Positions 1-64,000 of a stretch of DNA of 64,000 nucleotides are shown here, piece after piece. The notes beneath the pieces were generated by a model, which searched no databases, was not told where the DNA came from, and worked only from the letters and a program-made list of their open reading frames with translations. The translations under genes and the position numbers were made by a program. Location: positions 2,784,001-2,848,000 of the forward strand of contig CBDBGH010000003.1 in assembly GCA_965205265.1 (NCBI GenBank), in the 5' to 3' direction. This DNA comes from Alphaproteobacteria bacterium (GTDB taxonomy: Bacteria > Pseudomonadota > Alphaproteobacteria > Bin95). Numbering within the stretch: position 1 is the stretch's first letter; each line of letters begins with the position of its first letter.

Positions 1-962
1 TCTCCGAGGAGAACGTCCGCCGTCTCGTGCTGGACACGCCGGAAGTCTCGGCTGCCGCCACCTGGCTGGACGTGGGCGGGGACCCCCATTTCGCCGGAAA
101 GAGGATACCGGGCGAAATCGTCGTGATGGGAGCGACGGAGTCCCTGGCCGCGATTAACAGGCTCAGGATGGCGGCAGGGCGTTTCGTCTCGCATCTCGAC
201 CTGCACCAGCACTATTGCGTGCTGGGCGACGCGGTGGCGCGCGCCTTGCGCCGCGCCGGAGCCGGCGACGTGCTCGGAGAGAAAATCCGTCTTCAGGGGC
301 GCCTCTTCACCGTCGTCGGCGTGCTGGAGCCGACTCCCCCGCGGCGCTTCGGGCAGGACCTCCGGCCGGATAATACCGTGTTCCTGACCCTCGGCGCCGC
401 ACAGCGCCTCTCATCCCAGAATGTGCTCCGGCGCATCGTGGCCCGGATCTCGCCCGGCGTGCTTCCCGAAGCCGCGACGCCGGCCGTCCATTCCTTTTTC
501 CAGCATCACGTGCCGGGCCTGCGCTTCGAAATAACGGCCGCCGAACAGCTTATCGAACGCATGCGCAACCAGGGCCGGCTGTTCACGCTTCTGCTCGCTG
601 CGGTTGGCAGCATCTCGCTGATCGTCGGCGGCGTCGGGGTGATGAACCTGATGCTCATCTCGGTCAGCGAACGGCGCGCCGAGATCGGGCTTCGGCGCGC
701 CGTGGGCGCGCGGCGGAGCGACATCCTCCAGCAATTCGTTACCGAGTCGGTAGTGCTGTGCCTTCTCGGCGGCGTGCTCGGCATTCTCCTGGGCGTCGGA
801 GCCTCCTGGGGCATCTGCCAGTTCGCCGGCTGGCCGTTTTCGGTGTCGACGACATCCATGGTCCTGGGCGTGGGCGTATCCACGGGCGTCGGGGTCCTGT
901 TCGGCCTCTACCCGGCGCACAAGGCGTCGCGGCTCGATCCGATTGCCGCGCTGCGCTCGTAG
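1..962 (+). CDS. ABC transporter permease, MacB/FtsX family (5' end lies outside the window)
   Basis: C-terminal GGVGVMNLMLISVSERRAEIGLRRAVGARRSDILQQF...PAHKASRLDPIAALRS is the typical FtsX/MacB permease signature. Confidence 0.9.
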   Translation, partial: SEENVRRLVLDTPEVSAAATWLDVGGDPHFAGKRIPGEIVVMGATESLAAINRLRMAAGRFVSHLDLHQHYCVLGDAVARALRRAGAGDVLGEKIRLQGRLFTVVGVLEPTPPRRFGQDLRPDNTVFLTLGAAQRLSSQNVLRRIVARISPGVLPEAATPAVHSFFQHHVPGLRFEITAAEQLIERMRNQGRLFTLLLAAVGSISLIVGGVGVMNLMLISVSERRAEIGLRRAVGARRSDILQQFVTESVVLCLLGGVLGILLGVGASWGICQFAGWPFSVSTTSMVLGVGVSTGVGVLFGLYPAHKASRLDPIAALRS

Positions 963-1187
963 GCGCCTGTTGTCGGCCGGGAACAGGCGAGCGCATCCGG
1001 GATGCCCTCCCTGCCGGTGTCCGCCGTCGCATCGACACGCGGAACCCCCTGAATTGGCAGAATGTCACGGGTCCTTCGACTCCGTGAAGATAATCTCATG
1101 GGTGCCATAGGAAATCGGTATTTCCTTACGCAAACGGCTGGCTCCAGCATTCAGCGCGCCAATAACGGCAGCGAAAGGAACGGACGG

Positions 1188-1688
1188 ATGCGTATGAGAC
1201 GACCCGACATACGAAGCTTGATCGGCACCGTGGCCGTGTTGGGCATTGCGGCGATGCTGGCCGGTCCTGCATCGGCCCAGCAGACCGTCGAGGCCCGCAC
1301 GGGAAAGATCCACGAGGACTGCAGCGGATTCGGCGTGAGCGAGGTCGACAGAGTGGTCAAGATGAACGCGCAGTGCCGGACCTCCGACGACAACAACGAC
1401 AGGGCGAAGACGAGCATCAGTCTCACGAACGAGATCAGCGCGAACACCGAAACCGGCGAGCTGATTTTCGGCGGGACCGCCTTCAACTACAGTTGCAATA
1501 ACATCGGGGTCGTGAAGCACCAAACCGGCGTGAGGCTGGAGGCCGGTTGCCTGTACATCGTCGAGTGCAAAAGGAGGAGCACCACGCAGGGGAACTGCCT
1601 GGTAGGGACCACCGGCAGGAAACAGGCCACCCTGGAGTTGGCGGGTTACCTGCAGGTGAACGATGAGGGCGAGATCGAGGTCAAGTAG
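1188..1688 (+). CDS. Secreted cyanovirin-N homology (CVNH)-like protein, paralog 1
   Basis: RBS-like AAAGGAA before ATG 1188; signal peptide ending ASA-QQ; CVNH-like pattern NAQCRT..TSISL..N..GELIFGG.AFNYSC..LEAGC..LEL..YLQVNDEGE. Confidence 0.7.
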   Translation: MRMRRPDIRSLIGTVAVLGIAAMLAGPASAQQTVEARTGKIHEDCSGFGVSEVDRVVKMNAQCRTSDDNNDRAKTSISLTNEISANTETGELIFGGTAFNYSCNNIGVVKHQTGVRLEAGCLYIVECKRRSTTQGNCLVGTTGRKQATLELAGYLQVNDEGEIEVK

Positions 1689-1703
1689 CCTGCCCTCGGG
1701 CAC

Positions 1704-1759
1704 GACGGCGGCAGGCGTGGGCGGTACGGAGCCTTCCCCCCGCCCCGCATGCCGCCGTC
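1704..1759 (+). terminator. Long GC-rich stem-loop between the two CVNH paralogs
   Basis: gacggcggca ... tgccgccgtc outer arms with an inner gggcgg/ccgccc pair; no U-tract, so it may be a stabiliser or processing hairpin. Confidence 0.4.
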
Positions 1760-1778
1760 GAGAGAAAGGAGCAGACGG

Positions 1779-2258
1779 ATGTACCCAAGACGCTTCGACA
1801 TACGAAGCTTGATCGCCATCGTCGCCGTGTTGGGCATTGCGGCGATGGCGGCCGGCCCGGCATCGGCCCAGCAGACCGTCGAGTCCCGGACCGGGGAGAT
1901 CCACCAGGACTGCGACCGGTTCGACTACAACCTGCCCACCGACCTCTCGAAGTTCCAGCTCCTGGCATACTGCAGGACCAGCGACGACAACTCCGACCGG
2001 AAGCAGACCAGCATCGACCTCGGCGCCAACATCGGCAATAGCAGCGGTCGCCTCGTGTGGGGCGGGAACAGCTTCCAGGAGAGCTGTACTACCTTCAAGG
2101 TCGAGCAGCATACCGGCGGCGTGAAGCTGACGACCGATTGTCCCGGCCGCAGGATATATGTGGGGACCAGCAAAGAGACCGTCGAGAGGGTCACGTCATC
2201 GCTGGAGCTGGCCACATACTACAAGGTGAACGCGGACGGCGAGTTCGAGGTCAAGTAG
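1779..2258 (+). CDS. Secreted CVNH-like protein, paralog 2
   Basis: RBS AAAGGAG; leader nearly identical to paralog 1; LAYCRT...TSIDLGANIGNSSGRLVWGGNSFQESC resembles cyanovirin-N (TSSIDLNSVIENVDGSLKW..SNFIETC); 4 Cys. Confidence 0.78.
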   Translation: MYPRRFDIRSLIAIVAVLGIAAMAAGPASAQQTVESRTGEIHQDCDRFDYNLPTDLSKFQLLAYCRTSDDNSDRKQTSIDLGANIGNSSGRLVWGGNSFQESCTTFKVEQHTGGVKLTTDCPGRRIYVGTSKETVERVTSSLELATYYKVNADGEFEVK

Positions 2259-2348
2259 GCCGCCAACAGGGGGTGCACGTCCTGATTTTGCGAGGTTGAG
2301 AAATGCCATGGTTTCGCCACGATATCTGTTTCTTATATTTGGGGACAG

Positions 2349-2780
2349 ATGGAGGCGGACATGGCCAGGACCGATCACGACGGCCTCGTCGAACAGCGTG
2401 GCGAGCTGCTGCGGGAGATTGCGGGCATCGGCGACCTCCGTCAGGGTTCGCTCAGGGCACAGTACCGCAAGTGCGGCAAACCGAACTGCCATTGCGCGGT
2501 CGAGGGGGCGCAGGGGCATGGCCCCTACTGGTTGTTGACTTGGCCGGACAGGGAGACAGGGAAGTCCCGCGGCCGCACCGTTCCCGCCGACGCCATTGAG
2601 GGAACGCGGGCGCAGATCGCGGAATACCAGCGGCTTCGCGGTCTGGTGCGCGCGCTTGTCGAGGTCAGCGGCCGGATATGCGATGCCAGGCTGGACGCGG
2701 ACAAGCCGGCCGCGCCGGGAAAAAGGGGGGTCTCGACGCAGCGATCGCGGAGGAGGTCGAGGCCGAGGTCGAGTGGCTGA
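2349..2780 (+). CDS. IS accessory ORF (DUF6788-like; CGKPNCHC..HGPYW)
   Basis: GSL...YRKCGKPNCHC...GHGPYW motif typical of small ORFs upstream of ISKra4-type transposases. Confidence 0.8.
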   Translation: MEADMARTDHDGLVEQRGELLREIAGIGDLRQGSLRAQYRKCGKPNCHCAVEGAQGHGPYWLLTWPDRETGKSRGRTVPADAIEGTRAQIAEYQRLRGLVRALVEVSGRICDARLDADKPAAPGKRGVSTQRSRRRSRPRSSG

Positions 2781-4060
2781 TCGGCGCGGGCGTCGTCGAT
2801 GACTTCCAGGCGATCGAGATCGAAGCGCGGCGGGTTGCGTTGCAGATCATGGGGCAGGCCGTCGCCCACAGGCTCAATGCCGACCGTTCCGACAACCGGG
2901 GACCGTGGCTGTCGTGTGCGTGCGGCGGCGAGGCGCGCTTCGCCGGCCGCCGGCCCAAGACCTTCACCACCGCTCTCGGCCCTCTGACGCTGGAGCGCGC
3001 CTGGTATCACTGCGACCGTTGCCACCGCGGCTTCAGCCCGCGTGATCGAACCCTCGGCATGCAAGATACTTTCCTCTCACCGGCGGCGCTGCGCATGATC
3101 GGCGTTGCTGCTGCCCGTACCAGCTTCGAGGGCTCCAGCGCCCTGTTGCGCGAACTGGCAGGCCTGGCTGTCGCGCCGAAGACGGTCGAACGCCATGCCG
3201 AGGCGCTCGGGCGAGAGATCGCAGGCGACGAATGCCGCGTGATCGAACCCGAGCCGTCCGACGCCCCCACCCTCTATCTCGGCCTCGACGGCACCGGCGT
3301 GCCGGCGCGCAAGACCGAGGTCGAGGGCCGCGCGGGCAAGCAGCCCGACGGCTCCGCCAGCACCCGCGAGGCCAAGCTCGCCGTCGTGTGGTCGGCGGAG
3401 ACCGTCGACAGGGAGGGGCGTCCGGTGCGCGACCCCGGCTCCGCCACCTACAACGCCGCCATCGAATCCATCGCCACCCGCGAGTTCGACCCCGAGCCCG
3501 CGCCCTTCGCCCGGCGTGTCATCCGCGAGGCCGAACGCCGCGGCTTCGACACGGCCGAGCGCCGGGTCATCCTCGGCGACGGCGCGCCGTGGATCTGGAA
3601 CTTCGCCGATGAGCACTTCCCCGACGCCATCCAGATCGTCGACATCTTCCATGCCAAGGGCCACCTGTTCGACGCAGCCAAGGCGATCTACGGGACCGGC
3701 AGCGAGATCGGTGAGCGATGGGCCGGGAAGCGGCGCGAGGAACTCGACGAGGGCCGCGTCGACGAGGTGATCGCCGCCCTCAAGGGCCATGCCGAAACTT
3801 GCGAGAACGCCCGCAAGAACGCCGAGTATTTCACCAACAACCGCGAGCGCATGAACTACCCGAAGTTCCGCGCGATGGGCTTGTGCGTGGCCAGCGGCGT
3901 GGTCGAGGGCGGCTGCAAGAACATCGTCGGCGCCCGCCTCAAGCAGGGAGGCATGCGCTGGACCGTCAACGGCGCCAACGCCATCATCGCCCTGCGCTGC
4001 GCCGTCGAGAGCAATCGCTTCGACGACTTCTGGGAACGACGAGCCGGCGCAATACCATGA
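2678..4060 (+). CDS. ISKra4-family DDE transposase (possibly expressed by -1 frameshift from the upstream ORF)
   Basis: LYLGLDGTGVP, LGDGAPWIW, VDIFHA, ASGVVEGGCK..RLKQGGMRW motifs; no clear own RBS or ATG. Confidence 0.9.
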   Translation: MRCQAGRGQAGRAGKKGGLDAAIAEEVEAEVEWLIGAGVVDDFQAIEIEARRVALQIMGQAVAHRLNADRSDNRGPWLSCACGGEARFAGRRPKTFTTALGPLTLERAWYHCDRCHRGFSPRDRTLGMQDTFLSPAALRMIGVAAARTSFEGSSALLRELAGLAVAPKTVERHAEALGREIAGDECRVIEPEPSDAPTLYLGLDGTGVPARKTEVEGRAGKQPDGSASTREAKLAVVWSAETVDREGRPVRDPGSATYNAAIESIATREFDPEPAPFARRVIREAERRGFDTAERRVILGDGAPWIWNFADEHFPDAIQIVDIFHAKGHLFDAAKAIYGTGSEIGERWAGKRREELDEGRVDEVIAALKGHAETCENARKNAEYFTNNRERMNYPKFRAMGLCVASGVVEGGCKNIVGARLKQGGMRWTVNGANAIIALRCAVESNRFDDFWERRAGAIP

Positions 4061-4367
4061 ATCTCACAAATGCGACGTGCACCCGCCAACAGGCCGCCCG
4101 GGCGCAACGATGGTTGTTGCGCCCGGTCATGCATGTGCGAGACTGTCTTTGTGTTCAACCCCCATCGCGGCGGCGGACCCGGCCCGGGTCGAACCAAAGC
4201 CGAGCGCGCCGGATTCATCCAGTAAATCTGTCCGAGGCGCCCGAGGACATGATTGGCATTGCCGGGGGCAGTTCGGCTGAATGCATTTCTCCCGGTTCCA
4301 GTGGCAATCGGGAAGCCGGAAGTTGCGACTCCGGCTCCAAGATCGCTATGTTTTCGGGAGATAAAAC

Positions 4368-4833
4368 GTATGCATCCGGCGAGGATCGCAGGGATATGTG
4401 GCTCGGCTTTGGTCGGCGAGTTCAAGCAGGGCGGATTGGTTTTGAGCGGGAGCCGGCTTATGCGGCATGATCGGGCTTCTGCTCCGGAACCCAGTTCCAT
4501 GGGAGGAGTTCGTCGAGCCGGTTGTGTGGCGTCCTGGCGATGCGGCCGAGCACGTCGGCGAGCCAGGCCTGGGGATCGACATCGTTGAGCTTGGCGGTGC
4601 CGATCAGGGTGTACATGGCGGCCGCGCGCACGCCGCCGCGGTCGGAACCGGCGAACAACCAACTGCGTCTTCCAAGGGCCAGAGGCCTGATTGCGCGCTC
4701 CGCGGCATTGTTTGACAGGCAGATACGTCCGTCGTCGAGGAAACGGGCGAGGCCGTCCCAGCGTTTCAGCATATAGTCCATGGCCCTGGCCACCGGGGGA
4801 ATGGCGCGAAAGCCCGGCGCGCTCGGTGCGCAT
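4368..4833 (-). pseudogene. tnpC: IS66 TnpC C-terminal fragment plus IS66 right end
   Basis: ARAMDYMLKRW..DGRICLSNNAAERAIRPLALGRRSWLFAGSD..LLPWNW; GTATGCATCCGGCGAGG terminus at 4368; +1 frameshift in the homopolymer near 4795-4799. Confidence 0.85.
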
Positions 4834-5094
4834 TATAGCGCGACAATCTGGGTGAGAGCCGCGCGTCAATCAGGATGAGATTCCCCGGCGGCATCGGCGA
4901 GTTGATGATTGTCGCGCGGGGCGCGGATTGCAAGCGGTTTCGGATTTTGATTGTCGCGGCGCGACAAACAAGGTTTTCGGAGAGCGTTTTGATTGTCGCG
5001 GGGGGGCCGTCGGGTCGGAGAAGAGACGGCCCGCGGAGGCGATTCCCGCGGGCCGTGAGTGTTGTGGCCGCTGGGCCGATCTGGCGGCAGCGGT

Positions 5095-7442
<2,348 letters not shown>

Positions 7443-7624
7443 CTACTCGGAAAAACGTCACCGTTCGCCCAGCCGACCGACCCCGCCAGAAGGTCCAGGA
7501 AAAATTTTTTGAGGCGGCGGCCCGGAACTCCGGTCGGGCTACGCCCTCCCTCCGTTCCGGGCCGCCGCCTTCCCCCGTCTCATCCTGATTGTCGCCAGCG
7601 TCTCAAGCTGATTGTCGCGCCGCA

Positions 7625-8250
7625 GCGCATCCAGTTCTCGAGGTCGACGAGGAGCGGTGCGCTCTGCTCGCGGCGCATGGCGAGGGGGCGCTCGGCGGTC
7701 TCGCCGTCGATGGAGCGCTCGATGTCGAACAGCGCATCGATCCGCTTCACAGCCTCAATCGCCAACGGCGAGATCGGCGGCGCGTTCCTGCCGCGCCTCT
7801 TGCCGGCCGCGATGTCGGCGAGTTCGTAGAACTTGCGCCTGGAATGCGCGAAGCAGGCAGCTTCGGTCACGGGCCCCGGCGGTCGGCCGGGCTCGTAAAG
7901 CCGATTGTATCCGGCAAAGGCGTCGGCCTGCAGGATGCCGGCATAGCCGCGCAGATGATCGCCCGAGCGGTTCCGCGAGTAGCGGAACAGGGCCGCCGGC
8001 GGGTCCGGACCGCCGAACGGCCTGTCGTCGCGCACATAGACCCAGGCCCGCGCAGTGTCGGCCTTGCCCTTGGCTACCAGCACCGGCATAAGCGTGTCGT
8101 CACCGCGCAGGCGGGCCGCCGCCAGCACATGGGCCGCGATCAGGTCGTGCAGCGGGCGCATGCCACGGTGCGGGCGCCGACCTAATCAGCCAGGGCCGAC
8201 AGGCTGAGATCGACGCTCTCGCGCGCGTAGCAGTCGCGCTGGCGGATCGC
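7625..8250 (-). pseudogene. tnpC: IS66 TnpC central fragment (5'-truncated, degraded)
   Basis: AWVYVRDDRPFGG.DPPAALFRYS, GILQADAFAGYNRLY, CFAHSRRKFYELAD; joins in frame to the 4368-4833 piece (LENWMR|TERAGLSRH) once IS21 is removed. Confidence 0.85.
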
Positions 8251-8265
8251 GCCGTGGCGCCCGCT

Positions 8266-9537
8266 CTAGACCCCATTCGCGTTCTCGTAGAAGAGCCCGT
8301 CATAGACAAAGGCGGACGCCACCGCGTGGCAGTCGTGCTCGCTCGCTCCATTGCGCTGCATCCTGGCATGCCACCCGTCGCGCACTGTGCTCACGATCCG
8401 CTCGAACATCGCCTCCGCCTCGTGTCGATCAAGCAGAAAACGCGCATGACCGCTCAGCAGGTTGGTTCTGTTCGCATAGCGCCCGAACGGACCACATGCC
8501 ATCGCCAGATCGCGGCGCTCTCGGGCTACCGCTGGCAAGGGCGTCAGGTCGAAGGCCGGGCTCAACCTCCATTGACGCCCCCTCGCAAGCATCGCGTGAT
8601 TGCGCGGGTGATCGTCGAGATTGGACACGGCCGCGTTGAAGCACATGCGTGCGAACAACTCCCGCAGATCGTCCACCGGCCGCGCGCTCGCGCGCCGTAT
8701 CTCATCGGCGAGCAGCAGGTAGGACCAGCTTCCACGATCCGCCGGACCGTCTCCGGTGCGCAGCAGCGTCAGCGCGCTCACCATGCGATGCCGCCGGTAG
8801 TCGGCATCGGTCCGGTCGCGGTCGAATCGGCGCACCAGCAGCACGTCGCGCCCACCCACCGTTTCGATCCGGCTCTCGGCCACGTTCAGCCCGCACGCCC
8901 TGGCGAGCGCGAGCATGCCATGCTCGATGCGCGCATGGTTCCAGCGGTCGTTGCGGTGGGAAAACTTTGCAATCCAGAGCCCTTCCTCGGCCTCCACGAC
9001 CGCCTTGGGGCGCGCACCCCCCATCGACGTCCCGAGCAGCAGCAACTCCTCGACCCGCTCGCCGGCGGGACCGGCCCGCTCCCGGTCATCTTGCAAGACC
9101 GCGTCTGCTGCTCGCTGAAGCTGCTCCAGATCCAGGGTCCGGTTGAACAGCTGCCGCGGACCCGGCGGCTCGACGCCGAGACCGAAGCCGAGCGCACCTG
9201 CTCGGTCGTCCGGTCCCTGCATCAGGTAGTCGAACTCGCCGAGCTCGGCGACGCCTGCGTTGCGCTCGATCACCCGCCTCCCCCAGAAGTCGGGCATGGA
9301 GTCCCTGATTGCGCCAAAGAACCCGTCCATGCGGGCCGTCTCCTGGACCCGGTCCGAGAGACGGAGCTCGATCGGGTCGAACTCCACCGCATCGGCCCGC
9401 TCTCGATATGCACGGCCATACACGAATCTGCCAACTCCTCCGTTTCCGTCGTCCGTCCACCGGAAGCGCCCGGCGGTTACGAACGCCGTTGCTCCCGGCA
9501 GCACGATGTAGACGAAGCACTCGCGCTCAGAAGTCAT
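8266..9537 (-). CDS. HipA-family kinase toxin (type II TA)
   Basis: PDFWGRRVI, DRAGALGF, GTSMGGARPKA, WIAKF, LLVRRFDR, NLDDHPRNH, LSPAFDL. Confidence 0.92.
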   Translation of the reverse strand: MTSERECFVYIVLPGATAFVTAGRFRWTDDGNGGVGRFVYGRAYRERADAVEFDPIELRLSDRVQETARMDGFFGAIRDSMPDFWGRRVIERNAGVAELGEFDYLMQGPDDRAGALGFGLGVEPPGPRQLFNRTLDLEQLQRAADAVLQDDRERAGPAGERVEELLLLGTSMGGARPKAVVEAEEGLWIAKFSHRNDRWNHARIEHGMLALARACGLNVAESRIETVGGRDVLLVRRFDRDRTDADYRRHRMVSALTLLRTGDGPADRGSWSYLLLADEIRRASARPVDDLRELFARMCFNAAVSNLDDHPRNHAMLARGRQWRLSPAFDLTPLPAVARERRDLAMACGPFGRYANRTNLLSGHARFLLDRHEAEAMFERIVSTVRDGWHARMQRNGASEHDCHAVASAFVYDGLFYENANGV

Positions 9538-9880
9538 CGCTCAGCACCCGGCGGCCTCCCGCTCGCCTGGGGCTGCGCGCGCGCTCGAGCGTCTTTCCTT
9601 CCTCGTCACGATCCGGATCGGCCACCTCACGCATCTGATCCAGCAGGCCGAGCGCCCACAGCGCGCCCAGATAGACCGCGATGCCGGTCGTCGGCTTGCC
9701 CCTCTCGACGTCAGCTATCACGAACCGGGAGACGCCTATGCGCTCCGCCAGCTCTTCCTGCCGGAGCTTGCGGCGCAGTCGTGCCGTGCGGAGGTTGCGC
9801 CCCATCCGTGCCAGTGCTTCCTCGACCGCTGCCGGGGGCGACTCGGAGATTTTCGTCGGTCTTGGCATGTGTATTTCCAT
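9527..9880 (-). CDS. XRE/HTH antitoxin partner of the HipA toxin
   Basis: LRTARLRRKLRQEELAERIGVSRFVIADVERGKP helix-turn-helix; overlaps the toxin start. Confidence 0.88.
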   Translation of the reverse strand: MEIHMPRPTKISESPPAAVEEALARMGRNLRTARLRRKLRQEELAERIGVSRFVIADVERGKPTTGIAVYLGALWALGLLDQMREVADPDRDEEGKTLERARSPRRAGGRRVLSDDF

Positions 9881-9907
9881 CTACCTAAACACGATTTATA
9901 TTGCTTT

Positions 9908-9936
9908 CAAATAACATTTCCGATTTGTCGCGTCAA
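9908..9936 (-). promoter_or_regulatory. Putative sigma70 promoter of the TA operon
   Basis: Minus strand TTGACG-N17-TATTTG in an AT-rich patch directly upstream of the antitoxin. Confidence 0.35.
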
Positions 9937-10080
9937 CCGCTCAGCCCACAGCTATGTTGTCTAGCGTTTACTCAATTTACCGACATGTGGTCTATAATAC
10001 ACACAGCTGCACCACCGACAGATTCCAACCCTTGGGGCCCGGTCTTGCGCAGGTGACCCGCCAACCACCGGAAGCAACCC

Positions 10081-10404
10081 ATGACACGCCCCGCCGGCGC
10101 CGACCTCTTCGACCTTCTCGACAGATGGCGGCATCTTTCCTCCTACCGGCTGGAGCTGCGCGCCAATCCTGTGTTTGCACCGTTCCTGCCGCGCGGGCTC
10201 AACCGCCACCTGGGGCCGCACGGCATGGCTATCGATCCCCGGATCATTCCTGACTCCCCACTCAAGCAGGCGAAGACCCGGCGTTCCAGCAAGGCCGACT
10301 TCTTCGCAGTCTCGACCGACCGCCGGCACGCGTTCCTCATCGAGCTCAAGACCGACAAGCGATTGCTCCGCGAGCGCCAGAAGGCCTACCTGCACCGGGC
10401 CAGC
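10081..10404 (+). pseudogene. PD-(D/E)XK-like protein fragment truncated by an IS1380 remnant
   Basis: KADFFAVS..HAFLIELKTD..Q.AYL resembles the D..ExK nuclease motif; the sequence switches to IS1380 DNA near 10405. Confidence 0.5.
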
Positions 10405-10707
10405 GTCGCCCCATCGTGCACAACCCGATCCGCCGCGCGACCGCCCGAAAAGCAACCCGCGAACCGGGCCACAGACCGATCGCGCGGTCGGTCGCGCCCA
10501 GCAGCAGCGCGCCGGCATCCGAGGCCATCGTCCCGCCCCAGAAATCCGCCACAACATCGCGGCCCTTCAGGCGTGCAAATCGCATTGAGGTAGGGTTACA
10601 CTCTGCGGGCATCGGTGAGCTCCTCTGCAACCGGACAAGTCTTTGTTGTAAAAGAACTTTCCTACATGAAGAGCCCCGATGCACCCAACCTTGGTGAGAA
10701 ATCCGGG
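10405..10707 (-). mobile_element. IS1380-family remnant (left end plus transposase N-terminus)
   Basis: ATG 10612: MPAECNPTSMRFARLKGRDVVADFWGGTMASDAGALLLGATDRAIGL; terminus cccggatttctcac on the minus strand at 10707. Confidence 0.8.
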
Positions 10708-10752
10708 TTAGCGTCGATTTCTGGACGGAGACTGCTCATGCGCCTGGAATCC

Positions 10753-12216
10753 ATGTTCAAGGGCCGAAAGGACCGGCCCTGTCGTTGCCCCATCATTTCG
10801 CTTGCCGCGACGACGGCTGTTTTTGCTCTCGGCGCCTGCGGCGGCGGGGGCGGCGGTGGGGCAACTGGAGCCGGGCCGAGCGTGCCCCGCCCGGTTCCAC
10901 CGGAGCTGCCGGCCCTGGCACGGCAGGGCCCGGCGATGGCCGGCAAGGCTCCTGTCCTCTACCGGGGGGCATCACTGCATGTCGGGGCCGATGTTGCGCC
11001 GGACCCGGACGCTCTTTCGCCAGTGGACGGCCATGGCGATGTCAGGGTTTTCCACGGCCGCGTTGCGGACGGGGAAGGCGCGGCGGAACTGATCGCCTAT
11101 CTCGCCGCAGACGCCAGGAACAACATCCGCGACCTCTGGCCCGACGGTTTCGTCTATCGTTTCGGCGGCGCGCCACCGACCGTGCGGGTGGCGGAAGGAA
11201 CCCCGGCCGGGCTTCTGGACGAGACGGTGCGGGCCGTCCAGCTCATCAATGCCGCCCTGCCGCTGACATGGCAGCTGGACTTCAGCGGCACTCCCCTGCC
11301 GGCATCGGTATTCCGTCCTTCGGACGGCGAAATCCTGGTGGAGTTCGTTCCCCGTGCGGACTGGTCCATTTCGCTTCCCGAAGAACACTATATCGGCTAT
11401 GGGCGCCGGTGGCTGGAGAGCGTCCGGACGGACGACCCGCAGCGGCCACGGGTCCTCCAGGTGATGGCCGGGCGCGTGTGGCTCGACCACACCCGCGTGA
11501 CCGGACAGGACAGGATGGAGGTTCTCGTCCACGAACTCCTTCACACCCTGGGCCGGCGTCATCCCGACCCCCGGCGCTTTCCGGACACGATCATGAACAC
11601 GCCGGCATCGGGACCGGAAGGGCATGTGCTTCATCCACTCGACCGCGAAGCGCTCCTCGCGGTTTACGGATGGCTGGAGCCGGGAGCGACGCCGGCGGAA
11701 CTGGCAATTGACCTAGGACCGTGGGAGGCCGGTTCGGTCCACATCCGGGGCGACCTCGCCACGGATGGCGGCGCCGTCTCCTTCGGCGTCGGCTTGCGGA
11801 ACGGGCAGGGTCAGCCCTGGGCGACCGGTCCTGCGCCGAGGGCGACACTGCGGGACAACCGGCAACTGACCGGCAGCGCGACCTGGTCGGGCCGGCTGCT
11901 CGGGCTGACGCCGGCCGCGGAGGCGGTTGCGGGCAGCGCCGAACTGACCGTTCGCCTCTCGACTCTCGATGGCGCTCTCGGCTTCGCCAATCTGGAGTCC
12001 TGGGCAAGCGGCGCCGGACCGGGCGCGCCCGGGACCGGATCGACCTGGCGAACCGGCACCCTGGACTATTCGGTCTCGGTGCGGGGCAACAGGTTTGTCG
12101 GCGCCGGCGGCGACGATGGCGAGGTCACCGGCGCTTTCTTCGGCGCCGCCCATCAGGGCATGGGCGGCGTCCTGCGCCGGGCCGACCTCACCGCCGCATT
12201 CGGGGGTAAACGGTGA
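10753..12216 (+). CDS. Surface lipoprotein with zincin metalloprotease motif and C-terminal TbpB-like barrel
   Basis: Lipobox LGA-C plus poly-Gly linker; VHELLHTLGRRH (HExxHxxGxxH) followed by Met-turn-like TIM; ATWSGRLLG...GAFFGAAHQGMGG..AAFGGKR; start codon uncertain. Confidence 0.75.
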   Translation: MFKGRKDRPCRCPIISLAATTAVFALGACGGGGGGGATGAGPSVPRPVPPELPALARQGPAMAGKAPVLYRGASLHVGADVAPDPDALSPVDGHGDVRVFHGRVADGEGAAELIAYLAADARNNIRDLWPDGFVYRFGGAPPTVRVAEGTPAGLLDETVRAVQLINAALPLTWQLDFSGTPLPASVFRPSDGEILVEFVPRADWSISLPEEHYIGYGRRWLESVRTDDPQRPRVLQVMAGRVWLDHTRVTGQDRMEVLVHELLHTLGRRHPDPRRFPDTIMNTPASGPEGHVLHPLDREALLAVYGWLEPGATPAELAIDLGPWEAGSVHIRGDLATDGGAVSFGVGLRNGQGQPWATGPAPRATLRDNRQLTGSATWSGRLLGLTPAAEAVAGSAELTVRLSTLDGALGFANLESWASGAGPGAPGTGSTWRTGTLDYSVSVRGNRFVGAGGDDGEVTGAFFGAAHQGMGGVLRRADLTAAFGGKR

Positions 12217-12423
12217 AGCTCTCCGGCAGGGCCGCGCCTCCCGGATGGTGGCAGCCTGGACGAGGCTGAAGGGTCAGTTCCGGTCGAAGCGGTCCCGAGA
12301 GCTGTCAGTCATGGGTGTGTCTTCCAGGTCGGGCCCGGGGACCCAAGGTCAGGCGCGCTCAGCGGGATACCAGCGTTCCTGGCATGCCCCGCCTTCGGGA
12401 CGGTGTTGTGTAGTTGTTCGGCC

Positions 12424-13959
12424 TCACCTCTTGCCGCCGAAGCCTGCCAACAGTTGAACCTCCCGGTCATCGAGAACCCCGGCCATCTCTTCATGGTCGG
12501 GACCGAAGAACCTTCCCCTGACGGCGCCCCTGTCATCCGAGAACCCGTTTCCGCCCACCGTCACGCCATATTGCAGGTCCGGCTGCCTGAAATTGCGGGA
12601 TACACCGTTTAGGTCGACCACGAGATTGTCGAAGCGGAAGTTACCTGAGAGGTCCGCGAGCGCGATCTTCAGTGTGGCGTCGCCGAAGACGGGCGGCAGA
12701 GCTGCGTGGCCCGTGTCGACGCCGAGCAGCGATCCGGTCCACGTGGCCTCGCCCCGAAGCACGGAAGAAGCCGCGAGAGGCGCGCCCGGCGCAACGCCGA
12801 ACGCGTCCGCGCCGGCCCGCAGTTTGTCGCCATTCTCCAGAATGCGCTCAACGCCGGCGCCCCAGGCGCTGTAGCGGGCCCAGGCGCCGTAGCCGTAGAG
12901 TTCCGGTTCCGAGGCGGTCGCACGGTCAAGGATTTCGTATCCGATGTCATCGAGAAACGCGAAATCGAGTTCGCTCGGAGCCGCCACTTCCCCCCGGTCT
13001 CTGCAATATGCCATCAGCGAAGTGCAAACGCCCAGGTGCCCATAGTCGACAGTCGCTCCCGGCGTCCCGGGGGGTACAGGCTCGTTGTCGGCATTTATCC
13101 ATTGGTACGGGACGGGGTTGCCGCCGTTGGCCGGCATGGCGTTCGGGCCCTCGAAGGTGCGGTCCTCGCGGTTCACGTAGCGCGCGCCGGACGGGAAGTT
13201 GGTAGCGGTGCCGATCCCCAGCACATGGCCGATCTCGTGCGCCATTACGCTTGTGTAGTCATGGTGCTTCGGGTTCAGCAGGATCGTGCCGAGCCAGGGC
13301 TCCACGTCGTCGGGCTCAATGCGAGCCTCCTGAAAGGTGGCCGAAGAGCTGTTGTCGGCAACGGGACCCTTGTCCAGCACGAAGACGATCACGCCATTCG
13401 TCGTCGTCTCCGCGGCAATCGTTTCCCGGACATCGCCATGGACGATGCTGGTTCCGCCCGGAGCCGTGTGCGTTCCGAAATCGTCCGCGATCCGGTAGGA
13501 CCACGATTTCCCGGCGCGGTCCATCCGGGCGCGCGCCTCGGCATCGACATTTTGCGCGAACCGCCAGTCGAATTCGATATTGAGCGTGCCCGCCGGTCCG
13601 CCCTTCCATTGGCCGTAGGCGATTCCTCCCTGCTCGCCGACGATGCTTATGTCCTCGGCGCGCACATTCCGCAGTAGCGTCCCGGTTTCGGCCGTCTCGT
13701 GTTGGACGGTGTCCAGCAGGCCGGCGATCGCCGCGCGACTTTCGCCTGGGCTGAGGACTGGCGACAGGCCCAGCGCTGTGCTGAGACGTTGCGGATCATT
13801 CCAGTGGTCGAGCAGGTCCTGCGCCGTCGGATTGTCGCGCTCGTATGCTCCGACAGTGGGGGCAACGGGTCCCCGTTCCTCCCCGGCCCCGCCGCCTCCA
13901 CCGCCGCAGGCTGCAAGTATCGAAATGGCCGTGGTTGCGGCCAGAATGCGCACTGTCAT
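12424..13959 (-). CDS. Surface lipoprotein with HExxH metalloprotease domain and C-terminal TbpB-like barrel
   Basis: RBS GGAGAGG; lipobox LAA-C plus poly-Gly; AHEIGHVLGIG, FEGPNA, GHL..SLMAY (leishmanolysin-like); ATWTGSLLG...GRFFGPDHEEMAG..AGFGGKR. Confidence 0.78.
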   Translation of the reverse strand: MTVRILAATTAISILAACGGGGGGAGEERGPVAPTVGAYERDNPTAQDLLDHWNDPQRLSTALGLSPVLSPGESRAAIAGLLDTVQHETAETGTLLRNVRAEDISIVGEQGGIAYGQWKGGPAGTLNIEFDWRFAQNVDAEARARMDRAGKSWSYRIADDFGTHTAPGGTSIVHGDVRETIAAETTTNGVIVFVLDKGPVADNSSSATFQEARIEPDDVEPWLGTILLNPKHHDYTSVMAHEIGHVLGIGTATNFPSGARYVNREDRTFEGPNAMPANGGNPVPYQWINADNEPVPPGTPGATVDYGHLGVCTSLMAYCRDRGEVAAPSELDFAFLDDIGYEILDRATASEPELYGYGAWARYSAWGAGVERILENGDKLRAGADAFGVAPGAPLAASSVLRGEATWTGSLLGVDTGHAALPPVFGDATLKIALADLSGNFRFDNLVVDLNGVSRNFRQPDLQYGVTVGGNGFSDDRGAVRGRFFGPDHEEMAGVLDDREVQLLAGFGGKR

Positions 13960-14131
13960 GGAAAGCCCCTCTCCAACCCAGCCTTTCGGCGCCGGCCGGG
14001 GCGCGGCAGGCGATGGCCGAAGCCATAACAAAGTCAGGTTCCGGACGCCGCCGTCACAGAGGCCGGAACGGCGGCAGCAAGCCCGCGTCGGGAGAGGGTG
14101 GAACTCGCCGCAGGCTGCGCCGCCGTTCGCG

Positions 14132-14590
14132 TCAGGGTTTCTCGCCGTAGAACACCAACCGGAGGTCGGGGCCCTTGGCGTGACCGACGACACCGGCCTG
14201 GTTGACGCCGCCGAACTGGCCGACAGCGTCGTATTTCTGCGAATTGGCCGTGGTGCCGCCCGAGAACCGTCCGTCGGTGACCGAGATGTCGTTCCATTGC
14301 AAGGTGGCGAGGACCGGAATGTTCTCCAGGGCGAGAGCCGCTTCGGTGGCGCCGGTGCCTGGCGTGACGGTGACGGTCGGTGCGCCGGTACTGACGGTCT
14401 ACCCGCTTCCATAGACCCCGGCCCATTCGCCCGTCCATGTCGCGTTCCCCGTCGGCCGGTGTTCCGGCGCGGGATCCGGGGACAGCGGGCCGGACGTCCC
14501 GTTTTGCCGGAAGGTGTCGCTCAGGCCCGGGAACGACCCGAAGAATTCGCGTTCGCTGCCGTCGCCTTCCTTGAAATCGACGCCGTTTTC
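14132..14590 (-). pseudogene. Truncated third TbpB-like barrel fragment with internal TAG
   Basis: Hand translation: ..HRPTGNATWTGEWAGVYGSG*TVSTG...GRFSGG..AVGQFGGVNQAGVVGH..VFYGEKP*; TAG at 14399-14401 in frame; no start or signal peptide. Confidence 0.55.
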
Positions 14591-15216
14591 CGCAGGGCGA
14601 CGGTCCAGCCGGTCACGCCGGTGCCCCGGATATGGTCGCCATGCTCCTCGGCCAGCAGGTCGATCCGGCCGGAGGTCTTGAGAGTGTGCAATTTGTCGCT
14701 CATCGCGCCTTCGCCGTAGAAAGGCCCGTTCAGGCCGATGACGAGCGGCGCGCCGGGCGCCAGAACCCGCAGGATCTCGTCCAGCGCGTCCGGCCGGATC
14801 AGGCTGAAGCTGAAGACGCCGACGGCGACCGCAGCGCCGTATGCTTCGTCGGTGGCATCGAGGGGCGGGGCGTTCAGGTCGGCCTCGAAAAGGCGGCGGT
14901 AAAGGCCGGTTTCGCGCGCCTTTGCCAGCATGCCGGAGGAGAAGTCGCAGCCGTCGATGACGCTGTACCCTTCCTTCAACAGCGCGACGCCGGCCAGGCC
15001 GGTGCCGCAGCCGATGTCGAGGATTTCCGCCCGTCGGTCGGTCAGGTGGTGCGACAGCATTTCCGCGCAGCGGCGCGGCTGGACGTAGTCGTTCTCGTCG
15101 ATCAGTTCCGTGTCGTAGGTCTCCGCCCAGCGATCATACAGGTCACGGGTTTCGTCCGCGGTGCGCGCCTCGTAGGCGATCGTCAGGAAGCGGTGGTTAT
15201 GCGATGGTCCGGCCAT
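14521..15216 (-). CDS. Class I SAM-dependent methyltransferase
   Basis: LYDRWAETYD, ILDIGCGTGLAG, GCDFSSGML. Confidence 0.9.
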   Translation of the reverse strand: MAGPSHNHRFLTIAYEARTADETRDLYDRWAETYDTELIDENDYVQPRRCAEMLSHHLTDRRAEILDIGCGTGLAGVALLKEGYSVIDGCDFSSGMLAKARETGLYRRLFEADLNAPPLDATDEAYGAAVAVGVFSFSLIRPDALDEILRVLAPGAPLVIGLNGPFYGEGAMSDKLHTLKTSGRIDLLAEEHGDHIRGTGVTGWTVALRKTASISRKATAANANSSGRSRA

Positions 15217-15940
15217 GCGGCGTTCTCCTCCGTTCGGGCAAGTCCGACCCGGTAATGCCCATGCCTAGCGGACGGCGACCGTCCCGCCTGCCATGCCGCC
15301 GCCGTCGACAGGCTCGCCATGCTCTTCCGGGAGCCGTTCGGTCCGGTTGGCGGGATCGGGAGCGGCGTACTTTTTGGCCGGCGGACCAGGGGTGCCTTTC
15401 AACAACTATCGTCATCTCAAGTTCTGCGCGCCGCTTCCGCGGCAGTCTCAGGGCGCCCCTGCCTCGCGTGGGTATCCTCGTCGCAGTCAACATCCGGCAG
15501 CCATGTCGGCATGGTACCGGTCGCCGGGGATTTCTTCAATTTCGTGAAAGCCCGGGACAAGAGCAGGCGGACATGCGGCTACGGCGGATATCTGCCCGAT
15601 CCTGGTTTGAACAGGGTACTGGATTACGCCCTTTGCTTTGCCGGTCTCTTCCGCAAGGACCTCGGCCGGTAGGACGTTCAGATATCCAATCCATGGCGCA
15701 TGAACGAGGAAAGGCAGGCAGGAGGGGGCGTGCAGACTGTCCGCTATCGGTCACCACAGGCCGCGCTCAGGCCGAGTTGCCCGGCGCCGATCCGCAGGGT
15801 CCGGCAGAGCGCAATGCTGACCTCCGCCTTGTTCAGGGTATGCACCGCTGCGAGGGAGGCGGGACGGGCGAGGAGATCGCAGTGGCTACAGGCAGAGCGG
15901 CCAGTTGGACGCTTGGAGCAAAATCACGTGCCTGTCGGCC

Positions 15941-16198
15941 TCAGCCAGGCTCGACGATTACGCGCCTGTGGCCCCGCCGAATGACATAACCGCCCCGCGG
16001 GATCGTTAGCTTGCCTTCCTGAACCAAGGCCCACAATGCATCGGCAATGACTTCTTCTCCTCGGTCGACCTCTGGCAACTCAGCCGGCTGGGAGAGCCAT
16101 TTGGCAAATGCCTCGTCGGCAATTTCACGGCCTATCGACTTGCGCAATGCGTCGAGTTTTCGGAGTTGGCCCTTCGACAGGGCAGTTTCGTCCAACAT
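15941..16198 (-). CDS. Small hypothetical protein (85 aa)
   Basis: AAGGAG RBS before ATG 16198; protein-like composition MLDETALSKGQLRKLDALRKSIG... Confidence 0.65.
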   Translation of the reverse strand: MLDETALSKGQLRKLDALRKSIGREIADEAFAKWLSQPAELPEVDRGEEVIADALWALVQEGKLTIPRGGYVIRRGHRRVIVEPG

Positions 16199-16638
16199 CT
16201 GGAAGTCTCCTTTTGACGCTTTACGCTGAACAGGAACGTCAGCAGTGAGCATGGGGCAACGTATTGCCATCTTGGCGCCCGTTTTACAATCTCGGAAGTA
16301 GAGTCATGACAACTCTCCGATATGCTGCGATCGGACGCCAATACTGAAACGGATAACCACGTCTTCCGCTCTCGTCAAATCCCCAAACCGGTCTTTCGGC
16401 ATGTCTCCGGCGCGATATGGGAGGCTGCCGTCCGATACCCCCTCCAAGCCGCAAGCTTGCGGTTTGCGGTCCCTTTCTCCCAAACCTCTCAAGCGGACGT
16501 TATACCATTGAATGAGTTCCTTGCACGGCACACTATTTGTCGGCAATGAAGGAGGCCGCCGAGACATCGCAAAGACGGGCATTGGGACGCTTGGCCAGGA
16601 GAGATGGCACCAGCGGGGCGGTCTTTTCCTCGGACGCA

Positions 16639-16870
16639 ATGCCCCGTATTGCGCTCATCGACTTCCTTCGGGGTGTGGCCCTTCTGGGCATGACCGTCTT
16701 CCATTTCGTTTACGACCTTGAGTTTTTCGGCTCGAAAGAGCCCGGCTATTCGGATCGGCTCCACTGGTGGACGCTTGCTATCATCGTTGCCGGGAGCTTT
16801 CTCTTTCTCACAGGCGCCAGCCTTTATCTTGCGCACAGCGGCGGAATTCGGTGGAGACCGTGGAGGCTTT
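16639..16870 (+). pseudogene. DUF1624 / heparan-alpha-glucosaminide N-acetyltransferase-like membrane protein, 3'-truncated
   Basis: RIALIDFLRGVALLGMTVFHFVYDL...AGSFLFLTGASLYLAH; the hydrophobic pattern stops after about 75 aa. Confidence 0.7.
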
Positions 16871-17210
16871 TTTGCTCTTGGGAGCGGCCGCGCCCCGGAG
16901 GGCGCGGCAGCAAGAGACGTGGCTGCCGGATACCCGGGACGGAATTGCGCCGACCCGAAAGCTGTCGCGGCAGGAGTTCGAAGAGCTCGCGGTGGAGGCA
17001 TCGGTGGCGGTGCTGCCGGTCGAGGGTATGAGTACGCGCGGTCGCCGTGGCCATGGGGCGTGGGGAGAGCAGGGCCCGCGCGCATATGTCGCTGGAGAAA
17101 TGCATATCTCCCCATAATTGGGAAAGCGTGAAAGCGGGAAGTCGGCCCACGATAAGCTGCTAGCCTGTGCGAGATGCAAGACAGCTTCAAAATGTGTGTT
17201 GCGTGATCCC

Positions 17211-17260
17211 GTAAGCATCCGCGAAGGACCGCAGGGTATGTCGGGGTGAGTTTAACGGCG
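17211..17260. mobile_element. Solo IS66-type terminal remnant
   Basis: gtaagcatccgcgaaggaccgcagggtatg aligns with the IS66 end at 4368 (gtatgcatccggcgaggatcgcagggatatg). Confidence 0.55.
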
Positions 17261-17727
17261 GCGCGCTTGTGATCGGTACGGATCTGTAAGGGGCCACAAC
17301 CGCTGAATTCCGTCGCTTCAATCAACATTCGGGATTGACATCGCACGGCCTCCCATGGTCAGATTCGAGGAGAGGGGCGAGCGGCGGAAGCCGCGCACGA
17401 GGGCTAGGGGGCGCCGTCGGGCCGTGACGTTGACATCGTTAGCTTGCTTGCGCCCAGAATTGAGCGCCATGCGCCGATTATTGCCCAGAGCTGGCTGGTT
17501 CCTTGAGGTTTCCATGCCGCAATCAAACACCTCATTGTTGATCGTAAAACGCTCTCGATTCACTCAATTGTCGTGTTGGAGGCACCGCATGCCGCATCGA
17601 CCTCGATCCCCATAATCTTGAGATCGCAGGTTCGATCCCAACCTGGACCGGAAACCCTGACCTCAACTCGCACAACCGCGTCATCGTCGCGCAAGCATTC
17701 GCCTGGGGATCGAACGGAGCCATCGGG

Positions 17728-19935
17728 TTGCGGCGAAAAGTACAGAAGCCAAACGGTTACAAGATTGGAATCCCTGTTATGCATCGACTGCCAGTCCTTT
17801 GCGGTTCACGCCGACGGCTATATGACGGGCCGGGTTTCCGCTTCTCTTTCCGAGCTTTTCCAGGAATTCTGTCCGGGGCTGCATGGACCGTCGCCAGGGC
17901 GCTCTTCCCGATTCTCGCAAGTGCCCTTGTCTCGACGGCGCTGCTGTGCGGGACGGCTTCTGCAACGGACACTGCCGACGACCAGAACTACGGGTGCCCG
18001 GCGGGCACCGTGTTCGATGCCGATTGGCAGCCTCTCTGGAGAACGTATCCAGTCATATTCAAACCGTGCCGTCCCACCAATGGGCAGGATTCCCCACCAA
18101 CAGGGTCGCCGTCGTCGTCCGGCTCCGAACCGGCACGGACGCCTGACCTTGGCACGAGGCAGACTATGCCGGACAAGCCGGCAGCGCCGAAGGTGACGGA
18201 AAGGGCGAACACGCAGACTGTGCCGGGCAAGCCGGCGGCGCCGAGGGTGACGGAAAGGGCGAACACGAAGTCGGGCCTGGACGTGAGTTGGGAGGCCCCG
18301 TCGAATGCGGGCCCGGCAATCGCAAGCTACGATCTGCGCTACCGGACGGGGTCGAGCGGCGACTGGACCGACGGCCCGCAGGACGTAAGCGGCCTTTCCA
18401 CCTCTATCGGGGGTCTTCGGCCGGGTACGTCGTACCAGGTGCAAGTGCGTGCGTCCAATGCCGCGGGCGACGGGGCCTGGTCGGAGTCGGGGGAAGGGAG
18501 GACCCGGACGGATATCGGCTTCGACCGACGCCCGGTTCTCGAGGCATGGCAAGCCCGGTTCGGACGGACGATAGCAGGACAGGCCGTGGAAGCGGTGATC
18601 GGACGGCTCGACGGAACAGCCGGTCGGAAGCCGGCTCTGACGCTCGGCGGGCAGTCCGCTGCTGCCGGCGGATGGCTCGAGCCGGCGCTGGGTGCCGACA
18701 ACAAACGAAACTGGCGGGAGCACGACCGCGAGGCGCAGACACAAACCATGACTGCCCGGGAGTTCCTGCTCGGCACCTCGTTCCATCTTTCCGCCGACCA
18801 GAGCGAGACCGGTGGCCCGGGCATGGTTGCGTGGAGCCGGTTCGCGAGCACCGCATTCGAGGGCGAGGCCGATGGCGCCGCCATCGACGGAACCGCCGCC
18901 ACCGGATTCCTGGGGGCCGACGCCGAGTGGCACCGGGTGCTGGCGGGTTTCATGCTGTCGCACAGCCGGGGCGAGGGCACTTACGGCGGCTCTAAGGGCA
19001 GGGGCAAAGTCGAGAGCACGCTGACGGGGGTCCACCCCTACGCGAAGCTGGATGTGAGCAGACGGATGTCGGTCTGGGGTCTCGCCGGCATAGGCGAGGG
19101 CAATCTCGCGCTGAAGCCCGACGGACGGGATGCCATGGAGACCGATGTCAGCCTGCGCATGGGCGCGCTCGGCGTTACCGGCCGACTGCTCGACGACAAG
19201 GACAGTCTCGCGCTCGATGTCAGGTCCGACGCGATGTGGGTCGGCACCGGGAACGAGGCCGCGCCGGGCATGGCGGCGAGCCAGAGCGAGGTGACGCGGC
19301 TCCGGCTCGTGCTGGACGGCAGCCGGGCGTTCGACGTCGGCGACGGCGTCACCCTGACCCCGAGCGCGGATCTGGGCCTGCGGGTGGACGGCGGCGATGC
19401 CGAGACCGGGTTCGGCACCGAGGTCGGCGGCGGCGTGGCGTGGTCCGACCCGAAGCGCGGGCTCTCGGCCGAGGTGAAGGCGCGCGGTCTGCTGACCCAC
19501 GAGGAGTCGGGCTTCAGCGAGCGTGGGGTCTCGGGCGGCCTGACCTGGGACCCGCAATTGTCCTCGGAGCGCGGGCCGAAGCTGTCGTTGAACCAGACCC
19601 TGGGGGCCTCCGATGCAAACGGCGTGGATGCGCTGCTCGCGCGCGATGACCTGGCGGGTCTGGCGGCCAACGACGACGAGTCGGGCCGACGGCGGTTCGA
19701 GGCGCGGCTGGGCTACGGCGTGCCGGCGTTCGGCGGCCACCTGACGGGGACGCCCGAGGTCGCAGTGGGAGTGTCGAACACGAGCCGCGACTACATGCTC
19801 GGCTGGTGGCTGACGTCGCAGTGGAGCGGCCCGCAGGCCTTCGAACTCCGGGTGGAAGGGCTGCGGCGTGAGAGCGCGAATGACGACGGCCCGCCCGAGC
19901 ATCGGATAGGCTTCGACTTGACCGCCCGGTGGTAG
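17728..19935 (+). CDS. Autotransporter with a fibronectin type III passenger domain
   Basis: FN3 motif LDVSWEAP.NAGPAIASYDLRYR..W..GLRPGTSYQVQVRASNAAGDGAWS; long beta-barrel ending FDLTARW; start uncertain (could be 17779 or later). Confidence 0.85.
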   Translation: MRRKVQKPNGYKIGIPVMHRLPVLCGSRRRLYDGPGFRFSFRAFPGILSGAAWTVARALFPILASALVSTALLCGTASATDTADDQNYGCPAGTVFDADWQPLWRTYPVIFKPCRPTNGQDSPPTGSPSSSGSEPARTPDLGTRQTMPDKPAAPKVTERANTQTVPGKPAAPRVTERANTKSGLDVSWEAPSNAGPAIASYDLRYRTGSSGDWTDGPQDVSGLSTSIGGLRPGTSYQVQVRASNAAGDGAWSESGEGRTRTDIGFDRRPVLEAWQARFGRTIAGQAVEAVIGRLDGTAGRKPALTLGGQSAAAGGWLEPALGADNKRNWREHDREAQTQTMTAREFLLGTSFHLSADQSETGGPGMVAWSRFASTAFEGEADGAAIDGTAATGFLGADAEWHRVLAGFMLSHSRGEGTYGGSKGRGKVESTLTGVHPYAKLDVSRRMSVWGLAGIGEGNLALKPDGRDAMETDVSLRMGALGVTGRLLDDKDSLALDVRSDAMWVGTGNEAAPGMAASQSEVTRLRLVLDGSRAFDVGDGVTLTPSADLGLRVDGGDAETGFGTEVGGGVAWSDPKRGLSAEVKARGLLTHEESGFSERGVSGGLTWDPQLSSERGPKLSLNQTLGASDANGVDALLARDDLAGLAANDDESGRRRFEARLGYGVPAFGGHLTGTPEVAVGVSNTSRDYMLGWWLTSQWSGPQAFELRVEGLRRESANDDGPPEHRIGFDLTARW
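18160..18267 (+). repeat. 54-bp (18-aa) tandem duplication inside the autotransporter
   Basis: QTMPDKPAAPKVTERANT / QTVPGKPAAPRVTERANT. Confidence 0.9.
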
Positions 19936-20154
19936 CCGCCCGGCGGCAACCCGGGAGATGAGCCGCGTCAAGAGCACGGACCGGGAAGCGGGCTTCGGGG
20001 CCCATAACCGAGCCTGCATGCGGCGCAACCCGGTCTATTGCAAGCGCATGCCGCCCCGCCCCGATTTGAGTGCGGATTCCCAAATACTCGACGGCCGATA
20101 CCGACAAGAAACGCGCCGGCGGCGTTTCCTCTCTCGGAACGGAAGCCGGCCGGG

Positions 20155-20913
20155 CTACCGCAGCCCTCCGGTGACGAAGATCGTGTCGGCGGTGAGGTAG
20201 CTGGCGCCGTCGGAGCAGGCGAACAGCACCGTCTCGGCGATCTCCTCGGGCTGAGCCATCCGGCCCATCGGCGTCTGCCCGGCATAGCCTTCGAGCACTT
20301 CGGGCGGCGTGTTGTCGTGGAAGGGCGTGTCCACGACGCCGGGCGAGATCGAAAGGCAGCGCACGCCCCGGCTCGCGAACTCCCGGCCGATGCCGAGCGT
20401 CATGGTATGCACCGCGCCCTTGGACGAGGCGTAATGCACGGAATTGCCGGCCCCGCCGATCCTCGCCGCCACGCTCGCGATGTTGACGATCACGCCGCCG
20501 CCCTTCTCCAGCATGTGCGGCAGGACGGCCTGCGCGCCGTTGAAAGTGCCGCGCACATTGAGGGCGTAGGTGCGCTCCCAGAGCTCCTCGGTTATCTCCA
20601 GGAACGGCTTCCGGGCAAGTGCGGCGCCGACCGCGTTCAACTCGAAATCCACCCGCCCGAAATCCGAGACGGCCCGGGCGACGGCCGCGTCCACCTCGGC
20701 CCGGACGGTCACGTCGCAGGCAACGAAGGTTGCGCGCGCACCGAGCTGGATCGCCTGGTTCGCCGTGCGCTCGGCGGCCTCCGGGTCGATGTCGGCAGAG
20801 ACCACATTCGAGCCTTCGCGCGCGAACACCAGCGCCGTCGCGCGGCCGATTCCGCTGCCGGCGCCGGTAATCAGGATGGTCTTGCCCTTGAAGTAGTCCG
20901 GGTCTCTCGGCAT
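20155..20913 (-). CDS. SDR-family oxidoreductase
   Basis: TGAGSGIG, NIAS, YASSK, PGVVDT. Confidence 0.93.
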   Translation of the reverse strand: MPRDPDYFKGKTILITGAGSGIGRATALVFAREGSNVVSADIDPEAAERTANQAIQLGARATFVACDVTVRAEVDAAVARAVSDFGRVDFELNAVGAALARKPFLEITEELWERTYALNVRGTFNGAQAVLPHMLEKGGGVIVNIASVAARIGGAGNSVHYASSKGAVHTMTLGIGREFASRGVRCLSISPGVVDTPFHDNTPPEVLEGYAGQTPMGRMAQPEEIAETVLFACSDGASYLTADTIFVTGGLR

Positions 20914-21000
20914 GGCGTCCTCCTCCGCCGGGCGCGTGGCGAATCTGTGTCCAGTGTCCTGATCGAGAAGTTTGAGTGCTTATCCGCCGCGTCCTTTCCC

Positions 21001-21459
21001 GTCATGCCCGGACTTGTTCCATTGCTGTCCGGTTCAGCCATTGGGTGAGGCTGAACGGGAGTCCGCCGGGGGGTTCGGGGGCGCGCGGCGTCTGCGATCC
21101 GCCCCTTGCCCGTGAGGCTCGAACGCCCCCCTTCGGCAGGCTCAGGGCAGGCTCTTTCGTCATACCCGGACTTGTTCCGGGTATCTCTCTCAAGCGGCTC
21201 CACCGGGCGGCCGTATGGATGCCCGGAACAAGTCCGGGCATGACGATATGGGGGTCGGGCATGACGATATGGGGGTCGGGCCGCCGAGCGTCGATCCGGG
21301 TCCCGATCCCGCCGAACCCCTCGAAACCCGGTTGAATCCAGGCCATGCGCCCTGCCCGCAAATCCTGAACCGGACAGCAATGGACTTGTTCCGGGCATCC
21401 ACGGGGCCACTCGGCGGGGTGGTTGAGAGAGATGCCCGGAACAAGTTCCGGGCATGACG
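21001..21459. repeat. REP/BIME-like palindrome pair interrupted by a MITE
   Basis: gtcatgcccggacttgttcc|MITE|ggacttgttccgggcatcc...gatgcccggaacaagttccgggcatgac. Confidence 0.85.
21020..21382. mobile_element. MITE copy 1 (363 bp), IS4-like CAT termini
   Basis: Perfect IR cattgctgtccggttcag / ctgaaccggacagcaatg; direct repeat gacttgttc on both sides; no ORF; internal REP pair. Confidence 0.8.
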
Positions 21460-21534
21460 ATACGAGGGTCGGAACGCCGGGCCGAAGACGCCCCGCACCC
21501 CAATCGAAGTCATGAGAACTTCGAGACCGGAACA

Positions 21535-22326
<792 letters not shown>

Positions 22327-22366
22327 CGCCTCATATCCGGGCCGTCCGGTTGAAAATGGTCAAAGC

Positions 22367-22388
22367 GGCGGGGCCCTAAGGCCCCGCC
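22367..22388 (-). terminator. Hairpin downstream of the substrate-binding protein gene
   Basis: ggcggggcc-ctaa-ggccccgcc, followed by gcttt on the minus strand. Confidence 0.55.
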
Positions 22389-22411
22389 AAAGTCTGTCTT
22401 GGAGCCGAGCC

Positions 22412-23656
22412 CTACTGCCGGCTCGCATCCGCTTTCAGAAGCTCCACGACAGCGTCGCGGTAGCCCTGGAACCAGTCGGTCACCGGCACGAACTTGCCGC
22501 CCTGGACCTGGAAGACGCGGACCCAGCCGCCGCCCTCATGGTCGAAGCCGGTGATCTCCAGCGGCGGAACCAGGCCGCCAAGGGTGAAGCCCTTGATCTG
22601 CTCGAAGCCGTTCTTCACGTCCTCGCCGGTGATGTCGCCCGAACCCTTGGCCTTGATCGCGTTCTCGATGGCCTTGAGATGGATGGCGGCGACGAAGACG
22701 CCGCGGTTGTAATAGACCGTCGAAGCCATCGCGTCCGGCGCGTCCTTGCCGTCGGCCTCGTACATGGCGCGGATGTCGTCGAGCACCGGGTAGTCGCTGC
22801 CGACGCCCGCGAACTGGAGCGCCGAATAGCCCTCGACACGGTCGAAACCGCCCGCCGCCGCGATATCCGCCTCGCCGCCGGCCCACACGAAGCCGAGCAC
22901 CTTCTCCAGCGGATAGCCGGCGCGCTTGAACTCCTTCATCGACACCGACGGCGCCCGCCCGAACAGGTGCGAGAGCACGAAGTCGGCACGGTAGCGGCGG
23001 GTGATGTCGAGCACCTGCGCGGACATCTCGATGCCCGGAGGCGGCACGGCGAATTCCTTCAACTCGTAGCCGAGCTCGTCGCGCAGCTTGTGCAGCACCG
23101 GCAGCGGCTCGCGGCCGGCCGGGTTGTCGTAGTAGATGTAGGCGATCTTCTTGCCCTTGAGGTCTCCGCCGACCTGCGTGCGGACATATTCGAGACCCGC
23201 CGCCGCCTGGCTCCAGTAGGAGGCCGCGATCGGGAAGATGTAGGGGAAGTTCTCGCCATTGGCCGCGGCGGCGGTGCCGAAGCCCGGGGAGGTGCCGGGG
23301 ATCTTGTCTTCGGTCAGCTTCTGCGTCAGCGCCTGGGTGTGCGGCGTGCCGTAGAGGGAGATCAGGACCGCGCCTTCCTTCTTGTGCAGCGCATAGGCCT
23401 CGACGCCCGCCGGGACCTTGTATTCGTGGTCGATCTCCATGGCCCGTATCGTGTGGCCCTCGATCCCGCCCCTGGAGTTCACGAGGCTGACATAGTCGTG
23501 GTAGCCGGGGCACAGGAAGGTGCCCACGGTCTGTGTCGGCCCGGTGCGGTCGCACTGCAGGCCGATGACGATCTCGGCCGCATTGGCCGAAGTCGCCGCC
23601 CCCGCCGCGGCCAGTGCGAGGCCTGCGCCGAAGAGCAGTTTGTCGAGACGTCTCAT
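22412..23656 (-). CDS. ABC substrate-binding protein, LivJ/K-like
   Basis: Signal peptide; DRTGPT..G..DYVSLVNSRGGIEG, DNPAGREP. Confidence 0.9.
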   Translation of the reverse strand: MRRLDKLLFGAGLALAAAGAATSANAAEIVIGLQCDRTGPTQTVGTFLCPGYHDYVSLVNSRGGIEGHTIRAMEIDHEYKVPAGVEAYALHKKEGAVLISLYGTPHTQALTQKLTEDKIPGTSPGFGTAAAANGENFPYIFPIAASYWSQAAAGLEYVRTQVGGDLKGKKIAYIYYDNPAGREPLPVLHKLRDELGYELKEFAVPPPGIEMSAQVLDITRRYRADFVLSHLFGRAPSVSMKEFKRAGYPLEKVLGFVWAGGEADIAAAGGFDRVEGYSALQFAGVGSDYPVLDDIRAMYEADGKDAPDAMASTVYYNRGVFVAAIHLKAIENAIKAKGSGDITGEDVKNGFEQIKGFTLGGLVPPLEITGFDHEGGGWVRVFQVQGGKFVPVTDWFQGYRDAVVELLKADASRQ

Positions 23657-23684
23657 TCCACGTCCTCCCTTCGCGTTTCGAGGG

Positions 23685-24752
23685 CTAGTAGGAGAAAGGC
23701 CATACCCGGAAGTAGTTCCGGATATTGAGCCACAGGCGGTTGAGGCCCTCGGGCTCCACCACCAGGAAGAACATGATCAGCGCGCCGAACAGGATGAGGC
23801 GGAACTGCGCCGTCACCTGGGCGAGGATGACCGGGTCGAAGAAATATGCGCCGATATTGTCCATGAAGAGGCGGATCACGATCGGCAGCAGCTGGATGAA
23901 TACGGCGCCGTAGATCGAGCCCATCACCGATCCCAGGCCGCCGATAATGACCATCGCCAGATAGTCGATGGAAACGACGAGCAGGAACTGCTCGTAGTTG
24001 GCGATGCTGAAATAGTAGGTGTAGAGCACGCCCGCCACCCCGGCGTAGAAGGACGAGATGGCGAAGGCGTAGAGCTTGTAGCGGAAGACGTTGATGCCGA
24101 TGATCTCGGCTGCGATGTCATGGTCGCGGATGGCGATGAAGGCGCGCCCGACGCGCGAGCGCACGAGGTTCATCGTCGCGACGATGGCGATCGCCGCAAA
24201 CGCCATCAGGAAGTAGTAGAGCTCGATCTCGGTATCCAGCTTTTCGCCGAAGAAGGTCGGGCGCGGCACTTCGATGGACGCCTGCACGCCGCCCGAGATC
24301 GCCGGCGTGTGGTTGATGACCCACTCGATGATGAACTGGGCTGCAAGCGTCGCGATGGCGAGATAGAGGCCCTTGATGCGCAGCGACGGGATGCCGACCA
24401 GCGCGCCTACCGCCGCCGCCATGATGCCGCCCGACGGCACCGCCAGCCAGAACGGCCAGTCCAGCTTGGTAATCAGGTTCGCCGCCGTATAGGCGCCCAC
24501 CGACATGAACGCCGCATGGCCGATGGAGATCTGGCCCGTGTAGCCCAGCAGGATGTTCAGCCCGAGCGCGCCGACGATGGCGATGGCGATCAGGCAGAGG
24601 ATCGAGAGGTAATAGGGGTCGAGGAACAGCGGCACCACGACCAGGAAGAGGATGCCGATCAGCGCGACCGACCACCGCCCCACGGGCAGCGGATAGAAGG
24701 CCATGTCCCCCTTGTAGGTCGTCTTGTAATAGCCGCTCTCGCGATGGAACAT
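23685..24752 (-). CDS. ABC permease, LivM-like
   Basis: GLNILLGYTGQISIGHAAF, LRIKGLYLAIATLA, GRAFIAIRD. Confidence 0.92.
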   Translation of the reverse strand: MFHRESGYYKTTYKGDMAFYPLPVGRWSVALIGILFLVVVPLFLDPYYLSILCLIAIAIVGALGLNILLGYTGQISIGHAAFMSVGAYTAANLITKLDWPFWLAVPSGGIMAAAVGALVGIPSLRIKGLYLAIATLAAQFIIEWVINHTPAISGGVQASIEVPRPTFFGEKLDTEIELYYFLMAFAAIAIVATMNLVRSRVGRAFIAIRDHDIAAEIIGINVFRYKLYAFAISSFYAGVAGVLYTYYFSIANYEQFLLVVSIDYLAMVIIGGLGSVMGSIYGAVFIQLLPIVIRLFMDNIGAYFFDPVILAQVTAQFRLILFGALIMFFLVVEPEGLNRLWLNIRNYFRVWPFSY

Positions 24753-24758
24753 GGGAGA

Positions 24759-25664
24759 TCAGATCCTCTCGATGATCGGCTTGCCGAAGAGCCCGTAGGG
24801 CTTGAACATCAGCATCAGGATCATGAGCACATAGGGCGTGAAGTCCTTGGTGCCGCCGCCCACCATCGGGTCGAGATAGCCGGCGGCGAGATTCTCCACG
24901 ACGCCGACGATGATGCCGCCGACGATGACGCCGACGATCGAGTCGAGCCCGCCCAGGATGACCACCGGGAACACCTTGAGGCCGATGATCGCAAGCTGCG
25001 TGTCCACGCCGAGCAGGCTGCCCCAGATGACGCCGCCGAGCGCCGCCACCACGCCGGCCATCACCCAGGCGAGCGCGAAATAGCGCTGCACGTTGATGCC
25101 CATGGCCATCGAGACCTGGTGGCTGTCGGCCACGGCGCGCATGGCGACGCCCTTGCGGCTCTTGAGGAAGAACCAGCCAAAGCCCAGCAGGAAGATCACC
25201 GCGGCGGCGGCGCCCAGAAGGTGGATGGGATTCAGGTAGATGAAGTGGTCGCCGATGATGATCGGCGCATCGTCGATGGGCAGGTTGAGCGGACGGGTTT
25301 CCGCCCCGAAGAAGAAGGGTCCCGCGCCGCGCAGGAGCGCCGCAAGCCCGATGGTCGCCATGATGATCGCCACGATCGGCCGCCCGATCATCGGGCGCAG
25401 CACGGTCCGCTCCAGCCCGACATTGAAGAGCACCATGAAGCCGACCGAGAGCGAAATCGCCAGCCACAGCGGCAGCCCGTAGGAAGCCGAGCATGCGCCG
25501 ACGATGATGCCTGCGATCATGACGAACTCGCCCTGGGCGAAGTTGATCGCGTCCGTGGCCTTGTAGATCAGCACGAAGCCGAGCGCGATCAGCGAATACA
25601 TCAGGCCGATCAGGACGCCGGAGACCAGCAGCTCCAGAAAAAAGCCCCAGTGGAAATCTGCCAT
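24759..25664 (-). CDS. ABC permease, LivH-like
   Basis: YSLIALGFVLIYK..INFAQGE, GVAMRAVA, VVILGGLDS. Confidence 0.92.
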   Translation of the reverse strand: MADFHWGFFLELLVSGVLIGLMYSLIALGFVLIYKATDAINFAQGEFVMIAGIIVGACSASYGLPLWLAISLSVGFMVLFNVGLERTVLRPMIGRPIVAIIMATIGLAALLRGAGPFFFGAETRPLNLPIDDAPIIIGDHFIYLNPIHLLGAAAAVIFLLGFGWFFLKSRKGVAMRAVADSHQVSMAMGINVQRYFALAWVMAGVVAALGGVIWGSLLGVDTQLAIIGLKVFPVVILGGLDSIVGVIVGGIIVGVVENLAAGYLDPMVGGGTKDFTPYVLMILMLMFKPYGLFGKPIIERI

Positions 25665-25680
25665 GGGAGATGCGCTCCTC

Positions 25681-27567
25681 TCAGGCCGCGTCTTGGATCT
25701 GCATGCGGTTGTCGATGAATGCCTCCCGCCCGTCCTCGAAGGTGACGGCGGTGCGCAGCTCGACGGAAGTCCCGCCGGAATAGAACGCCTCGATCACGTC
25801 GGCGTATTTGTCGGCGATGAACGACCGGCGCAGCTTGCGCGTTCGCGTGATCTCCGCATCGTCCGCATCGAGGTCCTTGCCGAGCAGCAGGAAGCGCTTC
25901 ACACGGCTCGCTTCGGGAAGGCCGCGATTGATGCGCTCGATCTCGCTGCGGACGAGCTCGTAGGTCTCCGGCTTCTGGCTGAGGTCCATGTAGTTGGTGT
26001 AGGCGAGCGCCTGGCGCTCCGCCCAGTTGCCGACCGTGTTGAGGTCGATCGCCACCATCGCGCAGATGAAGGGGCGCTTGTCGCCGAACGACACCACCTC
26101 GCTGATATAGGGCGAGAATTTCAGCTTGTTCTCGATGAATTGCGGCGCATAGGCGGAGCCGTCCGAAAGCTGGCCGACATCCTTGGCCCGGTCGATCACG
26201 ACGATATGGCCGCGCTCGTCCATGAGCCCGGCGTCTCCGGTGCGGAACCAGCCCTCCTCGTCGAACGCTTCCTCCGTCGCCTCCTCGGCCTTGTAGTAGC
26301 CGTTGAACACGCCGGGGCTCTTGACGAGGATCTCGCCGGTGTCGGCGATGCGCACCGTCACCCCGTCGCAGACGGGCCCGACCGTGTCCGGATTGGCCTG
26401 CCCGTCCGGCTGCACCGAGATCACGCCGGTGACCTCCGTCGAGCCGTAAACCTGCTTCAGGTTGACGCCGAAGGACCGGAAGAAGCGGAAGGTGTCGGGC
26501 CCGAGCGGCGCGCCGCCGGTCAGCGCCCAGCGCGTGCGGCGGAAGCCCAGCTGGTCGCGCACCGGCCCGTAAACCAGGAATTCGCCGAGCCGGTAGCGCA
26601 TGTTGAGTCCTGGCGGGATCGGCTCCCCCTCCACCCGGCAGGTCTCCACCTGTTCGGCGACCTTGCGGAAATAGCCGAAGACCCGCCGCTTGAGCGCGGA
26701 GGAGTCGTTGGCGCGCACCAGGATGTCGGAGAGCATGGTCTCCCACATGCGCGGCGGCGCGATGATGCCCATGGGGCTGAGTTCGCGGAGGTCGCGGCGC
26801 AGGGTCTCCGGGCTCTCGGGACAGTTGATCGCCGAGCCGACCATCAGCGCAGCGCAGAGCCCGTAGAGCGAATCGCCGACCCAGGCCATCGGCAGATAGG
26901 CAAGGTAGTCGTCGCCCTCGCGCACGTCCTCGGCCTTGCAGTAGATCTCCGCCGTCCGGACGAGGTTCTCATGGCTCAGCATGACGCCCTTGGGGCGTCC
27001 GGTCGTGCCCGACGTGTAGCAGATGAGGCCGATATCCTCGGGCTTCACCTCCCTGCAGAGCGCCTCGAAATCGCCCTTCGCGCCCCGTCCTTCCTCCAGA
27101 AGGTCGGAAAACGAGGCCAGGATGTCCTCGTCGTAATCCGTCATGCCGCGCGGGTCGGAATAGACGAGCAGTTCGAGCGCCGGCAGCTCGTCGCGGATGG
27201 AGAGGATCTTGTCCGCCTGTTCCTGGTCCTCGGCGACGACGACCTTCGCCTCGGCATGGTTGAGCACGAAGGAGAGTTCGCGCGCGATCGAGTCCTGATA
27301 GACCGGCACGGCCGAGCCGCCGAGGCACATCGCCGCCAGCTGCGCCCAGTAGAGATGCGGGCGGTTGTCGCCGATCACGGCGAGCTTGTCGCCCTTGCCG
27401 AAACCGCGCGCGCTCAGGCCGAGCGCGCAGGCGCGCACATTGTCGGCATAGTCCCGCCAGTTCCATGTCTCCCAGATGCCGTAGAGCTTCTCGCGGATCG
27501 CCGGCCTGTCGGGCCGCGTCACGGTATTGGCGAGCAGCAGCGCGGGAACCGTCCTTGCCTCGGCCAT
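25681..27567 (-). CDS. Long-chain fatty acid--CoA ligase (AMP-binding)
   Basis: YTSGTTGRPKGVMLSH, YGSTE, WFRTGDAG, DRAKD. Confidence 0.92.
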   Translation of the reverse strand: MAEARTVPALLLANTVTRPDRPAIREKLYGIWETWNWRDYADNVRACALGLSARGFGKGDKLAVIGDNRPHLYWAQLAAMCLGGSAVPVYQDSIARELSFVLNHAEAKVVVAEDQEQADKILSIRDELPALELLVYSDPRGMTDYDEDILASFSDLLEEGRGAKGDFEALCREVKPEDIGLICYTSGTTGRPKGVMLSHENLVRTAEIYCKAEDVREGDDYLAYLPMAWVGDSLYGLCAALMVGSAINCPESPETLRRDLRELSPMGIIAPPRMWETMLSDILVRANDSSALKRRVFGYFRKVAEQVETCRVEGEPIPPGLNMRYRLGEFLVYGPVRDQLGFRRTRWALTGGAPLGPDTFRFFRSFGVNLKQVYGSTEVTGVISVQPDGQANPDTVGPVCDGVTVRIADTGEILVKSPGVFNGYYKAEEATEEAFDEEGWFRTGDAGLMDERGHIVVIDRAKDVGQLSDGSAYAPQFIENKLKFSPYISEVVSFGDKRPFICAMVAIDLNTVGNWAERQALAYTNYMDLSQKPETYELVRSEIERINRGLPEASRVKRFLLLGKDLDADDAEITRTRKLRRSFIADKYADVIEAFYSGGTSVELRTAVTFEDGREAFIDNRMQIQDAA

Positions 27568-27580
27568 CGCCTCGTCCTCC

Positions 27581-28378
27581 CTAATGCGCCGTGCCGAGAT
27601 AGGCCTGGATCACCTTGGGATCGGCGCGCACGTCGTCCGGCGTGCCCTCGGCGATCTTCTCGCCCATGTCCAGCACCGCCACGCGGTCGGAAATGTCCAT
27701 CACCACGCCCATGTCGTGCTCGATCAGCACGATGGTGGTGCCCCATTCGGCGGAGACGTCGAGGACATAGCGGACCATGTCCTCTTTCTCCTCCTGGTTC
27801 ATGCCCGCCATCGGCTCGTCAAGCAGCAGCAGGGTCGGGTCCGAGGCAAGCGCGCGGCCGAGCTCGACGCGCTTCTGCAGGCCGTAGGCGAGCGCGCCGG
27901 CCGGCGTCTTGCGCAGGTCGGAGAGCTTCAGGAAGTCGATGATCTCCTCGCAGCGCCGGCGATGGCGGATTTCCTCCCTCTGCGCCGGCCCCCAGTAGAG
28001 CAGGGAGGAGAACACGCCGGACTTGAGCCGCACATGGCGGCCGAGCATCAGGTTGTCGAGGACCGTCAGGCCGCGAAAGAGGGCGATGTTCTGGAAGGTC
28101 CGCGCAATGCCGAGCTCGGCGATCTCGTTCGGCTTCAGCCGGCCGATGTCCCTCTCCCGGAACAGGATCGCGCCCTCGTCCGGCTTGTAGAAACCGGACA
28201 CCATGTTGAGCAATGTGGTCTTGCCGGCGCCGTTGGGGCCGATAATGGCGAAGATCTCGCCCTTCCTGACGGCGGTGGAGACGCCTGCAACGGCGCGCAC
28301 GCCGCCGAAGTTCTTGCTCACCCCTTCGACCGACAGGGCCGGGCCGTCGTTCGGCCCTCCATTCATGCCGTCTGGCAT
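27581..28378 (-). CDS. ABC ATPase, LivG-like
   Basis: GPNGAGKTT, ARTFQN, LAYGLQKRVELGRAL, LLDEPMAGMN, VIQAYLG; start placed at MPDGM. Confidence 0.92.
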   Translation of the reverse strand: MPDGMNGGPNDGPALSVEGVSKNFGGVRAVAGVSTAVRKGEIFAIIGPNGAGKTTLLNMVSGFYKPDEGAILFRERDIGRLKPNEIAELGIARTFQNIALFRGLTVLDNLMLGRHVRLKSGVFSSLLYWGPAQREEIRHRRRCEEIIDFLKLSDLRKTPAGALAYGLQKRVELGRALASDPTLLLLDEPMAGMNQEEKEDMVRYVLDVSAEWGTTIVLIEHDMGVVMDISDRVAVLDMGEKIAEGTPDDVRADPKVIQAYLGTAH

Positions 28379-28481
28379 CCTCCCCCCTTGCCGACTCGTA
28401 TCTGTCGCACTGACGCTAGACAGTTCCAGCGCAAACCGGAAGACAAAAATTCCCGGCCCGCTTCGGGAGAACGGCGGCCGT

Positions 28482-29222
28482 TCAGCCCAGACGGCGCCGG
28501 TAAAGGGCGAACAGGCGTTCCCAGTGCCGTTCCGCCGCCGGCAGGTCGTAGCACCAGCGTTCCGGGAAGGCGAAGCCGTGATGCACGCCCGGATAGATCT
28601 CCAGCTCGCCCGGATTGCCCGAAGCGTCGAACAGCCCCCTGAGCTCCGCCACCATGTCGGGCGGCGCCAGGTCGTCATGCTCTGCGCAGGCGATGTAGAG
28701 TTCGCCCTTCGCGCGGCCCAGAGACAGATGCGGGCTTTCCTCGGCGTCCGACACCAGCCAGGTGCCGTAGAAGGACGCAGCGGCCGCGACCCGGTCCGGA
28801 TAGCGGGCCGCCGCCGCAAGCGCATAGGGCCCGCTCATGCAATAGCCGTGCGCGCCCGCGGGGCCGGGCGCGGCGTCCGCCTGCCCGTCGAGCCAGGCCA
28901 GCATGTCGCCCACATCCTCCATCGCCGGCGGGATGGTCATGCCCGTGCGGACCGCCCGCATGGCGGTGTGGTCGGCGCTGCCGGCCGTCAGCACGTCCGG
29001 TCCGTATTTCGTGTCCCGCCCGGCGCGGTAATAGAGGTTCGGCAGCAGCACGAAATAACCGACCGAGGCCAGCCGCCGGGCCATTCGATACAGCTCCTCG
29101 CGGATGCCCGGCGCATCCATCAGGAACAGCACGGGAGGGAACGGCCCGCCCCGCTCCGGGCGGCAAATGAAGGTTTCCATCGCGCCCGCGCGCGTCTCGA
29201 TGTCTGCGATCGCCTCGATCAT
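28482..29222 (-). CDS. Dienelactone hydrolase family protein
   Basis: MDAPGIREEL, GYCMSG nucleophile, YPGVHHGFAF. Confidence 0.9.
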   Translation of the reverse strand: MIEAIADIETRAGAMETFICRPERGGPFPPVLFLMDAPGIREELYRMARRLASVGYFVLLPNLYYRAGRDTKYGPDVLTAGSADHTAMRAVRTGMTIPPAMEDVGDMLAWLDGQADAAPGPAGAHGYCMSGPYALAAAARYPDRVAAAASFYGTWLVSDAEESPHLSLGRAKGELYIACAEHDDLAPPDMVAELRGLFDASGNPGELEIYPGVHHGFAFPERWCYDLPAAERHWERLFALYRRRLG

Positions 29223-29314
29223 GGCGGTCCCTCTCCGTCCGATCCCGGTGCACTATACAGCGGCGGGGAAATGGGCCACCATTTTCACCGGAACCGGACC
29301 GGAGGAGCAAACGC

Positions 29315-29872
29315 ATGCACGCCTCGGATATCGTCTTCGCCCTCAAGGAAGCCGCAGAAGGCCCGCATGCGCTCCAGAATGTCCGCCGCGTGCTGAACGG
29401 ATGGCGGGAACGCATCGACGAGATTGCGGCGGCGCTCGACTTCATTCCCGGCACCGACGGCAACGCTAACCAGGCCTTCTACCGCACGCCGGAGCTCAGC
29501 GTTCTCAAGGTGCTGTTTCCGTCCGGACGGCGGACGCCGCCGCACGACCACGGCTCCTGGGCGGCGATCCTGGTGCTTTCGGGCTCGGAAAAGAACACGA
29601 TCTACCGGCGCGGCGGCAGCGGCCTCGAATACGCCAATGAGGCCGTGCTGACGCCGGGCGCCATCCTGACCATGCCGGCCGACGCCGCGCATGTGGCCGA
29701 GTGCCTGGGCGAGGAACCGGCAATCGGCCTGCATGTCTATGGCGGCGACGTGCTGGGCGTCGAGCGCAGCATGTGGGACCCCGACACGCTCGAAGAGCAT
29801 CCGCTTACGTGGGACCATTACGAAGTTCTGGCGCAGAAGGCGTCCGGAGCCGAAAAGCCGCCGCTGAGCTGA
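29315..29872 (+). CDS. Cysteine/thiol dioxygenase-like cupin
   Basis: TPPHDHGSWA..G.EKN..Y...AHVAE..IGLHVYG (3-His cupin pattern of the CDO/MDO family). Confidence 0.78.
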   Translation: MHASDIVFALKEAAEGPHALQNVRRVLNGWRERIDEIAAALDFIPGTDGNANQAFYRTPELSVLKVLFPSGRRTPPHDHGSWAAILVLSGSEKNTIYRRGGSGLEYANEAVLTPGAILTMPADAAHVAECLGEEPAIGLHVYGGDVLGVERSMWDPDTLEEHPLTWDHYEVLAQKASGAEKPPLS

Positions 29873-29926
29873 CACGCGCTTCCTGCGTCTGTTCCGAATT
29901 TCCCTTTCCTGTGCAGAAGGAGAGCC

Positions 29927-30373
29927 ATGCCCATGGCTGAAACCGGCAAACCCGCCCCGGCGTTCCGGGTCGTCAACCAGGACGGCGCGCCCGTCGGCCT
30001 CGAGGACTTCGCCGGGCGGAATGTGCTGATCTGGTGGTATCCGAAGGCCGACACGCGCGGTTGAACCGTCGAAGGCAACGGGTTCCGTGACCGAATCCAG
30101 GACTTCGAGGCAAAGAACACCGCAATCGTCGGGTGCAGTTTCGACACGCCCGAGGACAACAGGGCCTTCCGGGACAAATTCTCCTTCCCGTTCGACCTGC
30201 TGAGCGACGCCGACCGGGCGATGTCGATGGCTTACGGCGCGGCGGCGGACACGGGAGCCGAGCGGCCGAAGCGCATCTCCGTGCTGATCGGCCCGGACGG
30301 CACGGTCGTGAAGCGCTACGACGCGGTAACGCCCGCCGACCACCCGGACGAGGTGCTCGCCGACCTCGGCTGA
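29927..30373 (+). CDS. bcp: Peroxiredoxin BCP/PrxQ, selenocysteine-containing (U46)
   Basis: AAGGAG RBS; hand translation ..WWYPKADTRG-TGA(30062-64)-TVEGNGFRD..VGCSFD..FPFDLLSD..RISVLIGPDG..HPDEVL; TGA falls exactly on the peroxidatic Cys. Confidence 0.88.
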
Positions 30374-30388
30374 CCGGCCCCGCGCGCG

Positions 30389-31549
30389 TCAATCTAGGAT
30401 GAAATGCGGGACGAAACAGGCGTCGTCGGTGGTGACGGCGCCTTCGTCCTCGCGGATGCACATGCCGGCCGGCTCGCTTGCCACCAGCCAGACGCCGCAC
30501 ATCGGCCGCCGCCCGTCGAAGGACGGCAGCGGCGCCACCGCCTGGCGCACGAACCCCTCGGCGCCATAGGGTCCGTCGAGGCCTGCCGCGGCCCGCCCGT
30601 TCTCGACGATGGTGATGTTCGCGCCTTCCCGGGAGAGCAGCGGCTTGCGGACATAGCGCCCGCCGAGGGACGCCGCTTTCGGGTCGTGCTCGAAAAAGGC
30701 CGGCAGCAAGTTCGGGTGGCCCTCGAACATTTCCCACAGCAGCGCCAGCAGGCCCTTGTTCGACAGCACCGCCTTCCAGCCGGGCTCGATGAACTGCGCG
30801 CCCGAGCCGGGAATGCGGCTGCCGAACTCCTCCTCCATCAGCCATTCCCAGGGATAGAGCTTGAAAAGCCAGCGGACCGGTTCGTCGTCGAGATCGGTGA
30901 AGCGGCCATTGTCGGCGAGGCCGATATCCTCGACGAACAGGCGCCGGGTCGCGAGGCCGGCCTGCCGCGCGCAGTCCTCCAGATATTCGACGGTGCCGAG
31001 GTCCTCGTCCGTGTCGCGCGCGCAGGCGAGATGCAGCGGGCCTTCGATGCCGAAACGCCCGAAAGCGTCGGTCAGCCGTTCGTGCAGCGAGTTGAACTGG
31101 TCCGCCCCTTCCGGGATCAGGCCCTGTTCCATCGCCTGTTCCAGCCAGACCCACTGGAAGACGGCGCTTTCGTAGAGGGCGGTGGGCGTGTCGGCATTGT
31201 ATTCGTAAAGCTTCGCCGGGCCGTTCCCGTCATAGCGGAAGTCCATGCGCCCGTAGAGGTTCCGCTCCCGGTTCCGCCAGCTGTCGGCCACATAGCCCCG
31301 GAACATCTCCGGGATCGCGAGCCGCCTCAGCACCTCCTCGTCGGCCACGGCCCGCTCGACGACCTCGAAGCACATCTGCTCCAGTTCTTCCGCCGGGTCT
31401 TCCAGATCGTCCTCGATTTCCCGGAGCGTGAAGCGGTAGGCGTGCGTCTCGTCCCAGTAGCGCTCGCCATCGGGGGTGTGGAAGGTGAAGCCGTGCTCCT
31501 CCGCGACCTCGCGCCAGTTGTCGCGCGGCCGGACCCGCAGCCGCTCCAT
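30389..31549 (-). CDS. Glutathionylspermidine synthase family ATP-grasp protein (YgiC-like)
   Basis: YWDE..Y.F, LYGRMDF.YDG..KLYEYNADTPT.LYE, FKLYPWEW, KPLLSREGANI; TGATG overlap with the upstream gene. Confidence 0.92.
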   Translation of the reverse strand: MERLRVRPRDNWREVAEEHGFTFHTPDGERYWDETHAYRFTLREIEDDLEDPAEELEQMCFEVVERAVADEEVLRRLAIPEMFRGYVADSWRNRERNLYGRMDFRYDGNGPAKLYEYNADTPTALYESAVFQWVWLEQAMEQGLIPEGADQFNSLHERLTDAFGRFGIEGPLHLACARDTDEDLGTVEYLEDCARQAGLATRRLFVEDIGLADNGRFTDLDDEPVRWLFKLYPWEWLMEEEFGSRIPGSGAQFIEPGWKAVLSNKGLLALLWEMFEGHPNLLPAFFEHDPKAASLGGRYVRKPLLSREGANITIVENGRAAAGLDGPYGAEGFVRQAVAPLPSFDGRRPMCGVWLVASEPAGMCIREDEGAVTTDDACFVPHFILD

Positions 31550-32085
31550 CAGGCGCCGGCGCGGAACCCGGTGGCGCGCGCCCGCGCGCCGAAGCCGCCC
31601 CGCTGTTGCGTGTAGAGCTTCTGGGCGGGACGCCCGGCGGCGCGCTCGGCCACCTGCGTGCGCCCGATCGCCCCGCCGACGGAGCGGTTGTTCGCGGTGC
31701 GGAAGTTCTTGCTGTCGTCTCCCGAGCGGTAGAGCGGCTGCGTATGCGCCCGGCCGCCCATCATCTGGCCCATCATGAAGCCCGCCATGAGCGGCATGAA
31801 CACGCTGCCGCCGGCATTGGTCGTGTATGGCGAGACCTCGCAGCCCTCGGCGCCGAAATCGGCCTCGCAATCGGCGCGCGAGGCGTATTTGGGCGCGACC
31901 TCCGCATGCTGCGCCTTCGCCGCGTTGAACTCGCCGTAGCACTGCTCCGCCGTGATGCCCTGCTCGGCGACGCACTGCTCCACCGTCTCGAAGATCGCGG
32001 TGTCCGTCTTCGGCTCCTCGCAGGCAGTCAGGGTCAAAGCCGACGTGCCCATCATCACCAGGGCGATTCTGCCCGAACGTTTCAT
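31549..32085 (-). CDS. DUF1190 (YgiB-like) lipoprotein
   Basis: LTAC lipobox; APKYASRADCEADFG, FMPLMAGFMMG, RGGFG; conserved partner of ygiC. Confidence 0.88.
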   Translation of the reverse strand: MKRSGRIALVMMGTSALTLTACEEPKTDTAIFETVEQCVAEQGITAEQCYGEFNAAKAQHAEVAPKYASRADCEADFGAEGCEVSPYTTNAGGSVFMPLMAGFMMGQMMGGRAHTQPLYRSGDDSKNFRTANNRSVGGAIGRTQVAERAAGRPAQKLYTQQRGGFGARARATGFRAGA

Positions 32086-32196
32086 GGCAAGGCCCTCCTT
32101 TCGCGAGGGGGATTACAAAGACAGGTTGACGGGGGAGACCAATGACACTTCTCCCGTCATACCTCAATGCTCCCTCCGTCATACCCGGACTTGTTC

Positions 32197-32558
32197 CACT
32201 GCTGTCCGGCTTAGATTTGGTGGACAGAGCGCATGGCTTGGATTCAAGCGGGTTTCGAGGGGTTCGGCGAGATCGGGACTCGGATCGACGCCCGGCGGCC
32301 CGGCCCTGTTCCCGTCATGCCCGCCCCCCATATCGTCATGCCCGGACTTGTTCCGGGCATCCATACGGCCGCCCGGTGGAGCCGCTTGAGAGAGATACCC
32401 GGAACAAGTCCGGGTATGACGAAAGAGTCTGCCCTGAGCCTGTCGAAGGGGGCATTCGGGCCTCACGGGCAAGGGGCGGATCGCAGACGCCGCGCGCCCC
32501 CGAAACCCCAGGCGGACTCCCGTTCAGCCTCGCCCAATGGCTAAACCGGACAGCAATG
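32197..32558. mobile_element. MITE copy 2 (362 bp), inverted relative to copy 1
   Basis: cactgctgtccggcttag / ctaaaccggacagcaatg ends; internal sequence is the near reverse complement of 21020-21382; flanked by REP arms at 32178-32196 and 32559-32577. Confidence 0.8.
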
Positions 32559-32649
32559 GAACACGTCCGGGTATGACGCCGGAGAGAAGGTGCGAAGCCT
32601 CGCAAACCTGTCGTCAACCTGTCCATCCAAACCCTTTCGCGAAAGAGGT

Positions 32650-33819
32650 TCAGCGGGCGAGGCGCATCTCGACCAGATTGGCGAAATAGCTCGACCCGAC
32701 GGGCAGCACCTCGTCGTTGAAGTCGTAGCGCGGGTGATGCAGGCCGGGATCGTTGCCCGTCACGCCGCCGCCGAGCCAGATATAGGCTCCCGGCCTTTCC
32801 AGCAGCATGTAGGAGAAGTCCTCGCCGCCCATCACCGGCGCGACAGTGCCGTCAACCCGGGACTCGCCGACCGTGGCGGCGGCGGCGGCGGCGGCGAAGC
32901 CGGTCTCGCGCTCGTGGTTGACGGTCGGCGGATAGCCGCGCTCATAGTCGAAGGCGGCGCTTCCGCCCATCGCCGCCGCGACGGCTTCGGCGATGCGGGT
33001 CATGCCGGCCTCCATGGCGTCGCGAACCTCCGGGTCGAAAGTCCGCACCGTGCCGCACAGCGAGGCGGTGTCCGGAATCACATTGAAGGCCGTGCCGGCA
33101 TGGAACATGGTCGTGCTGATGACCGCCGACTTGATCGGGTCGGCGGTGCGCGACACCAGCGTCTGCCAGGTCGTGACGATCTGCGCCCCGATGGCGACCG
33201 GATCGACGGAAAGATGCGGCATGGCGGCATGCCCGCCCTTGCCCTGGACGGTCAGCTCGAACCGGTCGGCCGCGGCCATCATCGGCCCCGGCACGACGCC
33301 GATGGTGCCGGCCGGCAGCATGGGCGCATTGTGCAGGCCGTAAACCTCGTCGCAGGGGAAACAGTCGAACAACCCCTCCTCGACCATCTTGAGTCCGCCG
33401 GCGCCGCCTTCCTCCGCCGGTTGGAAGATGAGGTTCACGGTGCCGTCGAAGTTCCGTGTCTCGGCGAGATATTTGGCCGCGCCCAGCAGCATGGTCGTGT
33501 GGCCGTCATGCCCGCAGGCATGCATCCGTCCGGGATTGACCGACTTCCAGGGAGACTCGTTCTCCTCGTCCATCGGCAGGCAGTCCATGTCCGCGCGCAG
33601 CCCGATGGTGCGCCCGGAGGCGCCATTGCCCCGGATGACGCCGACCAGCCCGGTCCCGGCGATGTTCCGCGTCACCTCGACCCCCCAGCTTTCCAGCCGT
33701 TCGGCAACCAGGTCGGAGGTCCGGTGCTCCTCGTAGCCGAGCTCGGGATGCATGTGGAAGTCGCGCCGCCATTCGGTCAGTTGCTCGTGGTCGGCGGCGA
33801 TGGAATTGACGATCGGCAT
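32650..33819 (-). CDS. M20D amidohydrolase (hippurate hydrolase-like)
   Basis: RRDFHMHPELGYEE, LRADMD, MHACGHDGH, FQPAEEG, MGGEDF, LHHP.YDFND. Confidence 0.93.
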   Translation of the reverse strand: MPIVNSIAADHEQLTEWRRDFHMHPELGYEEHRTSDLVAERLESWGVEVTRNIAGTGLVGVIRGNGASGRTIGLRADMDCLPMDEENESPWKSVNPGRMHACGHDGHTTMLLGAAKYLAETRNFDGTVNLIFQPAEEGGAGGLKMVEEGLFDCFPCDEVYGLHNAPMLPAGTIGVVPGPMMAAADRFELTVQGKGGHAAMPHLSVDPVAIGAQIVTTWQTLVSRTADPIKSAVISTTMFHAGTAFNVIPDTASLCGTVRTFDPEVRDAMEAGMTRIAEAVAAAMGGSAAFDYERGYPPTVNHERETGFAAAAAAATVGESRVDGTVAPVMGGEDFSYMLLERPGAYIWLGGGVTGNDPGLHHPRYDFNDEVLPVGSSYFANLVEMRLAR

Positions 33820-33825
33820 GGCTTC

Positions 33826-35220
33826 TCAAGCCTCCCTGGCTGCTTCCGTCTTCGACGGCCCGGCGACGAGCGCCGCATTCTCCGTCTCGAGTTCCTGTTC
33901 GATCGCGGCGATCGCCGCCGCCTGGCCGGGCGCCGGCGGGGCCGGCGGCCGCCACTCCAGACTATCGAAAACCCCGCAATGGGGACAAGCGCCGTGCCAA
34001 TCGGGCGACATGGCGCTGCACGCCCGGCAGAACCATGCCGGGTCCCCGGGCGCCAGCCGCGCCCGGGCGAGCCAGTTCCTGGCCGCGCCGGTATCGCCGT
34101 CCGCAACCGCAACGCTCGCCATCAACCGGCAGATGCGCGCCGGCGCGCCTTCACCCGCGAGCGGCTCGACCAGCTTGCGGGCTTCCGCCTGCTGCCCGGC
34201 CGCGAGAGCCAGATCGGCAAGCAGCGCGCGCGTCTCCGGCCGCGCGGCGTCGCCCTTCAACAGGCGTTGCCCCTGCGTGAAGCGCACGGCCGGCGCGAGC
34301 CGGCTCCACAACCCCTCCAGCGCCTCGCCCAGCATCGGGTGGGGAGCCTTCGTCCAGCCGTCGCGAAGCATCTTCTCCGCCCGGCTCCCGTGGCCGGCTG
34401 CGCCTTCCAGGCGCGCCGCGCGGGCCGTTGCAGCAGGCATGGCGGGGGCGAGCTTCCAGGCGGTGCGGGCGTGATTGAGGGCCGCGGCCCTGTCTTCGCG
34501 CTTCTCGGCGAGGCGGGACCGCTCCACGGCGACGATCGCGCGCCGGCGTCTCAGGTCTTCTCCCCGCACGAGCTTCCTGCCCGCCAGCGCCTCCAGCGCC
34601 GCCGACGCGCCGTCCCAGTCGCCATTCGCGGTGCGCAGGTCGAACAGCGCCTCGAGGACCCAGGGCGTGCCCGGCCGCTCCTTTTGCGCGCGGGCGGCGA
34701 TCGCGAGCGCCCCGGCCCGGTCGCCGGCGCGGTCGGCCTGCGCCATCAGGCCGCGCAGGCCGAGCAGGCTGGTCTCCGGTTCGTCCACCATGGCCTCGAA
34801 GAACTTCCGCGCCGCGCTGTCGTCGCCGTTCAATTGCGCCGCCTGCGCTGCAAGCAGCAGGGTAAGCGGCGCGCCGTCGAGCAACCGGTCGGCCTCGCGC
34901 GCGCGGCGCCTGGCCTCGTCGGACGCGCCCGCCGCCACCGCCACCATGCCGAGGCTGAGCGCCCGGTATCCGCGCTCGCGGCGCCGCCCGGCGCGCCCGA
35001 AGCGCATCGCCTGCGGCGCGCGGCGAAGCGCCAGCCAGGACCGGTAAACGAATGCCGCCAGCAGCACGACAAAGAGGAGCGCCACCAGAGGCGCGCCCGC
35101 GGGAGCCTCGACAACCAGGTCTCCGAGGCGGAGTTCGACATCGCCCGGCAATTGCGCCAGCAAAACGGCCGCGGCCACGACCAGCCCGATCTTGAGCAGC
35201 GTCCAGAGCAGGCGGATCAT
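33826..35220 (-). CDS. hemY: HemY-family TPR membrane protein
   Basis: Two N-terminal TM helices, TPR-like body, C-terminal CxxC..W...CPxCG; canonical position after COG4223. Confidence 0.85.
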   Translation of the reverse strand: MIRLLWTLLKIGLVVAAAVLLAQLPGDVELRLGDLVVEAPAGAPLVALLFVVLLAAFVYRSWLALRRAPQAMRFGRAGRRRERGYRALSLGMVAVAAGASDEARRRAREADRLLDGAPLTLLLAAQAAQLNGDDSAARKFFEAMVDEPETSLLGLRGLMAQADRAGDRAGALAIAARAQKERPGTPWVLEALFDLRTANGDWDGASAALEALAGRKLVRGEDLRRRRAIVAVERSRLAEKREDRAAALNHARTAWKLAPAMPAATARAARLEGAAGHGSRAEKMLRDGWTKAPHPMLGEALEGLWSRLAPAVRFTQGQRLLKGDAARPETRALLADLALAAGQQAEARKLVEPLAGEGAPARICRLMASVAVADGDTGAARNWLARARLAPGDPAWFCRACSAMSPDWHGACPHCGVFDSLEWRPPAPPAPGQAAAIAAIEQELETENAALVAGPSKTEAAREA

Positions 35221-36419
35221 CTGCCGTCCCGGGCGGTGAGCGCCTCCAGCTCGGCGTCGGCCGCCAGCCGGTCGCGGGCGACGAGGCGCCAGCCCTCGAA
35301 GGGCAGCGGCAGGTCGCCGCCGAGCTCGGCGAGCGCGCCCGCCAGATCGCCGTCCTCGATATGGGCCTCCGCGCGCCCGAGAGCCGCATCGGCGTCCTCG
35401 CCGGCCAGGTCCCTGGAGACCCGGCGAACGCTCACGACATCGGAGAGCCGCCCGATCACGTCGTCGAGCCAGGGCGCGCCGGTCGTCCCTTCGGGCCGGA
35501 GGGTGCGGGCGCGGGCCAGCGCCTTGAAGCGCCGCGCCAGCGCATTCGCCGTCGGCAGGCCCCGTTCGGCATGCGCCGTCCAGGCGCCGAAACCGGGGCC
35601 GCCGGCCGCCTCGACCGCGTCCAGCTCCTCTCTGAACGGCGCGCCGGACTCCACGGCGAATCTGAGGCGCGCGGCCGCCAGCCTGACCCCGCCGTCCGCC
35701 TCGCCCGAGGAGGCAAGCTTCGCGACCGCGTCGCGCAGCACGGCCAGTTCCGCAAGCGCCTTGTCCGCAGACGCGCCGGCCTCGACAGCCGCGCGGTCGC
35801 TCCCCTCGAGCCCCTCCAGCCGGCCTTCCAGCGCCGCGACCGCCGCTTTCAGGGGCGCCAGCCCCGGGTCCGCAGCCGTCGGGCCCTCGCCGGCAGGTCG
35901 CGCCTCCAGGGCAGCGAGCCCTTCCCTGAGACGGGCAATCTCGGCCACGACGGCCGGATCGACGGCCGGCTCCGCCCGTTCGAGCGCAGCGATGCGCGCC
36001 TCCAGCGCCTCCAGCCGGGCGTCCAGGCGCCGCTCGAACGCCGCGAGCGCCTCGCGCAGAGCGGCGGCTTCGCCGGCTGCCGCCTCAAGTTTCTCCCGGT
36101 TCGCGGCTGTGGCCGCCACCCCGGCCTCCGCTTTCCGCACCCGTTCGGTCAGGCGCTCGATGTCGGCTGTCGTCGCCATGTCGGGCGGCGGGCCGGCGAG
36201 GAAGGCGGCAAGGCGCTCCGGCTGGGCGGCGACCAGATAGCCGAGCGCCGCGATGAACACGACCGGCAGCAGCCAGAGCAGCAGGAACAGCCGCCCGCGG
36301 CGCCGGCGGCGGGCGGCGGCCCTCTCCTCCGGCGTCCCGGCGGCGTCCCCGGCCGGGCGGTCGTCCGCAACCGCCTCGACCTCTATCGGCTCCGCCTCGT
36401 CTCCGGGTCGATCCGTCAT
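35217..36419 (-). CDS. COG4223 mitofilin/Mic60-like protein
   Basis: Single TM helix, long coiled coil, G.PF..EL..GLPT..L..RF..VSVRR C-terminus; lies between hemD and hemY. Confidence 0.82.
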   Translation of the reverse strand: MTDRPGDEAEPIEVEAVADDRPAGDAAGTPEERAAARRRRRGRLFLLLWLLPVVFIAALGYLVAAQPERLAAFLAGPPPDMATTADIERLTERVRKAEAGVAATAANREKLEAAAGEAAALREALAAFERRLDARLEALEARIAALERAEPAVDPAVVAEIARLREGLAALEARPAGEGPTAADPGLAPLKAAVAALEGRLEGLEGSDRAAVEAGASADKALAELAVLRDAVAKLASSGEADGGVRLAAARLRFAVESGAPFREELDAVEAAGGPGFGAWTAHAERGLPTANALARRFKALARARTLRPEGTTGAPWLDDVIGRLSDVVSVRRVSRDLAGEDADAALGRAEAHIEDGDLAGALAELGGDLPLPFEGWRLVARDRLAADAELEALTARDGR

Positions 36420-37162
36420 CGGCGTCCTTCGCCGGCAATGCCGGGCGTTTCCAGGATACGGTCCACTTCCGCCATCATCGCCTCGTGATCCGGCCGGCCG
36501 GCCACGCGGACCTCGCGCCAGGCAACGCCTTCCAGAGCCCGGCCCACGGCCTCGCTGAGGACACAGGCATGAACGCAGCGGCAGGACTCCCCAACGCCGC
36601 TCCGCCGCGCCAATCTAGCAAAGACCGCCGCCGACCGGGGAGAGAAAAACAGGGCGAGCTGTAGCCCACCGGCACTCAATTCCCCCATGAGCGCCGGGCT
36701 GAACGCCTCGGCGGCGCGGGCCCGGTAGAGCACCTCGCGCCGCACCCGGAACCCCGCCGGCGCCAGGGCGCCCGCCAGGTCTCCCGCAACGGCCTCTCCC
36801 GACGCATGGAGCAGCGGCCCCGCCGAGGCCTCGCAGCGCGCCGCCGCCAGCCGGGCCAGCGCCTCTCCGTCGCCCGCCGCGCTCTCGACCCGGCGGAACC
36901 CGGCGGCGCGCGCCGTCCGCGCCGTCGCGTCGCCCGCCGCAAGCGCCGGCAGGCCGCGCTCCGGCGAGGCCGCCGCGAAGGCGCGCACCCCGTTCGCGCT
37001 GGTGAACAGCAGCGCCTGCACGCCGGCAAGATCGAGGGCCGGCGCCGGCAGCAGCTCGATCCCGAGCATCGGCTCCACCAGTGCGGCCACGCCGCGCGCC
37101 GCCAGCGCGTCGGCCGTGCGGCCGGCATCCGGCAGCGGCCGGGTGACGAGCGCGCGGATCAC
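36416..37162 (-). CDS. hemD: Uroporphyrinogen-III synthase
   Basis: GTG start overlapping the hemC stop; LVTRP, LFTSANGV, LFFSPRSA. Confidence 0.9.
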   Translation of the reverse strand: MIRALVTRPLPDAGRTADALAARGVAALVEPMLGIELLPAPALDLAGVQALLFTSANGVRAFAAASPERGLPALAAGDATARTARAAGFRRVESAAGDGEALARLAAARCEASAGPLLHASGEAVAGDLAGALAPAGFRVRREVLYRARAAEAFSPALMGELSAGGLQLALFFSPRSAAVFARLARRSGVGESCRCVHACVLSEAVGRALEGVAWREVRVAGRPDHEAMMAEVDRILETPGIAGEGRR

Positions 37163-38064
37163 GCCTCCAGCGCGCCCGGCGGCGCCTCCGCGCGGAGCGC
37201 TTCCCCCGCATCGAGCCCGATCGACTGCGCATCGCCGGCCGGGCCCGACCGGCACACTTCCCGCATCTCCGCCCCGTCCGGCGTCAGCAGCCGGCCCCGA
37301 AGCACGAGTTCGCCGTTCCGGAGGCGGGCATGGGCGGCAATCGGCGTCCGGCAGGAGCCGTCGAGCGCGGCGAGCAGGGCGCGCTCCGCCGCAACGCAGC
37401 AGGAGGTGGGTCCGTGGTCGATGGCGGCGAGGCGCTCGCGCAAGGCGTCGTCCCCCGCGCGGCATTCGATGCCGACCGCGCCCTGCCCCGCCGCCGGCAG
37501 CATCTCCTCCGGCGCAAGGGGCGCGGCGCGCGCCGCCAGGCCCAGCCGCACGAGCCCGGCCATGGCGAGGAAGGTCGCGTCGAACGCCCCGGCGCGCACC
37601 CGCTCCAGCCGCGTTTCGACATTGCCGCGGATGAGCGCCGGCACGAGGTCCGGGCGCCGGGCCAGCATCTGCGCCTGCCGGCGCAGCGAGGCCGTGCCGA
37701 CGCGCGCGCCCGGCGCCAGATCGGCGAGCGTGCGCGCTCCGCCCGCCAGGCCGTCGCGGGGGTCTTCGCGCGCCAGCATGGCGGCCAGTACGAAGCCCTC
37801 CGGCAACGCCGTCTCCAGATCCTTCACCGAGTGGACCGCGGCGTCGATCCGCCCGTCCGCCAGCGCCGCCTCGATCTCCTTGGCGAACAGGCCCTTGCCG
37901 CCGATATCGGCCAGCCGCCGGTCGCGGATCCGGTCGCCGGTCGTGCGGATCGCGACGATCTCGACATCGAGGCCGGGGTCGTGCGCCCGCAGGGCGGCGG
38001 CGGCCTCTTCCGCCTGCTTGAGAGCGAGCGGGCTGCCGCGCGTGCCGAGACGGAGTTTCGCCAT
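37159..38064 (-). CDS. hemC: Hydroxymethylbilane synthase
   Basis: [53 protein letters not shown]. Confidence 0.97.
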
Positions 38065-38144
38065 GCAAAGCGAGTTACCCGTTCCCGCCGACAGGCGCAA
38101 TCGGCCGTTGCACAGGCCCCGTGTGCCTGTATCGTCCTGCCGCC

Positions 38145-39176
38145 ATGCGGGTCCTCGGCATCGAGACGAGTTGCGACGAGACGGCGGCGGCCGTGGTGGA
38201 CGCCGACCGGCGCATCCTCGCCGAGCGCCTGTTCTCCCAGACCCGCGAGCACGCGCCCTATGGCGGCGTCGTGCCCGAGATCGCGGCCCGCGCCCATCTC
38301 GACCGCCTGGACGCGCTGGTGGCCGAAACGATGGCGGAGGCCGGCCTCGGCTTCGCCGGGCTCGACGGCATCGCCGCCGCCGCCGGACCGGGCCTGATCG
38401 GCGGGCTGCTTGTGGGCGCGACCGCGGCGAAGGCGATGGCGCTCGCGAGCGGGCGGCCCTTCCTCGCGGTCAACCACCTGGAGGCGCACGCGCTCACCGC
38501 AAGGCTCACGGACGGGCTCGACTTCCCCTATCTGCTGCTGCTGGTCTCCGGTGGACACACCCAATTGCTGGCGGTGGAAGGCGTCGGCCGCTACCGGCTC
38601 TACGGCGAGACCGAGGACGACGCGCTGGGCGAGGCGTTCGACAAGGCCGCCCGCCTGCTCGGGCTGGGCTTTCCCGGCGGGCCGGCGGTCGAGAAGGCGG
38701 CGGAGGCAGGCGACCCGGCGCGGTTCCGCCTGCCGCGTCCGCTCGCGGGACGGCCGGGCGCCGGCTTCTCCTTCTCCGGCCTCAAGACCGCGCTCCGCCG
38801 CGCCGCGGAGGCGCTGCCCGCGCCGGACGAACGGGACATTGCGGACCTCGCCGCGTCCTTCCAGACCGCCACCGCCGATACGCTGGCCGACCGCACCGCC
38901 AATGCCGCCGCCATGTTCCGCCGCGACTGCCCGGCGGGCCGGGTGCTAGTGGCGGCCGGCGGCGTCGCCGCGAACCGCAGCCTGCGGGCGCGCCTCCGGG
39001 AAGTGGCGGCGGCGCACGGCCTCGCCTTCGCCGCCCCGCCGCCGCGCCTCTGCACCGACAATGCCGCGATGGTGGCCTGGGCGGGGCTGGAGCGGCTGAG
39101 GCTCGGCGCGCGCGACGGCCTCGACTTCCGCCCCCGGCCGCGCTGGCCGCTCGCGTCTGCGAACGGCGCGCCGTGA
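38145..39176 (+). CDS. tsaD: tRNA N6-threonylcarbamoyltransferase
   Basis: [53 protein letters not shown]. Confidence 0.97.
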
Positions 39177-40027
39177 GGGTCGGCGTGCTGGGCGCGGGCG
39201 CATGGGGCCAAGCGCTCGCGAAAACGGCGGCGCGCGCCGGGCACGAAGCGATGCTCTGGGGCCGGGCAGACGGCGCGGACCACTTCGAGGCCGCCGCCTC
39301 GGCCGAGGTCGTGGTTCTGGCGGTCCCGGCCCAGGCCATGGCCGAAATCGCCGACCGGCTCGATCCCGAAACCGTGCGCGGCGTGCCGGTAATCGCCGCC
39401 AAGGGGCTGGAGCGCGGCACCGGCCGGCTGATGAGCGAGGTTCTGGGTCCGAGCTTCGCCGCGGGCGTGCTCTCCGGCCCCAATTTCGCCGCCGAGGTCG
39501 CCGCCGGGCTGCCGACGGCGGCCGTGCTGGCCGGCGCGCCGCAGGCGGCCTTCGCCGCGGCCGGCTTCCGCGTCTATGAAAGCCGCGATGTCGTCGGGGT
39601 GCAGCTTTGCGGGGCGCTCAAGAATGTCATCGCCATCGCGGCGGGCATCGCCGAAGGACGCCGGCTCGGCGAGAACGCCCGCGCCGCGCTGGTGACGCGG
39701 GGCCTCGCGGAAATCCGCCGCCTCGTCATCGCCGAGGGCGGCGAGGCGGAGACGGTCGCGGGGCTAGCCGGCCTCGGCGACCTGATGCTGACCGCGACCA
39801 GCCCGACCTCGCGCAATTACGCCTACGGGGCGGCGCTCGGCAGGGGCGAGCCGCCGCCGGCCGCGCTTGCCGAAGGCGCGACCACGGCCGCGCCCGCCCT
39901 GTTCCGCGCGGCGCGCGCCGGCGTGGCGTTGCCGATTGCCGCGGCCGTCGCCGATATTGTCGCGGGGCGCGTCGATATAGAAACCGCCATGAAGCGGCTG
40001 CTCGCCCGCCCCGCCGGCCGCGAATAG
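39173..40027 (+). CDS. gpsA: NAD(P)H-dependent glycerol-3-phosphate dehydrogenase
   Basis: GTG start overlapping the tsaD stop; [44 protein letters not shown]. Confidence 0.93.
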
Positions 40028-40133
40028 AGCGCGGCCCTGTCTCCCGCTCTCGACGGGTCCCACCCGTTCTGGCCAAAATCCGGGCGGCCATGTATATCGG
40101 CATACTGTTCCCGCACGGTCGGACGGCGCGCGA

Positions 40134-40280
40134 ATGAGCACGATGAACAGCGAGGTCCATTCGGTCGCCCGCTACGACGGCGATATCGCCGAGATCAAGG
40201 CGAGCCTGTTGCTGCTCAGATGGATGGTCGGCTTCACCCTGGCGTTTGCGGTCGCGATTACCTGGCGCGTTTTCGGGTAA
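40134..40280 (+). CDS. Small coiled-coil/TM protein (CCDC90/DUF1640-like, 48 aa)
   Basis: Hand translation MSTMNSEVHSVARYDGDIAEIKASLLLLRWMVGFTLAFAVAITWRVFG; below the ORF-track cutoff. Confidence 0.55.
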   Translation: MSTMNSEVHSVARYDGDIAEIKASLLLLRWMVGFTLAFAVAITWRVFG

Positions 40281-40371
40281 ACCCGCGTCCCCAGGCTGCG
40301 TTTCACTCTCTACCGGTTCTCCCGGAAATACCGGCGTATAGTCGTTCCCTGCTGAGGAGGGAGTGCGCCCG

Positions 40372-40785
40372 ATGAATTACTGGCTGTTCAAAAGCGAGCC
40401 CGGCGCGTGGTCCTGGCAGGACCAGCTGGATGCCGGCACGGCCGAATGGGACGGCGTGCGCAACTACCAGGCCGCCAACAACATGAAGGCGATGAAGGTC
40501 GGAGACCGGGGCTTCTTCTACCATTCGGTCGGCGAGCGCGCGATCGTCGGCACGGTCGAGGTGGTGAAGGAATACTACCCGGACCCGACCGACGCCTCGG
40601 GCCGCTTCGGCATGGTGGACGTGCGCGCCGTCGAGAGCGCGGCCCGCCCGGTGACGCTGGCGGAGATCAAGGCGGACCCCGACTTTTCGGAACTGCCGCT
40701 GGTGCGCCAGTCCAGGCTTTCCGTCTCGCCGGTGCCGGCCCCGCTCTGGGCGAAGCTCTGCGCGATGGCGGGCGTCTCCGGCTGA
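40372..40785 (+). CDS. EVE domain protein
   Basis: YWLFKSEP, WDGVRNYQA.N, FFYHS, RQSRLSVSPV. Confidence 0.93.
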   Translation: MNYWLFKSEPGAWSWQDQLDAGTAEWDGVRNYQAANNMKAMKVGDRGFFYHSVGERAIVGTVEVVKEYYPDPTDASGRFGMVDVRAVESAARPVTLAEIKADPDFSELPLVRQSRLSVSPVPAPLWAKLCAMAGVSG

Positions 40786-40798
40786 CCCGCCGGGCGCC

Positions 40799-41674
40799 AT
40801 GGGCTGGCTCGACCGCATCGCCGAGTGCAACCGGCACGACCTTTCCGGCTTCCTGCCCTTCGACGTCGGAGACAAGCGGATCGGCTGGGTCCGCCGCGGC
40901 CTGGCGGAGCGGCTCGCCGACCGGCCGGAGGTCTTTGCCGTCGGGGGCGGATCGGCCGGTTTCGCGCCCGCCCTCGGCGCGCCTGGACAGCGGAGCGCCG
41001 CGCTCGCCGGGATCGTCCGCGAATGGCACGGGAACGGCCTGCTGCGCCGGGTCAGCGGGGAGTTGCTCGCGGTCGGCGCGGGCATGGGTGAACCGCCGCT
41101 CTTCCTGATCGACCGTTCGGCCGTGCAGGCTTTCGGCTTCAGCGCGGTGGGCGTGCATGTCAACGGCTATGTGCGCCGCGACGACGGGCTGCATGTCTGG
41201 GTGGCGGAGCGTGCCGCCGGCCGCCACAGCTATCCGGGCATGCTGGACAACATGGTGGCCGGCGGGCAGCCGGCCGGCCTCTCGCTGATGGAGAATGTCG
41301 TCAAGGAAGCCGCCGAGGAGGCGGGCATCCCGGAGGCGCTTGCGGCGCACGCCCGGCCTGCCGGCGCCGTCACCTATTGCCTGGAGGCCGAAGCCGGCCT
41401 GCGCCCCGACATTCTCTATGTGTACGACCTCGAGCTTCCCGCCGGCTTCGAGCCGCGCAATGCCGACGGGGAGGTTGCGCATTTCGAGCTCTGGCCGGCC
41501 GCCCGCCTCGCCGAAACCGTGCGGGACACGAGGCGGTTCAAGTTCAACTGCAATCTCGTCATCATCGACTTCCTCATCCGCCGGGGCGTTCTCGGTCCGG
41601 AAGAGCCGGATTACGCGGCCATTCTCGCCGGCCTCCGCCCCCGGCTCCCCATCGACCCCTGGCGGTTGTGGTAG
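40799..41674 (+). CDS. NUDIX hydrolase with DUF4743 N-terminus
   Basis: GVHVNGYV, YPGMLDNMVAGG..KEAAEEAG, P.NADGEV, FKFNCNLV. Confidence 0.88.
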   Translation: MGWLDRIAECNRHDLSGFLPFDVGDKRIGWVRRGLAERLADRPEVFAVGGGSAGFAPALGAPGQRSAALAGIVREWHGNGLLRRVSGELLAVGAGMGEPPLFLIDRSAVQAFGFSAVGVHVNGYVRRDDGLHVWVAERAAGRHSYPGMLDNMVAGGQPAGLSLMENVVKEAAEEAGIPEALAAHARPAGAVTYCLEAEAGLRPDILYVYDLELPAGFEPRNADGEVAHFELWPAARLAETVRDTRRFKFNCNLVIIDFLIRRGVLGPEEPDYAAILAGLRPRLPIDPWRLW

Positions 41675-41707
41675 TCTCGCCGGGCGCGGGCGAGGCGGGA
41701 GGCTCCG

Positions 41708-42601
41708 ATGGTCCACGATGTCCTGAATGACGGTTTCCTTGAAGTCATCGACCCCGATGCGGCGCCGGAAAAGATCGGCGGCGGCTTCGATTTCACCGAG
41801 GGGCCCGTCTGGCATCCGCGCGAGAAGACCGTGGTTTTCTCCGACATGCCGGGCAACCGCATGCGCGTGTGGACCGAGGCCGGCGGCGTCGCCACCTTCC
41901 GCAAGCCCAGCAACATGGCGAACGGCAATGCCTACGACCGCGAAGGCCGGCTCGTCACCTGCGAGCACGCCACCAGCCGGGTGACGCGCACCCGCCATGA
42001 CGGCGGGGTCGAGGTGCTTGCCAGCCACTATGAGGGCAAGGAGCTCAACAGCCCGAACGACATCATCGTGGCGTCCGACGGCGCGATCCTCTTCACCGAT
42101 CCGGGCTTCGGCCGCATGGCCTATTACGGCGTCGAGCGCGAGTCCGAGCTGGATTTCCGCGGCGTTTACCGGCTGGAGCCGGGCGGCGGCGGGCCGCGCC
42201 TGCTCGCCTCGGATTTCGACCAGCCGAACGGCCTCTGCCTCTCGCTCGACGAGAAGCGCCTCTGGATCAACGACACCATGCGCGGCCATATCAGGGTGTT
42301 CGATGTGGAAGCGGACGGCGCGCTCTCCTCCGGCCGCGTCTGGGCGGAGGTTGCGGGCGAGGGGCCGGGCCTGCCCGACGGCATGAAGATCGACGCGGAG
42401 GAGCGGATCTACTGCACCGGCCCCGGCCCCGGCATCCATGTCTTCGACCGCGATGCGACACCGCTCGGCATCGTCCGCCTCCCGGAAGGCTGCGCCAATT
42501 TCTGCTTCGGCGGCGAAGACATGCGCACCCTCTTCGCCACCGCCTCCACCTCCCTCTACCGCATTCCGATGCGCGCGGCAGGACCGTTGTTGCGGTTCTG
42601 A
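41708..42601 (+). CDS. SMP-30/gluconolactonase family
   Basis: FTEGPVW, LNSPND, PNGL..S.DE, PDGMKID, ANFCFGG. Confidence 0.92.
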   Translation: MVHDVLNDGFLEVIDPDAAPEKIGGGFDFTEGPVWHPREKTVVFSDMPGNRMRVWTEAGGVATFRKPSNMANGNAYDREGRLVTCEHATSRVTRTRHDGGVEVLASHYEGKELNSPNDIIVASDGAILFTDPGFGRMAYYGVERESELDFRGVYRLEPGGGGPRLLASDFDQPNGLCLSLDEKRLWINDTMRGHIRVFDVEADGALSSGRVWAEVAGEGPGLPDGMKIDAEERIYCTGPGPGIHVFDRDATPLGIVRLPEGCANFCFGGEDMRTLFATASTSLYRIPMRAAGPLLRF

Positions 42602-42618
42602 AGTTCCGGAGACCGGAA

Positions 42619-42852
42619 ATGACGGCCTGGAAACTCGACCCCGCGATTGCTGAGCTCCGGGCCGTCAAGGACGCCTACGCGGCGGAATTCGACTTCGACA
42701 TCGACGCGATTTGCGACCGCCTCATTGCCATGGAGAAGACTTCGGGCCGCGATTATGTCTCGCACCCTCCGCGCCGTGTCGCAGCGGAAGCGCCGGTGAT
42801 TTGTACGCCAAGTGAACCACTGGGGAACGATGATGGCGACAACCCGACCTGA
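42619..42852 (+). CDS. Small hypothetical protein, paralog A
   Basis: GGAG RBS; DPAIAELRAVKDAYAAEFDFDIDAI..EKTSGRDYVSHPPRRV. Confidence 0.7.
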   Translation: MTAWKLDPAIAELRAVKDAYAAEFDFDIDAICDRLIAMEKTSGRDYVSHPPRRVAAEAPVICTPSEPLGNDDGDNPT

Positions 42853-43021
42853 CCCGATAATCGCAGAAGTCCGGGCGGTGCGTGACGCGCATGCAGCCCG
42901 TTTCAACCACGATGTGAAGGCAATCTTCGAGGATATCCGCGCAAAGCAGAAGGCTTCGGAACGAGATTATGTCTCCTGTCCTCCCCGTCGCGTCATGGCG
43001 GAAGCGCCGAACGGGGAGTAA
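42830..43021 (+). CDS. Small hypothetical protein, paralog B
   Basis: DPIIAEVRAVRDAHAARFNHDVKAI..QKASERDYVSCPPRRV; clear paralog of A. Confidence 0.7.
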   Translation: MMATTRPDPIIAEVRAVRDAHAARFNHDVKAIFEDIRAKQKASERDYVSCPPRRVMAEAPNGE

Positions 43022-43074
43022 GCGCGTCTGGAGGGCTGCCAGTGGGATCGAACAAAGCCCGCAATGCCCCCCAA

Positions 43075-43195
43075 CCGCCTGCCCCCGCGAAGGCGGGGGT
43101 CGCCCCGGACCCCGATCCGGGGCCTCCGGAAGCATAGGCAACCCCTTCGACATCCCGCCAAGTGGCGCGAGGCCCCGGCTCGGAGGCGGGGCGAC
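43075..43195. repeat. REP-like palindromes
   Basis: cccccgc-gaag-gcggggg and gccccggaccccgatccgggg; the latter recurs near 44335-44355. Confidence 0.65.
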
Positions 43196-43324
43196 GGTGT
43201 TTTTACGTCTTCGACCCGGTCGCCGCTTGCCCGAATACCGCGAGGCACCCGTTCTCAAACGGTCTCTGACATCGCATATCAAGAAAAATTACCGATATTC
43301 TTGAATTTTGTTCCCTGTATGGGC

Positions 43325-43351
43325 TTGACATCTGGCGGATTGTGGTATGAT
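43325..43351 (+). promoter_or_regulatory. Putative promoter of composite element copy A
   Basis: TTGACA-N15-TATGAT with extended -10 TG; same geometry at 56454-56480 on the minus strand. Confidence 0.55.
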
Positions 43352-43582
43352 GGTCCCCAAGGAAGCGGACTCCGGAGCCGCCTCCCCGGGTGCCGCGCGG
43401 CCGAGCGGCGCCAGTTTCTGAAAACCCGTGAGAAGCCGACGGGAGACGTGCGCCCTGTGCCTCGCGCGCGCAATCAGGCGCGCGAACCGCGCCGCCGCGT
43501 AACGCCCGCCCGCGCCGGCACAGGCGCACGCGCGGGAGACGCGCGAAACAGGGACCCGCTCCCCGTCGGAGGAGGAGAGACG

Positions 43583-44191
43583 ATGACCGCAACCGACCCC
43601 CGCCCCGCACTGGCGGCGATGCTGGCCGAAAAGTTGGCCCCCGCCGCCGCAGCCCTTGCCGAAGCTTATGCCCAGGACATGGGCGCAGCGCCGCCGCCGG
43701 AGGACGACCGCGCCCTTGCCGACCGTCACCGCGCCGGACGCGCCGCGCTCTCCCATCTGCGCCAGCTCCTCAACCTCCTCGACTGGGCCGCCGCCCGCAT
43801 GCCCGAACCGGAGCCGGCAGTCGTCGAAGAGCCGGCGGAGGACCTCGACGACTGGGTTCCGGAGCCGGAGCCCGAGACCGGCTATGACGGCAGCGAGGAC
43901 GAATACCACTATTTCGACGAGGTCTATGTCGGCAGCCAGCAGACGCCGGAGTTCCGGGCCTGGCATGCGGAGCAGGAGCGTCGCTTCGGGCCGCTGGTGC
44001 CGGACGAGGACAGTTACGACGGCAGCGAGGACTACTACAACTTCGGCGAGCGCCAGTATGTGGGCAAGCTGACCACGCCCGCGTTCTACGACTGGCTCGC
44101 CCGCCAGGAACGCCGCGAGGCCGCAGAACTCGCCGCAACGGAGGCCGCAGAAGGAGGCGGGGGTGCGGGGTTCAATGGACGGGGAGAGTAG
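43583..44191 (+). CDS. Hypothetical acidic protein with an internal ~34-aa duplication
   Basis: Strong RBS GGAGGAGGAG; YDGSEDEYHYFDEVYVGSQQTPEFRAWHAEQERR / YDGSEDYYNFGERQYVGKLTTPAFYDWLARQERR. Confidence 0.7.
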   Translation: MTATDPRPALAAMLAEKLAPAAAALAEAYAQDMGAAPPPEDDRALADRHRAGRAALSHLRQLLNLLDWAAARMPEPEPAVVEEPAEDLDDWVPEPEPETGYDGSEDEYHYFDEVYVGSQQTPEFRAWHAEQERRFGPLVPDEDSYDGSEDYYNFGERQYVGKLTTPAFYDWLARQERREAAELAATEAAEGGGGAGFNGRGE

Positions 44192-44214
44192 AAATCGGGC
44201 CGTATCGCCTGCCC

Positions 44215-44565
44215 GTCCCTCCCGCTTGCGGCGGAAATCGTCCTCACCCTGCCTGCCTTGCCCCCTCCCTCGCTTGCTCCTTTCTTCTCCTCCCCCGCTT
44301 GCGGGAGGCCGGGTGGGGCCCTCCCGGCGAGCCTGCCCCGGACCCCGATCCGGGGGGCACCTCCCGGGCTTCGCCCGCCGCTTGCGCTGGCGTGCAAGCG
44401 GCCCCTCACCCAACCCTCTCCCGGGGGGAGAGGGCTTTCCTGCGGAGGCGGCGTTCCATCTTGCCTGCCCCAATCCCTCCTTCGCTTGCGAGGGAAGGGT
44501 TGGGGCGGGAGGCCGTCTTTCCGCACGACGGCCTCTGCCGGGCTTCGCCCGCAGGCGGGGAGGGA
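44215..44565. repeat. Cluster of REP-like palindromes
   Basis: cccgcttgcggg, cccctcacccaaccctctcccggggggagaggg and ccttcgcttgcgagggaagggttgggg motifs. Confidence 0.7.
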
Positions 44566-44747
44566 AGTCAGCGCACGGATAGCTTCATGCCTGAAACGGC
44601 TACAGCATATGAACCTGGCGCATGCAAAACATGACATTTCATGACGCCGGCCGGAGAGGGCCATGACCGAACATGACATCCCATGACATCGGCCGGGAGG
44701 CGTCCCGGCAGCCGCTCTCCAGCGCCTTCGCCGGAACCCGGTCCGGT

Positions 44748-45830
44748 TCAGCCGCGCAGCGCCGGGAGGACCTCGGTCTCGATCAGCTGCTTTGCGACCG
44801 GCCCGGCCCCGCCTCCGGCGCTGCGCCAATTGCCGTTGACGACGATCTTGTCGAGCCCGAGCGCCCGCAGCCGGACGAGCCGTTCCAGCACCCGCTCCGG
44901 CGGCCCGACGGCGGCGTATTCCCGGATGAACGCCGGCGTCAGCACCGCCGCCTGCGCCGAATCGCCCTCCGTGTGCCTGTGCATGTCATAAGCCTGGCGC
45001 ATCGCCTCCATCACCCGGCGGTTCTCTTCGGAGAGCGGGCCGCTCGCCCGGCCGTGCATGACGGCGAAGCGCGCGAAGACGGTCAGGTTGCCGCGCACCA
45101 TGTCCTGGGCGGCTTCCATGTCGGGGTGGCAGCCGCAGGACACATAGGCGCCGAAACGCAGGCCTTCCGGGTCGAGGCCGGCCGCCTCGCGCGCCGCCCG
45201 GGCGGCGGCGATGCCCCAGGCGAGGCGCTCCGGCGAGGCGCCGAGCGCGAACATCACCCGGTCCGCCCGGCGCGCGGCGATGGCGATGACCTTCGGCCCC
45301 GTCGCCGCGACCTCGACAAGCGCCTTGCCGTCCCGCGCCGCAGCCCCGGCCATCCACCGGATGCGGCTCGCCGCCGGCGTCTCGGCGAGCGCCAGCGTCT
45401 CCACCGGCGGCGCGGATGCGGCCGGAATATCGACCAGCTCCTCGAACGCCACCTCGCCGCCCGACAGATAGGCCTGGAGGTGGGTGAGATAGCGCTCGAA
45501 CTGCCCGAGCCGCGCCGGGGCGCGGCCGAGATGGGCGAGCGCGGAATCGCCCCGGCCGATGCCGAGCGTCATCCGCCCCCGCGACACGCTGTTGACCGTG
45601 GCCGCCGCCGAGGCCAGCACCGCGGCCGTCCGCGTGACCGGATTGGAGACGCCCGTGCCGAGCCCGAGGCGCCGGGTAACGGTGGCCGCCATGGCCAGCG
45701 CGACGAAGGAATCGGCCGCGAGGTTCTGGGAATCGACGACATTGACGCCGTCCCAGCCGCTTTCCTCCAGCGCCCGCGCCTCGTGCAGAATGCCGCGCGG
45801 CGCGGGCATGCAATTGGTCCAGATTTCCAT
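44748..45830 (-). CDS. LLM-class flavin-dependent oxidoreductase
   Basis: DSQNL..DSFVAL, LGTGVSNPVTR, GRMTLGIGRGDSA, AATGPK. Confidence 0.88.
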   Translation of the reverse strand: MEIWTNCMPAPRGILHEARALEESGWDGVNVVDSQNLAADSFVALAMAATVTRRLGLGTGVSNPVTRTAAVLASAAATVNSVSRGRMTLGIGRGDSALAHLGRAPARLGQFERYLTHLQAYLSGGEVAFEELVDIPAASAPPVETLALAETPAASRIRWMAGAAARDGKALVEVAATGPKVIAIAARRADRVMFALGASPERLAWGIAAARAAREAAGLDPEGLRFGAYVSCGCHPDMEAAQDMVRGNLTVFARFAVMHGRASGPLSEENRRVMEAMRQAYDMHRHTEGDSAQAAVLTPAFIREYAAVGPPERVLERLVRLRALGLDKIVVNGNWRSAGGGAGPVAKQLIETEVLPALRG

Positions 45831-45985
45831 GAGCCCCCGATTCCCTCCCTGCGGGCAAGACGCGCGGGCCGGATTATTCCCGCTTCCGCGCCGCCCGCAA
45901 CCGCCGGCCGTTCCCTTGCGGCGGCCGGTCGTGGCAGTCTCCGCGCCCGGGCCCCTCCCCACCGGCGCCATGCAGGAGTTGGACC

Positions 45986-46855
45986 ATGAACCGACTGTTC
46001 ACCGAGGCCGAATCCGCGGAGATCGTCATCGAGCGGCTGGCCGGCTGCGACGATCCGCGGTTCCGCGCGGTCATGGAGGCCGCCATCCGGCACCTGCACG
46101 CCTTCGTGAAGGAGGTGGAGCCCACCGTCGGGGAATGGGCGCAGGCCATCCGGTTCCTGACCGCCACCGGGCAGATGTGCGACGACCGCCGCCAGGAATG
46201 GATTCTGGCCTCCGACGTGCTCGGCGTTTCCATGCTGGTGGAGACGCTGAACAACCGCTCCGAGGGCGGCGCCACGGAGGCGACGGTGCTCGGCCCCTTC
46301 CATGTCGAGGGCGCGCCGCAGCTCGAGCCCGGCAGCAATATCTGCCGGGACGGCAAGGGCGTGCCCTGCCTCGTCTCCGGGCGCGTCACCGATGTCGAAG
46401 GCAGGCCGCTGGCCGGCGCGGTCCTCGACATCTGGCAGACCGATGCGGACGGCTTCTACGACGTGCAGCAGCCGGAACTGCAGCCGGAGATGAACCTGCG
46501 CGGGCGGTTCCTCACGGGCGCGGACGGGCGCTATTCCTTCCGCACGGTGAGGCCCGTGTCATATCCGGTGCCGACCGACGGCCCGGTCGGGGACATATTG
46601 AGGCGCATGGGCCGGCACGCCTGGCGCCCGGCGCATATCCACTTTATCGCGAGCAAGCCCGGCTACCGGCGGCTCGTGACCCACATCTTCGCCCATGACG
46701 ACCCCTATATCGATTCGGACGCGGTATTCGGGGTCAAGGAATCGCTGCTGGTCGAGTTCCGCGAACATGACGACGGCGAGCAGGCGCGCGAGCTCGGCGT
46801 GGAGGCGCCCTTCTGCACCGCGGAGTTCGACATCCGGCTCGCCCGGGAAGGCTGA
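45986..46855 (+). CDS. Intradiol ring-cleavage dioxygenase (hydroxyquinol/catechol 1,2-dioxygenase-like)
   Basis: TVLGPFH, DIWQTDADGFYDVQ, YPVPTDGPVG, WRPAHIHF, SDAVFGVK. Confidence 0.92.
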   Translation: MNRLFTEAESAEIVIERLAGCDDPRFRAVMEAAIRHLHAFVKEVEPTVGEWAQAIRFLTATGQMCDDRRQEWILASDVLGVSMLVETLNNRSEGGATEATVLGPFHVEGAPQLEPGSNICRDGKGVPCLVSGRVTDVEGRPLAGAVLDIWQTDADGFYDVQQPELQPEMNLRGRFLTGADGRYSFRTVRPVSYPVPTDGPVGDILRRMGRHAWRPAHIHFIASKPGYRRLVTHIFAHDDPYIDSDAVFGVKESLLVEFREHDDGEQARELGVEAPFCTAEFDIRLAREG

Positions 46856-46867
46856 GGCCGGGCGGGG

Positions 46868-47761
46868 CTACGGCGCGCGGACGAGCGCCGCGGCCTGCGC
46901 GGCGGAGAAGGCTTCCGCGCGGCCGCAGAACTGGCAGACCATCTCCAGCGAGCCGTCCTCCCGGCGCATGTCCTCCATCTCGCCGGCGGAAAGCGCGCGG
47001 AGCACGGTTTCCATCCGCGCCCGGCCGCCGCAGCGGCAGCCGTCGCGAAGCGGGCGCTGGGGATCGACGCGCAGCTCGTCGCGGTGGAAGAGGCGCAGCA
47101 GCAGCGCGTCGCCCGGCAGCGCGGGGTCGAGCAGTTCGTCCGGACCGACGGTGAGCATGTAGTGCCCGAGCCGGGTCCAGAGATCGCCGGTCTCCTCGGG
47201 CGGGTCCGGCTCGTCCGGGAGGCGCTGGAGCATCAGCGCCGCCGCGCGCCAGGCCCCGCCCCGCCGGCCGCAGGCGGCCGCAAGGCAGGTGTCGATCTGC
47301 TCCGACTGGCGGAAATAATGCAGCACGGACTGCGCGAGGCCGCCCCTGGCCAGTTCGACCACGCCCTGGTAGCGCTCGCCGCCGTCCGCCGGATCGAATG
47401 TGAACGCCAGATAGCCGGCGCCGAACGGGCCGCCGCCGGCCTCTGCCGGCCCGGCCTCGCCGTCGAAGCCGGCAAAGCCGCGCATGAGCCCCGCCGCGTC
47501 TATATCCGCCACCAGCCGGCGGATCGCGCCGTCGCCTTCGACCTGAAGCGTGAATATGCCGCCCGCCTTGAGCGACTGCGCGAGCGCGGCCGCGACCGCC
47601 AGCGATTCGCCCAGCACCGCCGCCGCTGCATCCGGATAGGCGTGCCGGTCGAGGATGCGCGCGACCTCCGGCCCGAGGCGCACGAGGCGGCCGCGCACCC
47701 TTGTGCCGGCCAGCCGGAAGGGTCTCACATAATCGTCGCGAAGCGCCGCGCGAGCCTCCAT
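46868..47761 (-). CDS. hslO: Hsp33 redox chaperone
   Basis: RGRLVRL, YQGVVEL, YFRQSEQ, CRC...CQFC zinc motif. Confidence 0.93.
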   Translation of the reverse strand: MEARAALRDDYVRPFRLAGTRVRGRLVRLGPEVARILDRHAYPDAAAAVLGESLAVAAALAQSLKAGGIFTLQVEGDGAIRRLVADIDAAGLMRGFAGFDGEAGPAEAGGGPFGAGYLAFTFDPADGGERYQGVVELARGGLAQSVLHYFRQSEQIDTCLAAACGRRGGAWRAAALMLQRLPDEPDPPEETGDLWTRLGHYMLTVGPDELLDPALPGDALLLRLFHRDELRVDPQRPLRDGCRCGGRARMETVLRALSAGEMEDMRREDGSLEMVCQFCGRAEAFSAAQAAALVRAP

Positions 47762-47770
47762 GCGCCGGCG

Positions 47771-48673
47771 CTACCGCCCGAGGCACCAGGCGAGAATGCC
47801 CTTCTGCGCATGCAGCCGGTTTTCCGCCTCGTCCCAGACGGCCGATTGCGGCCCGTCGATCACGGCGCCGGAAACCTCCTCGCCGCGGTGCGCCGGCAGG
47901 CAATGCAGGAAAATGGCGTCCGGCCGCGCCCCGGCCATCAGCCGCTCATCGACGCGGTACGGCGCCAGCAGGTTGTGGCGGCTGCTCTCGCTGCCGTCAT
48001 TCATCGACACCCAGACGTCGGTGACGACCGCATGGGCGCCGGATACAGCCGCCGCCGGGTCGTCGTGGAGGCTCACCCGCGCGCCGTTCGCTTCCGCCCA
48101 GGCGAGCGCGTCGGCCGGCGGACGGCGCTCCGGCGGGCAGCCGACGGCGAGGTCGAAATCGAAGCGCGCCGCCGCGTGGATCCAGCTCGTGGCGACATTA
48201 TTGCCGTCGCCGCTCCAGGCGATGCGCTTGCCGGCAATGGCGCCGCGCCGCTCTTCGAAGGTCATCACGTCCGCCATGAGCTGGCAGGGATGCGAGCGGT
48301 CGGTCAGCCCGTTGATGACCGGCACTTCGGCATTGGCGGCGAGCTCGGTCAGCTTGTCGTGGCTGTCGGTGCGGATCATGATCGCATCGACATAGCGCGA
48401 CAGCACCCGTGCCGTATCGGCCCAGCTCTCGCCGCGCTTGACCTGGGTTTCCTGGCCGGAAAGCACGATGACATGGCCGCCGAGCTGGCGCATGGCGACC
48501 TCGAAGGACACGCGGGTGCGCGTCGAGGGCTGCTCGAAGATCATCGCGAGCGTCTTGCCCTCGAGCGGCCGGTCCGGGTCCCCCGCCTTGAAGGCGAGGG
48601 CCCGGTCGAGGATGCGGCGGAGCGCGGCCCCGTCGTAATCCTTGAGGTCGAGGAAGTGGCGCGGCGCGCTCAT
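47771..48673 (-). CDS. argF: Ornithine carbamoyltransferase
   Basis: [32 protein letters not shown]. Confidence 0.96.
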
Positions 48674-48679
48674 ACGCTC

Positions 48680-49861
48680 TCACGCAGCGGCGGCGGCGAA
48701 TTCCCGGCAAGCGCCTTCGACCATGCCGACCGCCTCGCCGATATGCGAGTCCTCGACGACGAGCGGCGGCAGCAGCCGCACGACATTCTCGCCCGCCGGC
48801 ACCGCGAGCAGGCCCTGGCGGCGCAGTTCGCCCACAAATTCGCCGTTGGCGGGGCCGGTGCGCAGCCCGACCATCATGCCCGTGCCGCGCACTTCCAGGA
48901 TCGTGTCCGGATAGCGCGCCGCGAGCGCCGCGAGGCGCCCGTGCAGATCCCTGGCACGCGCCTGCACGTTGTCGAGGAAACCCTCGGCCAGCAGCGCGTC
49001 GAGCACGGCGTTGACGACGGCCGTCGCCAGCGGGTTGCCGCCGAATGTGGAGCCATGCGTGCCGGCGACCATGCCCGACGCCGCCTCTTCCGTCGCGAGG
49101 CAGGCGCCGACCGGGAACCCGCCGCCAAGGCCCTTGGCGAGCGCCATCACGTCCGGGCGGATGCCCGACCATTCATAGGCGAACAGCTTGCCGGTGCGGC
49201 CCATGCCGCACTGCACCTCGTCGAGGAACATCAGGAGGCCGAACTCGTCGCAGATCTCGCGCACGCCCTTGAGGTAGTCGGCGGACATCGGGCGGATGCC
49301 GCCCTCGCCCTGCACCGGCTCGACCAGAATGGCGCAGGTCTCGCCGGTGACGGCCGCGCGCAGCTCGTTGAGATTGCCGAAGGCCACCTGATCGAAGCCC
49401 TCGGTAACCGGGCCGAAGCCCTTGTAGAGCTTCTCCTGGCCGGATGCGGCGATGGAGGCGAGCGAGCGGCCGTGGAAGCAGCCCTCGACCGTGATGATGC
49501 GGAAGCGCTCCGGCTCGCCCTTGTCCGCATAGTGCTTGCGGACGAGCTTGATGCCGCATTCGATGGCCTCGAGGCCGGAATTGCAGAAGAAGACCGTGTC
49601 CGCGAAGCTGTTCTCGGTCAGTCGTCGCCCGGCTCGCTCCTGATTGGGAATATTGTACAGGTTCGAGGTATGCCAGAGTCGGCCGGCCTGATCCTGGAGC
49701 GCGGCGACAAGGCCGGGATGGGCGTGGCCGAGAGCGGTCACGGCGATCCCGCCGCCGAAGTCCAGGAACCGCCGCCCGTCGGACGCGAAGAGGTAGGGGC
49801 CCTCGCCTTTCTCGAAAGCGATGTCCCGATCCCCGTAGGTCGGCATCAGGGGGGCGATCAC
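48680..49861 (-). CDS. argD: Acetylornithine aminotransferase
   Basis: GIAVTALGH.HP, EPVQGEGG, DEVQCGMGRTG, AKGLGGGFP, HGSTFGGNP; GTG start after AAGGAG. Confidence 0.93.
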   Translation of the reverse strand: MIAPLMPTYGDRDIAFEKGEGPYLFASDGRRFLDFGGGIAVTALGHAHPGLVAALQDQAGRLWHTSNLYNIPNQERAGRRLTENSFADTVFFCNSGLEAIECGIKLVRKHYADKGEPERFRIITVEGCFHGRSLASIAASGQEKLYKGFGPVTEGFDQVAFGNLNELRAAVTGETCAILVEPVQGEGGIRPMSADYLKGVREICDEFGLLMFLDEVQCGMGRTGKLFAYEWSGIRPDVMALAKGLGGGFPVGACLATEEAASGMVAGTHGSTFGGNPLATAVVNAVLDALLAEGFLDNVQARARDLHGRLAALAARYPDTILEVRGTGMMVGLRTGPANGEFVGELRRQGLLAVPAGENVVRLLPPLVVEDSHIGEAVGMVEGACREFAAAAA

Positions 49862-49971
49862 GATCGGGTCTCCTTCGGATGGTGCTTCAAACGACATCCC
49901 CGCCGCAGGCCGGCGGGGAAGCGCGCAATAGTGGTTGCCGGGCGGCTTATGTCAATGCCCGGCTTGAGGCC

Positions 49972-50697
49972 TCAGTCCTCGCGCACGCCGGCGGCGAGAT
50001 AGCCGCCGTCCACCGGCAGCACGACGCCGCTGACATAGGCCGCCGCCTCGCCGGCGAGGAACACCGCCGCATCCGCCATCTCCTCGGGGAAGCCGTAGCG
50101 CGCTGCCGGGATCATGCGATGGTAGTTGGCGCGGGCGGCCGGCGTGTGGTGGGCGCGGGTCAGCGCGGTATCGACCGGCCCCGGCGCAATCGCGTTCACC
50201 GTGACGCCGAAGGGCGCCAGTTCCATGGCCGCCTGTTGCGTGAGCGCGACAACGCCGGCCTTGGAGATGCCGTAGGCCATCCGTTCGGCCCCGACGCGCA
50301 CGCCGGAGATGGAGGCGATATTCACGATGCGCCCGTAGCCGGCTTCGACCATGGGGCGCGCCGCTTCCTGCAGACAATAGAAGCTGCCGTAGAGGTTGAT
50401 CCGGAGCACGCGGTCGAAATCTTCCGGCGTTACGTCGAAGATGGCATGGCGGACGCTGATGCCCGCGACATTGGCCAGAATGTCGATGCGGCCGTGGCGC
50501 GCGACCGTCTCCGCGACCAGCCGCCGGGCGTCCTCCGGCTTCGAGACGTCGATGGCGAGGCCGCCCGGCCCGAGCCCGTCCGCCTTCAGGTCGCTCTCCA
50601 CCACTTCCGCCCCTTCGGCGCGAAAGGCTGCGGCAATCGCCCCGCCGATCCCGCCGCCGGCCCCCGTCACCGCCGCTACCCGCCCTTGCAACCGCAT
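49972..50697 (-). CDS. SDR-family oxidoreductase
   Basis: TGAGGGIG, YGISK, NAIAPG, VDGG. Confidence 0.92.
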   Translation of the reverse strand: MRLQGRVAAVTGAGGGIGGAIAAAFRAEGAEVVESDLKADGLGPGGLAIDVSKPEDARRLVAETVARHGRIDILANVAGISVRHAIFDVTPEDFDRVLRINLYGSFYCLQEAARPMVEAGYGRIVNIASISGVRVGAERMAYGISKAGVVALTQQAAMELAPFGVTVNAIAPGPVDTALTRAHHTPAARANYHRMIPAARYGFPEEMADAAVFLAGEAAAYVSGVVLPVDGGYLAAGVRED

Positions 50698-50866
50698 GGC
50701 TTTGTTTCCTTTCCGCGAAAGTCCAAACCCCGACAGCCCGGTCTCACGCCGGGAATCCGGACGAGGCTAGCACATGCCTGCGGCGCACCGGCATCGATAG
50801 CCTGCAAACGCGCGCGCGACGGGGTAGTATGCGCCGCACCGATATATCCGGCCGGAGGCAGGGCGT

Positions 50867-51823
50867 TTGCCCATTACGCTGCGCCAGTTGCGCTATTTTC
50901 AGGCTCTCGTCGCGCACGGCTCCTTCAGCCGCGCCGCGGAGAGCGTATTCGTGTCCCAGCCGGCGCTTTCGCTCCAGATTCGCGAGCTTGAGGCGACGCT
51001 CGGCGGGCCGCTGGTGGAGCGCGAGAGCCGCGGCGTTCATCTCACCCGCCTCGGCCGGGAGGCGCATGAGCAGACGCTCCAGATTCTGGACGAGACCAAT
51101 TTCCTCGAGCTCATGGGGAAACAGTTCGATGACGGCCGGGCAACCGTCGCTGTCGGCATTATTTCCACCCTGTCGCCCTATCTGCTGCCGGGCCTTCTCG
51201 AGCGCTTGCAGGAAACGACGCCCCGCATCGAACCCAGCGTCGTCGAGGCGACCGGCAACGAGTTGATATCGGGCCTCCAGTCGGGCCGCCTGGATGCTGC
51301 GATCCTGTCCCTTCCGGTCGGCGTGATCGAGTTCCCGGAGCGGGAATTGTTCGAAGACCGGTTCCTGGTCGCGGGCCTCGCCGGCTTGCTGGACGCCGTC
51401 CGCTCGCATTCCGATTCCCCCCGGCCCGAGGATCTGGCGCGGGCCGATATCGGGCCGCTGCTTACCCTTGCGGACGGGCATTGCCTCGCCGACCAGGTTC
51501 TGGGGGCCTGCTCGATGTGGCGCCAGCAGGACGTCCACCGCGGCGCCGGCTCGCTGGCCACGCTTTCGCGTCTGGTCGCGGGCGGCGAAGGTATTGCGCT
51601 CATTCCGGAGACCGCCCTGTCCTGCGAAAGCGGGATGTCTCCCGGCCTTCGCTTCCTGCGCTTCGCCGCGCCGGAGCCGCTGCGCCGGATCGGCCTGATC
51701 CATCGCTTGGCTGCCCACGGCCAGCGCTGGATCGACCCCCTGGCCGAAGCGGTGGCGGATGCCGGCAGGGACCTGACCGGACAGGCGCGCCGGCTGGTGG
51801 CCGAGGCTCCAACGGCCGCCTGA
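50867..51823 (+). CDS. oxyR: OxyR-like LysR regulator
   Basis: LysR HTH; GHCLADQVLGAC keeps both redox Cys (C199/C208 spacing); SLATL. Confidence 0.75.
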   Translation: MPITLRQLRYFQALVAHGSFSRAAESVFVSQPALSLQIRELEATLGGPLVERESRGVHLTRLGREAHEQTLQILDETNFLELMGKQFDDGRATVAVGIISTLSPYLLPGLLERLQETTPRIEPSVVEATGNELISGLQSGRLDAAILSLPVGVIEFPERELFEDRFLVAGLAGLLDAVRSHSDSPRPEDLARADIGPLLTLADGHCLADQVLGACSMWRQQDVHRGAGSLATLSRLVAGGEGIALIPETALSCESGMSPGLRFLRFAAPEPLRRIGLIHRLAAHGQRWIDPLAEAVADAGRDLTGQARRLVAEAPTAA

Positions 51824-51854
51824 GCCGGGCCGCCGCGGGTCCTTACCGCCCGCA

Positions 51855-53558
51855 CTATCCGCCTGCCGCCTTCGCCATGAAGTCGAAATCGCAGCCCCGG
51901 TTCGCCTGGGTCACGGTCTCCAGATAGAGCTTGAGATAGCCGCGTTCGGAACCGGCATGGGCCGGCGGGCTCCAGCCGGCGCGCCGCCGGGCGAGCTCCA
52001 CCTCGTCCACCAGCAGGTCGAGGCGCCGCCCCGGCGTGTCGAGGCGGATGCGGTCGCCCGTCCGGACGAGCGCGAGCGGCCCGCCGACCGCCGCCTCCGG
52101 GCAGCAATGCAGCACGATCGTGCCGAAGGCCGTGCCCGACATGCGCGCGTCGGAGATCCGCACCATGTCGCGGACGCCCTGTGCCGCGAGCTTTTTCGGG
52201 ATGGGCATCGAGCCCGCCTCCGGCATGCCCGGCGCGCCCTTCGGTCCGGCATTGCGGAGCACCAGCACATCGTCCGCCGCCACATCGAGGCCGGGGTCGT
52301 CGATCCGCGCCGCGAGGTCCTCCAGCCCGTCGAACACCACCGCCCGGCCCTCATGCGCGAGCAGGTCCGGGCTCGCCGCCGACTGCTTGATGACCGCCGT
52401 GTCCGGCGCGAGCGTGCCGCGCAGCACGGCGACGCCCCCTTCCGGCCAGATCGGGTCCGCCAGCGGCCGCACGACCGCCTGGCCCGGATGCTCGTCGGCC
52501 GCCCCGTCGATCTCCTCGCCGAGCGTGCGCCCCGTCACCGTCAGCGCGTCGAGGTTCAGCAACGCCCTCAGCTCCTTTAGGATGGGCGCCGCGCCGCCCG
52601 CGCGGTGCAGGTCCTCCATGTAGTGTTGGCCAGAGGGCTTGAGATCCACCAGCACGGGCGTCTCCCGGCCCATCGCATCGATGGCGTCGAGGTCCACCTC
52701 GATCCCGAGCCGGCCGGCGACCGCCGCCATGTGGATCAGGCCGTTGGTCGAGCCGCCGACGGCAAGCAGCATGCGAAAGGCGTTCTCGAAGGCGGCCGGC
52801 GTCATGATGCGGTCGGGAGTCAGCCCCTCCCCGGCCAGCGCCACGGCACGGGCCCCGGTGGCCTCCGCATGGCGCAGGCGGTCGGCATGGACCGCCGGGA
52901 TGGCCGCGCCGCCCGGCAGCATCATGCCGACGGTCTCCGTCATCAGCGCCATCGTGGAGGCGGTGCCCATCACCATGCAGGTGCCGGCCGTCGGCATCAG
53001 CCGTCCGCCCGCGAGCTCGATTTCGGCCTCGTCCATATCGCCGGCCCGATAGAGTCCCCAGAGCCGCCGGCAGTCCGTGCAGGCGCCGAGCCTCTCGCCC
53101 CGGAAATGGCCGGTCATCATCGGTCCCGTCACCTCCATGATGGCGGGAATGCCCGCGCTCGCCGCGCCCATCAGCAGCGCCGGCACCGTCTTGTCGCAGC
53201 CGCCGATCAGCACCACGGCGTCCATCGGCTGGGCGCGGACCATCTCTTCTGTGTCCATCGCCATGAGGTTGCGCAGGAACATCGAGGTCGGGTGCGAAAA
53301 GCTCTCGTGGATCGAAATCGTCGGGAAGCGGATCGGCAGCCCGCCCGCATGCATGACGCCGCGCTCGATGGCGGCGATCAGGTCCGGCACGGTGCGGTGG
53401 CAGCCATTGAAGCCGCTGAACGTGTCGGTGATGGCGACGATCGGGCGTTCGAGCGCCTCGTCGGAATAGCCCATCGCCTTGATGAACGCCTTGCGCAGGA
53501 AGAAGGAGAGCCCGGCGTCGCCGTATTGGGCGAGGCCGGAACGGATGCCATCGGTCAC
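51855..53558 (-). CDS. IlvD/Edd-family dehydratase (sugar-acid type)
   Basis: GGCDKT, GTCMVMGTAS, GGSTN, GAPGMPE, SDARMSGT; GTG start 53558 (the track's 928-aa ORF is read-through across the IS). Confidence 0.9.
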   Translation of the reverse strand: MTDGIRSGLAQYGDAGLSFFLRKAFIKAMGYSDEALERPIVAITDTFSGFNGCHRTVPDLIAAIERGVMHAGGLPIRFPTISIHESFSHPTSMFLRNLMAMDTEEMVRAQPMDAVVLIGGCDKTVPALLMGAASAGIPAIMEVTGPMMTGHFRGERLGACTDCRRLWGLYRAGDMDEAEIELAGGRLMPTAGTCMVMGTASTMALMTETVGMMLPGGAAIPAVHADRLRHAEATGARAVALAGEGLTPDRIMTPAAFENAFRMLLAVGGSTNGLIHMAAVAGRLGIEVDLDAIDAMGRETPVLVDLKPSGQHYMEDLHRAGGAAPILKELRALLNLDALTVTGRTLGEEIDGAADEHPGQAVVRPLADPIWPEGGVAVLRGTLAPDTAVIKQSAASPDLLAHEGRAVVFDGLEDLAARIDDPGLDVAADDVLVLRNAGPKGAPGMPEAGSMPIPKKLAAQGVRDMVRISDARMSGTAFGTIVLHCCPEAAVGGPLALVRTGDRIRLDTPGRRLDLLVDEVELARRRAGWSPPAHAGSERGYLKLYLETVTQANRGCDFDFMAKAAGG

Positions 53559-53656
53559 GGGTGGAGCGCCTTTCGATCGTTCGGGGCGGAAGGGTTCGAG
53601 TTTGCGGCCCCGGGAGCGGAGGGCCAAGCCCGATGTGTCATGGAGTGTCATGTTTT
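53487..53656. repeat. 170-bp target duplication, left copy
   Basis: cgccttgcgcagg...gtgtcatgtttt repeated at 55573-55742. Confidence 0.92.
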
Positions 53657-55572
53657 CCTGACTTCGACGGTTGGGCTGACTTCTGACCGATCTCGCGTCT
53701 GGAGTTTTCAGTAAAGCCAATGAGTTGGCAGTTGCGGTGCGGTCAAGCTGCGTTGTAGTGCCTAGTAAATCTTTGAGACTGTCAATGCCTCCGCCACGCG
53801 CTACACTCCCCCCATGTTCGTGCGCATCAAGACCTCCCCCAACAGCCCGCGACGCTCGGTCCAGATCGTCGAGGCCGTGCGCGACGGCGGCAAGGTCCGA
53901 CAGCGCATCGTCCGCCATGTCGGCGTGGCCATGGACGAGGACGAGCTCGAGCGCCTGAGGCAGCTCGGCGAGTACGTCAAGGCGAAGCTGGAGGACGAGC
54001 GTCAGCCGGCATTGTTTGCGCCCGAGAAGATCGCTGAGCAGGCGATCCGTGTCGGCCGCCGGGGGGACGGCAAGGAGGAACTCCCGGTCGACCTCAAGCA
54101 GCTTGAAGAGGAGCAGCGCCTGATCACAGGCATCCACGAGGTCTATGGCGAGATCTACCGGCTGCTGGGCCTCGACGCGCTGCTGCCGCGCTCGCGCTAC
54201 CGGGCCTCCCATGACGCGCTGTTCCATGTGGTGATGGCGCGGGTAGCCAACCCCGACAGCAAGCGGGGCAGCGTGCGCCGGCTCGAGGAGGACTTCGGCG
54301 TGAGTCTTCCGCTCGAGAAGGTCTACCGGATGATGGATCAGCTCGACGCGACGGTGATCGAGCGACTGCGCACGCGCGTCGGCGAGGCGAGCCGGTCGCT
54401 GCTGCCGGAGCCGGTCGCGATCCTCTTCTTCGATTGCACCACGCTCTACTTCGAGACGGCCGCCGAGGACGAGCTTCGCCAGCACGGCTTCAGCAAGGAC
54501 GGCAAACACAAGGACTCGCAGGTTCTGCTGGCGCTGATGGTGACGCGCGAAGGGCTGCCGATCAGCTACGAGGTCTTCCCCGGCGCCACCTACGAGGGAC
54601 ACAGCATGGTCCCGGTCCTGCAGGACATGCAGCGCCGCCACCAGGTGGAGCGCACGGTATGCGTGGCCGACCGGGGCATGCTGAGCGCCGACAACCTCGA
54701 CGCCATGGACGCCATCGGCGGCGAGTATGTCGTCGGCGCGCGGCTGCGCAAGCTGCCGCTCGCGCTGCTGGGGCAGGTTCTCGACCCCGGGACCTATGCC
54801 CCGCTGGAGGGCTCACAGGACCGCCGGGTCGGCGAGTGGGAGTACAAGGGCCGTCGCCTGATCGTCGTCTTCTGCCCCCAGCGCGCACGCAAGGACGCGC
54901 ACGAGCGCCGCCATCAGGTGGAACGCCTGCTCGACAGGCTGGCCCGCAGCGACAATCCCAGGGAACTGCTCTCCAATCACGGGGCGAAGCGCTTCATCGC
55001 CGTCGAGGGCGACGCACGGCTCACGGTGAACCCGGAGAAGATCGCCGAGGCCGCACGATGGGACGGGCTCACCGGCGTCATCACCAATCTGCGCGACGCG
55101 CGCGTCACCGAAGTGATGGCTCACTACCAGGGGCTCTGGCAGGTCGAGGAGAGCTTCCGGATCACCAAACACGACCTGAAGATACGTCCCATCTGGCACT
55201 GGAACCCGGACCGGATCCGCGCTCACATCGCCATCGCCTTCCTGGCCTTCGCCTGCGTTCGACACCTTGCGTACCGCGTCGCCATCCAGAAGCGGCGGAT
55301 GTCCCCGGAGGTCATCCGCTCCGCCCTCGTCCACCGCCAGTGCTCCCTGCTGCGCTGTCGGCAATCGGGCAACCGCTACGTCATCCCCTCGAAGCCGACA
55401 CCGGCGGCGGAGCAGATTTACGCAACCATGGGGCTGCCCCTGACGATCACCCCGTATCAACTCGCCTGACCGTCGACGAAGCACGGCTCGAAGAAATGCC
55501 GGATGTAGTGCCTAGCCGAAATGAGAACCAGGCAATATCAACTACTTATGCGAATCAACCGTCGAAGTCAGG
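53657..55572 (+). mobile_element. IS1634-family insertion sequence
   Basis: 17-bp perfect IR cctgacttcgacggttg / caaccgtcgaagtcagg. Confidence 0.92.
53814..55469 (+). CDS. IS1634-family transposase
   Basis: FFDCTTLYFE, GFSKDGK, VADRGM, YQGLWQVEESFRITK.DL.IRPIWH..RIRAHI. Confidence 0.93.
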   Translation: MFVRIKTSPNSPRRSVQIVEAVRDGGKVRQRIVRHVGVAMDEDELERLRQLGEYVKAKLEDERQPALFAPEKIAEQAIRVGRRGDGKEELPVDLKQLEEEQRLITGIHEVYGEIYRLLGLDALLPRSRYRASHDALFHVVMARVANPDSKRGSVRRLEEDFGVSLPLEKVYRMMDQLDATVIERLRTRVGEASRSLLPEPVAILFFDCTTLYFETAAEDELRQHGFSKDGKHKDSQVLLALMVTREGLPISYEVFPGATYEGHSMVPVLQDMQRRHQVERTVCVADRGMLSADNLDAMDAIGGEYVVGARLRKLPLALLGQVLDPGTYAPLEGSQDRRVGEWEYKGRRLIVVFCPQRARKDAHERRHQVERLLDRLARSDNPRELLSNHGAKRFIAVEGDARLTVNPEKIAEAARWDGLTGVITNLRDARVTEVMAHYQGLWQVEESFRITKHDLKIRPIWHWNPDRIRAHIAIAFLAFACVRHLAYRVAIQKRRMSPEVIRSALVHRQCSLLRCRQSGNRYVIPSKPTPAAEQIYATMGLPLTITPYQLA

Positions 55573-55742
55573 CGCCTTGCGCAGGAAGAAGGAGAGCCCG
55601 GCGTCGCCGTATTGGGCGAGGCCGGAACGGATGCCATCGGTCACGGGTGGAGCGCCTTTCGATCGTTCGGGGCGGAAGGGTTCGAGTTTGCGGCCCCGGG
55701 AGCGGAGGGCCAAGCCCGATGTGTCATGGAGTGTCATGTTTT
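55573..55742. repeat. 170-bp target duplication, right copy (5' stub of the dehydratase gene)
   Basis: Matches 53487-53656 by eye. Confidence 0.92.
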
Positions 55743-56480
55743 GTCATGGGGACCGGCGGGACACTGTGCGATATGTCATGCGATGTCATGATCTGCATGC
55801 GTGCAGAGCATATGCTGTGGCCCGTCCGGGCATGGGCGCGACTATTCCATTCGGTTCCCAGGGCAATCGCTTTTGAAGATTTGCGAGCAGGGCGCATGGG
55901 ATGGACCGAGGCCCGGCGTCCCCGCCTCCTTCCCATCCCTCTTCCCGTCATGCCCGGACTCGCTCCGGGCATCTCCCGCCGCTGCTTCCGCCGAACGGCC
56001 GCATGGATACCCGGAACGAGTCCGGGTATGACGGAGGGGGCGTTCGGACATGATGGAGGAGCCTGCCCTGAGCTTGTCGAAGGGGGCGTTCGGGCATGAC
56101 GGGGGTGTTCACGCATAGCAAATCCGAAAGCGATAGCCCTGATTCGGTTCCGGTGACTGTTTGTCTTCGGCATAGGTTGTTCCTTTCACTCCTGTTTCGT
56201 TCCGTTCGTCCCGCCGTTGGCCGGCCGGCGGCGGGACCCTAATTCGCGCGTATCCCGAGCGCGGGCGCCCGCGCCCGTGGGCGGGCGTATCGCGCCGGCG
56301 CGGTTCGCGCGCCTGATTGCCCGCATGTGCTTGCGCGCGCGAGCCAGGCGCAGGGCGCACCTTGCCTGTTGGCCGAATCGGGGGCTTTTTTCGCGCCGGC
56401 GCCGACGCGGAAGAGGAAGCGGCCTCCGGATGCTGCTTCCTTCCTTTCGTCCCATTATAGCACATTTTTCTAAAAAACAA
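55717..56480 (-). repeat. Composite repeated element, copy B
   Basis: Promoter-like TTGTTT-N15-TATAAT (56454-56480); leader shares 25 identical nt with copy A; REP cargo 55945-56100; GTCATG array 55723-55790. Confidence 0.7.
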
Positions 56481-56607
56481 GATCATAACTGGAATTTATT
56501 CGATATTCATGAACAAAGGTCATATTCGCTCTCGCGGCCGGGTGCGGCTTCCGCCAGGAGTCGGGGAGGCGTAGGCTCGTTCCCGGCGCGATTCGGAGAG
56601 GAAACCG

Positions 56608-57444
56608 ATGCCCGATACCCTGGCCGACCTGGTGAAGAAGCGTTACGGCCCCGAGACGCCCGGCGGCGCCGACCTGCCGGCGGAAGGCCCGCTCGCGGCG
56701 ATCCTCGACCGGCGCACCCACCGCCGCTATACGGACCGGCCGGTGCCGGAGGACATGCTGGACCTGCTGTTCGCCTGCGCCTTCTCCGCAAGCGCCAAGT
56801 CCGACCTCCAGCAGGCCTCGGTCGTGCGCATCGCCGACCCGGCGCTCCGGGCAGAGATCGCGGCGCTCATCCCGGGCATGCCCTGGATCGGCACGGCGCC
56901 GGTGTTCATGGTGTGGTGCGGCGACGGGCGGCGCATCAGGCGAATCTGCACGTTGCGCGGCAGGCCCTTCGCCAACGACCATCTGGACGCCGCCTTCAAC
57001 CCGACCGTCGATACCGCGCTCGCCATGCAGACCTTCATCCTGTCGGCGGAGGCGGCGGGCCTCGGCTGCTGCCCGATCAGCGTCGTGCGCAACCATGCCT
57101 TCCGGATCGGCGAGCTGCTGGGCCTGCCGGAATGGGTGTTCCCGGTCGCCGGGCTCTGCGTCGGCTGGCCGGCGGCACAGGGCTATATCTCCATGCGGGT
57201 GCCGCCCTCGGTCACGGTCCATACCGACCGCTATGACGACGACAGGCTGGCCGCCGGCATCGACGCCTATGACCGCCGGCGCGACGCGGTTTACAGCATT
57301 CCCCCGGACAAGCAGCGGGACCTCGACCTTTACGGCGAGGCTGCGTTCTACGGCTGGTCCGAGGACAAGGCCCGGCAGGTCTCGCATACCGAGCGCGAGG
57401 ATTTCGGCGCCTTCCTCCGGCAACAGGGCTACCGGCTGGATTGA
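56608..57444 (+). CDS. Nitroreductase, NfsA/Frp-like
   Basis: RRTHRRY, SASAKSDLQQ, VDTALAMQ..AEAAGLG.CPIS.VRN, FPVAGLCVGWP. Confidence 0.9.
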   Translation: MPDTLADLVKKRYGPETPGGADLPAEGPLAAILDRRTHRRYTDRPVPEDMLDLLFACAFSASAKSDLQQASVVRIADPALRAEIAALIPGMPWIGTAPVFMVWCGDGRRIRRICTLRGRPFANDHLDAAFNPTVDTALAMQTFILSAEAAGLGCCPISVVRNHAFRIGELLGLPEWVFPVAGLCVGWPAAQGYISMRVPPSVTVHTDRYDDDRLAAGIDAYDRRRDAVYSIPPDKQRDLDLYGEAAFYGWSEDKARQVSHTEREDFGAFLRQQGYRLD

Positions 57445-58694
57445 TGGCCCCTCGCGCCGCGGGCGGCATCGGGCGGGTCTTCGCCAACCGCAACTACCGC
57501 CTCTATTTCACCGGCAATGCGGTCTCGCTGATCGGCACCTGGATGCAGCGCACCGGCGTCGGCGCGCTTGCCTGGGAACTGACGGAATCGGCGTTTTTTC
57601 TCGGGCTGATCGCCACGGCGGAATTCCTGCCTTCGATCCTGCTGGGCCCCTTCGCCGGCGCGGTCGCGGACCGGCTGAACCGGCTTGGCATCATCGCCGC
57701 CATGCAGGGCCTGCTCTGCCTCCAGGCCTTCACCCTCGGCCTGCTGACCGTCACCGGCCTCACAACGCCGGAATCGCTTTTCCTGCTCACCCTGCTGCTC
57801 GGCACCGCGACGGCCATCGCGCAGCCCGCGCGCCTGTCGCTGGTGCCCTCGCTGGTGGGCCGCGACGACATCCCGTCGGCCGTGGCGGTCAACTCCATCG
57901 GCTGGAACAGCGCGCGTTTCATCGGCCCGACGCTCGCCGGGCCGCTGCTCCTGCATTTCGGGCCGGTAAGCGGCGCCGGCTGGGCCTTCCTTTGCAATAC
58001 GGCCACCTTTGCCGTCTTCCTCATCGTCCTGCCGATGCTGAGGCTCAGCCCCCGGTTGCAGGTGCGGCGCGAGCGCAGGAGCCTCTTTGCCGAGATCGGT
58101 GACGGCTTCCGCTATATCGGCCGCCATGCCGGCGTCGGCCCGCTGATCCTGCTCCTGCTGGCCGGGGCCCTGCTGGTCCGGCCCTATGTGGAACTGCTGC
58201 CCGCCTTTGCCGACGTGGTGTTCGAGCGCGGCGCGGAGGGCTTCTCCATGCTGATCGCGGTCAATGGCCTTGGCGCGCTTGCGGGCGGCCTCTGGCTTGC
58301 CTGGCGCGGCAACCGGCGGGGGCTTGCCCCCATCGTGTTCGCGGGCTCGGCGGTGCATGCGGCGATGGTGGCGCTGTTTTCGGTGCTCGGACATTTCGAA
58401 TTCGCGCTGGCGGCGCTGGCGGTGGCGGGGTTCGCCATGCTGGTCATGGGCGTCGGCGCGCAGAGCCTGATCCAGATGGGCACGCCGTCCGACATGCTGG
58501 GCCGGGTGCTGAGCGTTTACGGCCTCACCTTCCGCGCCGGCCCGGCGCTCGGCGCGCTCGCGATGGGCGCGCTCGCGGACAGCATCGGCCTCACCTGGCC
58601 GGTGCTCGGCGGCGCCTGCTTATGCCTCGCCGCCATCGTCCTGCTCGCCCGCCGCCTGAGGACCGTCCGCGCCGCCCTGGAGCCGGAGCGGTAG
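57441..58694 (+). CDS. MFS transporter
   Basis: SLIGTWMQ, GAVADRLNR motif A, about 12 TM helices. Confidence 0.9.
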   Translation: MMAPRAAGGIGRVFANRNYRLYFTGNAVSLIGTWMQRTGVGALAWELTESAFFLGLIATAEFLPSILLGPFAGAVADRLNRLGIIAAMQGLLCLQAFTLGLLTVTGLTTPESLFLLTLLLGTATAIAQPARLSLVPSLVGRDDIPSAVAVNSIGWNSARFIGPTLAGPLLLHFGPVSGAGWAFLCNTATFAVFLIVLPMLRLSPRLQVRRERRSLFAEIGDGFRYIGRHAGVGPLILLLLAGALLVRPYVELLPAFADVVFERGAEGFSMLIAVNGLGALAGGLWLAWRGNRRGLAPIVFAGSAVHAAMVALFSVLGHFEFALAALAVAGFAMLVMGVGAQSLIQMGTPSDMLGRVLSVYGLTFRAGPALGALAMGALADSIGLTWPVLGGACLCLAAIVLLARRLRTVRAALEPER

Positions 58695-58759
58695 GCGCTT
58701 GTCGAAGGCGCCGCCGGGAGCGATAATCCGAAGCTGGCGGCAAGTCGGGAGACGGTCCG

Positions 58760-58981
58760 ATGTACGTGATTGCCATTCTCGCGATAGCCGTTCTGCTGTT
58801 TGTCCTCGCTTCGCGGGATTACAAGAGGATGCAACGCGGCGAGCTGTATCTGGCGTCCGCCGGCCTTGTCGCTACCCACGACCACCTCATCCACAACAAC
58901 GCGTCCGAATCGTTTTTCGCAGGCCCGGCCTCCCACTCGGTCATGGACCATCACCATTTGGGCGATTCCGGCATCTATTAG
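58760..58981 (+). CDS. Small single-TM, His-rich hypothetical protein
   Basis: GGGAG RBS; N-terminal hydrophobic helix. Confidence 0.4.
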   Translation: MYVIAILAIAVLLFVLASRDYKRMQRGELYLASAGLVATHDHLIHNNASESFFAGPASHSVMDHHHLGDSGIY

Positions 58982-59003
58982 TACTAGCGTTCCGACCCCT
59001 TCT

Positions 59004-59113
59004 CGTCATGCCCGGACTTGTTCCGGGCATCCATGCGGCCGCTCGGCGGAGGCGGTTGAGAGAGATGCCCGGAACAAGTCCGGGCATGACGGAGGGAGCG
59101 TTCGGGCATGACG
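59004..59113. repeat. REP/BIME-like palindrome pair (uninterrupted)
   Basis: cgtcatgcccggacttgttccgggcatc...gatgcccggaacaagtccgggcatgacg. Confidence 0.85.
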
Positions 59114-59205
59114 AGAGAAGACGCAGCGCAACGACAACCGGGCCTTGCCGGGGGCGGGGCGATGGCGCACCATCGGCTGCGTTCCCGACGCGGATATACC
59201 CTCCC

Positions 59206-60405
59206 ATGGACCTCGACTACCGGCCCGACGCCCCCTGCGCGCTCGAAGGCGTGCGCATTCTCGACATTTCCCGGCTGGTCGCCGGCAATGCGATCTCCCA
59301 TGTGCTCGCCGACCACGGCGCGGAGGTCGTCAAGGTCGAGGACCCGGGCGAGGGCGACGCGCTCCGCCACTGGACCGCCGCCGGCGTCGCCTGCAACTGG
59401 AAGGTGTATGCGCGCAACAAGAAGAGCATCTCGCTGAACCTTCGCAGCGAGAAGGGCCGCGAAGTCCTGCTGGAACTCCTGCCCACGGCGCAGGTGCTGG
59501 TGGAGAACTTCAAGGCCGGCGCGCTGGAGCGGATGGGCCTCGGGCCCGACGTGCTGCTAGCGCGCAACCCGAAGCTGGTCGTCGCGCGGGTCAGCGGCTA
59601 CGGCCAGACAGGCCCCTACGCCCACAAGCCGGGCTTCGGCACGCTGGTTGAGGCGATGTCGGGCTTCGCCTACAAGAACGGCTTTCCCGACAAGCCGCCG
59701 GCCCTGCCGCCGCTCGCGCTCGCCGACAATGTCGCCGGGCTCTACGGCGCGTTCGGCGTCATGGTGGCGCTCCGGGAAGTCGAGCTGAAGGGCGGCGAAG
59801 GCCAGGTGATCGACCTTTCCCTGCTTGAGCCGCTGGTGTCCATCCTGGGCCCGGACGCCGCAATCCACAGCGCGACCGGCGAGGCCCCGGCCCGGCTCGG
59901 CAACGCCTCCAACACCACCTCGCCGCGCAATGCCTACCGGACGAAGGACGGCGAGTGGATCGCCATGAGCGGGTCCATGCAGTCCATGGCGATGCGCATT
60001 TTCCGCACCATCGGCCGCGCCGACATGTGCGACGACCCGCGCTACAACACCCAGGCCGCGCGTTCCGCCAACCGCGAGGAGGTGGACGCCATCGTCGGCG
60101 GTTTCATCGCGGAACGCACGCTGGCGGAAGCGATGGAGGTGTTCGAGCGCGAGGGCGTGACGGCGGGGCCGATCTATTCCGCCGGGCAGTTGAAGGAAGA
60201 CCGCCATGCGAAGGAGCGCGGCGTGATCGTCAACCTGCCGGACGACGAACTCGGCCGGCTGCCGATGCACAATGTCATCCCGCGCCTTTCGGGCACGCCG
60301 GGCGCCATCCGCACGCCCGCGCCCGAAATCGGCGCGCATAACGAGGAAATCCTGGGCGCTCTCGGCCTGGACCTCGACCGGCTCAAGGAGGAGGGCGCAT
60401 TATGA
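59206..60405 (+). CDS. CoA-transferase family III (CaiB/BaiF)
   Basis: LEGVRILD, GAEVVKVE, RNKKS, VENF, SGYGQTGPY, LADNVAG. Confidence 0.92.
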   Translation: MDLDYRPDAPCALEGVRILDISRLVAGNAISHVLADHGAEVVKVEDPGEGDALRHWTAAGVACNWKVYARNKKSISLNLRSEKGREVLLELLPTAQVLVENFKAGALERMGLGPDVLLARNPKLVVARVSGYGQTGPYAHKPGFGTLVEAMSGFAYKNGFPDKPPALPPLALADNVAGLYGAFGVMVALREVELKGGEGQVIDLSLLEPLVSILGPDAAIHSATGEAPARLGNASNTTSPRNAYRTKDGEWIAMSGSMQSMAMRIFRTIGRADMCDDPRYNTQAARSANREEVDAIVGGFIAERTLAEAMEVFEREGVTAGPIYSAGQLKEDRHAKERGVIVNLPDDELGRLPMHNVIPRLSGTPGAIRTPAPEIGAHNEEILGALGLDLDRLKEEGAL

Positions 60406-61286
60406 GCCTGCCCGTCTGGCGCTCGCTGCTGTTCATCCCGGCGACGGCGCAGAAATTCATCGAGAAGGGCCCCGGCGTCGGGGCCGACGGGCTGATCCTC
60501 GACCTGGAGGACTCGGTCGCGGCCAATGCCAAGGAGGCCGCCCGCGCCGCCGCGCCGGACATCGTGCGCGGCTTCGCCTCGCAGGGCATCGACACGCTGG
60601 TGCGCATCAACCGGCCCTGGCGGCTCGCGGTGCGCGACCTGGAGGCCGTCGTCATCCCGGAGCTCACCGGCCTGCTCTGCCCGATGGTGGACAGCGCCGC
60701 GCATGTGATCGCGCTGAGCCAGACGGTGGCCGAGCTGGAGACCGAGCGCGGCATCCCGGCGGGGCAGGTCAGGCTCTGCATCGCCGTCGAGACGGCGAAG
60801 GGCTATCTCAACCTCCGCGAGATCGCCCATGCCGACCCGCGCAGCGTCTCGCTGTCGCTCGGCTCGGAGGATTTCGGCCTCTCCATGGGCATGACCGCCG
60901 ACGAGGAGACGCTTTACGGCCTGAAGCAGCAGGTGGTCGCCTGCGCCAGGGAGGCCGGCATCCTGCCGATGGGCTTCGTCGGCTCCATCGCCGAGTTCCG
61001 CGACATAGAGGGTTTCCGGCGCATCGTCCGCCGGTCGAAGAAGATGGGCCTCCAGGGCGCGTCCTGCATCCACCCGAACCAGGTGCGGATCTGCAATGAG
61101 GAGTTCGGCCCGACCGGGGCGGAGGTCGATGAGGCCCGGCGCGTGATAGAGGCCTATGACGAGGCGCTGGCGCGCGGCGAGGGCGCCATCACCGTGGACG
61201 GCAAGATGGTGGACGTGCCGGTCGCCGAGCGCGCCAAGGCCGTGCTCCGCATCGCCGACGCAATCGCGGCCCGGCAGGCCCGCTGA
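60402..61286 (+). CDS. CitE/HpcH-family acyl-CoA lyase
   Basis: RSLLFIP, LDLEDSV, VRIN, ETAKG, GSEDF, CIHPNQV, GKMVDVPV. Confidence 0.9.
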   Translation: MSLPVWRSLLFIPATAQKFIEKGPGVGADGLILDLEDSVAANAKEAARAAAPDIVRGFASQGIDTLVRINRPWRLAVRDLEAVVIPELTGLLCPMVDSAAHVIALSQTVAELETERGIPAGQVRLCIAVETAKGYLNLREIAHADPRSVSLSLGSEDFGLSMGMTADEETLYGLKQQVVACAREAGILPMGFVGSIAEFRDIEGFRRIVRRSKKMGLQGASCIHPNQVRICNEEFGPTGAEVDEARRVIEAYDEALARGEGAITVDGKMVDVPVAERAKAVLRIADAIAARQAR

Positions 61287-61298
61287 CGGTTCCCCCGT

Positions 61299-62627
61299 TC
61301 AGACTCCTGCCGCGAAGAGGGCGAGGCCGGCGAGCGCGGCCATGGCAAGGGTGCGGAATGCGCCCTGACGCAGCATGAAGAGCGCGGCGGCGGCGAGCGC
61401 GGCGAGCGCGAGCGCCTTCAGGTCGAGGCTCGCCGGGTCCGGCAGATAGACCGAGACCGGGCCCGCCTCGGCCCGCGCGCCTGCCGCGAACAGCACGTTG
61501 AGCGCGAACCAGGCCGAGAGGTTGGCGATCACGCCCACAACGGCGGCCGTCACGCCCGCCAGCGCAGCCTGCAGGCCGGGCCGGCCCCTGAGGCGCTCGA
61601 CATGCGGGGCGCCGGCGAAGATGAACAGGAAGCAGGGCGCGAATGTGACCCAGAGCGTCAGCCCTGCGCCCAGCAGCCCCGCAACCAGCGGGTCGAGCCC
61701 GCCGGCCTCGCGCCATGCCGCGAGGAAGCCGACGAATTCCACCACCAGGATGAGCGGCCCCGGCGTCGTCTCCGCGAGCCCGAGCGCATCCAGCATCTCG
61801 CCGGGCGCCAGCCAGCCCCTTGCGGCCACGGCCTCCTGCGCCACCCAGGAGAGCACCGCATAGGCCCCGCCGAAGGTCAGCACCGCCATCTTGGAGAAGA
61901 AGACGGCGATGCCGGAGAACACATGCCCGCCGCCGAGCCAGGCCAGCAGGACCGCCGTCGGCAGCAGCCAGGCCGCGAGCAGGACGAGCGCCACCCTGCC
62001 GGTTCCGGACCGCCTGCCGGCTGGGCCGGGGGGACCGGCCGGCGCCTCCGCCGCCCCAGTCCCGCTTCCGCCGCCGAAGAACGCCCGCGCGCCGCCCAGC
62101 AGCGCCGCCGCGGCGATGACGGCCGGGAAGGGCGCATCGAACAGGAAGAGCGCCGCGAACGCTCCGCAGGCGAGCGCCCAGGCGAAGCCGTCCTTCAGCG
62201 CCCGCGCGCCGATCCTGAGCAGCGCCTCGACGACCAGCGCCAGCACCGCCGCCTTCACGCCGAGAAAGGCCGCCTCGACCGCCGGCAGCCGGCCGTAAAG
62301 CGCATAGACGGCGGCGAGCGCGGCGATGACGACCGCGCCGGGCAGGATGAACAGCAGCCCCGCCGCCAGGCCCCCGCGCATGCCGTGCAGCAGCCAGCCG
62401 GTATAGGTGGCGAGCTGCTGCGCTTCGGGGCCCGGCAGCAGCATGCAGAAATTGAGCGCATGCAGGAAACGCGGCTCGTCGAGCCAGCGCTTCTCCTCCA
62501 CCGCGACGCGGTGCATGAGGGCGATCTGCGCCGCCGGCCCGCCGAAACTGGCGAACCCGATCCGCGTCCAGGCGGCCAGCGCCTCCCGGAACGGAACCGG
62601 CGCGTCCGGCGGCGTCTCCGCGCTCAG
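61299..62627 (-). CDS. chrA: Chromate/oxyanion transporter, CHR family (long chain)
   Basis: SFGGPAAQIALMH, LPGPEAQQ, TFGGAYAV, ETTPGP; conserved N-terminus extends 37 codons upstream of ATG 62516 to a CTG overlapping the upstream stop. Confidence 0.88.
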   Translation of the reverse strand: MSAETPPDAPVPFREALAAWTRIGFASFGGPAAQIALMHRVAVEEKRWLDEPRFLHALNFCMLLPGPEAQQLATYTGWLLHGMRGGLAAGLLFILPGAVVIAALAAVYALYGRLPAVEAAFLGVKAAVLALVVEALLRIGARALKDGFAWALACGAFAALFLFDAPFPAVIAAAALLGGARAFFGGGSGTGAAEAPAGPPGPAGRRSGTGRVALVLLAAWLLPTAVLLAWLGGGHVFSGIAVFFSKMAVLTFGGAYAVLSWVAQEAVAARGWLAPGEMLDALGLAETTPGPLILVVEFVGFLAAWREAGGLDPLVAGLLGAGLTLWVTFAPCFLFIFAGAPHVERLRGRPGLQAALAGVTAAVVGVIANLSAWFALNVLFAAGARAEAGPVSVYLPDPASLDLKALALAALAAAALFMLRQGAFRTLAMAALAGLALFAAGV

Positions 62628-63376
62628 CCGTCCCAGACCTGTTCGGGAAGCGGCAGGCCGCGGAAGTCCTGGGCCCCGAGCGGGCCGTCCGTCTCGATGC
62701 CGAGCATCTCGTGGATCAGCATCAGCTGGCGGACATGCTGGGCCGGATGCCAGGTGGTGCGCTCGAACACCTCATGCAGCGGTTGCGCGCCGTAATAGGT
62801 GTCCACCGGGTCCGGCTTGCGTCCCGACTCCCACCAGCGGGCGACCCGCGCGCGCACATCTTCGCCATAAGCCACGATGTCCGCCACGGTCTGCATGTCG
62901 TCCGGCGGCGGCGCGGTCAGCGCCTCGTAGTTCACCGGTTCGCCGCGCTCCATCGCCGAGATCGTCGCGTCGGCGATGTTGAAGATGTGGTGGAACAGCA
63001 CCCGGTAGGCGCGGTCGCGGCCGGGCAGCTTGTCGCCGAGCCGGTCGTCCGGCACCTGGGCCACATAGCGCGCGGCGGCCGCCAGCACCATGTCGAGCTT
63101 CGCCGCCAGCTCCGGCATGGTGAGCTCCGGCCCCACATCCTCGTCGAGGCCGAGAAACGCCACCACGTCCGAGATCGCCTGCGCGAAGACGAAATCCCTG
63201 CCGCGCGAGACGACGGGGATCGACCGAGCGCCGAGCTCGCGCAACAGGTCCATGCCCGTCGGATGGGTCGTCACGTCGATACTGTCGAACTCGATCCCAC
63301 GGACCGAGAGGAACTCCTTGGTTCTCAGGCAGCTGGTTCAGCCGGGCCGCCAGAAAACCCTGATCGCCTCGCTCAT
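62624..63376 (-). CDS. Glutaredoxin-like (UxxC) plus DinB-like fusion, selenocysteine-containing (U13)
   Basis: GGGGAGG RBS; MSEAIRVFWRPG-TGA(63338-40)-TSCLRTKEFL..GIEFDSIDV..GARSIPVV in frame with the 62624 ORF; DinB-like LFHH...WHPAQHVRQL. Confidence 0.85.
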
Positions 63377-63514
63377 GCGCACGCCTCCCCTGCCCTCGGA
63401 TGACGCATCATAGGCCCATCGCCCGCTTCGGGCCACGGTTTCGACAAGCCGATTGCGGCCCGTGCCGCTCTGTCCTAACCTCGCCTTCGGAGCGGAGAGG
63501 GGGTTCCCAGCGCG

Positions 63515-64000
63515 ATGTCCTTCCCGGCGATGCTCGAAGCGCTCGAGACCGGGCTCAAATGGGTGAACGACCATGTGATGGTGGGCCTCAAATGGCTCGC
63601 CATCGTCCTGCTCGCCCTCATGCTCATCATCGTCGATATCGCCGTGTTCATGCGCTACGTGATGAATGACGCGCTGGCCTGGTCGGAAGAGATCGCCAAG
63701 TTCGTCATGGTGTGGCTCACCTTCTTCGTGGCGCCCATCGGCCTGCGCATGGGCGCGCATGTCGGCATCGAGGTGCTGCTCGGCCAGCTGCGGGGCCGGG
63801 TCCGCCAGTTCCTCATCATGATGATCTTCGCCGGCATCATCGCGCTCATGATCGTGTTCATAAAGGAAGGGGCGTTCATGACCTGGAACGCCCGCATCCA
63901 GCGCGCCTCCACGATCGATATCTCGATCTTCTATGTCTATATCTGCATGCCGGTCGGCAGCTTCGCCGTCGCGATGGTGGCGCTGGAATACATGGTCAAC
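63515..64000 (+). CDS. dctQ: TRAP transporter small permease (runs off the window)
   Basis: Hand translation: VFMRYVMNDALAWSEEIAKFVMVWLTF..R.GAHVGIE..YICMPVG. Confidence 0.88.
   Translation, partial: MSFPAMLEALETGLKWVNDHVMVGLKWLAIVLLALMLIIVDIAVFMRYVMNDALAWSEEIAKFVMVWLTFFVAPIGLRMGAHVGIEVLLGQLRGRVRQFLIMMIFAGIIALMIVFIKEGAFMTWNARIQRASTIDISIFYVYICMPVGSFAVAMVALEYMVN

Follow-up and report, generated by a model that had tools for sequence, protein, structure and literature searches.

What kind of element joins a promoter-like site, a long leader and an array of CATGAC hexamers in one fixed order, and encloses different DNA in each of its two copies? This question is raised by a 64-kb window (64,000 nucleotides of an alphaproteobacterial contig, analysed at full length), for which the initial annotation had proposed either a non-autonomous mobile or expression cassette with variable cargo or a structured RNA family with a protein-binding terminus. 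The shared order of parts holds: promoter-like site, leader and end block follow one another at 43325-44690 on the plus strand (unit A) and at 56480-55717 on the minus strand (unit B), and nowhere else in the window. Our leading reading, to which we give about an even chance, is that both copies are members of a family of lineage-restricted, dispersed repeat cassettes of ∼0.95-1.4 kb. Should this be correct, a dispersed repeat of an uncultured alphaproteobacterial lineage has entirely escaped current annotation, in which the cassette ORF is labelled "hypothetical" and leader and array are unannotated.

Each unit begins with an AT-rich stretch and a promoter-like site, located at 43290..43351 (+) in unit A and at 56454..56540 (-) in unit B. 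Unit A shows TTGACA (43325-43330), a 15-nt spacer and TGgTATGAT with the –10 hexamer at 43346-43351; unit B shows TTGTTT (56480-56475), again a 15-nt spacer, and TGcTATAAT with the –10 hexamer at 56459-56454. The same spacer length is found throughout the family. The pattern TTG-N15-TGnTATRATGG has two matches in 64 kb, at 43325-43353 (+) and 56480-56452 (-), and none in any of 100 shuffled sequences, so that the annotated extended –10 pattern with its N15 spacer is indeed present in both copies. A scan for σ70-type promoters with spacers of 16-18 nt returned nothing at either site because the spacer is 15 nt long. Among 12 copies from one assembly, the –35 and –10 hexamers are conserved and the spacer is variable; judging from this conservation, we infer that the sites act as promoters. 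The repeat puts these strong, outward-reading promoter-like sites into intergenic DNA.

The leader of unit A (∼231 nt, 43352..43582, plus strand) starts with a 5′ hairpin (43360-43387), contains a conserved core (43430-43569) and ends in GGAGGAGGAG and an ATG. Its counterpart in unit B (∼280 nt, 56174..56453, minus strand; core 56374-56221) carries a 3′ extension that is typical of units lacking the ORF. As had been noticed, an invariant stretch of 25 nt within the core is identical in both copies (43470-43494, plus; 56296-56320, minus; chance expectation 0), and the two leaders align without gaps over 104 nt at most (78% identity). In an nhmmer search with a leader-core profile, units A and B were the only matches within the window.

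At the opposite end, both units carry a terminal block containing CATGCC, ACAGCATATG and CGCATGCA, followed by five CATGAC hexamers. In unit A (44586..44690, plus strand) the hexamers start at 44630, 44640, 44662, 44672 and 44682, with start-to-start distances of 10, 22, 10 and 10 nt. In unit B (55717..55835, minus strand; ACAGCATATG at 55818-55809) they occupy 55790-55785, 55780-55775, 55748-55743, 55738-55733 and 55728-55723, spaced by 10, 32, 10 and 10 nt from 5′ to 3′. Both the shared end block and the five hexamers per copy had thus been read correctly. ACAGCATATG occurs in the window at 44602 (+) and 55809 (-) only, and CATGAC-N4-CATGAC, allowing one mismatch, was found eight times versus 0.22 expected: seven matches are exact (three in each array and one in an IS-made duplicate of array B), the eighth, at 26970, has one mismatch.

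In the family as a whole, arrays contain three to six repeats of the motif CATGACA. The gaps among 178 hexamers of 47 distinct arrays are 10 nt (108 cases), 11 nt (2), 19-22 nt (13), 32-33 nt (7) and 43 nt (1); no gap of 12-18, 23-31 or 34-42 nt occurs in these 47 arrays. Between the array of unit A and the orthologous one at locus L020, the spacer differs by an 11-nt indel. The quantised, helically phased spacing would be compatible with proteins docking on one face of the DNA, and the array does look like the protein-binding terminus that had been suggested. It provides a clean, testable DNA motif of seven conserved bases, repeated every 10 bp and interrupted by spacers that preserve the phase.

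Between leader and array, unit A encodes a 202-aa protein with a pI of 4.3 (43583..44191, plus strand), which belongs to an orphan family and comprises an N-terminal helical hairpin followed by two beta-hairpin-plus-helix modules. Its ORF stops early and is separated from its own array by REP-like, GC-rich palindromic DNA (about 44200..44560). The distance from the ATG to the terminal block is ∼1007 nt here versus ∼680 nt in the ortholog at L020, where the non-coding stretch between ORF and array is shorter and the ORF is frameshifted. In many units of the family, and in every full-length copy of assembly CBDBIS01, the ORF directly abuts the array. In 29 of 34 family ORFs, the stop codon is the TGA within a CATGAC hexamer, and 24 of these 29 enter the hexamer in one HD(K/I) frame although the linkers vary in length; seven of the 34 are truncated. 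A median dN/dS of 0.60 over 272 ORF pairs argues for some constraint on the ORF, which could therefore serve the host. Five of six family proteins tested have a pI of 4.3-5.0 (7.15 in the sixth) and the repeat modules one of ∼4.4, which makes this acidic protein a poor candidate for the factor binding the array. The unit A ORF had no match in Pfam, NCBIfam or PADLOC and shows no transposase or recombinase domain; no fold match was found in the PDB, and PHROGs returned only phrog_31793 (E = 3.1e-5), a family without functional annotation. An AP2-like or integrase arm-binding fold, a candidate for the beta-hairpin-plus-helix modules, found no support: Pfam gave no such match up to E = 10, a PDB profile search none that was relevant, and Foldseek with a model of the module no match at E ≤ 0.001.

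Unit B contains no homolog of the family ORF. From its start codon (56173-56171), a short, non-conserved reading frame (56104..56173, minus strand) runs into REP DNA. A palindromic REP/MITE-family copy, one of four in the window, lies inside unit B at 55938..56033. Other ORF-less units have mini-ORFs of 12-15 aa that bear no similarity to the frame of unit B. ORF-less units retain promoter-like site, leader and array, in unit B together with the start codon, and those of different assemblies have the extended 3′ leader end and the beginning of the mini-ORF in common. Unit B is a conserved ORF-less form of the cassette. The idea of unrelated, variable cargo is not supported: the 202-aa ORF is the family's own conserved orphan gene, which is present or absent depending on the unit.

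The cassette family comprises 50 loci in ten related, uncultured alphaproteobacterial assemblies, with up to 18 protein-coding loci in one of them, CBDBIS01. A leader-core profile matches 53 times in the 741 kb of the 50 loci plus the 64-kb window. Each protein locus that has upstream sequence shows such a match, and wherever the sequence suffices the same leader ends in an RBS and ATG. For 39 of 52 leader matches, an array of at least three hexamers lies downstream on the same strand. Eight of the remaining 13 are cut by a contig end; the other five are the leaders of L008 and L019 (twice), with an array having a mutated or missing hexamer, of L023, with a 20-nt end-block match, and of L015, with an end-block match. 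Conversely, 49 of 53 arrays are located downstream of a leader, three lie at contig starts and one is an orphan. Leader and array are strictly linked in the family, rather than occurring independently of each other. The whole window gave no Rfam match at gathering score, permissive scans of both units returned microRNA-type noise over REP palindromes only, and no match to IS or MITE ends was found, consistent with the earlier failure to assign the element to a known family.

The units are intergenic and dispersed in unrelated contexts without flank duplication, and show no orientation bias towards the downstream neighbor (same strand in 18 cases, opposite in 13). An alignment of 12 copies from a single assembly shows a sharp 3′ boundary and a fuzzy 5′ one. 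Truncated units (L046, L048, L050) keep both ends. At 11 of the 50 loci the sequence breaks off within the unit at a contig end; the repeat breaks assemblies and marks rearrangement points. Identity between the window and L020 is 92% to the right of unit A and 83% within it, and the sequences are unrelated to the left of 43306. The search for empty sites yielded one filled/empty orthologous pair, in which the unit of L024 (9338-10686) is replaced by 59 nt in L017; no target duplication was seen at this site, a single pair that is 11% diverged and also contains REPs. An inverted-repeat search in three units produced only inconsistent GC-rich matches and no shared terminal inverted repeats. Together with the ORF free of transposase and recombinase domains, these results agree with the annotated absence of transposase and terminal inverted repeats. 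Some units share their site between assemblies with a flank divergence of 12-21% (L006/L012, L037/L041), which shows long residence rather than recent hopping. L006 and L012 are positionally orthologous, yet each unit clusters with the copies of its own genome; copies are homogenised within genomes. Copy number, dispersal and the filled/empty site suggest that the cassette may be mobile. Of the proposed mobile or expression cassette, the composite multicopy family with co-occurring ends stands, the variable cargo lacks support, and mobility is suggested without any hallmark of transposition.

According to the reading we prefer, a full unit such as unit A would be a self-contained expression module: an AT-rich stretch, –35 and –10 elements, a hairpin-first leader of ∼230 nt, an RBS and the orphan acidic gene, bounded at the 3′ end by one or two CATGACA clusters with 10-bp spacing, where the ORF would normally stop. 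Three hexamers 10 nt apart provide TGA in all frames, so that the array would also stop translation in any frame. The array may work at the DNA level as a platform for cooperative protein binding on one helical face, and might serve to delimit or insulate a strongly transcribed unit at its 3′ end, or represent a recombination or packaging site. The family would persist as a semi-selfish repeat and not as a vector for variable cargo, and its spread and uniformity may be due to recombination or gene conversion, or to some trans-acting enzyme.

The coding constraint (dN/dS of 0.60), the frame into the array kept in 24 of 34 ORFs, the conserved unit positions between assemblies and the missing mobility hallmarks could also point to an ordinary host gene family. 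It would encode an acidic protein useful to the cell, for instance in mimicking protein or DNA or in stress or defence, with the leader as regulatory 5′ UTR, the array as operator or transcription roadblock, copy number resulting from duplication and gene conversion, and ORF-less units as decayed copies. However, the features that ORF-less units share across assemblies argue against random decay, the intergenic contexts are unrelated and their flanks not duplicated, leader and array are still intact where the ORF is truncated (7 of 34) or frameshifted (L020), and there is one filled/empty site; we consider this explanation unlikely, if worth keeping in mind. Quite improbable, in our view, is an RNA product, for which the leader would be a structured regulatory RNA, the ORF-less units would be sRNA genes, and the CAUGACA repeats would be recognised by a termination factor or by an RNA-binding protein that oligomerises. 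It would fit the conservation of the leader core, which equals that of the best ORF part (median between-assembly identity 0.82 vs 0.83), the retention of promoter-like site, leader and array in ORF-less units, the G-poor inter-hexamer spacers (5-7% G), and the 5′ hairpin, in which five pairs have changes at both positions, with 91.8% of cells pairing versus at most 58.9% with partners slid. But the folding energies are unexceptional (z = -1.63 and -0.30; 14 and 79 of 200 shuffles, respectively, fold equally well), RNAalifold predicts 19 pairs of which one is compensatory, column covariation is confounded by two subfamilies, Rfam gives no match, and the gaps of 21-22, 32-33 and 43 nt track the DNA helical repeat, not multiples of 10 nt. 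Of the annotated structured RNA family, only the 5′ hairpin is supported, by compensatory changes; the leader core hardly varies and speaks neither for nor against further structure.

Another explanation starts from the distances between units. In six of six cases (the window, L016, L019, L028, L034 and L046), the array of an ORF-less unit is directed towards a full unit at a distance of 8.26-9.18 kb, and the genes between them are unrelated, distances being visible up to ∼9.5 kb; 668 kb of flanking sequence contained no leader match in the 0-8.2 kb range. This spacing of ∼8.8 kb is a quantitative regularity without current explanation. The arrays could be packaging-initiation or loop-anchor sites, a pair of units bracketing a headful or loop of ∼8.3-9.2 kb, and the element would then impose a measured, repeated architecture on the genome. 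In the pac site of phage P1, the repeats are split into two clusters and controlled by methylation. The cassette resembles it in having hexamer clusters with a 4-bp palindrome (CATG) that flank a spacer, and in the fixed direction of its array with ∼8.8 kb to the next unit; one account gives seven hexanucleotide repeats for this pac site (PMC11260489). However, phage-like genes such as those for terminase or capsid are absent from the window, the genes between the units have housekeeping roles (argD, argF, hslO), and within the visible ∼9.5 kb a spaced partner exists for only four of the 26 full units whose downstream flank reaches 9.6 kb or more and one of the 32 whose upstream flank reaches 9.3 kb or more, which leaves the packaging or loop explanation very unlikely. 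That the family is a new element class, either with directional pac-like or loop-anchoring arrays bracketing ∼8.3-9.2 kb or as a mobile cassette free of hallmarks, we judge improbable. The cassette shares with pairs of IS and MITE its many dispersed copies, some internally deleted but with both ends preserved; short-read assemblies are interrupted where it occurs, and synteny is lost at a unit boundary. Unlike them, it has no transposase or recombinase signature and no terminal inverted repeats, its 5′ edge is fuzzy, and the one filled/empty site shows no target duplication. Pho boxes are paired 7-bp half-sites with an 11-bp period and a TGTCAT core, located beside a –10 element. The cassette shares direct repeats with such OmpR-family sites, and its hexamer reads TGTCAT on the reverse strand, but 108 of its 131 gaps follow a period of 10 and two a period of 11, the three to six repeats are not pairs, and they lie 3′ of the ORF with no –10 element at the expected distance. 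A classical IS/MITE or a Pho-box-type response-regulator operator is thus extremely unlikely.

The cassette fits no described element. Like REP, BIME and REPIN sequences it is strictly intergenic and lineage-specific, it often adjoins true REP copies, and the start of its terminal block, CATGCCCGGAC, resembles an arm of the palindromic REP family of the window. REP-type elements, however, are palindromes of 20-150 nt, whereas the cassette measures ∼1 kb and includes a promoter-like site and a leader besides its protein gene. Plasmid centromeres and iterons (R1 parC type) are known for helically phased short direct repeats, and the cassette has the same phasing, with two clusters of repeats at ∼10-bp spacing and a spacer keeping helical phase. 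It differs from them in that no adaptor, initiator or partition domain is found in its ORF or neighboring genes, and in that its repeats lie at the 3′ end of an ORF, overlap the stop codon and occupy many chromosomal sites. Lineage-specific arrays of short direct repeats in intergenic DNA also occur in marine Beggiatoaceae, whose abundant TAACTGA heptamers are described as stand-alone sets (PMC4679880), whereas in the cassette the array forms the constant 3′ portion of a unit of promoter, leader and ORF.

The end of unit B has a second copy in the window. Its last 170 nt recur with 100% identity at 53487..53656 (-) and comprise two hexamers, a stretch of ∼80 nt, and 75 nt from the beginning of a dehydratase gene, equal to 25 codons. 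This duplicate is the target duplication of an IS insertion, and it shows where unit B originally adjoined gene 51858-53561.

All parts that the initial annotation had described are present at the positions it gave. The promoter-like pattern TTG-N15-TGnTATRATGG lies at 43325-43353 (+) in copy A, the full unit (43325-44690, +), and at 56480-56452 (-) in copy B, the ORF-less form (56480-55717, -), with no third match in the window. The invariant 25-mer of the leader occurs only at 43470-43494 (+) and 56296-56320 (-), and ACAGCATATG of the end block only at 44602 (+) and 55809 (-). Each end block carries five CATGAC hexamers, and CATGAC-N4-CATGAC with at most one mismatch matches eight times in the window, compared with 0.22 expected. 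A strict promoter scan of the window detected neither promoter-like site because their spacer is 15 nt. The two copies can be aligned in the promoter-like site, leader, and end block but not in the intervening DNA, which in copy A holds an ORF of 202 codons (43583-44191, +).

A search of 5.8 billion proteins with this ORF returned 151 relatives at E ≤ 0.001, several per contig and none with a Pfam domain. We aligned 31 of them into a profile and scanned species-representative genomes, recovering 50 loci across 10 assemblies, none of which is the genome of the window itself. Except for one record labelled Spirochaetales, all hosts are uncultured “Alphaproteobacteria bacterium” MAGs, and a single assembly, CBDBIS01, holds 18 of the 50 loci. 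A profile of the leader core, derived from 34 leaders, matched 53 times in these loci and the window. A leader lies directly upstream of every ORF with sequence there, and each closes in AAGGAG and ATG. The ORF between leader and array is therefore the family's own gene, not the unrelated, variable cargo proposed initially.

Leader and end block co-occur, as had been suspected. Among 53 arrays (at least three CATGAC within 45 nt), 49 are preceded on their own strand by a leader; three of the others sit at contig starts that cut off the leader, and one, at L002 13394, is an orphan. Conversely, 39 of 52 strong leader matches are followed by such an array, and eight of the 13 array-less ones meet the end of the sequence within 650 nt. 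The other five comprise a unit with a mutated hexamer (L008), two units with two-hexamer arrays (L019), and two with end-block matches only (L023 and L015). Based on this strict pairing, leader and array represent the two ends of one unit.

In 12 copies from CBDBIS01, the unit is ∼0.95 kb long. Similarity begins in an AT-rich stretch ∼90 nt before the –10 region and stops sharply ∼10–40 nt past the last hexamer. The terminal block is kept between assemblies in full and ORF-less units alike, with the order CATGCC..CAG.ATATG..CGCATGCA, two hexamers, a spacer, and three hexamers. Gene and array interlock: 29 of 34 ORFs terminate at the TGA contained in a hexamer, and 24 of these 29 end in HD(K/I)xx, always in the same frame, despite a linker varying in length and sequence. 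With hexamers at 10-nt intervals, three of them are enough to supply every reading frame with a TGA and an ATG. ORFs are truncated in seven of the 34 cases. That of copy A stops early at 44189-44191 and is followed by ∼360 nt of REP-like palindromes before the terminal block; the positional ortholog of unit A, L020, is shorter by ∼330 nt in the corresponding stretch. In L020 (8278-8400), a C run close to the ORF start differs by one base and shifts the frame, which points to a pseudogene or to an error in the assembly, yet leader and array are intact.

The array statistics are based on 47 distinct arrays with 178 hexamers. These share the word CATGACA, whose A at +6 is present in 89% of the hexamers; three G-poor positions (5–7% G) follow. 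Start-to-start gaps are 10 (108 times), 11 (twice), 19–22 (13 times), 32–33 (seven times), and 43 nt (once); gaps of 12–18, 23–31, or 34–42 nt are absent. The longer gaps follow ∼10.7 nt per step rather than multiples of the 10-nt unit, in agreement with the helical phasing noted at the outset, and the array of the window differs from its ortholog in L020 by exactly one 11-nt indel in the spacer. Such quantized gaps and the 11-nt indel are the signature of sites that face the same side of the DNA helix, and we therefore read the array as a predicted docking platform for protein at the DNA level, while a role at the RNA level is also conceivable. A full-text literature search found no relevant description of the array sequence or of “CATGAC direct repeats.”

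The leader was also assessed as the structured RNA that the initial annotation had considered. No Rfam family matched at gathering or permissive thresholds, and with blastn the leader matched none of 72,556 plasmids. Folding energies are unremarkable (z = –1.63 for copy A and –0.30 for copy B), and RNAalifold predicted 19 pairs with only one compensatory change. A 10-bp hairpin at the extreme 5′ end (43360-43387 in copy A) recurs in single-sequence ensembles; five of its pairs show changes on both sides, and in the structure tested 91.8% of cells pair, compared with at most 58.9% when the partners are slid. Other candidate helices failed across subfamilies: a helix closing the 5′ with the 3′ end of the leader looks compensatory between copies A and B but is in another register or absent in other subfamilies. 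Neither the distant pairing GUGCGCC..GGCGCAC nor a hairpin formed locally within the core is consistent across copies. A blind search for covarying columns was confounded by the two subfamilies. The alignment contains 38 invariant and 54 nearly invariant columns, most of them in the core, which is therefore uninformative on structure. Between assemblies, the core (median identity 0.82) equals the N-terminal domain of the ORF (0.83) in conservation and exceeds the rest of the ORF (0.76). Near-identical leaders differ by indels that are not multiples of three, which argues against a coding function.

For the 202-aa protein, AlphaFold yielded a model with a mean pLDDT of 75.3, in which two long helices (7-35 and 42-71) are followed by a linker of acidic character and a β-hairpin-plus-helix module that occurs twice. 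Foldseek searches of the PDB with the whole model and one module returned nothing at E ≤ 0.001, and no solved structure matched by sequence. Pfam, NCBIfam, and PADLOC gave no match, PHROGs a single weak one to a family of unknown function, and the ESM Atlas only unnamed clusters (best score 0.85). Among 1.84 billion representative proteins, a profile search found 103 clusters at E ≤ 0.001, but by their listed lengths most are short fragments, so no distant relative was identified; judged by these searches, the family appears narrow. An AP2-like or arm-binding identity of the modules found no support in sequence, PDB, or fold searches. Homodimer prediction for the N-terminal 80 residues gave “no answer” (score 0.02), which speaks neither for nor against a dimer. 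The protein is acidic, with a pI of 4.3–5.0 in five of six tested and near 4.4 for the modules.

The units are dispersed, with 15 loci along one 3.99-Mb contig, and a contig end falls inside the unit in 11 of the 50 loci. A tree of the leader together with N-terminal coding DNA shows near-identity among the CBDBIS01 copies. L006 and L012 occupy the same position with flanks 79–88% identical, yet in this tree each clusters with copies of its own genome, which indicates concerted evolution or turnover. Between the same two genes, L017 (6202-6261) has 59 nt and is empty, whereas L024 (9338-10686) has 1,348 nt comprising a unit and REP/MITE copies; as L023 and L031 show, the site is filled in a third assembly too. 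From unit A rightward, the window and L020 are collinear for 6.3 kb at 92% identity (83% within the unit) and unrelated left of 43306.

Relatives of copy B occur in L016, L019 (two in tandem), L028, L034, and L046. They consist of the promoter-like site, a leader with a characteristic 3′ extension, a start codon, a mini-ORF (12–15 codons in CBDBIS01), and the array. In every case, this array points at a full unit 8.26–9.18 kb off: 8,950 nt in the window (44687-55723, insertion sequence and its duplication removed), 8,260 nt in L016, 8,536 nt in L046, 8,727 nt in L034, and 9,178 nt in L019, all convergent, and ∼8.9 kb in the tandem arrangement of L028. The flanks reached 10 kb, and the distances cover this range only. 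Across 668 kb of such flank, no leader match comes within 0–8.2 kb of a full unit. A partner is found in four of 26 loci with at least 9.6 kb downstream and in one of 32 with at least 9.3 kb upstream. Assuming uniform positions, five loci all falling in one 1.1-kb band (∼10% of the scanned flank) would have an estimated p of ∼1e-5, for a band chosen post hoc. The bracketed segments share no genes, only compositional noise, and the intervening genes are unrelated. Directly upstream of the ORF-less unit in L016 lies an ORF with a group II intron maturase domain (GIIM, 19306-19839).

We put about even confidence in a lineage-specific, dispersed repeat cassette whose array would serve as a DNA-level protein platform at the 3′ boundary and whose copies would be kept uniform by recombination. 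Support for the description is good; what the array does and how the units spread we infer. A plain host gene family is possible but rather doubtful. The median dN/dS of 0.60 (272 pairs of 24 full-length ORFs) indicates a gene that is real but weakly constrained. An RNA-centred element is unlikely, the 5′ hairpin speaking for it and the failed helices and ordinary folding energies against it.

That the array is a packaging or looping site, as the recurrent spacing might suggest, we consider improbable. The array resembles partition centromeres, iterons, and the P1 pac site, described as hexamer-rich in PMC11260489, but their partner genes are absent here. The chances of a classical IS/MITE or a Pho-type operator are very slim. 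The cassette behaves like a pair of autonomous and non-autonomous transposons, yet the defining hallmarks were not seen: consistent with the initial annotation, we found no transposase or other enzyme by ORF domain searches, no shared inverted repeats in three units compared, and no visible target duplication at the one filled/empty site, L024/L017, which is 11% diverged and also holds REPs. The units are intergenic without orientation bias: 18 downstream neighbors are co-oriented and 13 opposed, and upstream the counts are 19 and 10. With the downstream counts, we rejected the idea that the array drives or controls the next gene as its promoter or operator.

In the window, an IS1634-family element (∼53657-55572; transposase 53814-55469, NF033559, 341 bits vs. 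a cutoff of 100) lies between identical 170-nt direct repeats (53487-53656 and 55573-55742). It parted the array of unit B from a dihydroxy-acid/arabinonate dehydratase-family gene (51858-53561, -). For IS1549 and IS1634, long, variable duplications of 8–514 bp are described in PMC2266710. A palindromic REP/MITE-like family (21000-21400, 32180-32580, 55938-56033, and 58996-59091) has arms that open with CGTCATGCCCGGAC and close with its reverse complement; the terminal block of the cassette opens with the similar CATGCCCGGAC. CATGAC occurs 62 times in the window compared with 27 expected, and the CATGAC-bearing termini of this family explain part of the excess.

Elsewhere in the window, IS66-family transposase fragments (4461-4793 and 7583-8161) are split by an IS21-type istB-like gene (5098-5934), which an unassigned 499-aa ORF (5934-7430) adjoins; next to the fragments lie a HipA-like kinase and its HTH partner (8269-9880), the whole region spanning 4461-9880. 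Two paralogous ORFs at 1062-2255 contain a direct repeat (1170-1332 and 1761-1923, 82% identity), the second with a CVNH domain, and 17728-19932 encodes a 735-aa fibronectin-type-III protein with a 54-nt tandem repeat (18159-18266).

Follow-up and report, generated by a model that had tools for sequence, protein, structure and literature searches.

Glutaredoxins and glutaredoxin-like proteins with selenocysteine (Sec) in the first position of a UxxC motif have been described from marine metagenomes and from clostridia; they have a thioredoxin fold (PMC1088965; PMC2398784; PMC13188914, Table 1 therein), possess cysteine homologues and carry a SECIS hairpin immediately downstream of the UGA codon (PMC1088965; PMC2398784; PMC13188914). 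The DinB/YfiT S-transferase-like superfamily, which comprises the bacillithiol transferase BstA/YfiT and the mycothiol S-transferase, is built as a four-helix bundle with three conserved histidines and uses low-molecular-weight thiols (PMC10950700). The protein described here, termed Grx-DinB, has these features in common with both groups. In contrast to the known Sec glutaredoxins it adds a C-terminal DinB four-helix bundle of ∼170 residues, and in contrast to the members of the DinB/YfiT superfamily it is fused to a redox-active glutaredoxin domain and carries Sec. Table 1 of a catalogue from 2026, which covers 119 selenoprotein families of prokaryotes, lists no DinB-containing family (PMC13188914). 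A literature search for a selenoprotein with a DinB domain gave nothing relevant, and the "Grx-like" sets of the metagenome studies could include fragments of Grx-DinB.

The gene downstream of grx-dinB is a chrA gene. The chrA genes of chromate-resistance determinants belong to the CHR family (TIGR00937), encode transporters with two Chromate_transp halves and are usually part of operons with chrB, chrC and chrF. The chrA of this locus likewise has both halves and scores above the curated cut-off, but it has no canonical start codon and is paired with a selenoprotein gene and not with chrB, chrC or chrF. Four-base overlaps of an upstream stop codon with a downstream start codon are also found in ATGA/TGATG gene pairs, and 13 of 14 such pairs tested were strictly coupled (PMC6728339); at our locus chrA would start with CTG, which is outside the set of starts described in that study. 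The influence of selenium on expression downstream of a Sec codon is documented for fdhF(Sec) of Treponema primitia (PMC3892789). There, as in the proposal discussed below, selenium acts downstream of the Sec codon via ribosome passage. According to that report the effect takes place within one gene and on transcription elongation (PMC3892789), whereas here it would concern a second gene, coding for a transporter, and is proposed from sequence.

Both genes lie on the minus strand of the window, a stretch of 64,000 nucleotides of an alphaproteobacterial contig (CBDBGH010000003.1), and would form a two-gene operon (Table 1). On reading 30 grx-dinB loci, a purine-rich box similar to GGAGG is seen upstream of the ATG in most of them. 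A scan found no promoter-like site, and of three terminator-like sites none is located at the gene ends. The Rfam scan of positions 61000-64000 (E <= 10) returned only mir-598 and Cis52 at chance level and no known RNA family over the SECIS hairpin.

Table 1. Features of the grx-dinB/chrA locus (positions refer to the window).
Feature	Position	Strand	Remarks
GGAGG, Shine-Dalgarno-like	63384..63388	minus	8 nt upstream of the grx-dinB ATG; read directly
grx-dinB selenoprotein gene (very probable)	62624..63376	minus	250 codons plus TGA stop; ATG 63376..63374, stop 62626..62624
TGA codon 13, very probably read as Sec	63338..63340	minus	context R-P-G-U-T-S-C
UTSC redox motif of grx-dinB	63329..63340	minus	first residue would be Sec (codon 13)
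Candidate SECIS hairpin	63290..63308	minus	loop 63298..63300
Glutaredoxin-like (thioredoxin-fold) domain, residues 6-57	63206..63361	minus	Pfam PF00462
DinB_2 four-helix-bundle domain, residues 128-218	62723..62995	minus	Pfam PF12867
Second CTG	62634..62636	minus	3 codons upstream of the overlap CTG
CTGA overlap: grx-dinB TGA stop and proposed chrA CTG start	62624..62627	minus	CTG at 62627..62625
chrA, long-chain CHR transporter, counted from CTG	61299..62627	minus	442 codons plus stop
FGGP motif of ChrA, conserved	62535..62546	minus	27 codons past the CTG; first canonical start 10 codons further on
First ATG in the chrA frame, internal conserved Met (ALMHRV)	62514..62516	minus	start in the public 405-aa gene calls

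The first-pass annotation had noticed a TGA at codon 13 within a glutaredoxin CxxC motif (P-G-U-T-S-C) in a frame which stays open beyond it. The 250-codon reading frame bears this out, and we conclude that grx-dinB is very probably a true selenoprotein gene with UGA13 read as Sec. Exactly one in-frame TGA is present in each of the 40 full-length grx-dinB matches from 61 related genomes, and all 30 loci that were read have the arrangement ATG-12 codons-TGA, i.e., TGA at codon 13. Since the TGA recurs at codon 13 in 30/30 loci and the CTGA junction in 17/17 loci of the same genus, both are not due to chance. An alignment of homologues at this position, as the annotation had suggested, showed TGA in 29 and TGC or TGT in 51 of 80 named loci. 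The in-frame UGA is aligned with the cysteine of homologues, which are full length, and the glutaredoxin domain is conserved as protein on both sides of it, which is the pattern characteristic of a selenoprotein. Among 96 aligned proteins W9, P11, C13, S15, and C16 are invariant. In the tree, the Sec and the Cys forms part at one branch (support 95), and the Sec form is found in at least 50 distinct alphaproteobacterial sequences.

SelB and tRNA-Sec would decode UGA13 with the help of a hairpin that has a GUG loop. This candidate SECIS element consists of an 8-bp stem (CUCGGUCC/GGAUCGAG) and the GUG loop, with 37 nt from the UGA to the loop, and has an energy of -10.8 kcal/mol (z = -3.3). In the alignment 94.6% of the cells are paired and three pairs have changed on both sides, with 0 of 500 shuffles as high. 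Codons 24-27 (TCG GTC CGT GGG) exhibit no synonymous variation at all in 41 distinct Sec sequences but normal variation in 51 Cys forms. Counting against such specificity, one Cys-form locus (L067) folds a hairpin at the same place, too. The hairpin of the window agrees with the published bSECIS model in all four constraints named in the legend to Fig. 2, its 37-nt spacing being at the upper limit (PMC13188914). A second Sec sub-group of nine sequences has a different hairpin of 8 bp with a GUU loop, a spacing of 23 nt and an energy of -7.5 kcal/mol. The hairpin originally put forward as following the TGA (gag..agg-agtt-cct-ctc) is weak, and the same sequence is equally present in the Cys-form homologues; it was dropped in favor of the next hairpin (63308..63290).

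The search for selA, selB, selC, and selD, also suggested in the annotation, was successful: the genome holds selA (531 bits), selB (435 bits), and selD (277 bits), all above the curated cut-offs, and a tRNA-Sec with the anticodon TCA (ARAGORN). Among the 61 related genomes, selB is present in 38 of the 40 with the TGA form compared to 1 of the 21 without it. Thus, the Cys/Sec pairs, the conserved Sec-specific hairpin, and the Sec machinery in the genome uphold the claim of a UxxC selenoprotein. The genome was further searched with the formate dehydrogenase alpha-subunit model TIGR01553, which gave no match above the cut-off and no internal stop; for this query, FdhA is therefore not what maintains the use of Sec here.

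Both domains of Grx-DinB are recognized by Pfam, the glutaredoxin domain (PF00462, residues 6-57) with 37.6 bits against a cut-off of 22.9 (2.5e-9) and the DinB_2 domain (PF12867, residues 128-218) with 28.5 bits against 24.8. The predicted structure (pLDDT 93.6) contains both folds, and the CxxC-type motif follows strand 1 (strand 5-9, then helix 14-25). Fold matches are 3zit (TMt 0.85) and 2fls for the glutaredoxin part and 6iz2 (DR0053; TMt 0.83) and 2f22 for the DinB part, the latter with 11-14% identity to solved members. All NCBIfam models of glutaredoxin sub-families (NrdH, YruB, Uxx-star, mycoredoxin) stay below their curated cut-offs; the best is NrdH with 43 bits against 85.75, and Uxx_star reaches 29.6 against 66. 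H130, H210, and H214 of the DinB domain are invariant in the 96 aligned proteins, and this histidine triad presumably binds a metal. Judged by its two families, Grx-DinB would most likely be a thiol-dependent, probably glutathione-dependent, transferase or reductase whose attacking group is the selenol.

The downstream gene is a CHR transporter gene, as it contains two Chromate_transp stretches and scores 201.3 bits with TIGR00937 (cut-off 171.7), and it is the single match in the genome. Its frame is open upstream of the first ATG/GTG/TTG (ATG 62516), and the open stretch includes FGGPAAQ, just as the annotation had read it. In 15 of 17 species of the genus no ATG, GTG, or TTG is found between the upstream stop and FGGP. 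The N-terminal region of the remaining two contains an ATG at +18 and a TTG at +4, respectively, and such canonical codons could allow independent initiation of chrA. In the 13 orthologues from other genera, a canonical start always precedes FGGP by 22-29 codons. Across the 17 species the CTG of the overlap lies 24-29 codons before this motif (27 in the window); its position agrees to within 1-5 codons with the start codon of every one of the 13 orthologues. The spacer from TGA to FGGP occurs in five lengths (24, 25, 27, 28, and 29 codons) and the differences are all whole codons; in one species an in-frame stop is situated 5 codons upstream of the overlap CTG. Of the proposed start at the CTGA overlap it can be said that it is the best reading, given its alignment with the orthologue starts, the whole-codon indels and the upstream stop, but it is deduced. 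We suggest that translation of chrA most likely begins at the CUG which shares three bases with the grx-dinB stop. CUG is a poor initiator, and on reading the window no good Shine-Dalgarno box was found before it, which speaks against this start. In this CTG as in the second one, the overlapping grx-dinB codons dictate two of the three bases. The remaining C, at a free third position, does not vary in any of the 17 species, but the same holds for 17 of 62 comparable four-fold codons, so that its conservation is not significant.

The CTGA junction is present in 17/17 species of the genus and nowhere else among the loci examined. The glycine codon before the TGA is GGC in all 17, and the other glycine codons would give ATGA, GTGA, or TTGA. 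As to the adjacency of both genes in relatives, the expectation of the first-pass annotation holds within the genus but fails outside of it, where the genes are unlinked (0/13 and 0/71 loci), an outcome which it had named as contradicting its proposal. Outside the genus no shared gene context was apparent in 100 flanking ORFs of 52 loci, for which the longest ORF per side was taken and many are probably spurious. The ORFs are heterogeneous; examples are a membrane protein of the Ferric_reduct type, seen in one genus, and sporadic GST, gamma-glutamyltranspeptidase, and MsrA. The four sequencing runs compared with the window all consist of contigs, and those from the RNA libraries of two studies span the junction; the latter may contain DNA, and the runs give no transcript ends, strand, or level. 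The junction RNA of the window folds no better than its shuffles (z = -0.18) and shows no covariation. A consensus fold places the CUGA inside a stem in which every pair is invariant and hence counts neither for nor against a role of structure.

Two readings take the public gene calls at face value. If TGA13 were a true stop, the product would be the DinB fragment of 209, 216, or 234 aa which the public calls give as "DinB family protein", and the first 12 codons would be a leader peptide. The starts of these fragments vary, however (ATG at codon 42, GTG at 36, CTG at 17), the glutaredoxin domain is conserved as protein across the TGA with full-length Cys homologues, the TGA co-occurs with selB, and the hairpin is specific to the Sec forms, so that termination at TGA13 is extremely unlikely. 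Similarly, gene callers let chrA begin at ATG 62516 and give a protein of 405 aa, and with no canonical start upstream one could regard the gene as N-terminally truncated or decaying in this genus. We consider this very unlikely. The chrA reading frame is intact in 17/17 species, with 75-96% identity to the ChrA of the window, and the stretch before the ATG shows protein-level conservation, its variable columns being distributed 7, 6, and 21 over the three codon positions. In addition, this stretch holds the Pfam profile positions 4-25 including FGGP, and in all 13 orthologues the methionine has an internal position, the start lying ∼36 codons earlier.

Given a real selenoprotein and an intact transporter, the question is how ribosomes get to chrA. 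New ribosomes might start independently at a near-cognate CTG (-3, 0, or +16/17), in which case, ordinary operon polarity apart, ChrA would be synthesized irrespective of grx-dinB translation and of selenium. There are several CTG codons to choose from, in two relatives the NCBI annotation has the gene begin with the CTG at +17 and not at the overlap, a GGGAGG box lies inside the N-terminal coding region of chrA, and two species have acquired an ATG or TTG in this region. Nevertheless, roughly half of the 17 species lack the +16/17 CTG, the GGGAGG box is with 2 nt too close to it, the whole-codon indels upstream of it argue for a start nearer to the CTGA, and it is the position of CTG(0) that corresponds to the start of the orthologues. 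Independent initiation thus appears rather unlikely to us. Were ribosomes to undergo a programmed -1 frameshift in the last part of grx-dinB, a Grx-DinB-ChrA fusion protein would result; indeed, chrA lies in the -1 frame, which remains open over 5 to 99 codons upstream of the CTG. But the window for such a shift comprises only 5 codons in one species, no slippery heptamer is read in the last codons CAG GTC TGG GAC GGC TGA, and a search limited to near-length matches revealed no fused homologue; we hardly believe in a frameshift. By contrast, termination-reinitiation would let the ribosomes which terminate at the UGA of grx-dinB restart on the overlapping CUG, and ChrA would then be a weakly expressed, coupled product. 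We regard this explanation as a whole, a Sec-decoded Grx-DinB followed by chrA translated from the overlapping CUG by termination-reinitiation, as reasonably probable on the basis of the sequence comparisons.

With termination-reinitiation at the CUGA, ribosomes that leave the mRNA at UGA13 for want of Sec-tRNA would never reach the overlap, and the output of ChrA would therefore fall with the selenium supply. ChrA output may in this way be dependent on selenium. In the strict form of this idea, ChrA would be made only by ribosomes that have passed Sec at UGA13 and terminate on CUGA, the operon would be a translational selenium sensor that raises an exporter of oxyanions (chromate, selenate, or selenite) only under ample selenium, and the GGC codon would be kept by selection against initiation of chrA on its own; we consider the strict form improbable. 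The titles and abstracts of the papers retrieved on ChrA, chromate, selenate, and efflux report no ChrA-mediated export of selenate. Selenium-gated efflux and a functional partnership of Grx-DinB and ChrA, by reduction or by conjugation, are speculation.

The combination of a glutaredoxin-like UxxC domain with DinB very probably adds an architecture to the selenoproteins, one that is shortened in public gene calls and absent from Table 1 of the 2026 catalogue (PMC13188914), and within the grx-dinB family two different placements of the candidate SECIS element are seen. With chrA, nature offers a clean example of a conserved gene that has no canonical start and overlaps with an upstream gene which is very probably recoded. 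Strict coupling, if real, would give the cell a simple means of linking a transporter to trace-element supply.

The gene grx-dinB starts at an ATG with GGAGG upstream, carries TGA as codon 13 in the context R-P-G-U-T-S-C and stays open for 237 further codons. On re-reading the window, all coordinates of the first-pass annotation, which had taken the gene for a selenoprotein gene, were found to be correct. The read-through protein has a glutaredoxin domain at residues 6–57 (Pfam, 37.6 bits, cut-off 22.9) and a DinB_2 domain at residues 128–218 (28.5 bits, cut-off 24.8). For the reasons that follow, we regard it as very probable that grx-dinB encodes a selenoprotein.

Coordinates of the features discussed (no prefix, window numbering; G000, source genome, in which the window is G000:C3:2784001-2848000; L-numbers, homologous loci)
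Feature	Location	Strand	Remark
grx-dinB	63376..62624	-	250 codons
TGA codon 13	63340..63338	-	
Group A hairpin	63308..63290	-	
Stretch matched by contigs of more distant relatives	63285-63320		short RNA-library contigs
Stop of grx-dinB	62626..62624	-	TGA
CTG(0) of chrA	62627..62625	-	overlaps the grx-dinB stop
First ATG/GTG/TTG of chrA frame	62516	-	ATG
Contigs bridging the junction	62425-63364; 62374-62892		two RNA libraries of related strains
Divergent ORF flanking the operon	63515-64000	+	putative small TRAP-transporter membrane subunit, named from its translation
Convergent ORF flanking the operon	60402-61286	+	putative HpcH/citrate-lyase-beta-like, named from its translation
selA-selB	C3:1327757-1330950		far from operon
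tRNA-Sec	G000:C3:2890233-2890323		~42 kb past window end
selD match	G000:C3:4511043-4511930		outside window
Group B hairpin	L060:3047-3069		also at L061-L066, L082, L118, L127
Hairpin of a Cys form	L067:3034-3094		Burkholderiales record
Ferric_reduct neighbour ORFs	L038:2397-3398; L040:148-1467; L043:2397-3602		sister genus
Gamma-glutamyltranspeptidase ORF	L062:3747-5630		alphaproteobacterial Sec form

All four components of the selenocysteine machinery, a search for which had been proposed, are encoded in the genome: selA (531.5 bits) adjoining selB (435.2 bits), selD (277.1 bits) and a tRNA-Sec gene with the anticodon TCA (72.6 bits), which lies fairly close to the operon. The frame that holds the selD match is open over 754 aa, roughly double what is usual for SelD. 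This frame may be a fusion, for example of the NADH-dehydrogenase–SelD form described for aquatic bacteria (PMC2398784). Among relatives, selB was found in 38 of 40 genomes having the TGA form, the two misses being assemblies 95% and 77% complete, and in one of 21 genomes without it.

Of 61 genomes searched, 60 of them from relatives and one the window's own, 41 had a match to the read-through protein, and each of the 40 full-length matches has exactly one in-frame TGA; two additional weak matches are short and comprise only the Grx part. The TGA form is present in 17/17 genomes of the window's genus, in 10/10 and 9/10 of two sister genera and in four other families. All 30 fetched loci read ATG, 12 codons and then TGA-ACN-AGC/TCC-TGY. 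For the comparison proposed at position 13, a scan of named genome records gave 80 loci: 29 carry TGA (nine of them same-genus records already counted) and 51 have a Cys codon, TGC or TGT, in that column. By record title the TGA loci are nearly all from Alphaproteobacteria, including Rhodospirillaceae and Acetobacteraceae, with one from Anaerolineales; the Cys forms, with the motif F-W-Q-P-G-C-T-S-C, come chiefly from Burkholderiales and Betaproteobacteria. In a FastTree phylogeny of 101 distinct proteins, built without the Sec/Cys column, a single branch (support 95) parts the Sec from the Cys forms.

Two groups of Sec forms can be told apart by the sequence that follows the TGA. In group A (41 distinct sequences, the window among them) codons 24–27 read TCG GTC CGT GGG with zero synonymous variation: the sequences with the majority residue use the identical codon in 36/36, 31/31, 41/41 and 33/33 cases. 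Neighbouring degenerate codons have entropies of 1–2 bits, and codons 24–27 vary normally in the 51 Cys forms. This region forms a hairpin of 8 bp with a GUG loop, which in the window has an energy of −10.8 kcal/mol (z = −3.3 against shuffles). Across 37 distinct sequences 94.6% of the cells are paired, falling to 18–60% in slid registers, and in three pairs both bases have changed (7 cells), one example being a U-A turned into G-C alongside Ser-to-Ala and Glu-to-Ala replacements; none of 500 shuffles matched this covariation. In group B (9 sequences) codons 19–24 are the frozen ones, and they form a different 8-bp hairpin (−7.5 kcal/mol), which has GUU as its loop and a spacing of 23 nt from the UGA. 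Both hairpins satisfy the bSECIS constraints given in PMC13188914, the spacing in the window, 37 nt, being the upper limit. The two groups thus represent two SECIS placements within one protein family.

One Cys form, L067, also folds a hairpin (6 bp, loop beginning with G), equally far from its Cys codon; it may be the relic of a former SECIS or have arisen by chance, the DNA being GC-rich. The fold alone therefore does not discriminate Sec from Cys forms, unlike the covariation and the lack of synonymous change. The hairpin originally suggested lies over K-E-F-L, where the Cys forms have the same letters, and is not the supported element. Rfam has no family at the hairpin region. Among more distant relatives, short contigs from RNA libraries align with the window over the hairpin region only, their unmatched flanks running on into another group's sequence, which shows strong conservation of this stretch at the DNA level.

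An AlphaFold2 model from a 96-sequence alignment (pLDDT 93.6, pTM 0.90) matches thioredoxin folds in its N-terminal domain (3zit, TMt 0.85; human Grx2, 2fls) and DinB/YfiT bundles in its C-terminal domain (6iz2, TMt 0.83; 2f22; 2qe9). Whole-length GST matches (rmsd >10 Å) come from the shared N-terminal fold only. H130, H210 and H214 are invariant in the alignment. The DinB superfamily is described as including S-transferases that depend on a metal, carry a His triad and use bacillithiol, mycothiol or glutathione (PMC10950700). From this family membership only, we infer that Grx-DinB would be a transferase or reductase that depends on thiols and has U-x-x-C as its redox centre. Outside the genus the gene neighbours are heterogeneous. 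The gamma-glutamyltranspeptidase ORF of L062 shares a few bases with the 3′ end of grx-dinB and a GST gene lies upstream in L039, both possible links to glutathione metabolism; with an MsrA near one Cys-form locus these are hints of thiol metabolism that form no pattern. In a sister genus the next gene, about 140 nt after grx-dinB, encodes a membrane protein whose transmembrane domain is of the Ferric_reduct type.

The gene directly downstream, chrA, encodes a CHR transporter with two Chromate_transp stretches (TIGR00937, 201.3 bits, cut-off 171.7). Its open frame reaches far past the first ATG/GTG/TTG on the upstream side, and the conserved FGGPAAQ motif lies in this upstream part. In the 29 codons around FGGP the variable columns number 7, 6 and 21 by codon position, and the spacer from the TGA to FGGP (24, 25, 27, 28 or 29 codons) changes by whole codons only; judging by the codon-position bias, the part upstream of the first ATG is translated. 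The chrA frame lacks ATG, GTG and TTG between the upstream stop and FGGP in 15/17 species, the exceptions being an ATG at +18 and a TTG at +4 (codons from CTG(0)). CTGs at −3 and 0 occur in 17/17 species and a CTG at +14 to +18 in 7/17. In one species the frame is closed by a stop five codons ahead of CTG(0), so that the start, like any frameshift site, must lie within a very short interval. All 13 orthologues from other genera have a canonical start 22–29 codons before FGGP, mostly ATG at −26 or −23, and their N-termini align with the window from CTG(0), itself at −27, which makes CTG(0) the homologous start position. The CTG start first proposed thus coincides with the orthologue starts, and we consider it somewhat favoured that chrA begins at CTG(0) or at the CTG three codons before. 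Public ChrA calls disagree, with lengths of 405 aa (starting at the internal ATG), 426 aa (starting at the +17 CTG) and 422 aa; this +17 CTG, annotated by NCBI in two relatives, is a non-conserved codon.

In our best reading, chrA would be translated by termination-reinitiation on CUGA. The junction is GGC-TGA, giving CTGA, in 17/17 same-genus loci; GGA, GGG and GGT, each of which would create a canonical overlapping start, occur in 0/17 species, an absence that is suggestive though the favoured Gly codon is GGC in any case. The sole free base of each CTG, its C, never varies, but invariance is shared by 17 of the 62 four-fold codons compared with it. The junction RNA shows no covariation, and shuffled sequences fold just as well. 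The bridging contigs are compatible with co-transcription, though contigs cannot establish a single transcript or an RNA origin. For ATGA and TGATG overlaps, 13 of the 14 pairs tested were reported as strictly coupled (PMC6728339), whereas the overlap here is CTGA. If coupling were strict, ribosomes stopped at UGA13 would never get to chrA, which would make ChrA dependent on selenium. The closest parallel we found is fdhF(Sec) of Treponema primitia, for which selenium control via translation past the UGA is described (PMC3892789). We consider such strict gating, as the first-pass annotation had envisaged, unlikely. Conservation of the gene pair, also proposed there as a check, holds for 17/17 same-genus loci and not elsewhere: chrA was not found in the 1.5-kb flanks of 13/13 loci from other genera, which possess chrA at other genome positions, nor beside grx-dinB in 71/71 further loci (flanks of at most 3 kb, some cut by contig ends). 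With linkage confined to one genus, there is no support for the idea that Grx-DinB and ChrA work as partners.

In public records the close homologues (P0003–P0021) are all called as fragments of 178–216 aa lacking the Grx domain, the window's own protein as one of 209 aa; in a relative a 'DinB family protein' of 234 aa starts at the CTG of codon 17, just past the UxxC motif. NCBI records of two relatives (P0125, P0147, P0148) give CTG starts to both the DinB fragment and ChrA. Table 1 of a 2026 review, with 119 prokaryotic selenoprotein families, has no DinB entry (PMC13188914), and a full-text literature search for 'selenoprotein' and 'DinB' returned nothing relevant. UxxC glutaredoxin and 'Grx-like' selenoproteins have long been reported from marine metagenomes (PMC1088965, PMC2398784), and these Grx-like sets may include short reads of the present family. 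The UxxC motif is common to both, whereas the DinB domain belongs to Grx-DinB; we rate the Grx-DinB selenoprotein as a new architecture within a known kind.
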